A stretch of DNA of 64,000 nucleotides from an uncultured archaeon (GCA_964549685.1 CAZJVE010000001.1:116098-180097), one strand, 5' to 3'; shown: positions 1-64,000, counted from the stretch's first letter. Notes: a model not told the origin generated them from the sequence alone. Program-made: numbers and translations.

Positions 1-330
1 GAGTTTATTCTCAATGCAGAGGTTGAGGAGATTTCAGGGGAGACCTTTGTGAATAGCATCAAGCTGAAGGATGGGAAAAGCATCGAGGTGAATGGGATCT
101 TCATATCCATTGGGATTGTCCCCAGCACGACCATGGCAAAGGCAGCAGGAGTCGAGCTGGATAAGAAGGGCTATGTGAAGGTCAACAGGGAGCAGGAAAC
201 TAATGTCCAGGGAGTCTTTGCAGCGGGGGATGTTACAGGGGGAGTGATGCAGATTTCAACAGCAGTTGGAGAGGGGTGCATCGCTGCCCTCTCAGCCTAT
301 AGGTATGTGAAGAAGCCGTACTGGGGTTAG
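1..330 (+). CDS. trxB: Thioredoxin-disulfide reductase, C-terminal part (5' end outside window)
   Basis: TNVQGVFAAGDVTGG...STAVGEGCIAALSA FAD-binding C-terminal motif; frame open from base 1. Confidence 0.85.
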   Translation, partial: EFILNAEVEEISGETFVNSIKLKDGKSIEVNGIFISIGIVPSTTMAKAAGVELDKKGYVKVNREQETNVQGVFAAGDVTGGVMQISTAVGEGCIAALSAYRYVKKPYWG

Positions 331-353
331 AAAATTATTAGTATGCACCTCGC

Positions 354-1397
354 CTATTGTTGTATAACTCTGTAAATCCTCGATTCCGAATAGCTGGTAA
401 GGGTGAATGGAATCTCCGGGTCTACTACGATTATGTCGTTCTCCTTACACATGAGGGTTTTGTCACCGGCAGTTACCTTTAACTCACCATCCACCACATA
501 CATGTAGCGTGCTGACTCATCCAGGAAATCCACCTGGCCACCATTTTTTATCTTTAGTATCTCTAACTGGTAACTGTAGTGCTTGTCCTTTATGTTATGG
601 ATTTTAACGCTATGATTTCTGTCCTTTTTTGTTTCATGGGCCTTAATGGAGCTACCGCTTCCTTCCCTGCTCTTTCCATCATAATAATCGGCTTTCCATT
701 TCAGTATGGATGGCTTTGATTTTACGCTTATGTTTTTGTTAATAAACGCGTTAGGGTTTTCCAGTCTATGAATTGTTTCAGATTCGAAATATGCAATTTC
801 TTCGCTTTTTATATTAAATTCGTTTCTCAAACCCTTATGTTTATACACTCCCTGGATTTCTGCACCAAGATTCAGGGAATATTCGCTTTGTGGATGGTGA
901 TGAAATAGCTGGACGTGATTGCGTGGCATGAAGGCTATAGTTACTGAGATGTCCATCTCACTCGATGGCTTTGTATGCAACCCCCAGCCCTTTCTCAGTT
1001 CTTTAACTCCATTCGCATTAATCGCATACCTGTTAGGTAGACTATCCCATCTGAGAACGTCTATTGGTGGCTTCGTCTGCATGATGGGATTTTCTCTCAG
1101 TATCTGCTCCCCAATACTCTGTATCTTAACCAGTTTATTCCGAGCACTATCTATTTTTTTATCTCTATCATACTTGAGTAACTCAGAAATCATAAGCTGG
1201 CAATTTTCCGTAAAGTGTCTTGCTATCCTTGCTCTTCGGTGGGTGTCCTCTTTCTTTACCTCACCTCTCCTAAGACCTTTAATCTCTCCTATTAATTTAT
1301 CCATAACCCACTTTTCCTTCTCCAGTCTATCAAGAAATTTTGCTACATCCTCAAAGGACTTTATGTCCTTCTTTCTGTAAAGTTCGTCGTATCTCAT
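354..1397 (-). CDS. Cupin-fold protein (two probable cupin domains) with helical N-terminus
   Basis: FHHHPQSE...IHRLEN cupin metal motifs and a second YVVDGEL..NDIIVV..P motif; visibly AT-rich. Confidence 0.6.
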   Translation of the reverse strand: MRYDELYRKKDIKSFEDVAKFLDRLEKEKWVMDKLIGEIKGLRRGEVKKEDTHRRARIARHFTENCQLMISELLKYDRDKKIDSARNKLVKIQSIGEQILRENPIMQTKPPIDVLRWDSLPNRYAINANGVKELRKGWGLHTKPSSEMDISVTIAFMPRNHVQLFHHHPQSEYSLNLGAEIQGVYKHKGLRNEFNIKSEEIAYFESETIHRLENPNAFINKNISVKSKPSILKWKADYYDGKSREGSGSSIKAHETKKDRNHSVKIHNIKDKHYSYQLEILKIKNGGQVDFLDESARYMYVVDGELKVTAGDKTLMCKENDIIVVDPEIPFTLTSYSESRIYRVIQQ

Positions 1398-1478
1398 CTT
1401 GGCAGTATATCTACATATGACTAGCTGAATAAGAAAGCATGCGTCTAAATGGGATTTAAACCCTTCGGTTAGCCAGCC

Positions 1479-2054
1479 CTACCCCTTCAGCGTCTCGCAG
1501 ATTTTCAGTGCCAGGTTTTCTACCGTTTTCATGCCGGTTTCGTCCTGAAGGGCATCGCCGGGGTTTCTTCCGACTGCTATGCCACCGAAGTGGGCAGTTG
1601 TTTTGTCAGCAACGACAATCATCTCGTGGAGGAGCATCCAGTTTCGTATCTGGTTGGTGGTGAACTCCTGGCCTCCGTTTCTGCTGCCGCCGATTGCTAT
1701 TGCGCCGCCAAGCTTTCCTGACAGTTGGTATTTGTTTCTCCGCAGTGGCAGGGTCCTGTCGAAGAGGGCCTTGAGTCTGCTGGAGACGGAAGCAAAGTAG
1801 GTGGGAGAGCCGATGATTACTGCATTGGAATTCTTCATTTTTTCTAGAATTTCAAAAACATCATCGTCGATGACGCATTTATGTGGTGGTTCTTTGCATG
1901 CATCACAATGAGTACAGAATTCTATTTTTTTATTTGATAAGGATATGAATTCAGTCTCATGGCCGTTATCCTTGCAGACCTCCAGCGCCTTCTTTACAAG
2001 GAGGTCGGTATTTCCCTCGTTTCTGTGCGAGCCCGATATCCCGAGGATTTTCAT
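1479..2054 (-). CDS. Iron-sulfur flavoprotein / flavodoxin-family NADPH-dependent FMN reductase
   Basis: GISGSHR..GNT, CTHCDAC...C, GSPTYF, RNGGQE motifs. Confidence 0.9.
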   Translation of the reverse strand: MKILGISGSHRNEGNTDLLVKKALEVCKDNGHETEFISLSNKKIEFCTHCDACKEPPHKCVIDDDVFEILEKMKNSNAVIIGSPTYFASVSSRLKALFDRTLPLRRNKYQLSGKLGGAIAIGGSRNGGQEFTTNQIRNWMLLHEMIVVADKTTAHFGGIAVGRNPGDALQDETGMKTVENLALKICETLKG

Positions 2055-2083
2055 ATTAGAAAATTGGATTTCATAGATATATC

Positions 2084-4339
2084 ATGAGACTTCTCAACCT
2101 GGAGCTTGAGAACTGGGCGTGCCACGCAACACTTGATGTCGACCTATCGGCAGGGCTGCAGATAGAGGGCAGGAACGGCGTTGGAAAGAGCAGCATCCTA
2201 GAGGCGATAAGGTTTGTATTTGCAAAGGATGCCAGAAGGTACAAGGGAAAGATTAAGAACGGTAAGAAGGCTGCAACGGTAAGACTGGAATTCAGAAGGG
2301 ATGAAACCTCCTACCGGGTTGAGAAGAGTCTGCATCTGAATAAGAACTCTACAGCGAGCCTGGTCATGAACGGAAACCTTGTCGCTGATAATCCCACCTC
2401 CGTCTACAATTCATTGCAGGACTGCCTGGACGAGAGGATTTTCGACAGGCTGCTTTATGTTGCGCAGGGCGGTCTGACGGAGCTGGTTGACACCCTGAGT
2501 CTGAAGGGGGGCAGGCAGGAGCTTGATTCTTTGCTGGGGCTGGACAAGTTCGACCTTGTTTATGATGGAGTCGGAAAGGAATTCATAGAGAGAAAGGCAA
2601 GATACGAAAACTATCATGAAGAATTCAGGAGGTATCCAGAGAGCCTGGAGGAAAGCTCCGGGAAGGAGATGAAGGTCCTGACTCTGGAGATGGATAGGAT
2701 AAAGAGAAGGGGGGAGGATGAGGAAAGGCGGCTGAATGAACTGTCAGGAAAAATCCAGAAACTTGAGAGCGATATTGAGAATATGCAAAAGACAAGAAAG
2801 AATAGAGAGGAGCTGAACGAGGGGGTGAACGAACTGAGGGTTAAGATAACTGGACAGGAGAGCGAGATTTCCGGCCTGGAGAAGGACCTTGAGCGGATTG
2901 AAGAAAAGAGGAAAAAGACTGCTGTGCTTCTCGATAAAGAGAAGGGGCTTGAGAAATATGAGAGGATAAGGGAGCTTCTGTCGGAATTGAAGAGCAAAGA
3001 GGACGGGCTCGTTGACAGGAAGGGGATAGAAAAGGACAAGGATAAACTTGAGAACCTGAGGGAGACCCTGGTGAAGAAGAGGGAGATTCAGGAGAGGCTC
3101 AGGAATTCAGAGGAGCGGGTAATGGCGCTGGAGAGGGCCCTTGCAGCCTGCAGGCAGAAGGGGAAGGAGATTGGGGACTATCTCAAGGGCCTGGAGAGTC
3201 TGGACATGGCGGCGAAATGCCCCAGGTGTGGCAGGCCATTGACCGAGAAGCACCTTGCGATAGAGAAGAAGGTCGCCAGGGAGGAGGTTAGGAGGGCGTA
3301 TATCGAAATTAAAGCAGTTGAAAAGGAGCTTGAACGGGACTCCAAAACCAGAGACGAGGTGGAGAAAAGGTTCGAGCTCATGAAGAAGAATGATGTAGAG
3401 GCGGAGTGCCTTGACAAGGATTTGTCTGCCAGGGAGAGGGAGAACAGGGAGATTCTCGACAGGATTGATAAGCTAAAGAGGAAGCTGGAGGATTCCGGTT
3501 ACTCGGGAGAGAGTCAGGGCGATGTTGAATCGAGGATTGCGGAACTGAACAGCATCAGGGGCGAGATAAAGGCCCTGAAGAAGGAGATTGAAAAGGGCAA
3601 GGGATACGGGAAGAAGCTGAAGGATATTGAGAGAGAGAATAAAAGGTTCAAGAACGACCTGGAAAAGGCGGAGAAGGAATTCACTGGCCTTATATTCAAC
3701 AACGACGTTTTCAATTCAATGCAAAAGGATAGGAATTCCCTAAATGACGACAGGTATAAGCTGAAGGGTGAGATGGAAAGGGGCGGGTTCAGGATTAAGG
3801 AGATTGAAGGAAAGGTTGATGAGATAGATAAGGTAATGGGGAACTTCACCGGGCTCAAGGACAGGATGGGGAAGGCCGGGAGAGAGATGAATCTCTTCAG
3901 GCAGGCAAGGGACGAGGTCTTCCACCCGAACAAGGGCATAAGGAGGTACTACAGGGAGCTCTACATGAAGAGGCTGAGTAACCTCCTTACCTACTACTTC
4001 AGGCAGATAAACCAGAACCCCAGGTACAGGGAGATTATGTTTGACAAGGATTATCGAATTTTGATAAGGAGCAACGAGGGGGAATTTGAGATAGAGCAGC
4101 TGTCCGGAGGGGAGAGGGTTCAGCTTGCCCTTGCCCTGCGGATTTCGCTGATAGAGCTGCTGTCGCCGGTAAGGATGATGGTTCTTGATGAGCCCTTCGG
4201 CAGCCTGGACAGGGAGCACAGAGAGATTCTGGGTGAGGCCCTGAACAGGATAGCGAGTGACGGCCAGCTGATTCTGGTTACTCACGTTCATGTGGAATCT
4301 CTAAACCTACCTAAGAAGCTGGAGCTGGGGGGGTATTAG
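2084..4339 (+). CDS. Rad50/SbcC-like SMC-family ATPase with zinc hook
   Basis: Walker A GRNGVGKS, Q-loop YVAQG, coiled coil with central CPRC, LSGGE signature, Walker B VLDEPFGSLD. Confidence 0.85.
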   Translation: MRLLNLELENWACHATLDVDLSAGLQIEGRNGVGKSSILEAIRFVFAKDARRYKGKIKNGKKAATVRLEFRRDETSYRVEKSLHLNKNSTASLVMNGNLVADNPTSVYNSLQDCLDERIFDRLLYVAQGGLTELVDTLSLKGGRQELDSLLGLDKFDLVYDGVGKEFIERKARYENYHEEFRRYPESLEESSGKEMKVLTLEMDRIKRRGEDEERRLNELSGKIQKLESDIENMQKTRKNREELNEGVNELRVKITGQESEISGLEKDLERIEEKRKKTAVLLDKEKGLEKYERIRELLSELKSKEDGLVDRKGIEKDKDKLENLRETLVKKREIQERLRNSEERVMALERALAACRQKGKEIGDYLKGLESLDMAAKCPRCGRPLTEKHLAIEKKVAREEVRRAYIEIKAVEKELERDSKTRDEVEKRFELMKKNDVEAECLDKDLSARERENREILDRIDKLKRKLEDSGYSGESQGDVESRIAELNSIRGEIKALKKEIEKGKGYGKKLKDIERENKRFKNDLEKAEKEFTGLIFNNDVFNSMQKDRNSLNDDRYKLKGEMERGGFRIKEIEGKVDEIDKVMGNFTGLKDRMGKAGREMNLFRQARDEVFHPNKGIRRYYRELYMKRLSNLLTYYFRQINQNPRYREIMFDKDYRILIRSNEGEFEIEQLSGGERVQLALALRISLIELLSPVRMMVLDEPFGSLDREHREILGEALNRIASDGQLILVTHVHVESLNLPKKLELGGY

Positions 4340-4362
4340 TGGTGGGGTCTTGGGAGGCATTA

Positions 4363-4635
4363 TTACCTTATCTCAAAGTTGGAGAATTCGCCGGTGGGTT
4401 CTTCCAGTTTGATATCGACTCCTGTTACGTCTGCAAAAGAGGGGCCCTTTCTGCACCACTCGATTGCTTCCCTGACCTTTGACTCGTCTCCCTCGAAGAC
4501 CGCTTCGACGTTTCCGTCGGGAGAATTCCTTACCCAGCCACCTAGGCCGAGCCCCGTTGCCATGTCCCTGGTGCTGGCTCTGAAGAAGACGCCTTGAACA
4601 CTTCCTGAGATTCTGAGATGGGCTCGGGAGTTCAT
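4363..4635 (-). CDS. acyP: Acylphosphatase
   Basis: ISGSVQGVFFR...GWVRN..DG.VE; start reassigned to ATG at 4635, overlapping the upstream stop. Confidence 0.93.
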   Translation of the reverse strand: MNSRAHLRISGSVQGVFFRASTRDMATGLGLGGWVRNSPDGNVEAVFEGDESKVREAIEWCRKGPSFADVTGVDIKLEEPTGEFSNFEIR

Positions 4636-5675
4636 TCTTTGATGATGTGCTGAGCATCTATATGGACCTTGTCGAGGTGTTTCTTTGCTGCCTGCAGGCA
4701 TTTCTCTGCAAGCTCTTTTGAGGTTGGCGGCATGTCCTCCATGAAGAGGCCCGGCGTATATGCAAGAAGGGTGTAGGGAATGTCCGGGTTTATTTCTGCT
4801 ATAAATTTCGCTATCCTCTCGACCTCTATGGCATCGATATAGCCCGAAATCAGAGGGGTTATTGCGGTCAGCACCGGCTCTTTTCTTTCGGTGAATAATT
4901 TGTCTGCAACGAGTTTGAAGTTCGTGTAGGTTTGTTCGTCATATATGCCGCATAGGGCCTTGTTTATGTTTGGATTGAAGGCATTGAAGTCCATCTTCAT
5001 GATTCCTCCGCTTTCAAGGGAGATTTTAGCCGCCTTCAGCATCAGGTCCTCGTCTCCGTTGCCGTTGGACTCCCAGCATATCCTTATGTCTTTTCTCTCC
5101 TTCATTATCTCCTCCGATGCCTTGATGGCAAAGAGGAGCTGCGGCTCCGGGCTACCTCCGAAAAAGGAGATGCATCTGATTTCCTTGTTATTAACGACCT
5201 GGGACACAAAGTCGTCCAGCGTTATCTTCGGTGCCTTATCAATCTCCTTGTGGGCCTGGTTCTGGCAGAACAGACAGTCCAGGTTGCAGCCATACAGAAA
5301 AACCGCGAGATTCTTTCCCTGCTCCTTGTTTCCTGAACAGAACCAGGAGGCACAGCAGTTTGCAGGCAATGGGTTGAGGTAGAGCTGGGCCAGGGCGTAC
5401 TCTGTGTCAGGGATAATGCTGCCTCCGGAATTCCTCCTTACGCCGCAGTAGCCGGTCTCTCCCTCGGACAGGACGCATTTGTTTGAGCATACCTTGCACC
5501 GGATTCCCCCCTCGCTCCTTGGCGGCTTCTCGGGGAGGTTGAATTCTGTCCTTGCTCTCCTGTGCGCCTCATCCATATAGGGGAATGTCTCGGTCGGAAT
5601 TCCCCTGAGACAGCCTAGGCAGACTCCCAGTATCTTCGTTACCTCCTTTTCTTCCCCGCAGAGTTTACATCTCAT
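4632..5675 (-). CDS. Radical SAM protein (PFL-activating-like / AmmeMemoRadiSam-like)
   Basis: CNLDCLFCQN CxxxCxxC, N-terminal Cys clusters (GYCGVRRN), FFGGSPEP. Confidence 0.85.
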   Translation of the reverse strand: MRCKLCGEEKEVTKILGVCLGCLRGIPTETFPYMDEAHRRARTEFNLPEKPPRSEGGIRCKVCSNKCVLSEGETGYCGVRRNSGGSIIPDTEYALAQLYLNPLPANCCASWFCSGNKEQGKNLAVFLYGCNLDCLFCQNQAHKEIDKAPKITLDDFVSQVVNNKEIRCISFFGGSPEPQLLFAIKASEEIMKERKDIRICWESNGNGDEDLMLKAAKISLESGGIMKMDFNAFNPNINKALCGIYDEQTYTNFKLVADKLFTERKEPVLTAITPLISGYIDAIEVERIAKFIAEINPDIPYTLLAYTPGLFMEDMPPTSKELAEKCLQAAKKHLDKVHIDAQHIIKE

Positions 5676-5749
5676 TTTGGTGGTTGAATATAAGAACGCC
5701 CCGGAGGGCAAGTATAATTATTGACAGTATTTATTAAAAGTCCAGATAT

Positions 5750-6166
5750 CTATCTCCTTCTGACGACCTCGAGCTCAAACCCTGCCTTCTTCGCCCCCTT
5801 CTGGAGAAATTTGGACAGGTCCTTGGAATACAGCCCTGCAACCAGTATATTGTTGAAATACCTGAACTGGTACTTCTTCTGTTCTTCCGGCTTCGTGACC
5901 TCAAGAATCTTGTGGACATAGAATGGGTGGGGGAATTCTACCCTGGCTGATTTACCGTATTCGCCCTCTCTGATGCTGATTGTTGCCCTGGGTTTTTTTG
6001 GGTCCCTGGGTTTTGCGGGCTTCTTGGCTGGTTTTGGTGCTGGCTTTGCTGCCGGCTTTTCTGTTTTCTTGGTTACCGTCTTTGCTGCCGGCTTTTTGGT
6101 TGGTTTTGGTGCTGGCTTTGCTGCATCCTTCGCCTTCCCGGCCGGTTTCTTTGCTTTTTCAGCCAT
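5750..6166 (-). CDS. Hypothetical protein with Lys/Ala/Pro-rich N-terminal tail
   Basis: ORF overlaps the apgM stop; repeated AKPAPK/KKPA units followed by an ~80-aa globular part. Confidence 0.7.
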   Translation of the reverse strand: MAEKAKKPAGKAKDAAKPAPKPTKKPAAKTVTKKTEKPAAKPAPKPAKKPAKPRDPKKPRATISIREGEYGKSARVEFPHPFYVHKILEVTKPEEQKKYQFRYFNNILVAGLYSKDLSKFLQKGAKKAGFELEVVRRR

Positions 6167-7370
6167 TTTTATCCAGTAGCAGATTCATGAATTCCGTTCC
6201 GTTTCTGAGGCCATAGGAGCCCTTCTCAGCGGATTTTTCAGTAAAGCTCTCTACCGAATCCCCTTCCCTGGCCGTTGAATAGATTGCAAAGGGAACAGGG
6301 TCGGGGGTATGAGTCTTTACACTCAGGGGAGTTGCATGGTCGGGGAGAATCCCGATTGTGAATTCCTTGCCCTTCATGCCATCGAGAATTCTCGCAAGGA
6401 CTCTGATGTCGATGTTCTCAATCGCCTCTATCTTGTTGTCCAGCAAACCCTCATGGCCGGCTTCGTCGGGGGCTTCGATATGGATGCATACGAAGTCGTT
6501 CCTCTCCAGTGCCTCCATGGCATAGTCTGCCTTGCCCTCGTAGTTTGTGTCGAGGTATGCGGTCGCTCCGGGAACCTCAATGACCTCCATTCCGAGGGTT
6601 GCTGCAATTCCCTTCAGGAGGTCAACCCCAGATATCAGGGCGCCCTTGAGGTTGAACATTTCATTGAAGGAGGGGACCTTCTTGTTCCTGCCCGCACCCC
6701 AGGGCCATATCAGGTTGGCAGGCAGTTTGCCGCCTCCCTCTCTCTTTTTGTTTATGGGATGATTCTGGAGAATTTCCCTGGATTTTTCAATTAGGCCATC
6801 TAGAATCCTTGCTGTGTCTTCTCCCTCGGCGGTCTTTGCCTTTGGAAGATTCTCACTAACAGAACAGTCATGGATGTCGTGGGGGGGTTTGCAGATTATC
6901 TCCTCAGAGTATTTCCCGGAGAGAACGATAATGTGCCTGTAGCCTCTGCCAGGGTAGAATTTTATGTCTGTAGTGCCTAACTCTTTGTCCAGCTCTTCTA
7001 TCAGAACACTCGCTTCCTCGTCACTTATGTGTCCGGCGCTGTAGTCCTTAATCATACCGTCAGTCTCATTAATCAGATTGAGCCTTATCGCTATCTCGCT
7101 GTTCTTCAGTTTGATTCCAAGGCTTCTGGCTTCCAGGGGGCCTCTTCCGCCGGGATAATAAACCTTTGGGTCATAGCCAAGGACTGCGAGGTTTGCAACG
7201 TCGCTCCCGGCTTCGAATCCTTCGGGTATTGTCTTCAGGAGGCCGCAGCGCCCGTTCTTTGCGATAAAATCCATTGCCTTGGTTTCTGCCTTCTCCAGAG
7301 GGGTTTTTCCTCCGAGCTGTTCCAGGGGATAGTCAGACATGCCATCCCCGACTACAATCATATATTTCAT
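6159..7370 (-). CDS. apgM: Cofactor-independent phosphoglycerate mutase (archaeal type)
   Basis: GDGMSD, GKTPLE, GSDVANL, APDEAGH, PDHATP...HTPDPVP. Confidence 0.93.
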   Translation of the reverse strand: MKYMIVVGDGMSDYPLEQLGGKTPLEKAETKAMDFIAKNGRCGLLKTIPEGFEAGSDVANLAVLGYDPKVYYPGGRGPLEARSLGIKLKNSEIAIRLNLINETDGMIKDYSAGHISDEEASVLIEELDKELGTTDIKFYPGRGYRHIIVLSGKYSEEIICKPPHDIHDCSVSENLPKAKTAEGEDTARILDGLIEKSREILQNHPINKKREGGGKLPANLIWPWGAGRNKKVPSFNEMFNLKGALISGVDLLKGIAATLGMEVIEVPGATAYLDTNYEGKADYAMEALERNDFVCIHIEAPDEAGHEGLLDNKIEAIENIDIRVLARILDGMKGKEFTIGILPDHATPLSVKTHTPDPVPFAIYSTAREGDSVESFTEKSAEKGSYGLRNGTEFMNLLLDKNG

Positions 7371-7391
7371 ATCCAATAGAATATATGATAT

Positions 7392-7853
7392 ATGCTTGAA
7401 AAATTAACCGTCCGGGGCTTTGAGGAGGGGGACGAAAAAGGTATGGTGAAAATTCACAAGGACTCGGTTGAGAAGTTTGAGAACATGGACGTGGATGAGA
7501 ACTTCATCATGAGGCTCTTCCAGAGGTCTGACTTCCGGTTCTTCGTTGCAGATAATGGCGGGGGAATTGTCGGCTTTCTTGGAGCCGTCTTCTATAGCAG
7601 CGTGGGCAGAGCGGAGGTTGGCCCCGTATCAATTGCGGAGGGATATAGAAATTCAGGGGTTGGCTCAAGATTGCTCGATGACTGCGAGAATTTCCTCAGG
7701 ACATTGAACATAAGACGAATAACAGCCAAGGTCAAGTACGACAACAACGAGAGCATAAACTTCTTCAAGAAGCACGGCTTTGAGCAGGAGGCCGTTTTCA
7801 GAAGGTACACCAAAGACTGTAGGGACGTTGTTCAATTTGTGAAGTTTCTATAG
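7392..7853 (+). CDS. GNAT-family N-acetyltransferase
   Basis: YRNSGVGSRLL acetyl-CoA motif; N..SINFFKKHGF. Confidence 0.9.
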   Translation: MLEKLTVRGFEEGDEKGMVKIHKDSVEKFENMDVDENFIMRLFQRSDFRFFVADNGGGIVGFLGAVFYSSVGRAEVGPVSIAEGYRNSGVGSRLLDDCENFLRTLNIRRITAKVKYDNNESINFFKKHGFEQEAVFRRYTKDCRDVVQFVKFL

Positions 7854-7908
7854 TATAATATTCATATTTTTATAAAAATTCTCGTATTTATCTATTTTTA
7901 ACCCGTAA

Positions 7909-9939
7909 ATGGCATATTATAGTATGCAGACAAAGATGGGTGGAGGGCGCTATTTCGCGATTCTTCTGGCGCTTCTCCTTTTGGTTTCGGCTGTTGCCGG
8001 AGTGCGCATCAGCGACATAGATGTGGAGCCGAACGATTATGAGATTGATAAGGATGATGAGATTTCTGTTGATGTGGAATTCTCCGGAACGCCCTGTAAT
8101 TCAAAGGTTCTATTCTTCCTGGACGATGTTCTGTTCAGCTCAAAGAATCTCAGGTGCGACGCCGATGATATAGAGTCCGATTCATGGGACCTTAAGGAGA
8201 GGGAGGTTGAGTGTGGCATCCATGAGATAAGGGTTGAGTTATTCAAGAGCGATGAAAAGATTCAGGCCGTCAACCAGACGATAAGGATAGGCAGGGTTCC
8301 GGAAATAACCATAAGTCCTGAGAGGCCCCTTGTTGATAAGCAGATGGTTATAGAGTTCATAGAAGAGGACGGAACTCCTGCAAGAAATCTGGTTGTTGAC
8401 ATATACTGGGTAAAGGATGGTATTGGCTCTGCCGATGATTACGACATTGGAAGCGACGGGAAATTAAAATTCACGCCAAAGGAAAGCGGGGAGTACAGAT
8501 TTACCATAGACGATTCGAATTACTGCGGAAGCGAGAGCTTCTATGCAAAGAAAACGCTGATTGTTGACGGTCCCGATCCATCTGAGCCAAAGGTTGGCGA
8601 CCCAGTTACTTTTGCGCTTTCAGGCCCAGTCGGGGCAAAGCTTGTCAAGAGCGATGGAGAAACGACTCCTCTTTACACGACAATAAGCGGTGGGGTCAAC
8701 TTTACTGTCGATGAAGGGGGCACCTATACATTGGTTCTGGGGGAACTGAGTACCACATACTGGGGCGTTAACAGAACCGTAGTGATAGAAGATAAGGCAG
8801 CCATCTCATTATTGATTGAACCCGAAACTCCAGTCATCGGAAAGAGTATTTCAGTGAATACCAGAGTCAATGGAGAGGCGCTTTCCGGCGTTGACATAGA
8901 GATAGAGGACCAGACGGGTGATATAAAGACATACACTACCGACCTGAACGGGGTTATGAATTTCATCCCAAGCTCGATGGGCCTTCACAGAGTATATGCG
9001 AAGAAAAAGAGCTATAAGGAATCCGAAAAGGATTTCCGTGTTTATAACTCCTTGCATGTATTCTTTGAGCCGGCCAGCCCATCCCCTGGCCAGGAGGTTG
9101 CCCTGATAGTCAAAAACCAGCTCGGCTATCTGATTGATGGAGTAAATGTCTTTATTCCTGAGATTCCGGCCGGTGGAAAGACAGATAATAACGGCATGTT
9201 CAAATTCACTCCAGCCAAGGTTGGCAGATACACGGTAACCCTGAACAAGGAGAGTTATTGGGATGTTGAAAAGGAGTTAAATATTTCTGGATTACTGGAA
9301 TTGAGACTGGACAAAAATGTGATTGAGATTGGAGAATCTGTAACAATCCTTACGCTGGATGAAAACGGCAATCAGGTCTCTACTAGCATTAAGGTAAGAA
9401 AGCCGGACGGTTCTGAGGAAGGCTTGAGTGGTATGATTTACACCCCTGGAGATATTGGTAAGTATCAGGTTTCTGCAGGAGGAGACGGTTATGTAATCTC
9501 TACCAAAGAGCTCACCGTGAATGCTCATCCTCTCGAAGTGAATACTGCAGTCGAGGGTGATGAGCTGGTCATAAAAACTGAGAGTACCTACGGCCCCGTG
9601 GCTGGTATTACGCTTCTGCTGAAAACAGCAACCAATGACAAAACCCTTGTGACAGACGAGAACGGAATATCAAGAACCGAGCTTGAGGAAGGGGAGGTAA
9701 GAATCATAGCAAACACCATGAATGTTAACAGAGAATATGGCATTCAGGACGTAACTCAGGAGATAAAAAGGGAGCACAACTACGGCATGCTGGCCTTGTT
9801 CCTCATAGGCATAGTTATATTCACAGTGGTAGCGATATTCGTCTCCGGTTCAAAGGGAGACAGGGGCACTGGAACAAGAAAAAAGAACTCAATGCTTGAA
9901 GGTAGGAGCAAAGGCAAGAATAGTCTTTCCAGTCTATAA
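7909..9939 (+). CDS. Membrane-anchored surface protein with repeated Ig/carboxypeptidase-regulatory-like beta domains
   Basis: Signal peptide, repeated TD.NG...F.P...G.Y units, C-terminal TM helix followed by a basic tail. Confidence 0.75.
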   Translation: MAYYSMQTKMGGGRYFAILLALLLLVSAVAGVRISDIDVEPNDYEIDKDDEISVDVEFSGTPCNSKVLFFLDDVLFSSKNLRCDADDIESDSWDLKEREVECGIHEIRVELFKSDEKIQAVNQTIRIGRVPEITISPERPLVDKQMVIEFIEEDGTPARNLVVDIYWVKDGIGSADDYDIGSDGKLKFTPKESGEYRFTIDDSNYCGSESFYAKKTLIVDGPDPSEPKVGDPVTFALSGPVGAKLVKSDGETTPLYTTISGGVNFTVDEGGTYTLVLGELSTTYWGVNRTVVIEDKAAISLLIEPETPVIGKSISVNTRVNGEALSGVDIEIEDQTGDIKTYTTDLNGVMNFIPSSMGLHRVYAKKKSYKESEKDFRVYNSLHVFFEPASPSPGQEVALIVKNQLGYLIDGVNVFIPEIPAGGKTDNNGMFKFTPAKVGRYTVTLNKESYWDVEKELNISGLLELRLDKNVIEIGESVTILTLDENGNQVSTSIKVRKPDGSEEGLSGMIYTPGDIGKYQVSAGGDGYVISTKELTVNAHPLEVNTAVEGDELVIKTESTYGPVAGITLLLKTATNDKTLVTDENGISRTELEEGEVRIIANTMNVNREYGIQDVTQEIKREHNYGMLALFLIGIVIFTVVAIFVSGSKGDRGTGTRKKNSMLEGRSKGKNSLSSL

Positions 9940-10010
9940 TCATTGCGTCCGCTTTATATATTACTAAATTTAATTCTATTAGTATTGTATTTTGAGGTGA
10001 TGTTACTAAA

Positions 10011-12176
10011 ATGAGATCAAGAATATCCGCAATTATTATTGCTATGTTGTTGTTTGGAACTTTGTTTTTTACCGTTGGAATGGCTTTTGCAAAGACTGAT
10101 GTTAAGGGAATTGATGTCACGTTATCTAAAAACTCAAGCTATAAGGGTGATGATGATCTTGACATTGATGTTGGTGATAAATTCTATGTCCATATACTGC
10201 TGGAGGAGCCGGAGGAGGATGAAAGCGATCTGGACATTGATGTCGAGATAGAAATAAATGGCGTCAAGGTCTACGATGATGATGAGAAGGGTGTTGACCT
10301 GATAGAGGGTGAAGAGTATTACATAGTCATAGGTTCAAATAGATTCGAGGACGAGTGGGAAGATAATCAGATGGATTACACGTGCGGTAAGGAAAATGTG
10401 GAGGTGACAATCTCAGGTGATGTCAACAAGGAAACTGACGATGATGCGGAGATTGACATAGACGGCGAAGATTTGGATGTTGAGATTGGCCCGGATGATC
10501 CCACCGCAGAAGACAAGATTACCATTACTGTCACGGATGACGATGATGATGAGGTGGAGGATGTTAAGGTTAAATTCACCCATCTGGGAGACGATGATAA
10601 ATGGGATAAGGATGATGAATCGTGGGAAGATGAAACCGATAATGATGGTGAGGTCGAGGTTGAGCTCTCGGAAGAGAGCGAATTTGATGACGATCCCTAT
10701 GGAAAGTACCAGATAGATGTCTGGGAGAAGAACGGCGATTTCTGCAAGGAAATCAGAACCATAGATTTAAAGCGCACCCTTACTATCAAGGAGATAACTC
10801 CCTCCAAGCCCGTTGCTGGCAGTGCTATAAGGGTTAAGATTACCGATGGGAGCGACGACGGGGTTTCCGGGGCTAGGGCAACTGTAAGCTCAAGTGGCTT
10901 CCATCAGACCTATACTACGGATTCTGGCGGCTTTGTCTCTTTTACTCTAAACGATGAGGGCAACTATGTTTTGATTGCTTCAAAGAGCGGATACAGCAAT
11001 AGCCAAAGCAGAACTCTGGCCGTTTCGTCTAAGGAGGGTATAAGGATAAACATAAATCCGAAGGAACAGGAGCTGAACAAGGCGGTTGAGATAACAGTTA
11101 TGGACGAGAATGGCAAGGCGCTTACCAATGCAGAGGTCATAATAACAAAGCCCGACGGTACAATCGAGCCGGCAATGACGGTTCCGTCAAGCGGGAGGAT
11201 AAGCTATGTGCCACGGCTCGTGGGAACCTACAGTATAAGGGCCGATGCAGATAAGTATGAAACAACGACCAGCAATTTCAAGGCGCAGAGGGCATTCAGC
11301 ATAATCGTCCCGGACGTGCTTGAGGTCAACAAGGACATAACAGTAATACTCAGCGATTCTGCCGGTAATGCAGTCGAAGGCGCAGTAGTTTCTGTGGGTG
11401 GTACGAGCGTTTCTGGAAAGACCGACTCGGGAGGGAGATTTGCATTCAAGCTCTCTGAGCCGAAGGAGTATACGCTCACCATAAGCAAAGAGGGTTATGC
11501 CACTCTGAGCAGAAAGGTAAGTACTCTCGGGAGGTTAAAGATTACTCTTGATTCGAACGAGATAGGACTTGGAGATTCCGTAAGTATAAGCATAGTCGAT
11601 GGGCAGGGCAATGTGGTATCTGCAGGTATAGAGATAACAAAGCCGGACGGGACAAAAGAGGTGATATCGGGTGATTCCTACACACCATCGGTTTCCGGAA
11701 ATCACGGCGTAACCGCCATCAAGAATGACTATGAATCCGACACAGAAAATCTGATGGTAAGGCCTGCGCCACTGACACTGGAATCAAGAATAAGGGACAA
11801 TACGCTGATAGTCAGCGTTTCAAGTAAAGGAGATGCGCTTTCGAACATAAAAGTGGACGTTGGAACTCCCTCCTGGGTGAAGGAGATTGTAACAGATGCT
11901 ACAGGAACGGCCACTCTTTATCTAACGAATCTGGAGCTAAGCAGCGATATAACGGTAAGTGTGGACAAGGAAGGCTATGAGAGGAAAGAGGTAATCCAGG
12001 AGATTCCGAGGTTCGACCTTGCCAACTACTCGATACCAGTGATATTCGGCCTTATAATAGTGATAACTATAGTGATAATCCTGATTGCCAGCAGCAGTGT
12101 CGGAAAAGGGAAGAGAAAGAGGAAGAAGGATAGCCCAACAAAGACGAAGACAGGGTCCAGCCTTGACAAGGTCTGA
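10011..12176 (+). CDS. Paralogous membrane-anchored surface protein with Asp-rich N-terminal half
   Basis: Signal peptide, TDSGG/TDNDG repeats, KPDG..E.ISG..YTP shared with upstream gene, C-terminal TM plus basic tail; GAGGTGA RBS. Confidence 0.75.
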   Translation: MRSRISAIIIAMLLFGTLFFTVGMAFAKTDVKGIDVTLSKNSSYKGDDDLDIDVGDKFYVHILLEEPEEDESDLDIDVEIEINGVKVYDDDEKGVDLIEGEEYYIVIGSNRFEDEWEDNQMDYTCGKENVEVTISGDVNKETDDDAEIDIDGEDLDVEIGPDDPTAEDKITITVTDDDDDEVEDVKVKFTHLGDDDKWDKDDESWEDETDNDGEVEVELSEESEFDDDPYGKYQIDVWEKNGDFCKEIRTIDLKRTLTIKEITPSKPVAGSAIRVKITDGSDDGVSGARATVSSSGFHQTYTTDSGGFVSFTLNDEGNYVLIASKSGYSNSQSRTLAVSSKEGIRININPKEQELNKAVEITVMDENGKALTNAEVIITKPDGTIEPAMTVPSSGRISYVPRLVGTYSIRADADKYETTTSNFKAQRAFSIIVPDVLEVNKDITVILSDSAGNAVEGAVVSVGGTSVSGKTDSGGRFAFKLSEPKEYTLTISKEGYATLSRKVSTLGRLKITLDSNEIGLGDSVSISIVDGQGNVVSAGIEITKPDGTKEVISGDSYTPSVSGNHGVTAIKNDYESDTENLMVRPAPLTLESRIRDNTLIVSVSSKGDALSNIKVDVGTPSWVKEIVTDATGTATLYLTNLELSSDITVSVDKEGYERKEVIQEIPRFDLANYSIPVIFGLIIVITIVIILIASSSVGKGKRKRKKDSPTKTKTGSSLDKV

Positions 12177-12231
12177 TTCCCTATTCTTTTTTTTATCTTT
12201 TATCTTGTCTTTTTCTTATCTTAATACTAGC

Positions 12232-13272
12232 ATGATTCAGTTAACCACAAACATTCTTGGAGTCTTTGCTGTCAGAAAGGGCAAAGTGATTGAGAAGGTT
12301 TTGTTTCCGGACGAGCCAGCAAAGATAGCCGACAGACTGGAGAGGATTCAGGGCTCCTTCTGCGACGAGGAGAAAGGGCTTATAGAGAAGCTGAAGAAGA
12401 CCGGGATTAAGGACATTAAGGTAAATAACCCCCGAAGGTTTGAGGGGTCCAATCTGGGAATGGGGTTCAGGCTGGATAAGGGGTTTATGAATCCGCTGGA
12501 TATTGCCTCCGAGATTGGAATTTCGGAGGAGGACTTCACCCATCTGCTTGCAGAGGTCAATCTTGAGCTGACAAAGAAAAAGCTCAAGGAGGCCGAGCGG
12601 GATCAACTGATAATTCAGGCCGTCTCCTGTATGGATGATTTGGAGGAGGTAAGCAACAGGCTGGTTGAGCGCCTGAGGGAATGGAACTCCCTGAATTTCC
12701 CGGAGCTAAATGTGCTGGTCAAGACCCATGAGCTCTATGCCGAGGTTGTTTCCGGGAAGGAGTTGGATTCCACGCTGGCTGAAAGGATTGAGAACGTGAA
12801 GAAGGAGAGCTACGGCTTTGATTTCCAGAAGAAGGACCTGGAGATTACAAAGATATTCTCGGATTCAATCCTTGCCTTATATTCAACAAAAGAAGAGACT
12901 GAAAAATACATAGATGGTATGATGGCTGAGATAGCCCCGAACCTGGCTGCTCTGGCGGGCCCCTTGCTCGGTGCAAGGCTGATTGCCCTTGCAGGAAGCC
13001 TCAAGAGGCTGTCCATGTTTCCTGCCAGCACCATACAGGTCCTTGGAGCAGAGGATGCATTCTTTAGATTCCTAAAAACCAAGAAAAATCCACCCAAGCA
13101 CGGAGTTATATTCCAGCTGCCCGAGATAAGGTCGGCCCAGAAGAAGAACAGGGGTAAAATCTCCAGAACATTCGCAGCGAAGCTTGCAATTGCTGCAAGG
13201 GCGGACTACTTCAAAGGTGAGTTTATTGGCGATAAACTAAGGAAGGATTTTTTAGGGAAGATAAAGAATTGA
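12232..13272 (+). CDS. nop5: C/D box sRNP protein Nop5 (Nop56/58)
   Basis: RLREW...FPEL, APNL..LAGPLLGARLI, PASTIQVLGAE, PKHGVI, RGKISR. Confidence 0.93.
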   Translation: MIQLTTNILGVFAVRKGKVIEKVLFPDEPAKIADRLERIQGSFCDEEKGLIEKLKKTGIKDIKVNNPRRFEGSNLGMGFRLDKGFMNPLDIASEIGISEEDFTHLLAEVNLELTKKKLKEAERDQLIIQAVSCMDDLEEVSNRLVERLREWNSLNFPELNVLVKTHELYAEVVSGKELDSTLAERIENVKKESYGFDFQKKDLEITKIFSDSILALYSTKEETEKYIDGMMAEIAPNLAALAGPLLGARLIALAGSLKRLSMFPASTIQVLGAEDAFFRFLKTKKNPPKHGVIFQLPEIRSAQKKNRGKISRTFAAKLAIAARADYFKGEFIGDKLRKDFLGKIKN

Positions 13273-13273
13273 A

Positions 13274-14410
13274 ATGAATTCATTAATAAAAAAAATTTTG
13301 ATGCCCGGGATAATTCTCATATTTTTGATTTCTGCCTACTCACAAGAATATGAATGGGTCCCGGCGGGTGCATTCGGCGGCCAGGATTGTGACGGGGATT
13401 CTGCAGAGGATGGGAAATTCTGTGAACCAAGGAGTATAGATGTCGGCTTCAATGATACTATTTATGTTATCGACACTGAAAACGATAGGTTTCAGGTATT
13501 TGATTCTAATTTCACGCATATGGAGACAGATGGCGAGCTGGATCCAGATGGAGTAGAGCTTGGAAAGTTCCAGGACCCTGAGGGAATAGCCGTCAGGTTT
13601 ATTGACGTCAACATAAGCTACGTGTATATAACAGATACGAGGAACTACAGGGTTGAGATTAGGTATCAGAACTCTACATTCAACAACGAGACCAATGAAA
13701 CCACAGTGAATAATTCCTGGGTCGACTTTGGTCGAAGATGCTATAGCGAATGTAACTATGACGATTACATCTACTTTGACAGACCGAAGGATATTGAGGT
13801 CGATGCTGATGGGACGGTCTATGTTGCCGATACAGAGGAGGATAGAATCCATATAATAGAGGATGGTTTTGATGCCCCTTCCCTCATGTTTGACGGTTCG
13901 GACTCCGCGGATGGTGATGTGAGTGTGCCTGAGGGGATAGCCATAGACTCCAATGGGAATATCTATGTTGCTGATACCGGCAATAACAAGGTGAGGATTT
14001 TCGACCCAAGCGGCGCGCAGCTGAGGTCCTTTGGTAGCTTTGGTTCAGGTCAGAAGGAATTCAACGAACCCTCGGGGATAGAGGTCGACGATGAAGGACA
14101 TATATTTGTTGCCGACCGTGGCAATCACAGGATTCAAATATTCGGCGTTTCAGGCAATTATATAACTGAATTTGGAAACGAGACGTGCTCCGCCTATATC
14201 TATGACGAAGAAGGAAACGTAAGCCTCCATATGGGGAGCTTCTGCTATCCGAACGATATCGACTTAAATAACGATAAGCTCTATGTAGCTGACTCTGAAA
14301 ACCACAGGATACAGGTCTTCCACGTACCGGCGCTTCCATCAGCGAATGTTACCGTGGATATAGGACTGAAGTATGGCTGGAACCTCATCTCCATTCCCTT
14401 CGAACCCTAA
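13274..14410 (+). CDS. Secreted NHL-repeat beta-propeller protein
   Basis: Signal peptide; repeated P.GI.VD..G.IYVAD..N.RIQ; terminal GWNLISIP. Confidence 0.88.
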   Translation: MNSLIKKILMPGIILIFLISAYSQEYEWVPAGAFGGQDCDGDSAEDGKFCEPRSIDVGFNDTIYVIDTENDRFQVFDSNFTHMETDGELDPDGVELGKFQDPEGIAVRFIDVNISYVYITDTRNYRVEIRYQNSTFNNETNETTVNNSWVDFGRRCYSECNYDDYIYFDRPKDIEVDADGTVYVADTEEDRIHIIEDGFDAPSLMFDGSDSADGDVSVPEGIAIDSNGNIYVADTGNNKVRIFDPSGAQLRSFGSFGSGQKEFNEPSGIEVDDEGHIFVADRGNHRIQIFGVSGNYITEFGNETCSAYIYDEEGNVSLHMGSFCYPNDIDLNNDKLYVADSENHRIQVFHVPALPSANVTVDIGLKYGWNLISIPFEP

Positions 14411-14411
14411 G

Positions 14412-15314
14412 ATGGATGTCACATCTATCGGCGACATAAATCTCGATGCCATAACGTCAAAACTCAAAGAGCTGCCGGAAAAGGACTCGCAGAGGGTTGT
14501 ATCGGACATGTCCCTGAGCTCTGGGGGCTGTGCCGCAAACTTTGCGAAGGCGATAAGCGGGTTGGGGCTTGAGACAAGGTTTATTGGAAAGATTGGCGAT
14601 GATATAATTGGAGAATTTCTAAGGGATTCCATGGGTAATGTTGAGATTGTTCTTTCAAAAGGTAAGAAAACGGGAATTACCTTTGCGATGGTCTTTGAGG
14701 ACAATACGAGGTCATTTGTAACATATCCCGGCTCGAACGTTGAATTCAAAATTGATGATATAGATTTCGATTTGATAGAGGGCAAATACCTGCATGTTGG
14801 CTCGTTCTTTCTCCAGGGGTTGAGGAAGGATACAAAGAGAATTTTTGAATATGCTCATGGAAAGGGTATGACAGCGTCCCTCGATACGGGGTGGGATCCG
14901 GCGGGCTGGGGCAGGAAGGACGTACAACTTGTGAGGGAAATTCTTAAAGGTGTGGATATATTCTTCCCGAATCTGAAGGAGGGAGAGGCGATAACCGGCG
15001 CGAAGGGCAAGGAGGACGTGTGCGACGAACTGCTTCCTCTCGGTCCTCAGATAATTGCCCTGAAGCTTGGCTCTGAGGGGAGTTATATAGCAACCAAGGA
15101 TGAGAGAATTTCCATTCCCCCAATCAAGGTTGATGTCCTCGACACCACCGGGGCAGGGGATGTCTTTGGCGCGGCATTCATCTACGGGCATTCAAAGGGC
15201 TGGGATTTAGAGAAGTGTGGGAGGTTTGCTAATGCCGCTGCAGCGCTCTCGACGAGAGGTTACGGAAGTAGCAGCTATCCAGCCTCATCAGAAGTCGATA
15301 GTATCTTGCAATGA
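14412..15314 (+). CDS. PfkB-family carbohydrate kinase
   Basis: GGCAANFA..ISGLG and DTTGAGDVF motifs. Confidence 0.92.
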   Translation: MDVTSIGDINLDAITSKLKELPEKDSQRVVSDMSLSSGGCAANFAKAISGLGLETRFIGKIGDDIIGEFLRDSMGNVEIVLSKGKKTGITFAMVFEDNTRSFVTYPGSNVEFKIDDIDFDLIEGKYLHVGSFFLQGLRKDTKRIFEYAHGKGMTASLDTGWDPAGWGRKDVQLVREILKGVDIFFPNLKEGEAITGAKGKEDVCDELLPLGPQIIALKLGSEGSYIATKDERISIPPIKVDVLDTTGAGDVFGAAFIYGHSKGWDLEKCGRFANAAAALSTRGYGSSSYPASSEVDSILQ

Positions 15315-16360
15315 CCCTCTCATTCAAACCTGTCTGGTCCGACTCCATGGGTGCAAAGTCTTCATGCACGCTCGTTGAGACTCCTGACGTTAGAATTCTT
15401 ATAGACCCCGGCGTCTCAATCATGCAAAAAAGTTTCCCTGCCTCCATGAACAAAAAGATGGGGTGGCTGAAGCAGGGTGAGAAGGCGGTTCTGGATGCCA
15501 GTAAGGAAGCCGACATCGTCGTTATATCCCATTACCACTATGACCATTTTACAGACTTCGATGCGCGGCTCTATGAGGGAAAGAGGCTGTTTTTAAAGAA
15601 CCCGAACGAATTCATAAATTATTCTCAACGAGGGAGGGCAGAGAATTTCCTGGGGAACGTGTGTGAGGAATTCGGGGGGGTTAAATTCAAATCCATTTTA
15701 GAAAAAAATAAGAAAAAGAAATACCCCGACCCGATGGCGAAGATGCCGCTTGCGGCTGAACGGGATTTTGGAGACTATAACAAGAGAAGGGGAGAGTTGC
15801 TCGGTAATGGCAGGGAGAGGTTCTCCAAGAGGGTAAAGTCATGGAACAAGAACATGAAGATTCCTGAAATAAAATTTGAAGATATTAAAATTGAGTTTCC
15901 TGAGGGAAAAAAGTTTAAGTTTGGAAAAACGAAACTGGAATTCTCGCAGCCCTTGTTTCATGGTATAGAATACACCAACCTCGGCTGGGTCTTTGCAACA
16001 CTGGTTGAGTCCGGGGGGAAACGGCTGATGCACTCCTCGGACCTGTGCGGCGTCTATATCGAGGACTATGCTGAGATGGTTGTGAAGGAGAACCCCGACA
16101 TCCTTATTCTTGATGGGCCCCCTACATATCTGCTGCCCTACATGATGAATTCTATAAATCTTAGTAGATGCATCAGGAATATCTGTAATATCATCAAGAA
16201 CGTAGATTCTGAATTAATCCTTCTTGACCATCATCTTCCAAGGGATGCTAAGTACCGGGAAAGGTTGAAGGAGGTCTATGACCTCGCGGCAAGGGAGAAT
16301 AAAACAGTCACGACCGCTGCGGAATGCCTTGGGCAGGAGGTTGCTGCTCTCTCCCCATGA
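15311..16360 (+). CDS. Metallo-beta-lactamase-fold hydrolase (UPF0282-like)
   Basis: ILIDPGVS, ISHYHYDH, FHG, DGPPTY, LDHH. Confidence 0.88.
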   Translation: MTLSFKPVWSDSMGAKSSCTLVETPDVRILIDPGVSIMQKSFPASMNKKMGWLKQGEKAVLDASKEADIVVISHYHYDHFTDFDARLYEGKRLFLKNPNEFINYSQRGRAENFLGNVCEEFGGVKFKSILEKNKKKKYPDPMAKMPLAAERDFGDYNKRRGELLGNGRERFSKRVKSWNKNMKIPEIKFEDIKIEFPEGKKFKFGKTKLEFSQPLFHGIEYTNLGWVFATLVESGGKRLMHSSDLCGVYIEDYAEMVVKENPDILILDGPPTYLLPYMMNSINLSRCIRNICNIIKNVDSELILLDHHLPRDAKYRERLKEVYDLAARENKTVTTAAECLGQEVAALSP

Positions 16361-18146
16361 CGTCCTCGAAATAGGCCCTTGTCAGCTCTGCTACGGCCGG
16401 GGCATGGGATATGTTTCCTACGGATTTGAGGTTCTCTCCTGAAAAGAACTCCGATATCGTTCCGATTCCTGCTTCCCTTGTATGATTCTCGAAGATGTTT
16501 TCCAGAACCCCCTTGGCATGGAGCCTCCTGTCGGAGACCCTCATCAGGAGCTGGGTGTAGGGTCCAAGCAACCATGTAAATGCCGCCCCGTTGAACCGGT
16601 CATCGGGATTGTAGTTCTCGCTCTTCGGGTCAAGGGTCCTGATACCGACCACCGTAACCAATTCCTCAAGTGAATTCAGAACCTTTTTCTGCAAAGTTTC
16701 ATTAAGTGGAGAGAATTCCAATGTTAGTGTGATAATCTGGTTGGGCCTTATGGATTCGTCATCTATCGTATCCTTTAGATAGCTCCCATTCCAGAATTCC
16801 TCCAGGAAATTCTCCTCGAATGCAAGGTAAATTCCCCGGAAGTCGGTCTCATCGTCATCCATGAGTTCCGATAGCTTTTCCATTATTTTCAGTGAATTGT
16901 ACCATAGCCCCTGCACCTCAACGGCATTGTCCCTGTCCGGCATCCACGTCCCGCCCTTGTGCATGAGGAGACCGTCCTTCTCCATGTCGATGTATCCCTT
17001 TACCATGTCCTTCATGTCCCACCAGTAGGTATGCAGCAGTCCCTTGAGCCTTTCCATGCCTGCCGCTTTCCCGTATTTGTAGAGGCGGTCAATCAGCCAG
17101 AGGGTTGTGTCGATGCTGTCGTGAATCGGCTCTCCGTCGATGATGCTGCCTGGGACTCCGTTCCTTGAAGAGTTGTTGAGAATCCTCTCAAAGACCTGCT
17201 CGGCGTCGTCGAATCTCTGGTTGAATAGAGTTAATCCGGGCAGCGCTATCATCGCCTCCCTTACATTCTCCCCGGAAAACGGATAGGAGATGATGCTTTT
17301 CTTTGAGTCAATATCAACTATGAATGTTTCGGCTATTTTCAGGATGGCGAAAATCGAGGAGCCCATGTCCGATGAGAGGATTCTGCTCTTCTTCTCCCTC
17401 GGCTGTGACAAATCCTTGAAAGCAGCAGCAGTTTTTTCCTCTGTTTCATAGGCAAGGGCCGAGATGGTGAAGTCCTGGGTTGAGTTTCCATCAACAGAGA
17501 ATTCAAAGAATGCAGGAATATTATGGAAATTCCTTTCATCGTTATTGGAATAAATAAAAGAATTCCACCTCTCGCCTTCGTTCTCTTTGCAGATTGCCTT
17601 GTCGGAGTAGATTGTCAGGTAGCCGAGTTTGGAGTCAAGTCCCAGGATTTTGTCCGTGAAGAGTTTTGGCTGGAAGTGGTTTTCCGCCGTGCCCAAATCC
17701 TCAACGCCTCTTGAATTCGCAAGGACTTTAACCCTGATTTTGAGGGGGGCGGGGGTTTTGTTCTCAATAGTATAGAGAACGGCCACGCCGTTCTTGTCCT
17801 GCAGGGGGTTTATGGTCTTGGCAAGGGAGAATTCATCAAAATAATGGTAATATGAAACCGAATTATGATTGAAATCGAATTTACCAGGGCCGCTATATTG
17901 GGAATTCCCCAGACCTATAACCCTTTCCGGCAGATGAATCTCCTCCTCCAGGCCCTCGAGATATACCATTCTTTTCAGATTATCACAAGCAGATACAAGC
18001 AGTGCATGATGGCTGTTTGCAGGCAAACCAAGAATGGTCGATGCAGAGTAGCCGCCGATTTTGTTGGGAATCAGCCACTCAAGCCCTCTGGACTTTTCCA
18101 AATCCATTGCGTTTGGATTGAATGTGGCGAAGGGAGTTTCACTCAT
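16308..18146 (-). CDS. Amylo-alpha-1,6-glucosidase / glycogen debranching enzyme-like protein
   Basis: EWLIPN.IGGY N-terminal domain; AVEVQGLWYN, IRPNQ, GIRTL, GTISE motifs. Confidence 0.82.
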   Translation of the reverse strand: MSETPFATFNPNAMDLEKSRGLEWLIPNKIGGYSASTILGLPANSHHALLVSACDNLKRMVYLEGLEEEIHLPERVIGLGNSQYSGPGKFDFNHNSVSYYHYFDEFSLAKTINPLQDKNGVAVLYTIENKTPAPLKIRVKVLANSRGVEDLGTAENHFQPKLFTDKILGLDSKLGYLTIYSDKAICKENEGERWNSFIYSNNDERNFHNIPAFFEFSVDGNSTQDFTISALAYETEEKTAAAFKDLSQPREKKSRILSSDMGSSIFAILKIAETFIVDIDSKKSIISYPFSGENVREAMIALPGLTLFNQRFDDAEQVFERILNNSSRNGVPGSIIDGEPIHDSIDTTLWLIDRLYKYGKAAGMERLKGLLHTYWWDMKDMVKGYIDMEKDGLLMHKGGTWMPDRDNAVEVQGLWYNSLKIMEKLSELMDDDETDFRGIYLAFEENFLEEFWNGSYLKDTIDDESIRPNQIITLTLEFSPLNETLQKKVLNSLEELVTVVGIRTLDPKSENYNPDDRFNGAAFTWLLGPYTQLLMRVSDRRLHAKGVLENIFENHTREAGIGTISEFFSGENLKSVGNISHAPAVAELTRAYFEDVMGREQQPPAQGIPQRS

Positions 18147-18150
18147 CTTG

Positions 18151-18597
18151 CTATCTGAATACCTCGTTGTCTAGGATTAGGTGGCTGAAAAAGCCGATAA
18201 GAGCAAACCCAACGTAGTGGAGGTCTATTAGATATAAGGGAAGCGAGAGTAAAATTCCAACGACGGGTGTATGAAAGAGCCCCCTGTGCCTTGAAAACCA
18301 CAGCAGGTAGAGGAACAGAATTAAGAGCAGCGGGATGTAGATTAGCTCCATCCTCCTCAGGAATATGAACGCCATGAGACAGACAATGGATACGGCAAGA
18401 AAGAGCCTGCCAAGAATCTTTCGCATCTTCGAGGAGGGAGTATCCATGTCCGGCAAAATTGAATAGAGAATTCCGATTATATTTCCAAAGATGAGCATAT
18501 GTAGGGATATATTAAAATTCAGAATTCTATTCATCAACAATAGGATAATCCCCATCATCATCAGATAGCCGAATATGTGGGTCTTGTAACTGGGCAT
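18151..18597 (-). CDS. Membrane-bound metal-dependent hydrolase (YdjM/DUF457-like)
   Basis: TH...LPDMD...HRGLFHT...SHLILD; multiple TM segments. Confidence 0.82.
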   Translation of the reverse strand: MPSYKTHIFGYLMMMGIILLLMNRILNFNISLHMLIFGNIIGILYSILPDMDTPSSKMRKILGRLFLAVSIVCLMAFIFLRRMELIYIPLLLILFLYLLWFSRHRGLFHTPVVGILLSLPLYLIDLHYVGFALIGFFSHLILDNEVFR

Positions 18598-18636
18598 TAT
18601 AGATAATATTTTACCCCTGAACATAAAATCTATCAT

Positions 18637-20571
18637 ATGGCACTTGTTGAATTCGTTACTCCCTTGGCTCTGGCAGGCCTCATTCTCCTGGTTCCAATCA
18701 TAATCCTCTATCTCCTGAAGCCAAAGCCGAAACAGATAAAGCTGCCGACCCTGATGTTCGTAATTTCAAAGAAGAGAAGAAAGAGGTTTGCATCCTTCTT
18801 CAACAGGTTCATCCGGGACCCGTTGCTTCTTCTGCAGCTCCTGATAATACTGCTCCTTGTCCTTGCAGTAGCGAATCCCTTCATGATTTTGTTTGAGGAA
18901 AGGGGTGAAAAGGAGGCCGTAGTATTTGTCATTGATGCCTCGGCAAGCATGCAATCAACAGACGTAAGCCCAAACAGATTTGAAAAGGCTAAGGAGCTTG
19001 CGATGCAGGTTCTGGACTACCAGAATCCAGGAAGCCCAATAAGTCTTGTTCTGGCTGAAAACGTTCCGATACTCCTTCTGAGGGATGGAAGAAAGGATGA
19101 TGTAGAGGGGATTCTATCCGTCATTGGCGCTGCAGACACCGGCTCCAACATAGGCGATTCGGTTCTCTTCGGAAAGGACCTTCTATCCGGTTCCAGTATG
19201 AATAAGAGAATCTATGTGTTTTCTGATTTCTCGAAGAGCCAGGAATCCGGGCTGGAATTCTCAAGGAAGATTGCGTCAATGGGCAACGTTGCCGTGGAAT
19301 TCATAAGAGTCTCAGGCGAGGGGGAGAATTTCGGCGTAATAGACATGGACGCGAGGCGCTTTATCACAGAGCCTGAAAAATGCTCGATAACATTCACTGT
19401 AAAGAATTTCGGCCGGGCGGAGCAGGGGCCGTCCGTGGATGTCCTTGTTGATGGCGGGAGTGTGGAGACAATAACAAACTACATCAAAGGCGGGGAGCAG
19501 TTCCTGTACCACCTCGAGCCGGACATTACGGAAGAGGAACACATAATAAAGGTCATGATAAATGGAAACGACGCCCTGGCCGTGGATAATGCGGCCTTTG
19601 CCTTCCTTCCCAGGGTAAGGAAATACAGGGTTTTGCTGGTTACAGAAGAGGGCTCAGGCAACTATCTGAGGTATGCCCTTGAAGCATCATCGAATGTTGA
19701 GCTTGAGGTTTCCATCCTTCCAGTCGTTCCAGAATTTCATGGTTTTGATACAGTAATATTCGGGGACCTGAATCCGGAACTTGTTCTCCCCGGAACGTTT
19801 AAGAAGCTTGATGAATATGTCAGGGGTGGGAAGAGCGTTGTATTCCTGGCCTCGACAGGCCTGGGGGGGATAGACAATGAAAATCTGGGGTCCCTTCTTC
19901 CAGTCATGCTTATCGGTCTCAGGGAGGGGGATGAAAAGATAGTAGTGGAGCAGAACCATGAAATCATATCCAGTGTAACGCTTCAGAATCTAATCACAAA
20001 GAGACATATGCGGTGTGTGGCAAAAAACCAGAGCAGTGTAATAGCAACCATAGATGAGAGCCCCGCACTTGCCTATCATAGCTATGGGGATGGAAAGGTT
20101 GCCTTTGTTGGAATAAATCCTGATGAAGAATGGAGTAACTTCTACTACAGCTCTTCTCACCCCATATTCTGGTTCCAGTTATTGCAATGGATAAACAGGA
20201 TGGAAAACTCGCTGGTTATCAATAACTTCAAGACGGGAGAGTCGCTGCCTGTAAAAGGCAGAGTTGATGTTACAACCCCTTCAGGAAAGTCCCTCCATAC
20301 AGGAAACATAATACTGGACGAGGTTGGAATCTATGGTATAAGACTCGATGATTTGGACGATAAGATAACCGTTTCCCTTCTCGATGAGTCAGAATCTGCA
20401 ATCTCCGAATCCATTCCTGGCCTGGATACAATAAATGATGAAAATTTTGTAATCTCTGGGGAGAAGGTTCAGACAAGGAGGGAGTTCTGGTTCTATATCC
20501 TCGCTCTAGGGGTACTCTTCCTTTTTATTGAGATTCTGGTTTACAAAAGGAGGGGGCTTCTTGAGGAGTGA
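18637..20571 (+). CDS. BatA-like/VWA-domain membrane protein
   Basis: N-terminal P..L...P.IILYLLKP..PTLMF BatA motif, MIDAS DASASM, C-terminal TM. Confidence 0.85.
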   Translation: MALVEFVTPLALAGLILLVPIIILYLLKPKPKQIKLPTLMFVISKKRRKRFASFFNRFIRDPLLLLQLLIILLLVLAVANPFMILFEERGEKEAVVFVIDASASMQSTDVSPNRFEKAKELAMQVLDYQNPGSPISLVLAENVPILLLRDGRKDDVEGILSVIGAADTGSNIGDSVLFGKDLLSGSSMNKRIYVFSDFSKSQESGLEFSRKIASMGNVAVEFIRVSGEGENFGVIDMDARRFITEPEKCSITFTVKNFGRAEQGPSVDVLVDGGSVETITNYIKGGEQFLYHLEPDITEEEHIIKVMINGNDALAVDNAAFAFLPRVRKYRVLLVTEEGSGNYLRYALEASSNVELEVSILPVVPEFHGFDTVIFGDLNPELVLPGTFKKLDEYVRGGKSVVFLASTGLGGIDNENLGSLLPVMLIGLREGDEKIVVEQNHEIISSVTLQNLITKRHMRCVAKNQSSVIATIDESPALAYHSYGDGKVAFVGINPDEEWSNFYYSSSHPIFWFQLLQWINRMENSLVINNFKTGESLPVKGRVDVTTPSGKSLHTGNIILDEVGIYGIRLDDLDDKITVSLLDESESAISESIPGLDTINDENFVISGEKVQTRREFWFYILALGVLFLFIEILVYKRRGLLEE

Positions 20572-20610
20572 TATTTATAACTCTCTTACCCAATAAAAGA
20601 CACCCAGAGA

Positions 20611-21531
20611 ATGAAAACCAAGTGGAAGGTCCTTATCCTGGTATCTTTGCTTATCTTTGTTACTCTCGGCATCATTGGAATTATAGCTCTTGTTGGAGAG
20701 TTCAACAAGAACGAGATGCCCTTTTTCGGGAACAAGATTGCCATAATTCCGGTAAAGGGATATATAACAACAGAGAGCTGCGGACCCAGTATGATTGGTG
20801 GGGCGCAGTGTGCTGAAGTGGCAGTAATAAAGAGTAGGATACAGGGTGCTGAAAGCGACCCCTCGATAAGGGCCATAGTCCTTGACATAAATTCCGGTGG
20901 CGGCAGTGTCGTTGCCACAGGCGAGATTGAGGAGGCGATTAGGAACAGTGACAAGCCGGTGGTTGCATGGATTGAAGAGGTCGGTGCATCTGGGGCGTAC
21001 TACATTGCATCAGCAGCTGATGTTATTGTAGCAGATAAAAATTCGATTACGGGAAGCATAGGCGTTATAATGACGGTCCCTCACTATTATGGGCTACTGG
21101 GAATGATTGGCGTTAACATGACAGTAATCAAGGCAGGGAACAGCAAGGATATAGGGAGCCCCTACAGGGAGATGACCAACGAGGAAGAAGGCGACCTTCA
21201 GGGGATGGTGGATAAGATCTACTACGATTTTGTCTCAGGGGTGGCAGAAAACAGGGGCCTTTCAGTGGAGTATGTAGAAAACATATCCGATGGTAGCATA
21301 TATCTCGGCAGTGAGGCGCAGGAGCTCGGCCTGGTGGATGTCCTTGGAGGAAGGTCAGCCGCCATAGAGATTGCAGCAGAGCTCGGAGGGATTGAAGGGA
21401 CTCCAGGCATAGTCGAAACAAGGCCAAAGAAAAACCTGGTTGATTTGCTGTCAGAGATGTCAACACACGTGGGCTATGGAATAGGTAAGGGTATAATAAG
21501 CGAATACGGAGACCAAAGATGGGCAGAATAA
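20611..21531 (+). CDS. sppA: Signal peptide peptidase SppA (S49)
   Basis: INSGGGS, GASGAYYIAS, TGSIGV, K.G..KD. Confidence 0.92.
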   Translation: MKTKWKVLILVSLLIFVTLGIIGIIALVGEFNKNEMPFFGNKIAIIPVKGYITTESCGPSMIGGAQCAEVAVIKSRIQGAESDPSIRAIVLDINSGGGSVVATGEIEEAIRNSDKPVVAWIEEVGASGAYYIASAADVIVADKNSITGSIGVIMTVPHYYGLLGMIGVNMTVIKAGNSKDIGSPYREMTNEEEGDLQGMVDKIYYDFVSGVAENRGLSVEYVENISDGSIYLGSEAQELGLVDVLGGRSAAIEIAAELGGIEGTPGIVETRPKKNLVDLLSEMSTHVGYGIGKGIISEYGDQRWAE

Positions 21532-21719
21532 AGCAGACGTATCTGAAGAGGATTGCCAACGAGCTCCTTGAGAAATACAGGGGGGAGTTCGGCAAGGACT
21601 TTCAGAAGAATAAGGAGAAGGTGCATGAGCTAAGCACTGTAGAGAGCAAGGCCATAAGGAACAAGATTGCAGGCTACATAACGAAGGTTATGAAGAGGGA
21701 AGCGGTAGAGGCAAGCTAG
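21519..21719 (+). CDS. rps17e: 30S ribosomal protein S17e
   Basis: MGRIKQ..KR...DF..NK...SK.IRNKIAGYIT. Confidence 0.96.
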   Translation: MGRIKQTYLKRIANELLEKYRGEFGKDFQKNKEKVHELSTVESKAIRNKIAGYITKVMKREAVEAS

Positions 21720-22507
21720 ATTTCATAGCACTTTTTCTTATAGCCGCATGCTTCGCATTTCTTTTCTGAGCCGTGGGAGCAGATTTCAGGGATTTTCCCC
21801 TGAAGGATTTCTATTATCTCATCTCTTGTATTGATTACCTCCCTTCTCAGTTTCTCCGTTGTCATGACGGGCCTTCTCTCCTGGATTCTGGTATATTCGA
21901 CAAAGCCGTGGGTTATTGGCTCCTTCAGCTTGAATTTGTCCTCAAGGAGCATTGCATAGGCACACGTCTGGAGGCGGTCGCCCTCCCATACTCCGTCTGA
22001 CGGCTGGCCCGTCTTTATCTCTACCGGAACGTAGGTTTCATCGAGCATTATCTTGTCAACTCTCCCTGTAATTCCAATGCTGTCTGACTTTATGTAGTAT
22101 TCTACCTTCCACGGAGTCACCATCTGCAGGGCCCGGTCGATTCCAAGCTCCTCGACAATAATTCCCAGCTTGGTGCTTATGGTTCCGATTTCTTTCAGCA
22201 GCTCCGACCTTATGGCAGGGATGAAACTCTCATAGCGGGCATCCTTTAGCATTCCCTTGTAGATGGAGGGAAAGTCCTGCATTATCTGCTCCAGCTCCTG
22301 CAGCAGGAGAATTTCCAGCTCGTCAGGATGTTGAATCTTACCTAGTAACTTCGCCTGCCTCATGCTGAGTTCTTTTCTTACTGCATGTCCTAACAGTCCC
22401 TTGGTCTGCCCTTCTGTGGGTTTGGTCTTTATCTTCAATACCTTAGAAAGATAGATGTTCCTGGGGCAGAAGGTGTACTGGTTCAAGGTAGAGGCATTGA
22501 CATTCAT
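21716..22507 (-). CDS. cas4: Stand-alone Cas4-family exonuclease
   Basis: N-terminal FCPR, PD-(D/E)xK core GRVDKI..VEIKTG, QxxxY, C-terminal C..C...C Fe-S ligands. Confidence 0.85.
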   Translation of the reverse strand: MNVNASTLNQYTFCPRNIYLSKVLKIKTKPTEGQTKGLLGHAVRKELSMRQAKLLGKIQHPDELEILLLQELEQIMQDFPSIYKGMLKDARYESFIPAIRSELLKEIGTISTKLGIIVEELGIDRALQMVTPWKVEYYIKSDSIGITGRVDKIMLDETYVPVEIKTGQPSDGVWEGDRLQTCAYAMLLEDKFKLKEPITHGFVEYTRIQERRPVMTTEKLRREVINTRDEIIEILQGKIPEICSHGSEKKCEACGYKKKCYEI

Positions 22508-22554
22508 CTTACAAATACTGATATTCTTAGAAGTAGGTTAAGATAAACCTGTTT

Positions 22555-22713
22555 TTAGACCGATGCCTTGGCAGCCATCTTCTTGTTCTTTCTCCTTATC
22601 TTCCCTGTCTTCCCGCATTTCCTGCACTTTGTTGACCCAAGTGGGTTCTTTGCGTTGCATTCCATGCAGATTCCCTTGAAGATTCTGATCTCTGCCTCCT
22701 TGAATCGTGCCAT
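22555..22713 (-). CDS. rpl40e: 50S ribosomal protein L40e
   Basis: MARFKEAE.R...[10 protein letters not shown]....CRKCG. Confidence 0.95.
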
Positions 22714-22784
22714 TTCAGGTATAATTACTATAAAGGCAAGGCATAAAAATGCGGAATTTAAGCCCTCCATCTTAATTTCTTAGG

Positions 22785-24200
22785 ATGGAGAAGCTGGATA
22801 AAATACTTATCATAGGCTCCGGCCCCATACAGATTGGGCAGGCTGCGGAATTCGACTATAGTGGGAGCCAGGCCTGCCTCTCGCTGAGGGAGGAAGGGAA
22901 GACGGTGGTTCTTGTGAATTCTAACCCGGCTACAATAATGACGGAGCCGGACATTGCGGACATAATCTACATCGAGCCCCTGGTTCCGGAGGTTGTTGCA
23001 AAGATTATAGAGAAGGAGAAGCCAGACGGGATTCTGCCCACGATGGGGGGACAGACCGGCCTGAACCTTGCTTCTGCCCTGGCAGTTATGGGTGTCTTTG
23101 AAGAACATAACGTAAAGATACTTGGAACGCCGATAGAGACGATAAAGAACGGCGAGGACAGGGACTCGTTTGCTAACCTTATGAGAGAGATTAACGAGCC
23201 AGTGCCCCCAAGCAAGGCGGTAAATTCGTTCATTGAGGCAAAGGAGGCTGCGGATGAGATTGGCTATCCAGTCATTGTCAGGCCTGCCTACACTCTTGGC
23301 GGAGGAGGGGGCGGAATTGCAGAGAACGAGGAGGAGCTCGAGAGGATAGCAAGGCACGGCCTGCAGCTGAGTATGATAAACCAGGTTCTGATTGAACAGT
23401 CGCTCATTGGCTGGTATGAGTTCGAGTATGAGGTGATGAGAGACTCCGCGGATAACTGTATAACTATATGCTCGATGGAGAATTTCGACCCGATGGGGAT
23501 TCATACCGGCGAGAGCATAGTCGTTGCCCCTGCCCAGACTCTGAGTGACGTGGATAACCAGATGCTCAGGAGCGCTTCGTTAAAGATTATAAGGGCTCTG
23601 GGCGTTGAAGGAGGGTGCAACATACAGTTTGCTTTGCATCCCGAAACCAGGGAGTATATGGTGATAGAGGTCAATCCCCGAGTTTCAAGGTCGTCAGCAC
23701 TGGCTTCCAAGGCAACCGGCTATCCGATAGCAAGAGTTGCAGCAAAGGTCGCGATAGGAAAAACCCTGGACGAGATTCCGAACGAGGTTACCAAGAAAAC
23801 ACCATCTTCTTTCGAGCCGTCAATAGACTATATCGTGCTGAAGATCCCGAGATGGCCCTTTGACAAGTTCAGGGACATTGACAGGACCATAGAAACGCAG
23901 ATGAAGGCAACGGGAGAGGTCATGTCCATAGGCAGAACATTCGAGGAGGCGCTGCAGAAGGCGATAAATTCCCTGGACGTTGGGAAGGTGGGAATCAGCG
24001 GCATGGGCGAAACGGACATTGACAAGATTAAGGCAAAAATTGAAACCCCGAACGACGAGAGGATGTTCTATATTGTCGATGGGTTCAAGGCAGGCATGTC
24101 TGTCGATGAGATTAATGAGATTTCCCACATCTGCCCCTGGTTCCTGGAGAAGATTAAGGGGCTGGTTGATACAGCAGAGAAGTTTAAGATTGCTATTTAA
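22785..24200 (+). CDS. carB: Carbamoyl-phosphate synthase large subunit, N-terminal half only
   Basis: [50 protein letters not shown]; stops at 471 aa. Confidence 0.92.
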
Positions 24201-24974
24201 TTTCTGGATTGGAGTGCTAAAATATCCCATATTTATCCGTGTAATCTAAGTTAGTTATATGAGATTTCCGGCGCTTGGTCCTGATCTTGCAGAGTTCGTA
24301 GGTGTGCTCCTAGGTGACGGTTCAATAGGCAGATATGAGTGTCGTGCAGGAGATAAAATCAAAATCCAACATAGAGTAAAAGTAACCGGTGATGGGGAAG
24401 AGGACCTGCCATATTTCAAGGAGTTTTTGTCCCCATTAATGACAAACCTCTTTGGTAAAGGGCCGTTGCTTCGTTTCAAAAGAAACGAAAGGACTGCAGA
24501 ACTCGCATATTTTGGTAAGGAGTTATATGAATTCTTAATTGGATTAGGTATGGTTTCCGCCCCAAAGAGAAATAGAGCAATAATTCCTCCTTTTGTATTT
24601 GAGAAAAATCTTGAATTGCATTTCCTGAGGGGTTTGTTTGACACAGATGGGTGTTTAGTATTTGACAAACAGCACAAGGATATTCATTACTACCCCAGAA
24701 TAGAGATAAAGATGTTGTCGTGTCCTATGAGGGAGCAATTGTTGAGTATACTGTCAGATAGAGGGTTCAGATATATAACTTCACCCCAACCTAATGAGGG
24801 CTTGAGGATACAGATGAATGGTAAGAAAATATTTGAGAGGTGGATGAAGGATATTGGGTTCAATAACCAGAAACACGTAAGCAAGTATGATGTATGGAGT
24901 AAGTTTGGATATTACACACCAAATACCACACTGAAGGAAAGAATCGATATTCTAGCGCAGTGATTGCTATTTAA
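24188..24974 (+). repeat. 13-bp direct repeat GATTGCTATTTAA at 24188-24200 and 24962-24974 flanking the LAGLIDADG gene
   Basis: Two exact copies read directly from the sequence. Confidence 0.8.
24259..24963 (+). CDS. Free-standing LAGLIDADG homing-endonuclease-like protein
   Basis: Two motifs, LAEFVGVLLGDGSI and FLRGLFDTDGCL; AT-richer than flanking genes. Confidence 0.88.
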   Translation: MRFPALGPDLAEFVGVLLGDGSIGRYECRAGDKIKIQHRVKVTGDGEEDLPYFKEFLSPLMTNLFGKGPLLRFKRNERTAELAYFGKELYEFLIGLGMVSAPKRNRAIIPPFVFEKNLELHFLRGLFDTDGCLVFDKQHKDIHYYPRIEIKMLSCPMREQLLSILSDRGFRYITSPQPNEGLRIQMNGKKIFERWMKDIGFNNQKHVSKYDVWSKFGYYTPNTTLKERIDILAQ

Positions 24975-25036
24975 CGCCTTATTCTGAAAGTATTAAACGC
25001 GAGGTTGCTGTTCACCGTAGCGAAATAGTACCCTAT

Positions 25037-25189
25037 AGCGGGATTGAGCAGCCAGGAGTGCTCGTCGGACGTATGGAGGTGTTATACATGCTCGTGCGGG
25101 CGAAGCTCATATGAGGGTTTTTAACCAATCGTGAGAAAAAGTGCTTCTGAGAGACCCGAAGGTCGGTGGTTCAAATCCACCTCCCGCTA
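25037..25189 (+). tRNA. Initiator tRNA-Met(CAT) with two introns (25069-25104 at 30/31; 25112-25153 at 37/38)
   Basis: Spliced sequence AGCGGGA TT GAGC AGCCAGGAGT GCTC G TCGG|G CT CAT A|A CCCGA AGGTC GGTGG TTCAAAT CCACC TCCCGCT A; A1-U72 pair and three G-C anticodon-stem pairs of initiators; bulge-helix-bulge-type pairings at both introns; CCA not encoded. Confidence 0.9.
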
Positions 25190-25220
25190 TATTTTCTTTT
25201 AAAATTATGGTGGTTGGTAA

Positions 25221-25580
25221 ATGGATATAACAACGAATACAGTTCAGGTTCTCACAGGCTCAACAATAGCTATACTTGCAACTTTTGTATATTCGGCACT
25301 CACTCGTGCTTTTTTGAGTGGGGGGTCATTCCGTAAAAAATGGGAGGCTGTGTTTATCACATTAGGAACAGCCTTTGCATTAGGCATGTTAACACCAAGC
25401 ATAAACGAATTCTGGCGGGAAGTAATCCCTCAAATTACTTATCTTCAATTGGTTGGTGTTTTGATAATGGTCGGAACATTCAGCGTAAATCAAATGGTGC
25501 ATAATTGGCGACATAGCACCGGAACATCAATCATTCTCTACGGTGCCGGGTTGATACTCTTTGGTTATCGATACATATAA
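25221..25580 (+). CDS. Small hypothetical membrane protein (about 4 TM)
   Basis: Hydrophobic 119-aa ORF; GGTGG RBS-like sequence upstream. Confidence 0.65.
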   Translation: MDITTNTVQVLTGSTIAILATFVYSALTRAFLSGGSFRKKWEAVFITLGTAFALGMLTPSINEFWREVIPQITYLQLVGVLIMVGTFSVNQMVHNWRHSTGTSIILYGAGLILFGYRYI

Positions 25581-25587
25581 GAACCGG

Positions 25588-26382
25588 TCATAAAACCATC
25601 AAACTAACCCCAAATCCAACAATCAGCCCCGCACAAATCGGGGGCAGTGCTGGAAGTGCGACTTTTTCTTGGTTCAGAATGTAGACAAAGAGTAGGGTTA
25701 TGCCGATTAATCCCCCGGCTGCTGTGATGGCCGCGTTCGTGAAGGAATAATCCCTCATCACAGAGACCGAGAAGATAAGGGGAACTGCCAGGTCTCCCGT
25801 TCCGAGGCCAAGGAACCTGTCGCCGAAGGGGATTGTGAACATCAGCGGGATTTTGCCTTCGGCTCCCTTTGCGAGGGTTATCATGTGTTTTGTGCCGAAG
25901 ACTGCAACAAGGTCGTAGGCCGAGAGGATTAGGATGAGTATGAGGGCTGGGATGAATGCTATTGAGGAACCAAACAGCGCCCCGATGCCAGGAATCGTGA
26001 AGAGAAGGACTATGTTCATGACTGCCGGGTTCCTGCTCTTCAGGATTGAGAGGATAAATAGAGCCGCTGCCAGAAGCAGGCCGATGAAATCGAAGAGAAC
26101 CCAGAGGGTGAATGAAAGGCCGACTACTAGGAAGAAAAAGGACATAATTTTTATAATAAAATATAGCCCGAATTTCAGTAGCAGGAGCAGTATTCCCGTC
26201 CCGATGAGAATGTAAACGAAAATTATCAATGAGGTGAGGGGGTTATCCGGCTCCTCTATTACCGGGGCAATCTCCCCTGATTCTATCGCCCCTATCAGCT
26301 CGGAACCAATATGCAGGCCCATCAGCTGAATGGAAACGTAAAGAAGGATTATCAGTATCAGGGGCTCGTATTTCATTCTCAT
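25588..26382 (-). CDS. Presenilin/SPP-family intramembrane aspartyl protease
   Basis: AYD...KHM, LGTGD, LPALP motifs. Confidence 0.92.
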   Translation of the reverse strand: MRMKYEPLILIILLYVSIQLMGLHIGSELIGAIESGEIAPVIEEPDNPLTSLIIFVYILIGTGILLLLLKFGLYFIIKIMSFFFLVVGLSFTLWVLFDFIGLLLAAALFILSILKSRNPAVMNIVLLFTIPGIGALFGSSIAFIPALILILILSAYDLVAVFGTKHMITLAKGAEGKIPLMFTIPFGDRFLGLGTGDLAVPLIFSVSVMRDYSFTNAAITAAGGLIGITLLFVYILNQEKVALPALPPICAGLIVGFGVSLMVL

Positions 26383-28403
26383 CTATGTTCTGTGAACATG
26401 AATTTCCCGTGCCTGGGCTCGTAGATTATTCCCTTTGTCTTTAATTCGGTTATTATCTTCTCTGCCTTGAACTTGTCTATCTCCTTGCCTTCTGCCTCTC
26501 TAATAATGTCCTCCATGTGAGCGGAGCCGTCGCCGCTTTCGGCAAGAAGCCCCCTTATGATGTCCTCCATCAGCTTTATCTTGTCCCTGTCCGATTTTGG
26601 ATATTCCGCACCGATTCTGTCGATGTCTATCTCTCCTGTTGCGGCGTCATAGGCGACCTCCCTAAGCACGAAGTTTGTGAGTCTTATTGCTCTGTCTGCA
26701 TCGCTGACTGTTACCGCGTCGCTCAGCCTTATCTTTGCCGATGCCTCGGCCAGCCTTACTAACGCCTCTAGCTGTCTTGGGGTTGCCCTTACTGTTTCCT
26801 GGCTCCCGCCCCTCAAATCCACGTAGTACGCCTTTATCTTCTCCGCCGCATCGTCCGTCATGACGGGACGCATGTTCTTGCGCGAATATGCTATGTACTT
26901 CCTGAACAATTCCGCATTAATTACCGGCTGGATTTCTTCGGCTTCCTCCGGCGTCTTGTGCATCTTGAGCATGTGGTCTGCTATTTCCGCGTCCTTCTCC
27001 TTGTCCAGGATGTCTCTGATAGGGAAAATGAGGTCAAATCTGCTTAGTAGGGTTGGGGGTATATCGAACTGCTCGCCCAGCGGCTTGTAGCTGTCGAACC
27101 TGCTGAATTTTGGATTAGATGCTGCGAGGACCGCAGTATTTGCAATGAACCTTGTTACCATCCCAGCCTTCGCCACGCTAATGGTTTGCTGCTCCATCGC
27201 CTCGTGCATGGCACTTCTGTCTTCCTTGTCCATCTTGTCGAACTCGTCAATGCAGACGACTCCGCCTCCTGCAAGAACCAGTGCTCCTGCCTTCAGGGTC
27301 CATCCACCCTCACCGAAGTCGTCCTTCTCTGCCGTGGCTGTAAGGCCCGCCCCGGTTGTGCCTTTGCCGGTAACATAGATGCTTTTTGGTGCTATCTGGT
27401 TAACGTACTGAAGAATTCTCGATTTAGCGACACCGGGGTCTCCGACGAGAAGAAGATGTATATCCGGTCTGAGGGGGGTTCCGTCAGGAAGCCTCTTCCT
27501 TCCCCTTCCGCCAAAGAGCTGTAATGCGATGGCTTCCTTGACCTCGTTGTAGCCCCAAATTCCGGGGGCGATTGATGCTATTACATGGTCATGAATCTTG
27601 GGGTTCTTGGCAAACTTCTTAATCTCCCTCTCTTCTTTCTTGCTAATTTCGATGTCCTCGAACTCCCTGGCTATTCCCTCAATGTTGTTGCCTTCAATAT
27701 ATTTGAGGTAGACCGAGCCGCCTTTCTTCGGGGGGAGGAGTCTCATTATGCCCGTGATTACAACACGGTCTCCTGCATAGACCGCATCGGTCAAATCATC
27801 CTCCACCCACACCTCTATCCTTCTCGCTTCCGCACCTCCCTTGAGCATCTCCAGCGGCTCCTGAATCTCCAGCTTCTGGATGTCTGTCAGTTTTGATTCC
27901 TCGGGTACAAAGCGAAATTCCCGTCTCTTGCAGTTATTGCAGAACGGGGGCTGCTGCAGAAATCTTGTCGCCTGCGGCTCATCGTGCGATTCATTGCATT
28001 TATTGCAGTAGAATCTGCCGGTTTCAATCTTCGGGAAGATGTCAGTAATCTTGTTAACAAGGCCCTCAAGGGCCATCATCCCCCCTACATTTTTGGATCT
28101 GAGTTCTCTAACGAGAATAGTATAGCCCTTCTCCTTGGGGATGTTATAGAAACGGACGTTTATCCTGAGGTCGTCCATTAGTTCTGGCGCAACCGAGATT
28201 TTTTCCTTCAGAAGAGTCTGGAGGATTTCCAGTATATCGTCGGGATTCGCAATTAACTCCTCAGCAAGCCCGTGGTCAAATTTCTCAAGCTCTTCATAAT
28301 TGATGAGGAGGCTTTTTACCTCGGGATAGAGCTCAGCAACCTTGTTTATGTCATTGGACTTCTTGTTTAGAAACCCCTCAAGCTTATCGTTGACTTTTTC
28401 CAT
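26379..28403 (-). CDS. mcm: Replicative helicase MCM
   Basis: Zn finger, GDPGVAKS, IDEFDKM, LLSRFD, C-terminal winged helix; no intein. Confidence 0.97.
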   Translation of the reverse strand: MEKVNDKLEGFLNKKSNDINKVAELYPEVKSLLINYEELEKFDHGLAEELIANPDDILEILQTLLKEKISVAPELMDDLRINVRFYNIPKEKGYTILVRELRSKNVGGMMALEGLVNKITDIFPKIETGRFYCNKCNESHDEPQATRFLQQPPFCNNCKRREFRFVPEESKLTDIQKLEIQEPLEMLKGGAEARRIEVWVEDDLTDAVYAGDRVVITGIMRLLPPKKGGSVYLKYIEGNNIEGIAREFEDIEISKKEEREIKKFAKNPKIHDHVIASIAPGIWGYNEVKEAIALQLFGGRGRKRLPDGTPLRPDIHLLLVGDPGVAKSRILQYVNQIAPKSIYVTGKGTTGAGLTATAEKDDFGEGGWTLKAGALVLAGGGVVCIDEFDKMDKEDRSAMHEAMEQQTISVAKAGMVTRFIANTAVLAASNPKFSRFDSYKPLGEQFDIPPTLLSRFDLIFPIRDILDKEKDAEIADHMLKMHKTPEEAEEIQPVINAELFRKYIAYSRKNMRPVMTDDAAEKIKAYYVDLRGGSQETVRATPRQLEALVRLAEASAKIRLSDAVTVSDADRAIRLTNFVLREVAYDAATGEIDIDRIGAEYPKSDRDKIKLMEDIIRGLLAESGDGSAHMEDIIREAEGKEIDKFKAEKIITELKTKGIIYEPRHGKFMFTEHR

Positions 28404-28549
28404 CTTGCTGAAATTTCGGGAGGATTAATATAATAGGGGCACTTGGTAAAAAGGCAGTTTGGAATTTCTTGTGTTTTCAGCCTTATAGACAATTGTCGAT
28501 TTTTATTCGCCTATGTATTTATACATATACGGATAAGTAATGGTATGAA

Positions 28550-29245
28550 TTGGACTCTGAAAGCGAGATCACACGGAGGATTGCAGGGGAAATCGTGCTG
28601 GCAGAGAAACCAGGAAAGTCGATGAGGAAGTGGCGCGAGATCTTCGGCATTAAACAGAAGAGGCTTGCGCAAAAGCTTGGGATTTCGGCCTCGGTGATTT
28701 CGGATTACGAGTCCGGAAGGAGGAAATCTCCAGGCATTGGGTTCGTGAGGAGATTCATAAAGGCTTTGGTTCGGGAGGACATCAAGGGCAGGCGTGAGTT
28801 GACGAAGATGCTCTCCCCCGCCAGGAAACCGGATGCGATTCTCGGCATCAGGGAATTCCTGACACCGCTGCCTATCAAAAAGCTTGTGAAGGCGGTAAAT
28901 GGCAGGGTTGTCGTAAGGGGGGGTATGAAGGACAAGGCGGTGTGGGGATATACCGTCATCGATTCGATAAAGGCAATCCTTGAGCTTTCCGAGACGGAGT
29001 TCATGAGCCTCTATGGAGCAAACGCCAAGAGGGCATTGATATTCACAAAGGTTCAAACGGGTCGGTCACCGATGATAGCGATAAAGGTGACCTCACCCAA
29101 ACCGTCGGTAGTAATACTTCACGGCCTGAAGGCCGGGAAGGTGGACAAGCTAGCGGCAAGCATTGCGAAGAACGAGGGCATACCGCTCGTCGTTTCGGAG
29201 ATGAGCGATGAGGAGTTGACTAATAAGCTAAGGAAGCTCGCATAA
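28550..29245 (+). CDS. HTH transcriptional regulator (conserved archaeal, upstream of HMG-CoA synthase)
   Basis: RKWREIF...[18 protein letters not shown]; GYTVIDS; [10 protein letters not shown]; TTG start. Confidence 0.85.
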
Positions 29246-29246
29246 A

Positions 29247-30299
29247 ATGGCTGTTGGAATTGTCGGCTATGGAACATATCTCCCGAAGTACAGGATAAAG
29301 GCTGAGGAGATTGCAAGGGTATGGGGCAAAGACCCGGAAGCTATGAAGAAGGGTCTTGGAGTTTATGAGAAGACAATCCCCAACCTGGATGAGGATGCTG
29401 CGACCATTGCTGTTGAAGCAGCCAGAAGTGCACTGAGGCATTCCGGAATTAACCCGGCAGATATAGGGGCAATCTACGTGGGCTCTGAGTCACATCCCTA
29501 TGCCGTAAAGCCAACTGCGACTATTGTGAGCGCCGCAATAGAGGCAACTCCCGATTTAACTGCAGCAGACCTTGAATTCGCATGCAAGGCAGGGACTGCA
29601 GCAATTCAGTGCTGCATGGGTCTGGTCGAGGCAGGGAGGATTAAATATGGATTAGCAATCGGTTCTGATACATCTCAGGGGATGCCAGGAGATGCACTAG
29701 AGTATACCGCATCAGCAGGGGGTGCTGCCTTCATCATAGGGAATAACAAGCTGATTGCAGAGATTAAAGATACCTATTCCTTTACCACAGACACGCCGGA
29801 CTTCTGGAGGAGGGAGGGTCAAGAATTCCCAAAGCACGGGGCAAGGTTTACCGGAGAGCCCGCTTATTTTAAACACGTAATTAATTGCTCGAAAAAGATA
29901 ATGGAGAGAAACAAGCTGAGTCCAAAAGACTTCCAGTATGCTGTGTTTCATCAGCCCAACGGCAGATTCCCGGCGAAGGCTGCGAAGATACTCGGCTTCG
30001 ACCAGGAGCAGATAAAACTGGGATTGCTGACGCCATGGATTGGCAATACCTATTCGGGGTCCACTCCACTGGGCCTTGCGAGAATTCTCGACGAGGCGAA
30101 GGGGGGCGATTTGATTCTTGCAACGTCCTATGGCTCTGGTGCCGGTTCCGACTCGTTTATAATCGAGGTAACAAAGGAGAATGAGAAGAGGAGGAATGCA
30201 AAACCGCTCCAGTGTTTCATCGACAGGAAGGAGTACGTTGATTATGCCATATATGCAAAGCTGAAGGGTAAGATTAAGGGGGTTGTCCTGGAGAAATGA
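29247..30299 (+). CDS. Hydroxymethylglutaryl-CoA synthase
   Basis: [38 protein letters not shown]. Confidence 0.96.
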
Positions 30300-31462
30300 G
30301 TTCAAAGGTCGGGATTATAGGCGTCGGTATGACAAAGTTCGGCGAGCACTGGGATAGAAGATATAGGGATTTGATTGTCGATGCGGGTGTTGAAGCAATT
30401 AAAGATGCAGGGATTGAAGGAAATCAGATTGGGGGTATGTATGTGGGCTCCATGTCACCCGGCCTTTTTGCCGAGCAGGAGCACGTCTCAGCACTGGTTG
30501 CCGACTATTCGGGGCTTGCTGGAATTCCCGCCACCAGAGTAGAGGCTGCATGTGCCTCTGGAGGCGTTGCATTAAGAGAGGCCTATCTTGCAGTGAAATC
30601 CGGCGAGATGGATATCGTTGTTGCAGGAGGAGTCGAAAAGATGACCGACGTTCCAACTGGCTCTGCTGCCGTCGCTCTTATGGGAGCAGGCGACCAGGAG
30701 TGGGAGGCATTCAAGGGAGCGACCTTCCCGAGTTTGTATGCATTAATGGCAAGGAGGCATATGGTTGAATATGGAACTACTATTGAACAGATTTCCCAGG
30801 TGGCTGTTAAGAGCCACGACAATGCCTCGCATAACGAGGATGCCCACTACGGCTTCAAGGTCACTTTAGAGCAGGTCATGAATTCAAGTCCGGTTGCCGA
30901 CCCATTGAGAATTCTCCATTGTTCTGGAATTACTGATGGAGCAGCGACGGTAATTCTTGCCTCGGAGGAAAAGGCCAAGGAGCTGGTTGATGACCCGGTA
31001 TGGATTAAAGCATCGGCTCTGGCTACTGACACCATAGCGCTGCATGACAGGAAATCCCTATCAAAAACCGAAGCCACCGTTCTTGCTGCAAGGAAGGCCT
31101 ATAAGGCCGCAGAAATCAAACCGGAAGACGTTGATTTTGCAGAGGTCCATGACGCCTTTTCAATTGCCGAGATTCTAGCAATAGAGGCATTGGATTTCTG
31201 TGATTTTGGAGAAGGTGGGAAGCTGACACACAATGGGGAGACTGCGCTTAAGGGCAGAATTCCCGTCAACCCCTCGGGCGGGCTGAAAGGAAAGGGCCAT
31301 CCCGTCGGAGCGACAGGAATCGCCCAGGCAATCGAGGCCGTGCTGCAGATAAGGGGTAAGGCCGGGGAGCGGCAGGTCAAGGGTGCTGAGACGGGTTTGA
31401 TTCATAATGTCGGCGGGTCGGGAGCCACCTGTGTTATCCATATATTGAGCGGAGAAAAATGA
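30296..31462 (+). CDS. Acetoacetyl-CoA thiolase
   Basis: [26 protein letters not shown]. Confidence 0.95.
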
Positions 31463-31860
31463 CAAAGGGTTTGGCAACTCACTGGAGATTGGTTCCACAG
31501 AGGTACAATCTGATTGGAACTCATTGCAAGAATTGCAACAGTAGGTTCTTCCCGCAGAGGAAGATTTGTCCCAAGTGCAGGAGAACCGGAAGCATCGAGG
31601 ATTTCAAGTTCTCTGGGAAGGGGGAGATTTACAGCTATACCGTTGTTTGCGCAGCGCCGCAGGGCTTTGAGTACCAGGCGCCCTATGTTCTAGCAATAGT
31701 GAAGATGAAGGAGGGGCCGTTCATTACAGCGCAGATTGTCGACTGCAAACCGGAAGAGATTGAGATTGGTAAGAAGGTCGAGACCGTGTTCAGGAGGGTA
31801 ATTGCCGATGGGAGCTCAGGAATAATAAGGTATGGGTATAAGTTCAGGCTGAGGGATTGA
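31459..31860 (+). CDS. DUF35 Zn-ribbon/OB-fold scaffold of the thiolase-HMGCS complex
   Basis: CKNC..FFP....CPKC, G.IYSYT, YGYKF; operon position. Confidence 0.92.
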   Translation: MTKGLATHWRLVPQRYNLIGTHCKNCNSRFFPQRKICPKCRRTGSIEDFKFSGKGEIYSYTVVCAAPQGFEYQAPYVLAIVKMKEGPFITAQIVDCKPEEIEIGKKVETVFRRVIADGSSGIIRYGYKFRLRD

Positions 31861-31887
31861 GATTTAACAGATAACGTTAATAGGAAT

Positions 31888-32136
31888 ATGGAGATGAAAA
31901 AATATATTTTGGTTTTGCTGGTTGTTGTTGCCGTAATTGTTATTGGTTATTTTGTTTCTCAAGGCCAGGAGAGCGGTATGGGGGAATCAATGACAGAAAA
32001 ACTTTGCGAAGAGCAGGGCGGGGCTTGGAGTGAAATGGAAATTCTGCGTGAGGAAGGGCATGATTTGTTTTACCAGTGTGAATGCCCAGACAACGGACCA
32101 TGGATAAGGGAGGGTACGGTAGAAAGTTGTAAATAG
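31888..32136 (+). CDS. Small membrane-anchored Cys-containing protein
   Basis: N-terminal TM; CEEQGG.W...CEC...C. Confidence 0.6.
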   Translation: MEMKKYILVLLVVVAVIVIGYFVSQGQESGMGESMTEKLCEEQGGAWSEMEILREEGHDLFYQCECPDNGPWIREGTVESCK

Positions 32137-32152
32137 CTCCTTCTGGGGTTAA

Positions 32153-33319
32153 TCAAAAAGTACACACAACCCCATCCAGGCACATCTGCGTGACGTCAGT
32201 GACCTTCTCGAGCCACCTGTCAGTGACTTCTCTCGCCTTATTCTCTATGCCCTTGTCCCCTATAACCTGAACCGATGCCAAGAGGGGCTGGTCAATGGGC
32301 TTTCCAATCTGGCTCATTATTCTGACGTAGACCTGCTCGGCTCCCTCTTCGGCAATTTCCTCTGCAATCTTGTTTGAGAGGATGTTGTAGAGCTTGCCCA
32401 CGTGGTTTACCGGGTTCTTTCCTGCCGTTGCCTCCATGGACATGGGCCGGTATGGGGTGATGAGGCCGTTGGCCCTGTTTCCTCTGCCGACGGAACCGTC
32501 GTCGCCGTGCTCAGCAGATGTTCCTGTCACCGTCAGGAAAAGCGAGCCCTTCTCGTAATCGTCTCCTGTGTTTATATGAACCTCAACGTCCTTGTCTGTA
32601 ATTCCTGCGATGAAGTCCTTGAGCTTTGAGTTCATGTCCCCGATTGCTGACTTGTAGTGATCCAGGTCCTCCAGATATTTTGAAACCATTGCGGCAGCAA
32701 TAGTGAGAGTGATTTTGTCGTTGTTCCTGACGCCCATCACCTTGATGTCCTCTCCCACCTCTTTCATTCCCATCTTTCCAGTGATGTACTTTTCGCTTTC
32801 CAGAACAAGCTTTTCTGTCAGGGACAGGGGAGCGAAGCTCACTCCAAAGGAGGTGTCGTTGGAATTTGGAACCCCCTTCTGCGCAAAGACGTGCCTGAGG
32901 TCCGAAGAGCCGTGGCCCAGCTTCTCCTCAATCTCGACGTGGGAGTTAATGTCAATGTTTGGGAAATTCTCACTGATGTATTTTTTGGCTGCTTCTATTG
33001 CTATGGTTCCAACAGGAATCTCTTCGCCCTCAACAACGGTGGTTGCCCGCCCGCTTAATAGTATGTATATGGGCCGTGTTATTTCTCCGGCGCCGAACTC
33101 GGGCTTTGCGCCGCCGCCAACAAGCTCCACCTGGTCGGTGTTGTGGTGAAGAATCTCGCCGTGCCTTTGCATATACTCCTTGGAAAGGGCCCTTGAGATT
33201 GACTCTGCAATTCCGTCGCAGATGGAGTCCGGGTGCCCTATACCCTTCCTCTCCACGAGCTCTACGGGTTGTTTCTCCAGTGGAATCTCGTCAGGGAATT
33301 CAAGAACAATGTTTCTCAT
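32153..33319 (-). CDS. mat: S-adenosylmethionine synthetase (archaeal type)
   Basis: [38 protein letters not shown]. Confidence 0.96.
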
Positions 33320-33361
33320 TTTAATCAAGAGATAAATAATAGGATTGCTTAATAAAAAAGG

Positions 33362-34006
33362 TCAGATTATGCTCGCCTTCAGTACGTTTGGGTGGGGGAG
33401 GTCCATGGTTCCGGCACCGTGGCCGCTTCTTCCCTCAGGTGGGGCGTTGGTGAATTCATCAACGGCTGCTGCGAGAATCGCCATTCCTGTGGGGGTTGCA
33501 ATCTCTTTGTCGATTAGAAATTCTGTAGGGAATGAATTGTTTTTTATTATCTCCTGGGTTGCCGGGGCGATGGTGCCTGTTGATATCATGGAGCAGGATA
33601 TGGTTGAATGAATAAGGCCGAGGTTCTCCAGTGCCAGAGAGAATGCTACTGCATCAACTATGCTGTCCCTTGCTTCATGGAGGTGAACCTGTTCGAGTGG
33701 GGTTTTGTGAACCCTGGATTCAGCCATTGCAAGATTGTGGAGGATTCCGGTGGAGAGGGTTTTTGCCTGCTCAGAGATTCTGAGAGCGTCTATATCAGCA
33801 AGCAGTTCTGTGTATCTTCTGGAGTCGGAAACAAATTTTACGTCGAATTTCTTTGCCGGGATTCCTGCCTTTGTTACATCCCTGAGAGAGAGCTCGGCTA
33901 TGCCTGAGAGGGTTTCCTTCATGGGTTTGAAATCTGCTCCCAGGTCTATAAGGGCGCCGACCAGCATGTCTCCGCTGACTCCATGGGAACAGTCTAAGTG
34001 GAGCAT
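33362..34006 (-). CDS. larC: LarC-like nickel insertase, N-terminal domain only
   Basis: [22 protein letters not shown]...VHLHE, TPTG.AIL, G.GAG...PNVL. Confidence 0.8.
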
Positions 34007-34656
34007 TTTAGAATCTTGCAGGCAAGGACTGCGGCTCCATAGCCGTTGTCTATGTTCACCACAGCGACCGGGGAGCATGAATTCAGCATTGCGTTCAGGG
34101 CTGCCTGTCCCTTGGCGCCGGTGCCATAGCCGACCGATGTCGGGACGCCTATCACTGGGGCAGAAACCAGACCGGAGACTATGGACGGGAGTGCGCCCTC
34201 CATCCCTGCGATTACTATCAGGGCTCTTGCGTCCTTCATCTTATCGAGGGCTGGAAAAAGGCGGTGGATTCCTGCAATGCCAACATCGTAGGAAGTAATT
34301 ACCTTGCCACCAAGCTCCTCGGCGACCGCCTTTGCCTCCTCGGCTACAGGAATGTCGGATGTTCCAGCAGTGACGATTCCTATGGTTCCAAGGGGCTTTG
34401 TCCTGAAATTCTTTTTCTTGATTACAAGGACGCTGCCCTTTTTGTTATGGTTGATGGTTAAATTCTTTATTTTTAATTTTTTTAGAATCTCCTTTGTCTT
34501 CTCTTCATCAATTTTTGTGATAATAATTCTCCCGGACGTGCTGAGGAATTCATCCGTGATTTCTATCAGGTCATCAGCTGTTTTTCCGAGGCCGAAAACA
34601 ACCTCTGGAATTCCGCAGCGCTTCTCCCTCCCCGTGTCGTGATTCAGGATTTCCAT
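33994..34656 (-). CDS. larB: LarB nickel-pincer cofactor carboxylase/hydrolase (PurE-like)
   Basis: [52 protein letters not shown]. Confidence 0.92.
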
Positions 34657-34657
34657 T

Positions 34658-35317
34658 CTATCCGATGATATTGAGTATCCCCCTTAGCTCCTCCACCGTT
34701 AGCTGCCCGGGAGCAGACTCCTTCCCCTGGGTGGGGGAGGCGTAGGTGAGGTAAGCGCCCAGAGCCGGTCCCAAAACCCGAGATACCTTCCCCAACTCGC
34801 CCATTGCTATTGCGATTACAGGAATCTTGGTGGGGTTTTCTGTTATTGCCGCAAGGGTGTTGAGAACATCGGCTTGTTTTTTTGGCATGAGCGCCACCTT
34901 TGCTATGTCTGCCCCGGCCTCTTCTTCCTGTTTCAGTAGGGAGAGGATTTCCTCTTTGCCCGGAGTAGAGTTGAAGTCATGGTGGGAAAGAATAGCCTTG
35001 ACTCCTTTCTCCTTGGCTTCCCTGACGAGAGAATCTCTGAGCTTGGTTTCTGTTTTTAGTTCTATTGTTAAATGGCTCGAGAATTCACTTGCCTTTCTCA
35101 GGATGTCGATTCTTTCCGTTTCTGTTCCTGCAAAATTCCCGCCCTCGAATTCCGGCATACATGTTGCAATTATCGGCTTCTGGATTTCACTTAGTTCATC
35201 AATACTGGAAAATTCCGTCAGATAATCAAGTCTCAGCTCTATCGAATCCGCGTTTGTCGAATTTGCAGCTTCTATCATTGAATCCAATTCTTTTTCGATT
35301 ATTGGGGCGCAAATCAT
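34658..35317 (-). CDS. aroD: Type I 3-dehydroquinate dehydratase
   Basis: IELRLD, SHHDF..TP, ADIAK, AMG..G..SR, SAPGQ. Confidence 0.93.
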
Positions 35318-35360
35318 TTTTGTAGGGAGATATTTATATATTGAAGATATTATAATTACT

Positions 35361-36122
35361 ATGGCTAGGGTAATCGGTGTTCTTTCGGGGAAGGGTGGTG
35401 TTGGAAAGACTACTCTCGTTTCTAATCTTGGTGTGTCTTTGGCTCAGGAGGGTAAGAACGTCGCCATTGTTGATGCAAACCTTACCGGCGCTAATCTGGG
35501 ACTTCACTTCGGCTTGCTAAGCTATCCGGTTTCCATTCACGACGTCATGAGTGATGAGGCGCTGATAACGGATGCCATGTACAAGCACCCATCTGGAGTA
35601 GACATAGTTCCCGCGTCCCTCTCTATCGAGCATATAGATACCGAGCCAAGGAACCTGAGGAGCTCGATTGACGAATTTCTTGGCGATAAGGATTTCGTTC
35701 TGATTGATGCCGCAACCGGTCTGGACAGGGAGACATTAAATGCGATAGACATGTCTGATGAGGTTCTTATTGTCACGCATCCGGAGCTTCCTACGATTTC
35801 AGATGCATTAAGAACAAAGACCATAGCAGAGAAGTACGGTAAGGATGTCATAGGTATCGTCCTTAACAGAGTGAACAGGAAGGACGAGCTGAATAAGGAT
35901 AACGTGTCATCATTCTTTGAGCTTCCTGTTATCGGCGCTATTCCTGACGACCCCGTGGTTAGGAAATCCATCGAAGCCAAGAATCCGGTAGTTTTGAGTC
36001 ACCCGAACCACAGGGTAAGCAACGAGGTAAGGAGGGTGTCAAGCCATGTATTGGGCAAGAAATACAAACCAGTAAGCAACGGCGGCTTCCTGGACAGGCT
36101 TCTGGCTATGTTTAAATGGTGA
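35361..36122 (+). CDS. minD: MinD/ParA-family ATPase
   Basis: SGKGGVGKTT deviant Walker A; C-terminal amphipathic FLDRLLAMF. Confidence 0.88.
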   Translation: MARVIGVLSGKGGVGKTTLVSNLGVSLAQEGKNVAIVDANLTGANLGLHFGLLSYPVSIHDVMSDEALITDAMYKHPSGVDIVPASLSIEHIDTEPRNLRSSIDEFLGDKDFVLIDAATGLDRETLNAIDMSDEVLIVTHPELPTISDALRTKTIAEKYGKDVIGIVLNRVNRKDELNKDNVSSFFELPVIGAIPDDPVVRKSIEAKNPVVLSHPNHRVSNEVRRVSSHVLGKKYKPVSNGGFLDRLLAMFKW

Positions 36123-36505
36123 TTCAGGTTCTCAACAAGAGCAGGGGTTTTGTTATAAGCGAATCCTGTGGTGTAGCTGATTCTTTCTTCTCCAGGTTCA
36201 GGGGGCTGATGCTTTCAAAGCCAAGGGACCTGGTTCTTGTTTCTCCGAGGGAGGACATAAAGTCCTCGGCGATTCACATGCTGTTTATGAGGTTTCCCAT
36301 AGATGCTGTGTGGGTAGATTCAAAAATGATTGTTGTTGATATTAAAAAAAATATTAAACCTAATTCCCTAGGGATTTTCAGGCCGGGGAAGCCGGCTAAG
36401 TTTGTTGTGGAGCTGGGGGTGGGGAAGTTAGGCACTACAGAAGTTGGTGACATAATTGAGTTCTCACATCCCGGCCCCGCCGAGCCGCTTCATCAGCCGC
36501 TTTAG
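36116..36505 (+). CDS. DUF192-family protein
   Basis: ADSFFSRFRGLM...IHMLFMRFPID...VVEL. Confidence 0.88.
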   Translation: MVIQVLNKSRGFVISESCGVADSFFSRFRGLMLSKPRDLVLVSPREDIKSSAIHMLFMRFPIDAVWVDSKMIVVDIKKNIKPNSLGIFRPGKPAKFVVELGVGKLGTTEVGDIIEFSHPGPAEPLHQPL

Positions 36506-37780
36506 CTTTCTTTCATCTCCGAACATGCGCATCATCTTCTTCATCTTCTTGTGATAGTTGAGGAGTTCGCGAACCTCCTCCGGCTTGGTTCCTGAGCCGG
36601 ATGAGATTCTGCTGATTCGTTCTCTTTTGATTAGGGTGGGGTCCTCCCTTTCTTGGGCAGTCATCGAGTCCATTATGTAGATGAACTTGTCCAGCTTTTC
36701 TTCCTGCATATCCAGCATGTCCTTGGGTATCTTTGCCCCAAAGGGGAGCATGCCCGCAACCTGTTTCATTGGGCCCATCTTCTTCATCTGCTGGATTTGA
36801 GAATAAATGTCGTTCATGTTGAATTTCCCAGACATCATCCTTTCGGCGGCCTTTTCGTCAAAGTCTACCTCCTTTGCCTTCTCGAGCAGGCCCTCCAGGT
36901 CGCCGAAGCCGATGAGTCTTGATACAAACCCTTCTGGGTTGAATTCCTCGAAGTCGTTGATGTGCTCTCCTGTCCCTATGAAATTCACCCCGGAGCCGGT
37001 TGCGGAGCAGGCAGAGATTGCGCCCCCGCCCTTTGCCGTGCCGTCGAGCTTCGTGAGGATTATGCCATCTACTCTTGATGAGTTCTTGAATGCCTCGGCC
37101 TCCTTCCCTGCCTGCTGGCCCGTGGTTCCGTCGAGGATTAGAAGAACCCTCTCGGGCTTTATCTCCTTGTAGATTTTGTTGATGTCCTTCATCAGCTCCT
37201 TGTCCAGTTTGTGCCTGCCTTCAGAGTCTATTAGAATCAGGCCCTCGTTCTTGAACTCCTTGATTCCTTCCTTTATTGTGTTGAGGGCGTTCTTCTCTTC
37301 CGGGTTTCCGTAGAAGGGCAGCTTAATCTCTTCGGAGAGCTGCTTCAGCTGTTCATAGGCCGCGGGCCTGAATGTATCCGCGCAGATGAGTTTTGGATGG
37401 AGGCCCTTTTTCTTAAAGTACCTGGCAAGTTTTGCTACCGTGGTTGTTTTGCCGCTCCCTTGCGTTCCAACGAGAAGGAGTTTTTGTCCGTCCTGTATCT
37501 CGACCGGTTCCCCCTTCCCAAGTAAATTCACCAGCTCCTCGTATGTTATCCTTATAAGGTTCTCCTTTCTGGAGAGCATCCCGGGGGGCTTCTCAAGAAG
37601 ACCCCTATCCTCAATTCTCTTGGACAGCTCAAAAACCTGCTCTATCTGAACATCCGCTGAAAGAAGGGTCTTCTGAATCTCCTTGGTGTAATTCTTTACA
37701 GTCTTCTTATCGACCACTACCGCTTTCCTCAGGTTCGTGATGGAGCTCTGCAGGCCCTCCGATAACTTTTCGAATACCAT
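36464..37780 (-). CDS. srp54: Signal recognition particle protein SRP54
   Basis: GTQGSGKTT, DTFRPAA, TKLDG.AKGG, Met-rich M domain. Confidence 0.96.
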   Translation of the reverse strand: MVFEKLSEGLQSSITNLRKAVVVDKKTVKNYTKEIQKTLLSADVQIEQVFELSKRIEDRGLLEKPPGMLSRKENLIRITYEELVNLLGKGEPVEIQDGQKLLLVGTQGSGKTTTVAKLARYFKKKGLHPKLICADTFRPAAYEQLKQLSEEIKLPFYGNPEEKNALNTIKEGIKEFKNEGLILIDSEGRHKLDKELMKDINKIYKEIKPERVLLILDGTTGQQAGKEAEAFKNSSRVDGIILTKLDGTAKGGGAISACSATGSGVNFIGTGEHINDFEEFNPEGFVSRLIGFGDLEGLLEKAKEVDFDEKAAERMMSGKFNMNDIYSQIQQMKKMGPMKQVAGMLPFGAKIPKDMLDMQEEKLDKFIYIMDSMTAQEREDPTLIKRERISRISSGSGTKPEEVRELLNYHKKMKKMMRMFGDERKLKRLMKRLGGAGM

Positions 37781-37781
37781 T

Positions 37782-38465
37782 CTATTGAATCTCCTCTGAG
37801 ATTATCCTCGTGAGGTTATCTTCTGGGATTAAGCCCTTGTAAGTCCGGTCACCTATGACCACCGCGGGGGTTTCAGTCACATTGTGGCTCCTTTTCAGGA
37901 GGTTGACTATGGGCTCGTCGAGGTCGGAATTGAGGACAAACACTATTATTCTGTCCTTGAATTCCCCATCATATAGGTTGTCGAGTATGTGGCCCTGCTC
38001 AACGCATTCCTGGCACGGAACGGAATAGAAATAGAGGATTACCGCAACCTCGCGGTTGCATCTTTCCTTCACGTAGTTGTTGAGAATCCATGCTTTTGTG
38101 GATAAAAGAGCATAGTCTCTCCTGAGCGAGTCGAACTCCTTTCCCTTGGCATTTTCGAGGTCCTCTCCAAGCCCCCTTACCTTCTTTGTCGTATCATCGA
38201 CTAGTGCCGAGAGGGAGTCACATGAGAGGTTATTGCCTATAATGCTGAGATATGCGTACTCCAGCTGAAGGTTTTCGGTCCTTCTCTGCAGCGATGCATA
38301 CTCCTCTTCGGATGGAAGGCGGTCTATTCTGCTCTGTAGTATGCTTATCTTGCCCTCAGTATAATCAATCAGCGTGCCCTCTATGAAAAGCCCGGACATC
38401 ACGCCAATCAGGTAAAAGAAGATGGAAAGAACTGCTGCTGCCAGGTATACTCTCTTGTTTTGCAT
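37782..38465 (-). CDS. Membrane-anchored thioredoxin-fold protein
   Basis: N-terminal TM, coiled segment, YFYS..CQEC, TPAVVI. Confidence 0.7.
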   Translation of the reverse strand: MQNKRVYLAAAVLSIFFYLIGVMSGLFIEGTLIDYTEGKISILQSRIDRLPSEEEYASLQRRTENLQLEYAYLSIIGNNLSCDSLSALVDDTTKKVRGLGEDLENAKGKEFDSLRRDYALLSTKAWILNNYVKERCNREVAVILYFYSVPCQECVEQGHILDNLYDGEFKDRIIVFVLNSDLDEPIVNLLKRSHNVTETPAVVIGDRTYKGLIPEDNLTRIISEEIQ

Positions 38466-38509
38466 ATTTTAACGTATTTACGAAATATTAATAAAAAGCA
38501 GAGTATACA

Positions 38510-39787
38510 ATGGATTTTGTCCACTCTACGAGTTTGATGTTGTATAATGCCTTTTTAATCCCGGTGGCTTTCTTTTCGTTCGTGTATTATATCGTGGCGC
38601 TGAGAACCATACTGGTTAGGGAGGAGGAGAATGAAACCGACATGACAGAGATAGATTGGCCCAGAGTAACCGTTCAGATTCCCACATTTAATGAGCCCGT
38701 TGCCATAAGGTGCGCGAGAAGCTGCTTGAATTTCGACTATCCGAAAGATAGGTTTGAGGTAATAATTGGCGATGATAGCACCAACCCCGATGTGTCAAAG
38801 GCCATTGATGAGTTTGTAGATGAGAACAGCGGGTTAGTAAGAGTGACAAGAAGGGGACACAATAGAGGATTCAAAGCGGGTAATCTAAATCACATGTTGA
38901 GGTTCTCAGATGGGGACATTGTCGTAATATTCGATTCCGACTTCACGGCCAAGAAGGATTTTCTGAAGAGGGTTGTGATGCCATTTATTAAAGACGATAA
39001 GGTTGGTTGTGTCCAAGCGGAGTGGGATTTTCTGAATTCAGGAAAGAATTATATCTCAAAGCTCTCGACGACGCTTTTGATGTTTTATTATTCCCTCATA
39101 GTCCCCATAAACAAAATGCTTGGCGTGCCTTTCCTCTTCGGTTCCGGAGAGGCAATAAGAAAGGCCCTGTTGCTGGAGATGGGTGGCTGGCACGAGGGTA
39201 GCCTTACAGAGGATACAGAATTCTCGCTCAGGTTGTTCAAAGAGGGCTACAGAATAGTCTATCTGGATGATGTCAAGGCCACGGGGGAGGTGCCTTACAC
39301 ATTGAAGGGGCTTCTAAGCCAGCAGAGGAGGTGGGCCTATGGAAATACAAAGGCGTTTCTGGGCCATGCAAGGTCAATCCTCTTCGGTCCGTTTTCGTTT
39401 TTGCAGAAAACGATGATGACTTATACCACCTCCATAGGTTATCTGTCAAATCTGTTTCTTCTGCTGTTCCTGTTTGCGGGAATGGCCTCATTTTTTTCAC
39501 AGCCGGCCGCCCCGATAGATATACCAAGGTTCGTAAACCAGACAGTGAGCGTGTTTTTAATTACCTCCGGTTTCCTTTTGGGAGGAATTGCCGCACTCTA
39601 TAAGAAGAGTAAGCTCAGGATATTGCTTCCTTCAATCGTCTCGGTCTTAACGGTTGGTTTTTTGGTTTCCTTCAATGTTTGCGTTGGCTTTTTCAAGGCC
39701 GTTTCTGGTAAGGAGATGGTCTGGTCCGCGATAAACAAAGAGGGTAATTTCGATATCATTCCCCAAGAACGGCTGGGGGAGACGTAA
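38510..39787 (+). CDS. Processive GT2 glycosyltransferase (cellulose-synthase-like)
   Basis: DDS, KAGNLN, DSD, TED, QQRRW; TM helices. Confidence 0.9.
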   Translation: MDFVHSTSLMLYNAFLIPVAFFSFVYYIVALRTILVREEENETDMTEIDWPRVTVQIPTFNEPVAIRCARSCLNFDYPKDRFEVIIGDDSTNPDVSKAIDEFVDENSGLVRVTRRGHNRGFKAGNLNHMLRFSDGDIVVIFDSDFTAKKDFLKRVVMPFIKDDKVGCVQAEWDFLNSGKNYISKLSTTLLMFYYSLIVPINKMLGVPFLFGSGEAIRKALLLEMGGWHEGSLTEDTEFSLRLFKEGYRIVYLDDVKATGEVPYTLKGLLSQQRRWAYGNTKAFLGHARSILFGPFSFLQKTMMTYTTSIGYLSNLFLLLFLFAGMASFFSQPAAPIDIPRFVNQTVSVFLITSGFLLGGIAALYKKSKLRILLPSIVSVLTVGFLVSFNVCVGFFKAVSGKEMVWSAINKEGNFDIIPQERLGET

Positions 39788-41050
39788 ATGATTGACCTAA
39801 TTCTCATAGTAATATTTTCGGTACTGATTGTTCTTCACGGCTCCTGGGTTTTTCTTCTCCTTTACCCTGAAAGAAAGAGATATGATGAGATTTCGCCGGA
39901 TATCTCCATAATCATGCCCGCCCACAACGAGGAGGCGATAATAGAATCTACAGTAAAGAGCGTTCTTGAAGCAGAATACTCCGGAGGTAGGGAGATTATT
40001 GTAGTAAATGACGGTTCAACTGATAGGACCGCAGAAATAGTCAGAGGCCTGGCAGAAAAAGACGAGAGAATTCACCTGTATGAGACAGAGCATGTAGGAA
40101 AGGCGAAGGCAATAAACCGGGGCGTTGAAAATGCAATCAACGAGATAGTCGTGGTGCTTGATGCGGACTCCAGGTTGGATTCCAAGGCACTGGTCAAGAT
40201 TGTGAAGCCCTTCTCCGACGAGAAGGTGGGGGGTGTTTCAGGGATAATAAGGGCAATCCAGACAAATAATCCCTTAACCTGGTTTCAGGACCTGGAGTAT
40301 ATAATAACGTCCGGGTGGAGATACACCTGCAACAGGCTGAATAGCACATACATTTTTCCTGGGTTTGCAGCATTCAGGAAAGGTGCCCTTTTGAAGACGG
40401 GCGGATTTTCAAGCGATACGCTCTCCGAGGACTTTGAGATTGGTTTGAGGTTGAGAAAGGAGGGTCATGGGTTGGTTATGTCGTGGGCGACAATCTATAC
40501 GAAGGTTCCTGAGACGTTTTCCGGCCTAATGAAACAGAGAATCCGCTGGGGCAGGGGCACCATCCAGGTGATAAGGAAGCATTTTGATGTGCCGTTCAAC
40601 AAGAAGTACGGCGCCATTGGATTCTATGGGATTCCGACGCAGATGTACTGGTTCATTCACGGCCTGACCTATCTGCCTGTCGTTTTTTACCAGATATTGA
40701 GCGGCTATTTGAAGTATTTTGTCGCATCCGACAATTCCCTCTCCCTGGAGGCAGCGGCGTACTTCTTCCGGTGGTTCTCGTTTTATGGGATGGTTGATTT
40801 CACCTACAGGACCTTCATTGGAGAATATGAGATGTCCCTGGTCTTTGTTCTGACCCTTGTGATGTTCTGCCTCTACATTCTATATGATGCCCTCGTGATA
40901 ATGAAGATAGGGAAGCCGTCGATTCGCTTCCTCTTTGTTATTTTTTTCCTCTTTCCATATTCTTTATTCGCTCTGTCGCTTCATGTGGTCCCGCTCTTTT
41001 ATGAGCTGTTAAAACCAGGAAGCGCCAACGTCTGGGAAAAGAATAGATAA
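39788..41050 (+). CDS. Processive GT2 glycosyltransferase (PgaC/IcaA-like)
   Basis: DGSTD, GKA.A.N, DAD, SED, QRIRW; TM helices. Confidence 0.9.
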   Translation: MIDLILIVIFSVLIVLHGSWVFLLLYPERKRYDEISPDISIIMPAHNEEAIIESTVKSVLEAEYSGGREIIVVNDGSTDRTAEIVRGLAEKDERIHLYETEHVGKAKAINRGVENAINEIVVVLDADSRLDSKALVKIVKPFSDEKVGGVSGIIRAIQTNNPLTWFQDLEYIITSGWRYTCNRLNSTYIFPGFAAFRKGALLKTGGFSSDTLSEDFEIGLRLRKEGHGLVMSWATIYTKVPETFSGLMKQRIRWGRGTIQVIRKHFDVPFNKKYGAIGFYGIPTQMYWFIHGLTYLPVVFYQILSGYLKYFVASDNSLSLEAAAYFFRWFSFYGMVDFTYRTFIGEYEMSLVFVLTLVMFCLYILYDALVIMKIGKPSIRFLFVIFFLFPYSLFALSLHVVPLFYELLKPGSANVWEKNR

Positions 41051-41051
41051 A

Positions 41052-41657
41052 ATGACAAAAAAGGAACATCCGGAGTTTTTGCTGGAGCTGAAGAGGCAGC
41101 TGGTGCATTTGTTCATGGGCATAGTGATTTCTCTCTCAGTCTACTTCGTGTATCCGTTTATGGGCCGGTTTGTCCTTCTGCCATTGATTGTTATACTGTT
41201 ATTCATCTTTACCCTCCCGCGGCTGATAACGGACATATGGCTGTTCAACCATCTCTTCCTGCACTTCGAGAGGGAAGACGACATAATGAATTTTCCGTTC
41301 AGGGGCGCGTTCTGGTACGGGGTGGGGATAATCCCCCCGATTCTGTTCCTGCCGCTGAATCCCGCCTGCGCAGTGATTGCTGTTCTGTCTGCGGGGGATT
41401 CCATGTCAACCATAGTCGGGAAATTCCTTGGTAAGAGAAGATACGGCCATAAGAGCGCCGAGGGTTTTCTGTCCTTTTTCGTCTTCGGCTTCCTTGCCGC
41501 CTCGGTGTTTGTAAGCCCAGGGCTGGCCATTATGTTTGCCTTTCTAGGAGCAGTGATGGAGTTCCTCACGTTTATAGACGATAACCTTTTAATCCCCCTG
41601 GGCCTGAGCGTTTTTTATGTCCTGGCTTCGAACATAATTAGGTTGAATCTAATGTGA
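41052..41657 (+). CDS. SEC59/DGK1/VTE5-family polyprenol kinase
   Basis: RQLVH, GDSMSTIVGK, KSAEG, DDN motifs. Confidence 0.85.
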   Translation: MTKKEHPEFLLELKRQLVHLFMGIVISLSVYFVYPFMGRFVLLPLIVILLFIFTLPRLITDIWLFNHLFLHFEREDDIMNFPFRGAFWYGVGIIPPILFLPLNPACAVIAVLSAGDSMSTIVGKFLGKRRYGHKSAEGFLSFFVFGFLAASVFVSPGLAIMFAFLGAVMEFLTFIDDNLLIPLGLSVFYVLASNIIRLNLM

Positions 41658-41674
41658 TTATCCAATCATTCGTT

Positions 41675-41749
41675 GGGCCCGTAGCCTAGCCTGGATAGGG
41701 CACCGGACTTCTAATCCGGAGATCACGGGTTCGAATCCCGTCGGGTCCG
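41675..41749 (+). tRNA. tRNA-Arg(TCT)
   Basis: GGGCCCG TA GCCT AGCCTGGATA GGGC A CCGGA CT TCT AA TCCGG AGATC ACGGG TTCGAAT CCCGT CGGGTCC G cloverleaf. Confidence 0.96.
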
Positions 41750-41750
41750 T

Positions 41751-41912
41751 TGAACTGGCGTCAGTGTGGCGGAGCGACTTCGTCGCTCCGACATATGTCC
41801 GAGAGGCTGCGCCTCTCGGCCACATTCACACCGGAGCGAGTTTGTGGGTTCTTTGAACCCACATAACGCACTGTGAATTCCCCTGCGGTTCAGGGGGGAA
41901 TTCTGCCAGTCA
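41751..41912 (+). ncRNA. Putative structured RNA/palindromic element of unknown family following tRNA-Arg
   Basis: Four hairpins enclosed by ACTGGC/GCCAGT; T-tract only downstream of it. Confidence 0.55.
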
Positions 41913-41919
41913 CGTGTGG

Positions 41920-41930
41920 GTTTTTCTTTT
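41920..41930 (+). terminator. Oligo-T archaeal terminator candidate
   Basis: TTTTTCTTTT after the tRNA-Arg plus hairpin element. Confidence 0.45.
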
Positions 41931-41951
41931 AGAAAAACCAAAAGATTAAAA

Positions 41952-42200
41952 ATGGCGAGCAAATCTGAGGAGGGAAGGGTCAGCATCAGACTTGATGTGA
42001 TAAAGGACGTCATAGAAGACATTGACAGGAACCACGAGCTGCAGAAAATCTTTGGTTCCCCGGTCTCTGAGTCCCTGGTTATTGTTGCGGACAACAACGA
42101 CATCAGGGTAGAAGAGGGCGGGGCAATAAAGCTGACAAAGGCCGAGTGTAAGCGGTTTGCTGATGTCCTTAATGGGATTATAGAAAACAGCACGCTTTAA
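41952..42200 (+). CDS. Small hypothetical protein
   Basis: 82-aa ORF abutting the DUF167 gene. Confidence 0.6.
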   Translation: MASKSEEGRVSIRLDVIKDVIEDIDRNHELQKIFGSPVSESLVIVADNNDIRVEEGGAIKLTKAECKRFADVLNGIIENSTL

Positions 42201-42201
42201 G

Positions 42202-42492
42202 ATGTTCGAGTGCATGAGAGAGACCAAAGAGGGAGTCATTATAGAAATCTATGTGGTTCCCGGTTCTAAGAACGGTGGGTTTTCCTATGAATCCTGGGAA
42301 AAACGACTGAAGGTAAGGGTTTCTTCCCCCGCCGTTAAGGGAAAGGCAAACAGAGAGGTTGTTGCTATTTTCTCCGAGCTGTTCGGTAATTGTGAACTCG
42401 TTTCGGGACCGGGCTCGAGAAAGAAGAGTTTGTTGGTTGAGGGTAAGAATATGAAGGAGGTAAGTGAAATTCTGGGTTCTCTGGTGAATTAG
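42202..42492 (+). CDS. DUF167 (UPF0235) family protein
   Basis: V.PGS...LKV.V.SP...GKANRE...G..SRKK. Confidence 0.9.
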   Translation: MFECMRETKEGVIIEIYVVPGSKNGGFSYESWEKRLKVRVSSPAVKGKANREVVAIFSELFGNCELVSGPGSRKKSLLVEGKNMKEVSEILGSLVN

Positions 42493-42673
42493 GCATATTT
42501 ATTGATTGAATTCCAAGGAATATGAGAATTGTTTCAGATTCACTCGTCAAGAATATAACGCGTTCACGCTCATAGTTGTTTGCCTTAATGAGAAGGATAC
42601 CGGGGGTTAGCACTATTTCTTGGCTGTGATGCCTGAATAATTCCAAACACGTTTAAATTTTGAGGTGATTGAT

Positions 42674-43816
42674 ATGGCAAAAGCGCCAGCAGATACGGTA
42701 AAATACAACATATACGCGGACATTATCATAGACGGCGTGGTTGAGAAACCAGACGTCGTCGGAGCGATTTTCGGGCAGTCGGAAGGCCTGCTCGGAGAAG
42801 AGCTTGAACTGAGAGACTTGCAGAAGACCGGAAGAATAGGTCGGATAGAGGTTGATGTTTCAACAAAGGCAGGAAAGTCGACGGGAAAAGTTACGGTACC
42901 CTCCAGCCTGGATATGGTCGAGACGTCAATTATCGCTGCTGCGATAGAAGGAGTCGATAGGGTGGGTCCCTGTAACGCGAAAATAACGGTAAAAGACGTT
43001 GAAGATGCAAGAACTGCAAAGAGGAAGTCTGTGATTGATAGAGCAAAAGAGCTCCTGAAGAAGTTGATGGATGAGGAGATACCTGAAAGCGGTGAGCTAA
43101 CTGAAGAGGTCAAGAAGGCGGTTCAGTTGAGTGAAATTGGTGATTATAGAGGGCTTCCTGCGGGACCTACGATAAGCGGTGCTGAGAGCGTCATTCTTGT
43201 CGAGGGCAGAGCAGACGTGATAACTCTGTTAAAGGCAGGGATAAAGAATGCCGTTGCTGTTGGTGGTACAAACATTCCAAAGGCCATTGTGGACCTAAGC
43301 AAGGAAAAAACGACCATTGCCTTTCTGGACGGTGACCGCGGCGGTGAGATGATACTGAAGGAATTATCACAGGTTTCTGAGATTGATTTTGTAGCTAGGG
43401 CGCCGAGAGGGAAAGAGGTGGAGGAGTTGGGCAAGAAAGAAATAATAATGGCTCTGAGAAGGAAGGCCCCCCTAAGCCAGGTAAAGGGAAACAATAATAG
43501 AGCACCCGAAAAGGCCCACCCAAAATCGAAAGAGAGTAAAGACACGCGGCTCCTGTCTCTTTTGGGGGACGTAAAGGGAAAATTAACCGCAAGGCTATAT
43601 GACAGCAACCTGAACCAGATTACGGAGATTGAGATTAAGGACCTTATAGACTCCCTTGGTGGGGTGCAGCCATACTGTGTCGTTTTTGATGGCATCGTTA
43701 CCCAGAGGCTGATAGATGCTGCTGCATCAAGTAAGGTTAAGTGTGTTGTGGGCATAAACAAGTCATCAATCTCTAACACACGAGGAGTTCAGATTGTTAC
43801 TGAGAGGGATAAATAA
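42674..43816 (+). CDS. dnaG: Archaeal DnaG (TOPRIM; exosome-associated)
   Basis: GVVEKPDVVGAIFGQ.EGLLG, VEGRADV, DGDRGG. Confidence 0.96.
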   Translation: MAKAPADTVKYNIYADIIIDGVVEKPDVVGAIFGQSEGLLGEELELRDLQKTGRIGRIEVDVSTKAGKSTGKVTVPSSLDMVETSIIAAAIEGVDRVGPCNAKITVKDVEDARTAKRKSVIDRAKELLKKLMDEEIPESGELTEEVKKAVQLSEIGDYRGLPAGPTISGAESVILVEGRADVITLLKAGIKNAVAVGGTNIPKAIVDLSKEKTTIAFLDGDRGGEMILKELSQVSEIDFVARAPRGKEVEELGKKEIIMALRRKAPLSQVKGNNNRAPEKAHPKSKESKDTRLLSLLGDVKGKLTARLYDSNLNQITEIEIKDLIDSLGGVQPYCVVFDGIVTQRLIDAAASSKVKCVVGINKSSISNTRGVQIVTERDK

Positions 43817-43875
43817 TCCCTCTTCTTTTTTTCTATTTTTATCCGTCTGAATCTAACTTAATAGTGGGTTCAAAC

Positions 43876-45339
43876 ATGCGCCTTGAGAGCATAGATAGCA
43901 CCAGAGACGTTGAAATTGTAAGAGACCCAATGGCCAGGATTGTTGGGCAGAGTGGTGCTATAGAACGAGTCAAGGTCGCCATAAAACAGAGAAGACACCT
44001 GCTTCTTGTTGGTCCCCCCGGAATCGGGAAGTCTATGATTGCTCAGGCGATTGCCCTTTCCCTTCCAAAGCCAGAAGAGGAGATTCGTATTCTTCATAAC
44101 CCAGAGAATCTGGAGAGGCCAGTTCTCAAGGTTGTATCTGGAGGGGAGGCCAGGGAGGAAGAAGCGCCACCGTCTGCTGATGAGCGGACCGTTAGCCCGC
44201 AGTCTGTTCCGTCCTTTGTTGCGGAGCGCCTTGGCTTCCGATGCTTTGTTTGTGGAGCAATAAGCGGCGCACGGGAGCGGACGTGTCCCTCCTGCGGAGC
44301 AAACAAATATAAGAAATTCGCATGGAACCAGCAGAGCTCGCCCCTTGGGGAGATAATAACTGAGGTCTTTGAGATTGAGGGGGAGGGTCCCGAACTGGAG
44401 GTGAAAACAGTAACTGCCGGGCCCTCTGGAAAGGAACGCGTTGTGGTCTACCGCAGGACAGATGAGGGGAGGATTATGGTTCTGCAGGGGGGGGAGTTAG
44501 AGGGGCCGGCTCAAGAAAATGCTCCCCCGGCAACGAAGGTTCTGGTTCCACTTGGTAGGGCCCCGTTCGTTCGTGCTACTGGCGCCTCAGAGACCGAGCT
44601 TTTGGGCGATGTAAGGCACGATCCGTATGGTGGCCACCCAGAGATTGGGGCCCCCGCGTATCAAAGGGTTGTTCCTGGTGCGATACATGAGGCTCATGAG
44701 GGCGTTCTCTTCATAGACGAGCTGCCTTCCATGGAGCATTTGCAGGGCTTCATCCTGACCGCGATGCAGGAAAAGAAATTTCCAATTATTGGCAGAAATC
44801 CGCACTCCTCCGGGGCTTCGGTAAAGGTCGAGGCCGTGCCCTGCGACTTTGTTTTTGTGGGCGCGTGTAACACGCGGGAGCTTGCCGGGATGCTTCCTGC
44901 CCTGCGCTCCAGAATTGTTGGTTCGGGTTATGAAATATTGCTGGAGACTACGATGCCTGATTGTGAGGAGAACAAAATGGCTTTGGTCAGGTTTATTGCA
45001 CAGGAGATTGAATTGGACGGCAGAATCCCCCACGCCAGTAGGGGGGCCGTTGAGGAGATAATAAAGGTTGCCAGAAAGCGGGCATTAGAGATAGATGGTG
45101 TGAGAAACGCCCTCTCCCTTCGCCTTAGAGAGCTCGGGGGCCTGATACGGCTTGCGGGGGACATTGCCGTGTCTGAGGGCACGGAATTTATAGAAGGAAA
45201 GCACGTTAAGGAGGGCATCACGGAAACAAAGCCCATAGAACACCAGTTAAGGGAAAAATACGGCTCTGTTTGGAAGGGGCTGGAGCGCGATAGTTATATT
45301 GATTCTACCCAGGACCCCCGGCTTGAGGGTTATGGGTGA
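43876..45339 (+). CDS. Lon-related AAA+ ATPase lacking the protease domain
   Basis: GPPGIGKS, LLGDVRHDP, GAIHEAHEGVLFIDE, LRLRELGGL; CxxC...CxxC insert; no Lon Ser-Lys domain. Confidence 0.82.
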   Translation: MRLESIDSTRDVEIVRDPMARIVGQSGAIERVKVAIKQRRHLLLVGPPGIGKSMIAQAIALSLPKPEEEIRILHNPENLERPVLKVVSGGEAREEEAPPSADERTVSPQSVPSFVAERLGFRCFVCGAISGARERTCPSCGANKYKKFAWNQQSSPLGEIITEVFEIEGEGPELEVKTVTAGPSGKERVVVYRRTDEGRIMVLQGGELEGPAQENAPPATKVLVPLGRAPFVRATGASETELLGDVRHDPYGGHPEIGAPAYQRVVPGAIHEAHEGVLFIDELPSMEHLQGFILTAMQEKKFPIIGRNPHSSGASVKVEAVPCDFVFVGACNTRELAGMLPALRSRIVGSGYEILLETTMPDCEENKMALVRFIAQEIELDGRIPHASRGAVEEIIKVARKRALEIDGVRNALSLRLRELGGLIRLAGDIAVSEGTEFIEGKHVKEGITETKPIEHQLREKYGSVWKGLERDSYIDSTQDPRLEGYG

Positions 45340-45384
45340 GGGGGGACATTTCCGGTATTCTGGCGTGTCTTTGTTTTGGGTAGG

Positions 45385-45489
45385 AGTTAGGCACTACGTT
45401 CTGATTTCGGGGGCCCGAGTTAGGCACTACACTAAGGCATCAAAACTTAGGCACTACAAAACCAAAAGTAGAATAAGTTAGGCACTACA
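45385..45489 (+). repeat. Cluster of four AGTTAGGCACTAC(A) repeats
   Basis: Copies start at 45385, 45418, 45445, 45476; unrelated spacers. Confidence 0.92.
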
Positions 45490-45557
45490 TAAAAATAGAA
45501 TTGGTTGGGTGTCCTCTCAGATCAACGAATATTTAGACGCTGCGCGTTTCGGCTTAA

Positions 45558-45869
45558 CTATTCCTCGGCCGCTGCTTCCTCAGCACCGGCCACTACCAAT
45601 TTACCGAATTTCCCTGTGCTTACTTGGATTTCGCCGCGATACTCTTTCGCCCATCCATTCTCTATAACTATCTTGTCGTTTGCCTTTACTTGGTCCGCCT
45701 GTTCGTTCCAGAGGGTTAGGTTTATCTCGCCGGTTTCGTCCTTCGCCTTGGCGTTTGCCACTCGACCGGTGCCTCTAAAATTGGTAAACTCCCGTGGTTC
45801 CTCAACCTCAACTACCTCCACCTCAAGCACGTCAACGGGCTTGTTTGGCTGAACATCCTTTATCTGCAT
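45558..45869 (-). CDS. ssb: Single OB-fold single-stranded DNA-binding protein
   Basis: DETGEINLTLWNEQ...IENGW.KEYRG; acidic tail; GAGGT RBS. Confidence 0.88.
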   Translation of the reverse strand: MQIKDVQPNKPVDVLEVEVVEVEEPREFTNFRGTGRVANAKAKDETGEINLTLWNEQADQVKANDKIVIENGWAKEYRGEIQVSTGKFGKLVVAGAEEAAAEE

Positions 45870-45937
45870 TTTATATACCTCATGAAATAATAGATTTATG
45901 ATTTAGATGAGGAACTATATAAATGAGCCATTGGTTA

Positions 45938-46714
45938 CTATACTCCTATTTTAATCCTATTATTAATCTCTTTTAGAATAGCGATAGTAGATAGTGCTGC
46001 GAGATAGCTTGTTTTTGGGTTGTTAGGAGAGGGTAGGTTTTCCATCCTGACTTTGAATTCCCCAAACTCTCCTTTAACACGAATTTCATGAATGTTCCTC
46101 TCCACACCCGGGTCCGCTATTATTCTTAGTTTCGTTTTATCAAACCCTATGCCTGCCAAAGAGAGGGTGGCAGCAACATTAACGTTTTTTGGGAATTTTT
46201 TGATTCCCTCTCTTGCAGAACCATCATAGAGCACGGTTTCTTTGTCGGTTGTAGTGCCTAACTCTGCCGGGGGCTTCCGCGTTGTCAATTCAACCGAGTC
46301 GATTCCCTTGGCTTTGGCTGCCTTTATCCCATCCAAACCAGCAACCGCCCCGGAGGGAAGATAGACCGTGCTTTTGTTTTTATTGCTGCTCTCCACCAGC
46401 CCGTTAAACACCGTTTCATCAGCAAGGGCACCGACACTCATTATAATCAAGCCCCGGCCGGAATTCAGAACCCCCACCCCATATTCCTTCACCGCGTCCT
46501 GCGACGCCGCCTCAACTATCAAATCAGTGCCCTGGAGCAGGCCCTCGAAGGAGCCTGCAACGCTTGGTTTCCTACTCAACGACTCTGCTAATCCTCTGGC
46601 TCGCTCGGCGTCCTGGTCAAAGACGGCAACCAGGCTGCAATTAACCTCTCCGTTATCAATTGCCTCGGCCAGAATTCTGCCGATGTTCCCGCAACCAAGG
46701 AGGCCGATTCTCAT
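45938..46714 (-). CDS. nadX: L-aspartate dehydrogenase
   Basis: GCGNIG, VEAASQ, MSVGAL, PSGAVAGLD, FPKNVNVAA, NPKTS. Confidence 0.93.
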   Translation of the reverse strand: MRIGLLGCGNIGRILAEAIDNGEVNCSLVAVFDQDAERARGLAESLSRKPSVAGSFEGLLQGTDLIVEAASQDAVKEYGVGVLNSGRGLIIMSVGALADETVFNGLVESSNKNKSTVYLPSGAVAGLDGIKAAKAKGIDSVELTTRKPPAELGTTTDKETVLYDGSAREGIKKFPKNVNVAATLSLAGIGFDKTKLRIIADPGVERNIHEIRVKGEFGEFKVRMENLPSPNNPKTSYLAALSTIAILKEINNRIKIGV

Positions 46715-46731
46715 CTTCTTCCCTTCCCTAC

Positions 46732-47547
46732 TTATCTCCTTATCCATAACTGCACCCTGATTAGAATATACAAGAGGAAAAAGATAAAAGAGAGCACCAG
46801 GACGCGTAGTTTTGACACCGGCCGCGCCTGAGTCAAACCACCGGCATCAAAAAACTTCCCCCGTTCAATATCCTCGACATACTTGAGAATTCCCCTCTTA
46901 TGTCCTGCACCAACAATGGCCAGGATTTTCTTATCCGGGTTATTTGCCTGGAGCTGGTGGAGCGACAGGGCCATGTACCTGTCTCTTTCATCAACCAGAG
47001 CACCGTAAAGGCGGGGCAGCCGGCGTCTGACAACACCCATAACCTTTTCAATATTCTCCTCCTCAAGGATGCTGCTCAAATCGTTCCCGAACAGGTCCCC
47101 AAAGACCAACGCCTCCTCCTTACCGAGACGCGCCATCCTTAGAATCTCCCTGAACGGAATATTGACAAGCCTGCTGACGGTAACCTCAATATCCCTGTCA
47201 ATCAGCGCTGTTCCTGCACCGATTTCATTGGAGAACTGAATAGCAGCGAACATATCTGAGCCCGGCGGAAGCCCATACCTCTTTCCAATATCCTGCTGAA
47301 TCAAAGCGAGAATTCCACCCAGGAATACAAGAAACGACCCCCCTCTCACCACATCGGCTATTATGCTGCCCGCGCTTTTCTGTGCCCCGCCCTGGTAGAA
47401 ACCAGCACCTTGCGATTCTATTACCCGGAATCTCTTTTCACACAGCTCAAGAGCAACGATGTCCGGTCTCTCATCAAAGACGGCCTCCCTGACGCCCTCA
47501 ACACTCCTCTCCAGAATGTGCCCCGTCCCGACGATTTTTATATTCAT
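46732..47547 (-). CDS. TraB/PrgY (TIKI-like) family protein
   Basis: GTGHI, PD.VALELC..R, PGSDM, IDR, LVDERD, VGAGH. Confidence 0.87.
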   Translation of the reverse strand: MNIKIVGTGHILERSVEGVREAVFDERPDIVALELCEKRFRVIESQGAGFYQGGAQKSAGSIIADVVRGGSFLVFLGGILALIQQDIGKRYGLPPGSDMFAAIQFSNEIGAGTALIDRDIEVTVSRLVNIPFREILRMARLGKEEALVFGDLFGNDLSSILEEENIEKVMGVVRRRLPRLYGALVDERDRYMALSLHQLQANNPDKKILAIVGAGHKRGILKYVEDIERGKFFDAGGLTQARPVSKLRVLVLSFIFFLLYILIRVQLWIRR

Positions 47548-47611
47548 CCTTACATAATTAAATACACGAAATTTAAATGGTTGGACAAAATCAACTAATT
47601 GGAGGGATAAA

Positions 47612-47905
47612 ATGAGCAGGAGACTATCACAATTCTATGGGATGGACATATATACGGAACAGGCAGAGTACGTGGGTAAGGTGGAGGACGTTATTCTAAA
47701 TCTGGACAAGGGCGAGATTATGCGTCTCACGCTCCGGTCATTCAAGACCAGAAGGATACCAAGCGAGGACGTGAGGAAGATTCTCCAGGAAGAGAGCATT
47801 GGATACCCCGATATAGAGCGGGTCGCTGACATAATAATATGCAAAAAAGACCCCCGGAAGTCAAAGAAGCGGGAGAAGATTCCAACCCTAGAGGCGGCAG
47901 AATAA
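47612..47905 (+). CDS. PRC-barrel protein (CdpB-like)
   Basis: LS..YG.DIYT....YVGKVEDVIL...V.DIII. Confidence 0.85.
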   Translation: MSRRLSQFYGMDIYTEQAEYVGKVEDVILNLDKGEIMRLTLRSFKTRRIPSEDVRKILQEESIGYPDIERVADIIICKKDPRKSKKREKIPTLEAAE

Positions 47906-47920
47906 TCCCGCCAAATCAGG

Positions 47921-48469
47921 ATGGATATGATTCAATTGAGAGAAAACCTTCTAGAGCTGATTAAAACAGAGGCACTCTCTAATCAACCAGTCAAACTTTC
48001 TTCTGGGAAAGAGAGCAGCTACTATATCGACTGTCGGCTCGTTACTTTGAACCCGGCGGGCTCGCTGGCGATTGCCGAGATTCTCTTCGATATGTTAGCC
48101 GACGACGAGATTGATGCATTCGGTGGTCCGACGCTTGGAGCTGACCCCATATGTGGTTCTCTGGCAGCACTAAGCCAGCAGAAAGGAAAACCACTCCCAT
48201 CATTCATTATACGGAAAGAGCCCAAGGCCCACGGCAAGGGCAAATGGATTGAGGGCCCGCTGAAAACCGACTCTAGAGTCGCAATCTTCGATGACGTTGC
48301 AACAAGCGGCGGCTCCCTACTGAAGGCCATAAAGGCAGTAGAAGAGATGGGCTGCAAGGTGGCGAGAGTCATTGTTCTGGTGGACCGGGGGGAGGGGGCG
48401 AAAGAGAAGCTGGCCGAAGAAGGCCACAGCCTTGAGGCAATATTCACAAAAGAAGACCTCGGGGTCTGA
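47921..48469 (+). CDS. pyrE: Orotate phosphoribosyltransferase
   Basis: LSSG..S.YYID, RKE.K.HG, DDVATSGGS. Confidence 0.95.
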   Translation: MDMIQLRENLLELIKTEALSNQPVKLSSGKESSYYIDCRLVTLNPAGSLAIAEILFDMLADDEIDAFGGPTLGADPICGSLAALSQQKGKPLPSFIIRKEPKAHGKGKWIEGPLKTDSRVAIFDDVATSGGSLLKAIKAVEEMGCKVARVIVLVDRGEGAKEKLAEEGHSLEAIFTKEDLGV

Positions 48470-48471
48470 AA

Positions 48472-49311
48472 ATGAACCATGCTGCTCTGAAGAAACGACT
48501 TCGGGAGATGGTCCACGAGGACGCTGGGGCCGGGGACATAACAACGGCGCTCGTTCCAAACAAGAAAGCCAGGGCAGAGATTGTGGCGAAGGAGCCATGC
48601 ATCGTTGCAGGAACCAAAGAACTGAATTCATTATTTTCTTTATTTAATATAAAAATTACGAAGTCTACCAAAGACGGAGCAAGGGTGAGAAAGGGCCAGC
48701 GAATTCTTTCTCTTTCTGGGAATTCCCACGACATTCTTGTTGTTGAGAGAACGGCGCTCAATATTCTATCAAGAATGAGCGGAATTGCCTCATTGACAGC
48801 AGAGGTTCTGAAAGAGGCAAGGAAGGGCAGCCCCAAAATAAGGATTGCGGCAACAAGAAAGACAACCCCCCTCTTCGGATATTTCGAGAAGAAGGCAATA
48901 AAGGCCGCCGGGGGAGAAACACACCGCATGGGTCTGTGGGACATGGTTCTTATCAAGGACAACCACCTTGGGTTCTTTGGGGGCATAACTGAGGCAGTAC
49001 GGGCAGCAAAGCGAGGCAGGCCCCGCAACGACAGGATTGAGATTGAGGCCTCAAACCCGAAAGAGGCGTTGGAAGCGGCAAAGGCCGGGGCGGACATAAT
49101 TATGCTCGACAACTTCACGCCGAGGGCGATAGGGAAAACGATATCGCTGCTGAAGGAGAATAAACTAAGGAAGGGAACCGTCCTTGAGGCCTCCGGCGGC
49201 ATAACGAAGAAAAGCATCAGGGCTTACGCAAAGACAGGCGTTGATGTAATCTCGCTCGGGATGCTCACGCACTCGGCAAAGGCGAAGGACTTCTCGCTGA
49301 GAATAATATAA
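48472..49311 (+). CDS. nadC: Quinolinate phosphoribosyltransferase
   Basis: GDITT, TRKTTP, HRMGL..LIKDNH, DIIMLDN, EASGG. Confidence 0.96.
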   Translation: MNHAALKKRLREMVHEDAGAGDITTALVPNKKARAEIVAKEPCIVAGTKELNSLFSLFNIKITKSTKDGARVRKGQRILSLSGNSHDILVVERTALNILSRMSGIASLTAEVLKEARKGSPKIRIAATRKTTPLFGYFEKKAIKAAGGETHRMGLWDMVLIKDNHLGFFGGITEAVRAAKRGRPRNDRIEIEASNPKEALEAAKAGADIIMLDNFTPRAIGKTISLLKENKLRKGTVLEASGGITKKSIRAYAKTGVDVISLGMLTHSAKAKDFSLRII

Positions 49312-49312
49312 A

Positions 49313-49621
49313 ATGTTCCGTCTTGTGTACATAACCTGCGGCGGCAATGAGGAAGCGGAAAGGATTTCCGACGCTCTCGTTAAGGAGAAGCTTGCAGCAT
49401 GCGTGAATTTCTTCCCAATAAACTCCGTATTTGAATGGGAAGGGGAAATAAAACAGGAAAAGGAGTTCGCCATGCTCTGCAAAACGACGCAGGACAAAAT
49501 CCCCCAACTAAAGAAAAGGGTGAAGGAGATTCACAGCTATGAGATTCCCGCAATCCTCATTATAGAAATAAAAGAGGGAAACGAGGAATTCCTTAGGTGG
49601 GTTGATAAGTGCCTGGAATAG
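49313..49621 (+). CDS. cutA: Divalent-cation tolerance protein CutA
   Basis: KLAACVN...S...WEG...HSYE.P. Confidence 0.94.
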   Translation: MFRLVYITCGGNEEAERISDALVKEKLAACVNFFPINSVFEWEGEIKQEKEFAMLCKTTQDKIPQLKKRVKEIHSYEIPAILIIEIKEGNEEFLRWVDKCLE

Positions 49622-49623
49622 TT

Positions 49624-49715
49624 TGTAGTGCCTAACTCTGCAGTGGTGTGGTGCTTAACCTTTGGTGCTGTTTTGTAGTGCCTAACTTTATTATGCCGTG
49701 TTGTAGTGCCTAACT
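49624..49715 (-). repeat. Inverted cluster of four AGTTAGGCACTACA repeats (one degenerate)
   Basis: TGTAGTGCCTAACT at 49624, 49674, 49702; TGTGGTGCTTAACC at 49647. Confidence 0.92.
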
Positions 49716-49736
49716 TTCTAGAACCGCAACACACAA

Positions 49737-50315
49737 CTACTCTCTGAGAACCTTCCCGGACCGCAAATCAATAACCTTCGACGGCTTCCCCACCCTGCAC
49801 GGCCCGGAGTCGATAACGAGATCTGCTCCATCCTTTATCCTATCAGAAATCTCCTCGACGCTGGTGGGGGGCGCCTCACCAGAGGCATTCGCTGAGGTGG
49901 TTATTATTGGAACCCCCGCGGCATCGACGACTCTCCTCAATGCTGCGTGGTTGGGAATCCTCACCCCAACCGTGTCCTTACCAGCAGTAACGGCATCGGG
50001 AATTCTAGATTTTTTCTTTAAAATGAACGTGTATGGTTTACCAATATTATCAAGTATGAATTTTCTCTCCCCCACACCGACAACTGCGTACTCCTCAACC
50101 ATCTCGATGCTGGAGAAGGCAACGGACAGCGGCATGTCTCTACTCCTCTTCTTAATCTCAAAAACCCTCTCTACGCCGGGGGATTCTATGGAGCAACCGA
50201 GTCCATAGACGGTATCTGTCGGATATACAATAAGCTTACCCGCCCTCAAAAACTCCGCAGCGCATAGAATCTTATCCTCTTCAGGGTTATCTGGAGAAAT
50301 TCTTAGAATCTTCAT
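49737..50315 (-). CDS. tsaC: Threonylcarbamoyl-AMP synthase (TsaC/Sua5 YrdC domain)
   Basis: PTDTVYGL, K.R....P, VGVRIP, TSANASG. Confidence 0.93.
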   Translation of the reverse strand: MKILRISPDNPEEDKILCAAEFLRAGKLIVYPTDTVYGLGCSIESPGVERVFEIKKRSRDMPLSVAFSSIEMVEEYAVVGVGERKFILDNIGKPYTFILKKKSRIPDAVTAGKDTVGVRIPNHAALRRVVDAAGVPIITTSANASGEAPPTSVEEISDRIKDGADLVIDSGPCRVGKPSKVIDLRSGKVLRE

Positions 50316-50338
50316 GTTGACTGTGGCAGACCAAGGGT

Positions 50339-50497
50339 CTACGGTCCTTTAAAGCCGCACTTTTCACACACATACGGTGTACCAAGCCCTCTGCATGACT
50401 TGCACCGTATCATCTCGGTCTCGCCGCACTGGGGGCACTTAAATTCAACAAACTTCTGCCTTACCTCTGTTCCGCAACTGCTACATAATTTGACCAT
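50339..50497 (-). CDS. Small zinc-finger protein (DUF1610/HVO_2753-like)
   Basis: CSSC...F.CPQCG...RC..CR....Y.CEKCGFKGP. Confidence 0.88.
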   Translation of the reverse strand: MVKLCSSCGTEVRQKFVEFKCPQCGETEMIRCKSCRGLGTPYVCEKCGFKGP

Positions 50498-50545
50498 CGT
50501 TTTGTGGATATTTGTATTCGATTGAATATTAATATAATATAGAGA

Positions 50546-51820
50546 ATGCGAAAACCCATCCCAAAACCAGGAACCCCGGTAGAGATAAAAACCAAGGAGA
50601 AGACATACGAGGGGATTCTTATGGAGCGGCCCGCCTTGGCCAAGGACAAGTTCGTGGTAATAAAGCTGGAGAGCGGCTACAATGTCGGCATAAAGGAGAA
50701 GAAAATCGATAGCATCAAACCCATCAAGAAGAAGATAAAAAAGGACGCCTTCAAACCCGCCAGGCACAGAAGGGACCCGAAAAAACCCGACATATCAATC
50801 CTTGCAACCGGCGGAACAATAGCCAGCAGGGTTGACTATCTTACTGGGGGTGTACATTCAGCCTTTTCAGCAGAGGAACTAATCTCTGCTGTGCCTGAGC
50901 TGGAGGAGATTGCAAACCTCTCCGGAAGGCAGCTCTTCAACAAGTTCTCGGAGAACATGCAGCCAGAGGACTGGGTTAAAACCGCAAAGGAGACCGCAAA
51001 GGAGATAAAGAAGAAATCCGCTGGAGTGGTCATCACCCACGGAACAGACACGATGCACTATACCTCAGCAGCATTAGCTTTCATGCTGAAAACCCCGGTT
51101 CCTGTCGTCATCACTGGTGCACAGAGGAGCTCCGACAGGGGCTCAAGCGACGCTGCCTTTAATCTGATAAATTCTGCAAGGGTCGCAGCCAACGGAGAAT
51201 TCGCAGAGGTGTGCGTTGTCATGCATGCAGAACCCTCAGATTCACACTGCCTAATCCATCCCGCAACAAAGGCAAGAAAGCTGCACTCCAGCAGGAGGGA
51301 TGCATTCAGGAGTGTGAATTCACAGCCCCTTGGAAGGATTTCAGAAGAAGGAATAGAATTCTTCCAGGAGATGAATAAAGGAAATAAACTGGAACTGGAC
51401 ACGAAACTGGAGGAGAAGGTGTCCTTACTAAAATACCACCCAGGAATGGATTCTAAAATAATTGATAATTTAATAAAGGAAAATTACAAGGGAATTCTCA
51501 TTGAGGGCACTGGCCTTGGCCACACCAGTGAGGCCCTTTTCGATTCGATAGAGAACGCAATAAACTCTGGAGTTGCTGTTGCAATGACATCCCAGACGAT
51601 ATTCGGCACCGTAAACATGAACGTCTACTCCACCGGCAGGAAGCTCCTCGACATGGGAGTAATTGCGTGTGGGGACATGCTCAGCGAAACAGCCTACGTA
51701 AAGCTGATGTTCGTCCTAGGGCATACAAAGAAACAGGACAAGGCTAGGGAGATGATGCTAGCGAATTACGCGAGGGAGCTCACAGAGGGATGTGGGGTCG
51801 ACCCCCCGGACCTATACTAA
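50546..51820 (+). CDS. gatD: Glutamyl-tRNA(Gln) amidotransferase subunit D
   Basis: KLESGYNVG, TGGTIASRVDY.TG, HGTDT, QRSSDR. Confidence 0.96.
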   Translation: MRKPIPKPGTPVEIKTKEKTYEGILMERPALAKDKFVVIKLESGYNVGIKEKKIDSIKPIKKKIKKDAFKPARHRRDPKKPDISILATGGTIASRVDYLTGGVHSAFSAEELISAVPELEEIANLSGRQLFNKFSENMQPEDWVKTAKETAKEIKKKSAGVVITHGTDTMHYTSAALAFMLKTPVPVVITGAQRSSDRGSSDAAFNLINSARVAANGEFAEVCVVMHAEPSDSHCLIHPATKARKLHSSRRDAFRSVNSQPLGRISEEGIEFFQEMNKGNKLELDTKLEEKVSLLKYHPGMDSKIIDNLIKENYKGILIEGTGLGHTSEALFDSIENAINSGVAVAMTSQTIFGTVNMNVYSTGRKLLDMGVIACGDMLSETAYVKLMFVLGHTKKQDKAREMMLANYARELTEGCGVDPPDLY

Positions 51821-52024
51821 CTCTTTTATCACGACATCGCACGCTGCAAGAATCGTTAGACCGATAATTGCCGAGATCAGAAAACGCAGACCCGGGTCAT
51901 TTGGAAATAAATAGACGTCCAGCAGGCCCCAGATTCCGTGCCAGAACATAATCACTGCAACACCGATTATAAGGGCAAATAGCTTTTGATGATTTACCTC
52001 TAACTTTTTAAACGCCTTTAGCAT
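51812..52024 (-). CDS. Small two-TM membrane protein
   Basis: FW.GIWGLLD.YLFP motif; hydrophobic. Confidence 0.7.
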   Translation of the reverse strand: MLKAFKKLEVNHQKLFALIIGVAVIMFWHGIWGLLDVYLFPNDPGLRFLISAIIGLTILAACDVVIKELV

Positions 52025-52051
52025 ATTTATCTATTACTCTTTTATTAAAAA

Positions 52052-53284
52052 ATGTTTATCGGTTTGGATGATACGGACTCCCTGAAGGGGGGATGCACCA
52101 CTTACCTAGCAGCGCTGCTGTGTAGGGAGCTAGGCACTACAACACGCCCCCGACTCATCCGGCTCAACCCGAACATCCCCTACAAGACAAGAGGCAACGG
52201 CGCAGTCGCAATTGAGGTGGATGGAAACCCTGCTAGAATAAAGGAAACGGCCCTGAAACTGGTCAAGAAACGCGCCCACACCCAGGACAAGAGAACAAAC
52301 CCCGGTGTGGCATTCATTGATAATCTAAATTCAAAAAATAAAGACATTTTAAATGAATTCTACCAGAGAGCGGTCTCAGAACTCGTAACGATAGAGGAAG
52401 CCGATGAAACCGCAGCAAGGGCTGTGGCCGAAACCCACAAATTCAACAACGGCAGGGGCATCATCGGCGCACTGGCAGCAATCGGTGCAGAACTTGATGA
52501 CAGGACCTATGAGCTAATTGCCTACAGGACGAAGGAGAACTGCGGCAAGCCGAAGAAGATAGACGAGGATTCCGTATTCTTGATGCATGAACAATTCCAC
52601 CCCAAGGTATTCAACTCCATTGACCCAGAGACGAATCAAATCCTTATAACCCCACACGGCTACGACCCGGTCTTCTGTGGCATCCGGGGAGAATCTCCCG
52701 GCGCAGTTTTGAAAGCATGGAAGGCCATAAAACCCCTGGAAGAGATAGAACTCACCCAAATATTTGAGACAAACCAAGCTACAGATGCTCATTTGAGAAA
52801 TAGAAAAATCTCTGAATTAAAGCCCCATGACTGCGCAATTCTGGAAGGCGCCGTTGCCAAAGACCCAAGAACAATCGAGGGCGGCCACGTGCTCTTCTCA
52901 ATTGCTGACAGCACGGCAGAGATTGATTGCGCGGCCTACGAGCCAACAGGAGGATTCAGAGAAATAGCAAGGAAACTGCTGCCCGGGGACAGGATTCGTG
53001 CCTACGGCGGGATTGGAAAATATATTAATACTCTAAACCTTGAGAAAATTGAAATTTTAGAATTGGTTAAGGCCTACAAGAAGGAATCTCCTGCCTGTTG
53101 CGGCCGGAGGATGACCTCAGCAGGAAAAGACAAGGGCTTCAAGTGCAGGAAGTGCGGCAAGAGAAAGGACTCGAACTCTGCAGCAACCCAGGAAATTCCC
53201 CGGGGACTTAAAGAAGGATTCTACGAGGCACCACCCAGGGCGATGAGGCACCTGAGCAAGCCGATAATAAGGGCGCAGCAGTGA
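52052..53284 (+). CDS. tiaS: tRNA(Ile2) agmatinylcytidine synthetase
   Basis: GLDDTDS..GGCTTY, RLNPNIPYKTRGNG, TNQATD.H, RHLSKP. Confidence 0.95.
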   Translation: MFIGLDDTDSLKGGCTTYLAALLCRELGTTTRPRLIRLNPNIPYKTRGNGAVAIEVDGNPARIKETALKLVKKRAHTQDKRTNPGVAFIDNLNSKNKDILNEFYQRAVSELVTIEEADETAARAVAETHKFNNGRGIIGALAAIGAELDDRTYELIAYRTKENCGKPKKIDEDSVFLMHEQFHPKVFNSIDPETNQILITPHGYDPVFCGIRGESPGAVLKAWKAIKPLEEIELTQIFETNQATDAHLRNRKISELKPHDCAILEGAVAKDPRTIEGGHVLFSIADSTAEIDCAAYEPTGGFREIARKLLPGDRIRAYGGIGKYINTLNLEKIEILELVKAYKKESPACCGRRMTSAGKDKGFKCRKCGKRKDSNSAATQEIPRGLKEGFYEAPPRAMRHLSKPIIRAQQ

Positions 53285-53371
53285 ATTTCAACAGACAAAA
53301 CCGATATGTAGTGCCTAACTTTTCTCCAACCTATTTAATCCTCCACTCCTAATTCTATTACACTCCCAGAG

Positions 53372-55513
53372 ATGGAAAACAACTACAAATCCAAGGTCAA
53401 GGTAAGGACGTCCAAGACAACTTTTGAGAGATTTGACAGCGAAAAGATAACGAAATCCCTGGTGCGGGAGACCGGCCTTGACGAGAAGAAATCAAGAGAG
53501 GTAGCGGAGGCAGTCGAGGCGGAACTTCAGGGACTTAAGCTCGAATACGTCACTGCTCCATTAATCAGAGAGATAGCAAACGTAAAGCTGCTTGAGCACG
53601 GCCTTGAGGACGTAAGGGCCAAATATACCCGTCTCGGAATGCCAGTCTATGACGTAAAAAACCTGATAGAGCTCCCCTCAAAGGAGAACGCAAACCTGCA
53701 ATATAATCCTGAATCCATTCATAAGCTTCTTGCAGACCAGGTCTCTAAGGAATATACTCTGATAAACGTGCTTCCTCTGGAGCTGGCAGACGCTCACATG
53801 GCGGGCGAAATCCATATTCACGACCTGGACTACTTCATAAGGCCCTTCTGTTTCAGCCATGATATAAGATTCTTCCTAAAGAACGGCTTCAAGGCCGATG
53901 GGATTGGCAACCACACAGCAATTGCGGGGCCCGCAAAGCGCCCCGAGGTAGCCTTCCTCCATGCAGCAAAGGTCCTTGCAGCATCGCAGACAAACTGTGC
54001 GGGAGGACAGGGCTTCAGCTTTTTCAATACATTTCTTGCGCCCTTCATAGCAGGCCTTGACTACAAGAAGATAAAACAGCTGGCCCAGATGTTCATCTAC
54101 GAGCTGTCGCAGATGTACGTTGCAAGGGGCGGCCAGGTTGTTTTCAGCTCAATAGACTGCGACATGTCGGTTCCAAAGCAGTTCAGGGACATCCCCGCAA
54201 TCCTGCCCGGCGGGGACGTCAAGGAATCTGTAACATACGCGGACTTTGAGGACGAAACAAGAAGTTTATTTAATGCAATCCTTGATGTCTATCTCGAGGG
54301 GGACTGCATAGGAAAGCCCTTTAATTTCCCCAAATTCGAGGTACAGGTTCACCCTAAGGATCTAAAAAACGGCAAGAACGATGAAGAATTGATGAGGGTA
54401 TCGGAGCTGGCTGCAAAATTCGGAACCCCATATTACATAATAAACCAGCCATACATGCCGGAATTTGCTTGCTACCAATGTTGTTCGTTCCTTATGCCGT
54501 TAGACGAATCATCAACAGATGATGACGTAAGGGACGGAACCATAAGGGGTGGCGGTCTGCAGGTTATAACAACAAACCTGCCGCAGATTGCTTATGAAGC
54601 AAATGGCAACGACGACAAATTCTTCGAGCTCCTTCAAGACAGGATGGAGAAGGCAAAGAAGACGCTCCTGCTGAAAAGGCAGACCATAACGAGAAACCTT
54701 AACAACAACCTGCTTCCATTCATGGGCCAGCCGGTAAACGACAAGGAGAGATACCTTGAGGTTGACAAGCAAAGCTACATAATCGGGCTAGTTGGCATGA
54801 ACGAAGCCGTAAAGGCACACACAGGGGAGGAGCTACACGAGTCGGATAACGCATGGAAATTCGGTCTTAAGGTAATGAAGGCGATGAAGGACACGGTAGC
54901 ACAGTTCAGAGACGAAACGAAGCTCAACTTCACTCTTGCTAGAACCCCTGCAGAATCATCTGCTTACAGGCTCGCTCAGATAGACCTTAAGAAATACGGC
55001 GACAAGGCAGTAGTGAACGGCGAAAATGATTCGGCCTACTACACCAACTCATTCCACACAAGGCCCTCGGCAGAAATTCCCCTATGGAAGAAGCTCACAG
55101 TAGAAGGGGCCTTCCATCCCCTAACAGACGGGGGGGCGCTGAGTCACGTATATCTTTCGGAAAAGAACCCGAGCCCCGAGGGCATATATGAACTGACAAA
55201 GAAGATTGCAACAAAGACAGCCATACAGTATTTCGCCTTTACTAAGGACCTCTCAGTATGCAGCAAATGCAACTTCACCTCCGGCGGGCTTGTTAATGAG
55301 TGCCCGAACTGCAACTCCAAGAACATTGACTGGTGGTCCAGAATCACGGGATACTATCAGAACGTTGCAGGCTGGAACAAAGGCAAACTGGCAGAGCTTA
55401 GCGAAAGGAGAAGGTACGGTCTTTCCGACGACTCAGGGGAACTCTCATTAAACGTAAAGAAGAAACTCAGCAAGGAAGGCAAAGCCAACTGGAATGGGAA
55501 CTTTGACTTTTAA
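53372..55513 (+). CDS. nrdD: Anaerobic (class III) ribonucleoside-triphosphate reductase with ATP cone
   Basis: IHIHDLD, YQCC finger loop, TPAES, YYTNS, CxxC...CxxC, glycyl-radical loop RITGY. Confidence 0.95.
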   Translation: MENNYKSKVKVRTSKTTFERFDSEKITKSLVRETGLDEKKSREVAEAVEAELQGLKLEYVTAPLIREIANVKLLEHGLEDVRAKYTRLGMPVYDVKNLIELPSKENANLQYNPESIHKLLADQVSKEYTLINVLPLELADAHMAGEIHIHDLDYFIRPFCFSHDIRFFLKNGFKADGIGNHTAIAGPAKRPEVAFLHAAKVLAASQTNCAGGQGFSFFNTFLAPFIAGLDYKKIKQLAQMFIYELSQMYVARGGQVVFSSIDCDMSVPKQFRDIPAILPGGDVKESVTYADFEDETRSLFNAILDVYLEGDCIGKPFNFPKFEVQVHPKDLKNGKNDEELMRVSELAAKFGTPYYIINQPYMPEFACYQCCSFLMPLDESSTDDDVRDGTIRGGGLQVITTNLPQIAYEANGNDDKFFELLQDRMEKAKKTLLLKRQTITRNLNNNLLPFMGQPVNDKERYLEVDKQSYIIGLVGMNEAVKAHTGEELHESDNAWKFGLKVMKAMKDTVAQFRDETKLNFTLARTPAESSAYRLAQIDLKKYGDKAVVNGENDSAYYTNSFHTRPSAEIPLWKKLTVEGAFHPLTDGGALSHVYLSEKNPSPEGIYELTKKIATKTAIQYFAFTKDLSVCSKCNFTSGGLVNECPNCNSKNIDWWSRITGYYQNVAGWNKGKLAELSERRRYGLSDDSGELSLNVKKKLSKEGKANWNGNFDF

Positions 55514-55514
55514 A

Positions 55515-55763
55515 ATGGCCAGGCTAAAACTCTTCACAGCGACCAAATGCCCCAAATGCCCAGAGGCAAAGAGGGTCGTTGAGGAAGTAGCAAAGGATTT
55601 AAACCTAGAGTATGAAATTGTTAACATAGACGAGGGAGATAACCTCATCAACGCATTGCAATATCAGATTGCCTCCACCCCCTCAATAGTGATAGATGAG
55701 CAGGCGGAATTCATAGGAGCTGTTCCAACCAAGGAGGAACTGGTACAAAAACTAAACAAATAG
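55515..55763 (+). CDS. Thioredoxin/glutaredoxin-like protein (NrdH-like)
   Basis: CPKC, STP; starts 1 nt after the nrdD stop. Confidence 0.87.
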   Translation: MARLKLFTATKCPKCPEAKRVVEEVAKDLNLEYEIVNIDEGDNLINALQYQIASTPSIVIDEQAEFIGAVPTKEELVQKLNK

Positions 55764-55767
55764 CAGA

Positions 55768-56730
55768 ATGTATCATATAGCTGCTTACTCCCAGAACGAT
55801 TCTGAAATCCACAAAGCAACGGACATATCGGAGGTCAAGAAATTTCTCGGCAAACACCCAGTTACATGGCTTCATATTTCTCATCCAAAGGGAAAAGACA
55901 TCAAGGCTCTTGCTGAGATATTTGGCTTTCACCACCTTCCACTAGAGGACAGCATAAAATTCAAGCAGAGGCCGAAATTTGAAGACTACGAGGAGCACTT
56001 CTTCCTGACAATAAACATAATCGAATACTCCAAGGCGGTTGAGGCCCACCAGCTTGCGATGTTTGTTGGCGATGATTATGTCGTTACAATATGCGAAAAG
56101 GAAAACAACTGCATAGACGAGGCCCTGAAAAGGATAGAGGCAAAGAACCCGAGAATTCTTGCCAACAAGACCGGATTCCTCTGTTACCTCATTCTCGATA
56201 CGGTAATAAACAACTATTTCCCGCCGCTTGACGCGGTTGAGGAGGAGATAGAGAACATTGAGAAAGAGATAGTGAGGAAGGCCTCCAAGAAAACCCTCCA
56301 GAAAATCTTCCGGTTAAGGAAGAGCCTCCTGCTCCTGAGAAAGGCAATCTGGCCCGCCAGGGAAATGATATATGAATTACAAATGGCGGACATGCCGAAG
56401 TCCGAGAGAAAAACGACGGTCTATTACAGGGACCTATACGACCACATAACGAGAGTGATAGACATGGTGGAAACATACAGGGAGCTGTTAACCGGGTCTC
56501 TTGACACATACCTGTCGACAATCTCAAACAACATGAACGAGGTCATGAAGGTCCTCACGATAGTAGCATCATTAATAATGATACCGACCCTTATCTCAGG
56601 CATATACGGCATGAATTTCAGGTACATGCCGGAACTACAATGGACCTACGGCTACCCATTCGCGCTGTCTCTGATGGCATTCACAATGCTCGCAATGCTC
56701 CTCTACTTCAGGCGCAAGGACTGGATATAA
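55768..56730 (+). CDS. corA: Magnesium transporter CorA
   Basis: QRPK, MK.LT...GIYGMNF..MPEL.W.YGY. Confidence 0.95.
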   Translation: MYHIAAYSQNDSEIHKATDISEVKKFLGKHPVTWLHISHPKGKDIKALAEIFGFHHLPLEDSIKFKQRPKFEDYEEHFFLTINIIEYSKAVEAHQLAMFVGDDYVVTICEKENNCIDEALKRIEAKNPRILANKTGFLCYLILDTVINNYFPPLDAVEEEIENIEKEIVRKASKKTLQKIFRLRKSLLLLRKAIWPAREMIYELQMADMPKSERKTTVYYRDLYDHITRVIDMVETYRELLTGSLDTYLSTISNNMNEVMKVLTIVASLIMIPTLISGIYGMNFRYMPELQWTYGYPFALSLMAFTMLAMLLYFRRKDWI

Positions 56731-56786
56731 CACTTTTCCTGCACCCTTTGCTCCTCTAGTAATATACTGACTTCTAATTTCCTATA

Positions 56787-58049
56787 ATGCAAAACCCTAA
56801 GCGCAAGCAAGGCTGCCAGATAACGAAGGCTATAAAGAGAACCTACCCCAGAAACAAAGAGACATGTCTGCTTTGCAAGGGAGGAAGGCTGCTCTGCGGC
56901 ATGCCGTCCTGCCCACTTCTCAGAAAGATAAACATCCAAAGGCCGATAAAGGAAAGGCTCTCAAAGGACATGTCAGGGCCATCCCCATCCATATTCGTGG
57001 GCTGGAATGGCTACCCGGACGTATTTGTTGGACCGATGACTTCACTTGACCCAGAGAAGGCGCACCTTCTCGACGACCCATCGAAGTGGTACGGCCTTGG
57101 CTTCGACGACATCATAGGGATGCGCTCCGTCCTGGTGAGGTCAAAGAAGCGGGAGGGAATTCACACAAGAAACAGATTCATCGAGAATTCTCAGGAAATC
57201 GCCCTGGCAGTAAAACCCACCGAAATCGAAACAGAGTTCAAGAAAACGCCCTCCTACTCAATCTCCTTCTCGTCCCTGAGCCAGCCAATGGGCCCCTCCG
57301 GCGTTCTGGAAAGGCTCCGGGTAACGGAAAACCCGAAAATCCCGAGAAAGGTAGACTCCATAGTCTCCGACGAGCTAAAGGCCGCTGATATGGCCACCCG
57401 GCTCTATGACAAGGACTTCGACGTCTACTATCTCACGAAAGCACTGGCATCGGGGGCCCTGGGCCTCAACGATAACAAAAAAATGGTTCCCACTCGCTGG
57501 TCCATTACTGCTGTTGATGACATGATATCCAAGGACCAGATGGAGAGGGTCCGGGAATACCCATCAATAAACGAATTCCGGGTTTATAGCAACGAATACC
57601 TCCATAACCACTTTGAGGTCCTCCTCATGCCCGGCCCCTGGGAGTTCGAGCAGTTCGAGGCATGGGCCCCAAAGACCCTCTGGACCCAGCACAGCAAGGA
57701 ACCCATAATCCAGGAGGAACACGAGCTCTTCAAGGGCCGCACATCATATGCCATGAAGGAGGCCGGCGGTTACTATGCAGGAAGAATAGGAGTAACCGGG
57801 GCCCTCGACCGCATGAAAAGACAGGCTCGCGCAATAATCTTCAGGGAAATCTCCGAGGACTATATAATCCCAGTTGGAGTGTGGGAGGTAAGAGAGAACG
57901 TAAGAAAAGCAATGGAGAAGAAACCAGGAAAATTTACTACCCTTAAAGAAGCACTACAGGACGTAAATTCCAGACTTGCTATTCCAATCCGTGAATATAT
58001 GAAAAGAAGTGAAATTCTCAAACAGAGAAGACTGAATGAGTGGGTTTGA
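56787..58049 (+). CDS. nreA: Nre-family DNA repair protein
   Basis: CxxC...CG...CP, PTRWSITAVD, C-terminal PIP box QRRLNEWV. Confidence 0.92.
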   Translation: MQNPKRKQGCQITKAIKRTYPRNKETCLLCKGGRLLCGMPSCPLLRKINIQRPIKERLSKDMSGPSPSIFVGWNGYPDVFVGPMTSLDPEKAHLLDDPSKWYGLGFDDIIGMRSVLVRSKKREGIHTRNRFIENSQEIALAVKPTEIETEFKKTPSYSISFSSLSQPMGPSGVLERLRVTENPKIPRKVDSIVSDELKAADMATRLYDKDFDVYYLTKALASGALGLNDNKKMVPTRWSITAVDDMISKDQMERVREYPSINEFRVYSNEYLHNHFEVLLMPGPWEFEQFEAWAPKTLWTQHSKEPIIQEEHELFKGRTSYAMKEAGGYYAGRIGVTGALDRMKRQARAIIFREISEDYIIPVGVWEVRENVRKAMEKKPGKFTTLKEALQDVNSRLAIPIREYMKRSEILKQRRLNEWV

Positions 58050-58138
58050 TAGTGTAGTGCCTAACTCAAACTGTCAATTGTTAGCAACACTTCGCAAGAA
58101 CTGTAAATTATTAGTAACGGTTTTCAAGCAACCGAAAT

Positions 58139-58945
58139 TCATCTATCTCGTCTGTAGCGACACCTTTCTAGCCCTGGGTTGTTGTAATACTCATGCACGA
58201 TTGTTCCTAGATAAGCATCCACAAATATATCCTTGCACATATTTATCTTCACCATCCAAGCCAGATGATAGCTTAATTCACTCCCCCCCTTTTTAGGGTA
58301 GATATACAACGTTGTATCTATCCCATAGGCCTGCTCCCTTGAGATGTTCACAAAGTCGAGTGCAATATCCTCCGCCTCCTCCTTTGTCAGCCTTGGTGTT
58401 GTTGGAATGGAGATATTTGGGTAGAACTGATTAGTAAGGGTTTGCATCTTACCATCTCTTAGGATAGACATCATGACAAAACCCCGGTAGACTGGTACCT
58501 GATTGTATACCTGCATATAGTCCACACCCCATTTCTTACCATCAGTAGACTCCTCTAATCGCTTTATTTCTAAGTCCTCTATGTTAACATTGAGAAGCTC
58601 TTTGTTTTCATTTAGGAAGTTCATAACTACTTGCTTGGCTATTTCGGCTGTTGAAACATTAAGGTCAGTTATCTTTACAAACTTTGAAAGTCTTTCTGGC
58701 GAGCCCGTGTAGGAGTTCCATCTCATGGAGTGGAAGTCTCCGTATTTTTCCTTAAACTCCTCCCACTCAACAAGCGCCCCCTTCGAAGGGACTCTCCCTA
58801 CCTTAATAACCTGTGGATAGTTCTCAGGCACGGTTACCTGAGCCGTGGTTGTGGTAGCAATTTCCTCCTGATAAACGTCAACACACCCGCTAAACAGCAC
58901 AGCCAGCACCACCAAACCCACGAATTCACTCCGGAATTCCATCAT
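58139..58945 (-). CDS. Lipoprotein-like FTP/PepSY propeptide-domain protein without a peptidase domain
   Basis: LFSGC lipobox-like motif; Y.QVYN.VPV..G (FTP) and LAW.V...FVDA..G.IV (PepSY). Confidence 0.65.
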   Translation of the reverse strand: MMEFRSEFVGLVVLAVLFSGCVDVYQEEIATTTTAQVTVPENYPQVIKVGRVPSKGALVEWEEFKEKYGDFHSMRWNSYTGSPERLSKFVKITDLNVSTAEIAKQVVMNFLNENKELLNVNIEDLEIKRLEESTDGKKWGVDYMQVYNQVPVYRGFVMMSILRDGKMQTLTNQFYPNISIPTTPRLTKEEAEDIALDFVNISREQAYGIDTTLYIYPKKGGSELSYHLAWMVKINMCKDIFVDAYLGTIVHEYYNNPGLERCRYRRDR

Positions 58946-60414
58946 CTCTTCTTCTTCCTGAAGATAATCGAGCTGAATATCGTTAGAACCGGAAATATCT
59001 CGAGCCTGCCTATCCACATCAATGCAATTAGAGCAAGCTTCCCCAGTGAGTTCATCATGAACCATGGGGCTCCACCGACATTAACAAGCCCGACATTGCC
59101 CATGGCTGAGAGAGTCAGGAAGAGGGACTGTATGTTTGAATATCCAAGAAACATCATGGCGAAGGTGCCGACAATTGCGACAAACATGTAGGCAAAAGAC
59201 AGCCCGAGAACGAAGAACACCTCCTCGTTCTCCATGGGCTTTCCACCCAGTTTTATCTTCAGGACTGCCGACTTTGGCAGAATCAGCCTCTTGAGATTGT
59301 ATTTAACGACGCTGAGGATTAGAATAAACCTGAGAATCTTTATTCCTCCGGCGGTTGAGCCATACATGCCTCCAATATACATCAGCATCGCAAGAACAGC
59401 GATTGGGAGGTCGGGCCAGTTGCCCAGGTCTATGGTGGAGAAGCCCGTACAGGTCATAGCAGCAACGGCCTGGAACAGGCTAACCCGGAACGCATTTACA
59501 GCCGTGCCGTGAAAATTAAACCAGAACGCTGCCAGGATAATGGCAACAGAGACAGCCAGAAGCCCCATCATGTATCTGAATTCGATGTTCTTGAAGAGGG
59601 CCTTAATCTGGCCGTTAAAGAGCCTGAAGTGTATCAGGAATCCAACAGCACCTATAATCATGAACGCCATCAGGATGAATTCAATCAAAGGATTGTTGTA
59701 GTAAGCTATACTGCTTGCATGCGTGGTAAATCCACCAGTCGATAACGCCGAGAAGGCCTGCACTATCGCATCAAAGAACGGCATCCCCGCAAGGTAGAGT
59801 AGAGATATACACGCAAGGGTATAGATTGAATATATCTTCCAGGTCTCCTTTATCGTGTTCTTGATTCTGGGCCTTATCTTCTGCTCCCCAACCTCTGAGG
59901 AATAATAATCTCTGGCGACCGTGCCCTTTCTCATAAGGACAACCAATACAAGGACAATTATTCCGATACCCCCGACCCATTGAGTGAGGGCCCGGTAAAA
60001 TAGAACGTCCCTTGCAACCAACTCCGGCTGCTCTATCATCGTCATGCCCGTTGTTGTCCACCCAGACATGGACTCAAAGAAGGCATCCAAAGGAGCAAGG
60101 GTTCCGGAGATAATGAACGGCAGAGAGCCGACAAGGGCTATAATGAGCCACGCAAGGGAGGTGGTAATCATGGCGTGCTTCGTCTTTGAGGGAGAATCCT
60201 CAATATCCACCCTGCTGAACATGATAAAGAGAAGGTACAAGATTACTGCTGGGGTGATAAAGGCAAGCAGGCTATTGACGGAAAGCCCGCCGCTAACCAG
60301 GGCATAATACAGGGTGAGGGCAAGAGGCACGAGGAATATAAGGGACACTACCCTACATATGCCCCCTAGGTCATAGAGAGATATCTTAATGTCTTGAAGA
60401 CTTACTGAAAGCAT
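58942..60414 (-). CDS. trkH: TrkH potassium uptake permease
   Basis: ESMSGWTTTG, STGGF, GSTAGGIK, GNVG, GRLE. Confidence 0.94.
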   Translation of the reverse strand: MLSVSLQDIKISLYDLGGICRVVSLIFLVPLALTLYYALVSGGLSVNSLLAFITPAVILYLLFIMFSRVDIEDSPSKTKHAMITTSLAWLIIALVGSLPFIISGTLAPLDAFFESMSGWTTTGMTMIEQPELVARDVLFYRALTQWVGGIGIIVLVLVVLMRKGTVARDYYSSEVGEQKIRPRIKNTIKETWKIYSIYTLACISLLYLAGMPFFDAIVQAFSALSTGGFTTHASSIAYYNNPLIEFILMAFMIIGAVGFLIHFRLFNGQIKALFKNIEFRYMMGLLAVSVAIILAAFWFNFHGTAVNAFRVSLFQAVAAMTCTGFSTIDLGNWPDLPIAVLAMLMYIGGMYGSTAGGIKILRFILILSVVKYNLKRLILPKSAVLKIKLGGKPMENEEVFFVLGLSFAYMFVAIVGTFAMMFLGYSNIQSLFLTLSAMGNVGLVNVGGAPWFMMNSLGKLALIALMWIGRLEIFPVLTIFSSIIFRKKKR

Positions 60415-60463
60415 CGTAATAATAAATAAAAAGACAATAAGTTAAATACTCCCCAAAGGAAAA

Positions 60464-61258
60464 ATGCCCACCGTAGAATTCGATTTTCAGGATCTGACCC
60501 AGCTCATCGGAAGGGAATTCAAGCCGCATGAATTGAAGGACAGAATCTCGATGCTCGGAATCGACCTAGAGGATATTAATTCCAAATCCATTAGCATGGA
60601 GGTCTTTCCAGACAGACCGGACCTCCTCTCGGCGGAGGGCTTCTCAAGAGCGCTTGAAGGGGCACTCGGAATCAAGACCGGGCTCAAGGACTATCGTGTA
60701 AAGGAGTCAGGCATGAAGCTTTTGGTCGATTCCTCAGTAAAAAACGTAAGGCCATTCATTGCTTCAGGGATTATGAGGGAGGTCTCAATCACCGGGGAGA
60801 ATCTAATCTCTCTCATGGACATTCAGGAGAAACTTCACATAACCCATGGAAGGAACAGAAAGAAGGTGGCCATAGGAGTCCACGACCTGAGCAGGATAGA
60901 GCCCCCTTTCACATACAAGGCAGTAAAGCCAAATGAACTCAGGTTCGTGCCCCTGGACATGCATGAGGAATTAACACCCGGCGAAATTCTCAGGAAGCAT
61001 CCAAAGGGAATAGACTACGCATACGTCCTTCAGGACCTTGACAGGTATCCAATAATCCTGGACAAGAATGACAACGTTCTCTCCTTCCCCCCAATCATAA
61101 ACGGCGAGCTTACCAGAGTTTCTGATAACACGAAGGATATCTTTATAGAGATTACCGGCATGGAGCAGAGGGCCGTCAACCAGGCATTAAACATCCTTGT
61201 AACGTCCATTGCCGAAAGGGGCGGGGAGATTCAATCCGTTGAAATTCTGCCAAGATGA
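60464..61258 (+). CDS. pheT: Phenylalanyl-tRNA synthetase beta subunit, N-terminal (B3/4) part only
   Basis: DRPDLLS.EG, QEKLH.T.GR.RKK.AIG.HD, SFPPIING; stops at 264 aa. Confidence 0.8.
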   Translation: MPTVEFDFQDLTQLIGREFKPHELKDRISMLGIDLEDINSKSISMEVFPDRPDLLSAEGFSRALEGALGIKTGLKDYRVKESGMKLLVDSSVKNVRPFIASGIMREVSITGENLISLMDIQEKLHITHGRNRKKVAIGVHDLSRIEPPFTYKAVKPNELRFVPLDMHEELTPGEILRKHPKGIDYAYVLQDLDRYPIILDKNDNVLSFPPIINGELTRVSDNTKDIFIEITGMEQRAVNQALNILVTSIAERGGEIQSVEILPR

Positions 61259-64000
61259 AAATAAAAAAGGTCGATACCAGAGCCTTTGCGGTTTCCGAAA
61301 AAAGGGAGAGGAAAATGGAATCGAAACTAACTAAGGGCGTACTCTCCAGAAAGGTCGATATAAAGAGGGCCTACAGGCCAGTAGCAAAGCTCAATGTATT
61401 CAGGCAGGTCGAGGTACATAAGGGCATCATATCAGAGGAAACGGTGTATGAGGGAAAGGAAAACCACCTCTTCGTTGACCTAGCCGATGCTTCTCTCTAT
61501 CATTTCCAAAAACCAAAGAAGGTATTGAGACACGATATCCTGAAAAGGCTGCTTGATGTATCTCCCGGGGCGGTAAGGCTCTATGGAGAACTGCTGGAGA
61601 AGGACTATATCTTCAAGGACGAGGCAGAACAATCCCAGCTCCTGGAGATAACAAACCAGGGCCTTGTAAAGATTTACAAGCCGGCAACAAAACTTGTACT
61701 GGCAACTCTCGTTGATGAAATAGGGCCATCCTCCGAGCACCACACGCTCGTGAAGGACAGGATCAAGGCATCATATCGCCCTCCCGTGTTCGATAGCCCA
61801 TACTATGACCTCTCGTCCTATCTGGACGAGGCGGACGTACTAGCCGAATCCTATGAAAAGGATTCAATAGCACACTCAATAGAAACCCTCAGCGAGCTGA
61901 TAGCGAACCTCTTCGGGGCGAAGGTCAGCCTTGAGGGCCTTTTCTTCATGCCATACATCGAGGGGACTTATAAAACTGGCAAGAAAAGCAGGGTAACTCC
62001 AGAAATCCACTTCCCACTCTGTTTTCTTGGCGAGAAGTGCATAAAAAAGACAGTTGGAACCAAGATCAAGCCCATCGCACTCAGCACATCGATAGACCAG
62101 AAGGGGACCATCCCGGTCGAGGAACTAACCATAGACTTCTCCGACGTTGTAAACCTCAAGAAGGTGAAGGAGGAGATAAAGGACTCGATAATCTATCCCC
62201 TCACAAACCCCAAACTGGCCAAGGAATTCGGCAAGAAAGGGGGTGGCGCAATTCTCCTGTACGGCCCGCCGGGCTGCGGGAAGACATACCTGGCCCGAGC
62301 AACAGTTGGAGAGTGCGGCGTGAACTTCTTTAACATAAACATCAGTGAAATAATAGGGAAAGGGACAAAAGAGGAGGCAGAGAGCCTTCACAGAGTCTTC
62401 GTGGAGGCGGAGAAGAACGCCCCATCCATACTCTTCTTCGACGAACTGGACGCTATTGGTGGCAGGAGAACCGGGGCAACACAGTATGAGGAGAAGATGG
62501 AGATAGACCAGTTCCTGATGGAGATGGACGGCGTGGAGACACTGCACGAGAATGTTCTCATAATAGCGGCAACAAACGCCCCATGGAACATAGACCCCGC
62601 ACTACGGAGGTCTGTGAGATTCACCAGACACATATTTGTGCCGCCCCCAAGCCCTGAAACCAGGGAGGCCCTGTTCAAGAAGCATACTGGGAAGAGAAAG
62701 GCGTCCAAGGACATAGGCTTCAGAAAACTTGCTGAGATGACAGAGGGCTACGCGTCCTCGGACATAAAGGCAATCTGCGACGCAGCAGTCAACATCCCTT
62801 GGCAGGAGGCGGTCAAGGGCGGAGAAAAAAGGGAGGCCACCATGAATGATTTCCTGACTGCCATAAAGAATCAGAAATCCTCTCTCAGACCGTGGTTCAA
62901 ACTTGCCCAGAAGGAACTGAAAAAGAGCGGTGAAATGGGCGTCTTTGAAGAATTCTCGGACTATATCATAAAATACGGCGGTGGAGTAGACGAGGTAAAA
63001 AAGCCCTCTATAAACTTCTCGGATGTCGGCGACATGGAGGACGTAAAGGAGGAGATAAGGAAGAACATAATATATCCCCTGAAGAAACCGGAGCTGGCAA
63101 AGGAATTCAAAAAGAAGGTCGGGGGGGCAATTCTCCTGTACGGCCCGCCGGGCTGCGGGAAGACATACATCGCAAGAGCAACAGCGGGAGAATGCGAGGC
63201 CACGTTCTTCAATGTAAAGCTCACCGACGTTCTCTCAAAAGAGGTCGGCGAGTCAGAGAAGAATATCCAGGACATATTCGACAGGGCCAGCAAGAACGTT
63301 CCAGCAATCCTCTTCTTCGACGAGATTGACGCGATAGGGGGCAGAAGGGAATCATCCACAACCTCTGAAAAGAGATTGGTGAATTCCTTCCTCACGGAGA
63401 TGGACGGCTTCAAGAAGAAGGAGGGTCTGATGATTGTCGGTGCAACAAACGCCCCATGGGAGATTGACCCTGCCTTGAGAAGGGCCGGCAGATTCACGCA
63501 GCAGCTATATGTCTCAAGGCCGGGGCTGAGCGCAAGGATGGATATATTCATGATACATACAAGGAACGAGCCAATAACGGATGACATCGACTTCAGAAAG
63601 CTCGCGGGAATGACGGGGGGCTACGCATCCTCGGACATAAAGGCAATCTGCGAACTGGCGGCAGAAATCCCCTGGGATGAGGCGATGAAGGGCAAGGAAA
63701 AAAGAAAGATATCCATGGAAGACTTCACGAAAGCGATAGACAGGAAGAGCTCCTCTCTGAAGCCATGGTATTCCTCAGCGGATAGGCAGATTAAGAAGAG
63801 CGGCGAGAGGGAGATATACGGTGCTCTGGTCGATGACATCGAGCAGTTTAAATCCACGACACCCTCCACTTCGGACATAAAGAAGACGCTTCAGGAGGAG
63901 AAGAAGAGACTCGGCCTGAAGACAGAAAGCGAGAGGGGCGAGACAACGAAACTTCGCGAGGAGAAGAAAAAGCTCGAGGAGATGATTAAGATAACAAAGA
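61255..64000 (+). CDS. Tandem double AAA+ ATPase (Cdc48/Vps4-like) with unrecognised N-terminal region; runs off window and is absent from the ORF track
   Basis: Frame open from ATG 61255; ILLYGPPGCGKT twice, ILFFDE twice, ATNAPW.IDPALRR twice. Confidence 0.88.
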   Translation, partial: MKIKKVDTRAFAVSEKRERKMESKLTKGVLSRKVDIKRAYRPVAKLNVFRQVEVHKGIISEETVYEGKENHLFVDLADASLYHFQKPKKVLRHDILKRLLDVSPGAVRLYGELLEKDYIFKDEAEQSQLLEITNQGLVKIYKPATKLVLATLVDEIGPSSEHHTLVKDRIKASYRPPVFDSPYYDLSSYLDEADVLAESYEKDSIAHSIETLSELIANLFGAKVSLEGLFFMPYIEGTYKTGKKSRVTPEIHFPLCFLGEKCIKKTVGTKIKPIALSTSIDQKGTIPVEELTIDFSDVVNLKKVKEEIKDSIIYPLTNPKLAKEFGKKGGGAILLYGPPGCGKTYLARATVGECGVNFFNINISEIIGKGTKEEAESLHRVFVEAEKNAPSILFFDELDAIGGRRTGATQYEEKMEIDQFLMEMDGVETLHENVLIIAATNAPWNIDPALRRSVRFTRHIFVPPPSPETREALFKKHTGKRKASKDIGFRKLAEMTEGYASSDIKAICDAAVNIPWQEAVKGGEKREATMNDFLTAIKNQKSSLRPWFKLAQKELKKSGEMGVFEEFSDYIIKYGGGVDEVKKPSINFSDVGDMEDVKEEIRKNIIYPLKKPELAKEFKKKVGGAILLYGPPGCGKTYIARATAGECEATFFNVKLTDVLSKEVGESEKNIQDIFDRASKNVPAILFFDEIDAIGGRRESSTTSEKRLVNSFLTEMDGFKKKEGLMIVGATNAPWEIDPALRRAGRFTQQLYVSRPGLSARMDIFMIHTRNEPITDDIDFRKLAGMTGGYASSDIKAICELAAEIPWDEAMKGKEKRKISMEDFTKAIDRKSSSLKPWYSSADRQIKKSGEREIYGALVDDIEQFKSTTPSTSDIKKTLQEEKKRLGLKTESERGETTKLREEKKKLEEMIKITK

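Follow-up and report, generated by a model that had tools for sequence, protein, structure and literature searches.

The stretch of DNA analysed here, called the window, comprises 64,000 nucleotides from an uncultured archaeon and carries repeated copies of a 14-mer, AGTTAGGCACTACA, with the core GTTAGGCACTAC and a purine-rich 5' side. Read directly, the 14-mer differs from its reverse complement, i.e. it is not palindromic. The window contains 13 matches with at most two mismatches, as compared with 0.18 expected, and none of 100 shuffles gave 13; one more copy, with three mismatches, was seen by reading the sequence. All of these copies had been listed in an earlier note on this DNA, and each was found where that note had placed it. 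The copies are concentrated in one conserved region, referred to as the hub, where they face each other. The features are listed below; the genes are the calls of a crude in-house ORF picker.

6969 to 6982, minus strand: distal exact copy, sense within a 405-aa ORF, opposite to the hub orientation
36426 to 36439, plus strand: exact copy close to the 3' end of a DUF192 ORF (36116-36505), in sense orientation and in phase with its reading frame
42665 to 45339, plus strand: left flank, with a Toprim (DnaG-like) gene (42665-43816) and an AAA+ ATPase gene (43864-45339)
45385 to 45489, plus strand: cluster 1, four direct copies (45385, one mismatch; 45418, exact; 45445, one mismatch; 45476, exact)
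45558 to 49621, mixed strands: inner zone between the clusters, seven genes, all ordinary
46250 to 46263, minus strand: single exact copy in the aspartate dehydrogenase gene (nadX), sense
47612 to 47905, plus strand: gene for a 97-aa PRC-barrel protein whose tail is basic
49624 to 49715, minus strand: cluster 2, exact copies at 49624, 49674 and 49702 and the three-mismatch copy at 49647-49660
52128 to 52141, plus strand: one-mismatch copy (AGCTAGGCACTACA) within tiaS, sense
53307 to 53320, minus strand: exact copy between tiaS and nrdD (both plus strand), antisense to both
58053 to 58066, minus strand: exact copy between the convergent genes nre (plus) and an unnamed 308-aa gene (minus)

Cluster 1, in which the copies follow each other with periods of 33, 27 and 31 bp, starts 45 nt past the stop codon of the AAA+ ATPase gene and has the minus-strand ssb gene as convergent partner. 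Cluster 2 begins 2 nt past the stop of cutA on the plus strand and 21 nt past that of the Sua5/YrdC gene on the minus strand, to which it is sense. The gene calls confirm the earlier description of two clusters, each between convergent genes and the first beside ssb. The spacers between the copies are unrelated, and the flanks are unconserved apart from the purine-rich 5' side. The clusters are intergenic, as the earlier note has them, but the copies at 46250 and 52128, and probably that at 36426, are intragenic and in the sense frame. The copy at 46250, the innermost minus-strand copy of the hub, reads xAG TTA GGC ACT ACA (E-L-G-T-T). The copy at 53307 fits the convergent pattern of the hub, and that at 52128 is the only hub copy against it. 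Farther out, the copy at 58053 lies 3 nt past the nre stop and 72 nt past the stop of the minus-strand 308-aa gene. The copy at 36426 lies 300 nt past a ParA/MinD-like gene (35361-36122), a name based only on 33% identity to the annotated ParA/MinD-type gene of genome G032.

The AAA+ ATPase of the left flank (491 aa) is LonB-like and is devoid of the protease domain. In most of the relatives that were examined (G010, G021, G026, G030 and G033) it adjoins the hub, together with the Toprim gene; in G032 the pair is 75-90 kb away, and in G023 only the AAA gene, ssb and nadX remain together. The inner zone contains, in order, genes for an ssb-like OB protein, nadX and a TraB-family protein on the minus strand, followed by the PRC-barrel gene, a phosphoribosyltransferase gene, nadC and cutA on the plus strand; by reading, neither an AT-rich non-coding stretch nor a mobile-element gene was seen in it. 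Across genomes the inner zone measures 0.8-8.4 kb and holds ordinary genes of varying content. A PRC-barrel homologue is nevertheless found no more than 2 kb from a motif copy in 10 of the 11 genomes examined, under three phylum labels; the family has been reported to act in archaeal cell division. The outer cluster of G032 begins 12 nt past the ParA/MinD-type gene. Some relatives carry motif copies directly upstream of the TATA box of the ssb promoter, or inverted motif pairs, 1.5-1.6 kb apart, which flank ssb-serB; relative to the latter, ssb is inverted in the source genome. In one gene an in-frame 24-nt unit bears a second motif copy. All neighbouring genes tested for the role of a binder are universal in the order, and no binder was singled out.

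The motif extends well beyond the window. In the source genome (G000, 1.17 Mb), 17 of the 27 contigs carry copies, of which 27 are exact, 13 have one mismatch and 6 have two; by arithmetic the two-mismatch count is at about chance level. The earlier statement that 12 of 14 copies lie in 45-58 kb is therefore correct for the window, but the whole genome has many more. The regional excess stands in the genome-wide count, since a stretch of 12.7 kb holds 6 of 29 loci, against an expectation of 0.32 (Poisson P about 1e-6); the distribution, which the earlier note had proposed to examine in this genome and its relatives, is not uniform. The exact 14-mer occurs in all 18 genomes of the same family, in the one genome of family f4 and in 3 of 6 genomes of family f7, and is absent from several families of the same order. 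A control with the reversed sequence gave one match across all 31 genomes. Tandem pairs occur at 24 loci among contigs under several phylum labels, including records of Altiarchaeota, Micrarchaeota and Iainarchaeum as well as one cyanobacterial contig, which is small, of high coverage and plasmid-like; viral contigs gave no match to the 14-mer. Among 187 distinct sites, many of which are orthologous and hence not independent, 137 match the motif exactly and 50 differ from it at a single position, which is 1 or 14 in 35 of them. The only 10-mers common to the intergenic hub DNA of all seven genomes are those of the motif itself. The 14-mer is thus under selection, and it behaves as a selected asymmetric site, as the earlier note had it, and not as the end of a repeat element. 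A DNA-binding protein may recognise it sequence-specifically as an asymmetric site, one that Altiarchaeota share with related small archaea; we adopt this reading with reserve. We found no published description of the sequence.

Each genome examined has one hub of about 10 kb that contains 25-80% of its copies, and their order there is always convergent (plus copies on the left, minus copies on the right). Such a hub was found in nine genomes (G000, G004, G010, G015, G021, G026, G030, G032 and G033). In 6 of 7 contigs the cumulative GC skew at third codon positions (GC3) has its extreme at or near the plus/minus boundary of the hub, the maximum or minimum being picked for each contig after the curves were seen. 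The extreme is a maximum in four (G000, G010, G021, G030) and a minimum in two (G032, G033). On the 180-kb contig of G000 the maximum is at window position 45507, 18 nt past cluster 1. In five contigs the extreme lies inside the innermost plus/minus interval or at most 0.9 kb from it, and the fraction of the contig that is as close or closer amounts to 0.004, 0.007, 0.023, 0.043 and 0.090; in G032 (fraction 0.114) it is 6.4 kb from this interval, but at the outer minus-strand cluster. The AT3 skew of G000 and G021 flips the opposite way to GC3, so that G and T are rich on the side running toward the hub. The minimum of G032 and G033 comes with the mirror-image signature (C,A / G,T) and therefore reads as an origin by the usual rule. 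In G030 and G026 the two skews, GC3 and AT3, contradict each other; G026 has no usable extreme and shows the same sign change weakly in a left-right comparison. G023 has no genome-wide skew. The hub lies on a switch point of replication-type strand asymmetry, and the overlay on cumulative skew that the earlier note had suggested shows the facing clusters to coincide with this switch in the source genome and in relatives.

Outside the hub of G000, seven loci are oriented with the local GC3 skew and seven, including two tandem pairs, against it; on the left arms of seven hub contigs, six distal sites share the hub orientation and seven do not. A polarity switch near 46 kb, as described earlier, is hence correct within the hub, but elsewhere the orientation follows the neighbouring genes, and a genome-wide strand polarity is not borne out. 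What the copies outside the hub prefer are the 3' ends of genes, above all of convergent ones, with which they are co-oriented. Although G000 has 205 convergent and 206 divergent intergenic regions, 32 loci lie in convergent regions as compared with 10 in divergent ones (P about 9e-4); the enrichment in convergent regions is approximately 3-fold per region. Of the loci in tandem intergenic regions, 26 lie in sense and 8 in antisense orientation (P about 0.003). Copies in coding DNA are sense in 35 and antisense in 12 cases, an excess that is not significant against a 2:1 open-frame expectation (P = 0.16, or 0.07 for ORFs of at least 150 aa). At 101 of the 137 non-coding sites a gene on the same strand ends just 5' of the site; 27 of these 101 start within 25 nt of the stop codon or overlap it, and nine genes use the TAG of the motif as their stop. 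The enrichment between convergent genes fits the roadblock terminator that the earlier note had named as an alternative.

From these data we tentatively propose that the 14-mer is a polar site for a DNA-binding protein, which would form both a fork trap at the replication terminus and a roadblock to transcription. The bound protein would be a polar barrier that polymerases and helicases pass from the AGTT side and at which they halt from the TACA side; copies in sense orientation would then be tolerated inside and behind genes. Between convergent genes it would end opposing transcription, and the two facing clusters would constitute a trap, which forks could enter and not leave, so that the terminus would be fixed. 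Because the facing clusters are located at the flip in strand composition, they probably mark the end of replication; a start of replication is less likely. The four contigs with a skew maximum at the hub support a terminus over an origin, and in G010 orc1 is 8 kb from a V-shaped skew minimum. The unoriented copies outside the hub weigh against a strict fork barrier. Which of a fork trap, an origin or a segregation site is present we infer. The hub could perhaps represent the first sequence-defined archaeal terminus, in which a 14-bp polar box with an unrelated reader makes a fork trap of a few kb and a genome-wide roadblock between convergent genes; this takes the box as conserved across Altiarchaeota, Micrarchaeota and Iainarchaeota. 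If it is true, the PRC-barrel gene, from a cell-division family and constant in the hub, could tie the end of replication to division.

The hub could also be a replication origin and the 14-mer an initiator box, although we regard this as unlikely. Orc1/Cdc6 could serve as the initiator, or else a second initiator acquired from an extrachromosomal element, and helicase loading would take place between the facing clusters, as it does with the ORBs of archaeal origins. Inverted clusters of an asymmetric, deeply conserved box are the anatomy of an origin; scattered, unoriented extra copies are known for DnaA boxes, the skew minimum of G032 and G033 lies at the hub, and its neighbours include dnaG, ssb, nrdD and nre. 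The tandem pair on the cyanobacterial contig is placed as iterons would be, and in G023, a closed genome, the hub's PRC-barrel side is 6.7 kb from orc1. In a crude k-mer scan of G000 the two clusters were the only intergenic short-repeat clusters, with none near orc1, so that no alternative origin was located. However, in 10 of 10 genomes the main orc1/cdc6 gene, with the Cdc6 C-terminal domain, is on a contig other than that of the hub; the hub contig of G032 carries a weaker Orc1-like paralogue 82 kb from the hub. The winged helix and wing of Orc1 are nearly the same with and without the motif and do not co-vary with it: in an alignment of 19 sequences (one more was excluded because of an internal stop codon), no residue distinguishes the 12 genomes that have the exact motif from the 7 that lack it. 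These results disfavour the earlier suggestion of initiator boxes read by Orc1/Cdc6. Further arguments against an origin are the four skew maxima, set against the position of orc1 near a minimum in G010, the lack of an AT-rich unwinding stretch (by reading) in an inner zone that is coding, the absence of the exact motif from several families of the same order, which would be odd for an essential site, and the strong preference for convergent gene ends, which is unexpected for initiator boxes.

A site for segregation or organisation of the terminus, like parS/ParB or matS/MatP, would have a protein that condenses or positions the region, possibly tied to the division machinery, and its boxes would block neither forks nor transcription. 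This would account for a hub with scattered sites of high information content, identical across phyla as in parS, for copies inside genes and for an orientation outside the hub that is irrelevant to replication; the nearby PRC-barrel and ParA/MinD-type genes agree with it, and the tandem pair on the plasmid-like contig could be a centromere. We consider it improbable, since it assigns no role to the strictly convergent arrangement of the hub or to the sense bias in tandem regions, the site is not palindromic, the ParB N-terminal domain (ParB_N) gave no match in G000 (85% complete), and PRC-barrel and ParA-like genes are present also in genomes without the exact motif. We give equally little credence to an element that acts on transcription only, either a protein roadblock or an RNA 3'-end signal (AGUUAGGCACUACA) that ends or stabilises mRNAs, the hub then being a side effect of convergent, highly regulated genes that form a block. 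The sites just 3' of same-strand genes, the stops on the motif's TAG, the enrichment in convergent regions and the sense bias in tandem ones all favour it, but it leaves unexplained the gathering of copies at one syntenic spot on a skew switch in six contigs, the copies upstream of the ssb TATA box and antisense copies such as that at 53307. Furthermore, no RNA family was matched; an Rfam scan of the window returned only one tRNA at gathering score. Very improbable, in our judgement, is a remnant or target of a mobile element (transposon end, att core, integron-like core site) or an uptake sequence, in spite of the inverted pairs around ssb-serB, the inversion of ssb in G000, the 24-nt unit with its second copy, the occurrence across domains and the letters GTTAGGC, which would fit the integron core, GTTRRRY. 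Between the inverted pairs there are housekeeping genes and no transposase or integrase, and no element body is present, since the flanks are unrelated. The sites are orthologous across families, the viral contigs have no match, and four public runs showed no alternative joints. Uptake sequences have a density far above that of the motif (about 1 copy per 29-43 kb). A REP, MITE or IS end was rejected because the flanks are unconserved beyond a short core and only housekeeping genes lie between the pairs; the match to a mobile-element end that would have spoken against the earlier note was thus not seen.

With respect to known systems, the 14-mer proved to be unlike the sites tested (ORB context, dif, parS/ParB and CRISPR anatomy), as the earlier note had held. 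The proposed fork trap resembles Tus-Ter of Escherichia coli and RTP-Ter of Bacillus subtilis in having an asymmetric site in two opposed groups around a skew switch. The opposed groups are found in nine genomes, and the point between them would be the terminus. Copies lie in or adjoin genes, as Ter sites do, and the proposed action, polar arrest of forks and of RNA polymerase, is Ter-like. The differences are that the 14-mer is unrelated in sequence, that the opposed groups form tandem arrays only 0.8-8 kb apart and that the scattered copies are not oriented by replichore. In G000 (85% complete) neither Tus (Pfam Ter, PF05472), for which the E. coli control was found, nor RTP (PF02334) gave a match. 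The polar terminators and fork barriers to which Myb-type proteins bind in eukaryotes (the Sal boxes of TTF-I, the sites of Reb1 and Rtf1) are tandem, asymmetric boxes of about 14-18 bp that directly follow genes and affect transcription as well as forks; the resemblance of the motif to them would be functional only. Like ORB and mini-ORB boxes, the motif is asymmetric, about 13-14 bp long, conserved between phyla and grouped in inverted clusters at a landmark of replication; unlike them, it is not beside orc1/cdc6, does not co-vary with Orc1 and has no unwinding element. Any likeness of the 14-mer to the ORB consensus is at most presumed. With parS and matS it shares high information, a regional hub with outliers, intragenic copies and a wide range of taxa, and it differs from them in being non-palindromic, in the missing ParB_N of G000 and in its strictly oriented hub. 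Like dif, the site of XerA, it is found at a presumed terminus, whereas dif is a single 28-bp site with inverted 11-bp arms and the motif is multi-copy without such arms. The Thermococcales dif consensus (PMC4640148) had no match in the window, and its matches in the genome were only at control level.

The portions of the literature available to us describe no archaeal fork trap. In Sulfolobus, forks are reported to collide stochastically (PMC3020120), and, according to PMC4640148, no data define where archaeal forks meet. Ter sites are stated to occur also on plasmids (PMC10331603). A CRISPR array, with repeats of 23-50 bp and spacers of similar size, was rejected for the motif, the unit of which is 14 bp, with gaps of 8-34 bp and 2-4 copies. 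As a separate observation, G010 contains a true CRISPR array, which looks quite different from the motif clusters.

The positions of the asymmetric 14-mer in the window, as listed in the earlier note, were all borne out. The window contains 13 copies with no more than two mismatches, where 0.18 are expected, and none of 100 shuffles gave 13; the copy with three mismatches at 49647-49660 (-) was seen directly in the window sequence. The whole genome (G000, assembled to 1.166 Mb in 27 contigs and 85% complete), of which the window is C1:116098-180097, contains 27 exact copies, 13 with one mismatch and 6 with two, the last number being about at chance level by our own arithmetic. The exact 14-mer is also present in all 18 other genomes of the same family, which cover 10 genera, and in other families of the order, namely in the single genome of f4 and in three of the six genomes of f7. 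It was not found in the five genomes of families f2, f3, f5 and f6. As a control, the reversed motif gave one match over all 31 genomes.

The copies have sharp edges. Their spacers and flanks are unrelated, save for a purine-rich 5' side, where 83-84% of the bases at -1 and -2 are A or G. Of 187 distinct sites, 137 match exactly; the other 50 have a single mismatch, which is at position 1 or 14 in 35 cases. This exactness, the age of the motif and the absence of a conserved flank indicate that the 14-mer is, as judged from its sequence, a recognition site under selection and not a decaying repeat. The spacing of tandem copies had no resolving power for helical phasing, with a Rayleigh P of ~0.02-0.03 whatever the repeat length assumed between 9 and 11.5 bp (n=49).

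Three genomes that had been scored as motif-less, G020, G023 and G027, nevertheless carry variants. In G020, whose family is without the canonical 14-mer, the variant AGTCAGACACTACA occurs five times, on several contigs, a hint of co-evolution between the site and its reader, the protein presumed to bind it. The variant AGTCAAGCACTACA is found twice in G023, in which a variant repeat at the syntenic place was rejected as not convincing. Two copies with two mismatches face each other at the syntenic place in G027.

Tandem copies occur in other settings. In G033 (C1:97.3 kb; locus L023:1322-1383) three exact copies with identical 10-nt spacers have a 24-bp period, and the array runs into an assembly gap (100 N) with motif halves at its borders; it is probably a longer tandem array collapsed by assembly. 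G000 (C13:19318) and a second genome (locus L019:2304-2341) share a gene of ~400-430 aa with an in-frame copy of the motif at one and the same position. In the latter an in-frame 24-nt unit (…KLGTTSTGELGTTPE…) supplies a second copy, which suggests that the motif can be duplicated within a gene together with its spacer.

A two-copy pattern matched 24 loci in a collection of genome contigs. Their record titles name Altiarchaeota, Micrarchaeota, Iainarchaeum, 'Methanosarcinales', a plain 'archaeon' and one Leptolyngbyaceae cyanobacterium. The cyanobacterial contig (L033, 6.5 kb, of high coverage according to its title) has two exact copies 36 bp apart in non-coding DNA at 6242-6291, ~145 nt upstream of a truncated ORF that encodes two CxxC pairs. 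It encodes Uma2-family and FtsK-like genes, and none of its ORFs is related to proteins of G000 or of the archaeal loci. Contigs of another organism in the samples of public DNA runs that may be the source of G000 also match the window, with three copies within 1.2 kb in run X1 and two in run X3. Since these matches are limited to the motif, it is carried by co-resident relatives too.

The copies in G000 are concentrated in one region, which we call the hub: a stretch of 12.7 kb holds 13 of the 40 sites (6 of the 29 loci), against an expectation of 0.32 loci (P ~1e-6). The hub contains two clusters that face each other.

Clusters of the 14-mer at the hub (window coordinates)
45385-45489, plus strand: cluster 1, flanked by a LonB-like AAA+ ATPase gene (+) and an ssb-like gene (-)
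49624-49715, minus strand: cluster 2, flanked by cutA (+) and a Sua5/YrdC gene (-)

The relatives also concentrate copies in a largely syntenic block, composed of dnaG, AAA+, (ssb, serB), nadX, PRC-barrel, nadC, cutA, Sua5, zinc-finger protein, gatD and tiaS; the exception is G032, in which the hub is not syntenic. The order of the copies is convergent, with plus copies followed by minus copies, in G000, G004, G010, G015, G021, G026, G030, G032 and G033, and this order is independent of how a contig is written. Two copies, at window 52128 and at G021:94244, break it. The inner zone, between the innermost plus and minus copies, differs in content: G000 has ssb and part of nadX there, the family members have ssb-serB, G021 has deoxyhypusine synthase, and G030 has 8.4 kb with a ribonucleotide reductase among its genes. 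The only 10-mers common to the hub intergenic DNA of all seven compared genomes are those of the motif. The assembly of the hub is the same in contigs of two public DNA runs that may be its source, and cluster 1 was also found in a third run, from one of the same two studies; no alternative joints were seen at the hub in these contigs.

Next to the clusters, ssb and serB form a unit between facing copies in family members (window 45558-45869 compared with loci L001-L008). In G000 ssb is inverted relative to these, and a serB of the family-member type is not in the assembly (best match 29% identity, C14). The AAA+ ATPase at window 43864-45339 has 491 aa, lacks a protease domain and is 47% identical to the ATPase part of LonB proteins of ~650 aa; it occurs in 31/31 genomes of the order, often directly 3' of dnaG. 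The 142-aa ORF at window 50339-50767 is probably over-called, as conservation in relatives is confined to its final ~50-60 residues, which form an HVO_2753-like zinc-finger microprotein.

We also analyzed strand composition at third codon positions. At these positions, read on the plus strand, G exceeds C throughout 160 kb of contig C1, irrespective of gene orientation, and then the sign flips. The extremes of the cumulative GC3 skew lie as follows.

Cumulative GC3 skew on contigs with a hub
G000, C1: maximum at window 45507, 18 nt after cluster 1
G021, C1 (159 kb, a clean inverted V): maximum at 89,724, between a plus copy at 89,395 and a minus copy at 90,470
G010, C3: maximum at 27,168, on a one-mismatch plus copy
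G030, C3: maximum at 504,736, 0.75 kb from a plus pair
G033, C1: minimum at 98,153, 0.8 kb beyond a minus array
G032, C17: minimum at 120,440, at the outer minus cluster
G026, C1: no extreme at the hub, a weak left-right sign change only

The overlay on cumulative skew envisaged in the earlier note thus gave an extreme at or near the hub in six of seven contigs, with a mixed sign of four maxima versus two minima. The share of the contig that is as close to the inner zone as the extreme amounts to 0.004, 0.007, 0.023, 0.043, 0.090 and 0.114; these shares have to be doubled, because maximum or minimum was picked per contig after viewing the curves, and the hubs compared are related by descent. 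The fine-scale coincidence of the hub with a skew extreme is hard to put down to chance. Gene-strand bias to the left and right of the hubs is weak and inconsistent. Strong GC3 skew (0.1-0.3) is found in part of G000 only, in C1 to 160 kb, C2 to 76 kb, C4, C9 and C11; the other long contigs among C1-C17 have almost none. A second skew switch, on C2 near 76-83 kb, is in coding DNA without the motif.

The strand polarity seen in the window did not carry over to the rest of the genome: outside the hub of G000 seven loci run with the local GC3 skew and seven against it. A chromosome-wide polarity of the KOPS, Chi or Ter-like kind was therefore rejected. Orientation outside the hub tracks genes. 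We pooled 184 distinct sites, excluding locus L009 (which duplicates G021), the cyanobacterial L033 and sites no more than 40 nt away from the end of a sequence. With a crude ORF picker, and with orthologous sites included, the loci were convergent in 32 cases, divergent in 10, tandem-sense in 26, tandem-antisense in 8, coding-sense in 34 and coding-antisense in 12, and 8 were at sequence edges. The G000 background comprises 205 convergent, 206 divergent and 697 tandem intergenic regions. Convergent regions are hence enriched ~3-fold per region over divergent ones (32 vs 10, P ~9e-4), and the tandem intergenic copies have a sense bias (26 vs 8, P ~0.003). The sense bias in coding DNA is not significant versus the 2:1 allowed by open frames (P 0.16). 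The TAG of the motif is the stop codon of nine genes, and the ssb-adjacent copy of family members lies 10-27 nt upstream of a TATA-like box of ssb. Adjacency to tRNA genes fails in G000 and is seen in two other genomes.

We conclude that the motif is a genuine chromosome landmark, under strong selection and not described before, and our analysis suggests that it acts most like a Ter-type polar barrier, outside any known family. We propose this one model for all three patterns. A protein bound asymmetrically to the 14-mer would pass machines that arrive from its AGTT side and stop those from its TACA side. Sense copies would then be harmless, copies between convergent genes would stop the opposing polymerase, and forks could enter the space between facing clusters and not leave it. 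The model is weakened by scattered copies that would be facing normal forks, by the two genomes with a mirror signature and by the failure to find the protein.

The landmark could also be an origin, with the 14-mer as the box of a non-Orc1 initiator. Counted against a terminus are G032 and G033, with a mirror-image skew signature at the hub, and G030 and G026, in which the GC3 and AT3 skews are discordant. A terminus is favoured by the four maxima and by the AT3 skew, whose switch in G000 and G021 is opposite to that of GC3. The strand that runs towards the hub is thus enriched in G and T, which is the leading-strand signature by a rule established in bacteria. On the same side, the main orc1/cdc6 gene, which is the one with a Cdc6 C-terminal domain (weaker paralogues exist), is not on the hub contig in 10/10 genomes, and in G010 it lies 8 kb from a V-shaped skew minimum. 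Nor was an unwinding element visible by eye in the inner zone, which is coding. Again on the side against a terminus, in the closed genome G023 AAA-ssb-nadX is 678 kb from orc1 on a 1.39-Mb circle, i.e. antipodal, and the PRC-barrel side is 6.7 kb from orc1. We dropped the placing of the hub opposite orc1 by this genome because the syntenic block is split and there is no usable skew. The search for an alternative origin elsewhere in G000 found none, which also counts against a terminus; the skew switch on C2 near 80 kb was rejected as coding DNA, and the repeat clusters at C3:91 kb, C12:1 and C8:4.5 kb as coding repeats. The skew switch at the hub is therefore well supported, and its sign is not. 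On balance we consider a terminus the likelier reading and an origin a serious second.

The concentration of copies at the hub would also suit a parS/matS-like organiser; neither ParB_N nor Tus or RTP was found in G000 at its 85% completeness, and a Thermococcales-type dif is not present there. A purely transcriptional 3'-end element would fit the copies between convergent genes, and has to be weighed against the skew extreme at the hub. For a relic of a mobile element one could cite the occurrence of the motif across domains; on the other side are the exactness of the sites and the two-copy pattern's 0 matches among viral contigs.

Orc1 is an unlikely reader of the motif, because its winged-helix and wing region is nearly identical in 12 genomes with the exact motif and in 7 without it. 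All profiled neighbour genes are universal in the order. The LonB-like AAA+ protein was rejected as reader since it occurs in 31/31 genomes, including those without the exact motif. The same holds for the PRC-barrel protein (30/31), the HVO_2753-like zinc-finger protein (29/31) and DUF192 (30/31), which are found in some genomes without it. Three unnamed hub-adjacent proteins of ~300 aa (G000, G030 and G008) have no mutual similarity.

The literature searched gave no match to the 14-mer, its complement or either 12-mer core, and 'origin recognition box' was not paired with DPANN; papers that mention both Altiarchaeota and GC skew do exist. A 2023 review treats fork traps as bacterial and plasmid systems (PMC10331603). 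On where and how archaeal chromosomes end replication, one paper states that the meeting point of archaeal forks is not defined by any sequence or biological data (PMC4640148), and random fork collision is reported for Sulfolobus (PMC3020120). Here a short exact DNA word pinpoints a replication landmark to ~1 kb in uncultured archaea of several phyla, which makes the landmark directly testable. The 14-mer could serve as bait for its reader, as an anchor for metagenome replication profiles, for contig orientation and in a polar-arrest assay in a heterologous host. Should it prove to be an origin or a centromere, this would remain a site of chromosome-level importance that has not been described before, in a large part of the archaeal tree about which little is known.

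In G010 a 2-kb gap beside orc1 was rejected as an origin because it is a CRISPR array. This array (C1, ~202.5-204.6 kb; locus L084:2500-4560) has ~30 repeats of 30 nt with a period of 67-73 and lies 3 kb from orc1/cdc6. The orc1/cdc6 gene is 0.6-13 kb from a contig end in 7/10 genomes (G021, G026, G031, G032, G033, G034 and G035), and the sequence beside it seems hard to assemble in these genomes. In G032 a ParA/MinD-type ATPase gene (C17, ~120.6-121.5 kb; locus L017:564-1499) stops 12 nt short of the cluster of three copies that lies at the skew minimum. The window has a homologue of this gene (33% identity) at 35361-36122, 300 nt before the copy at 36426.
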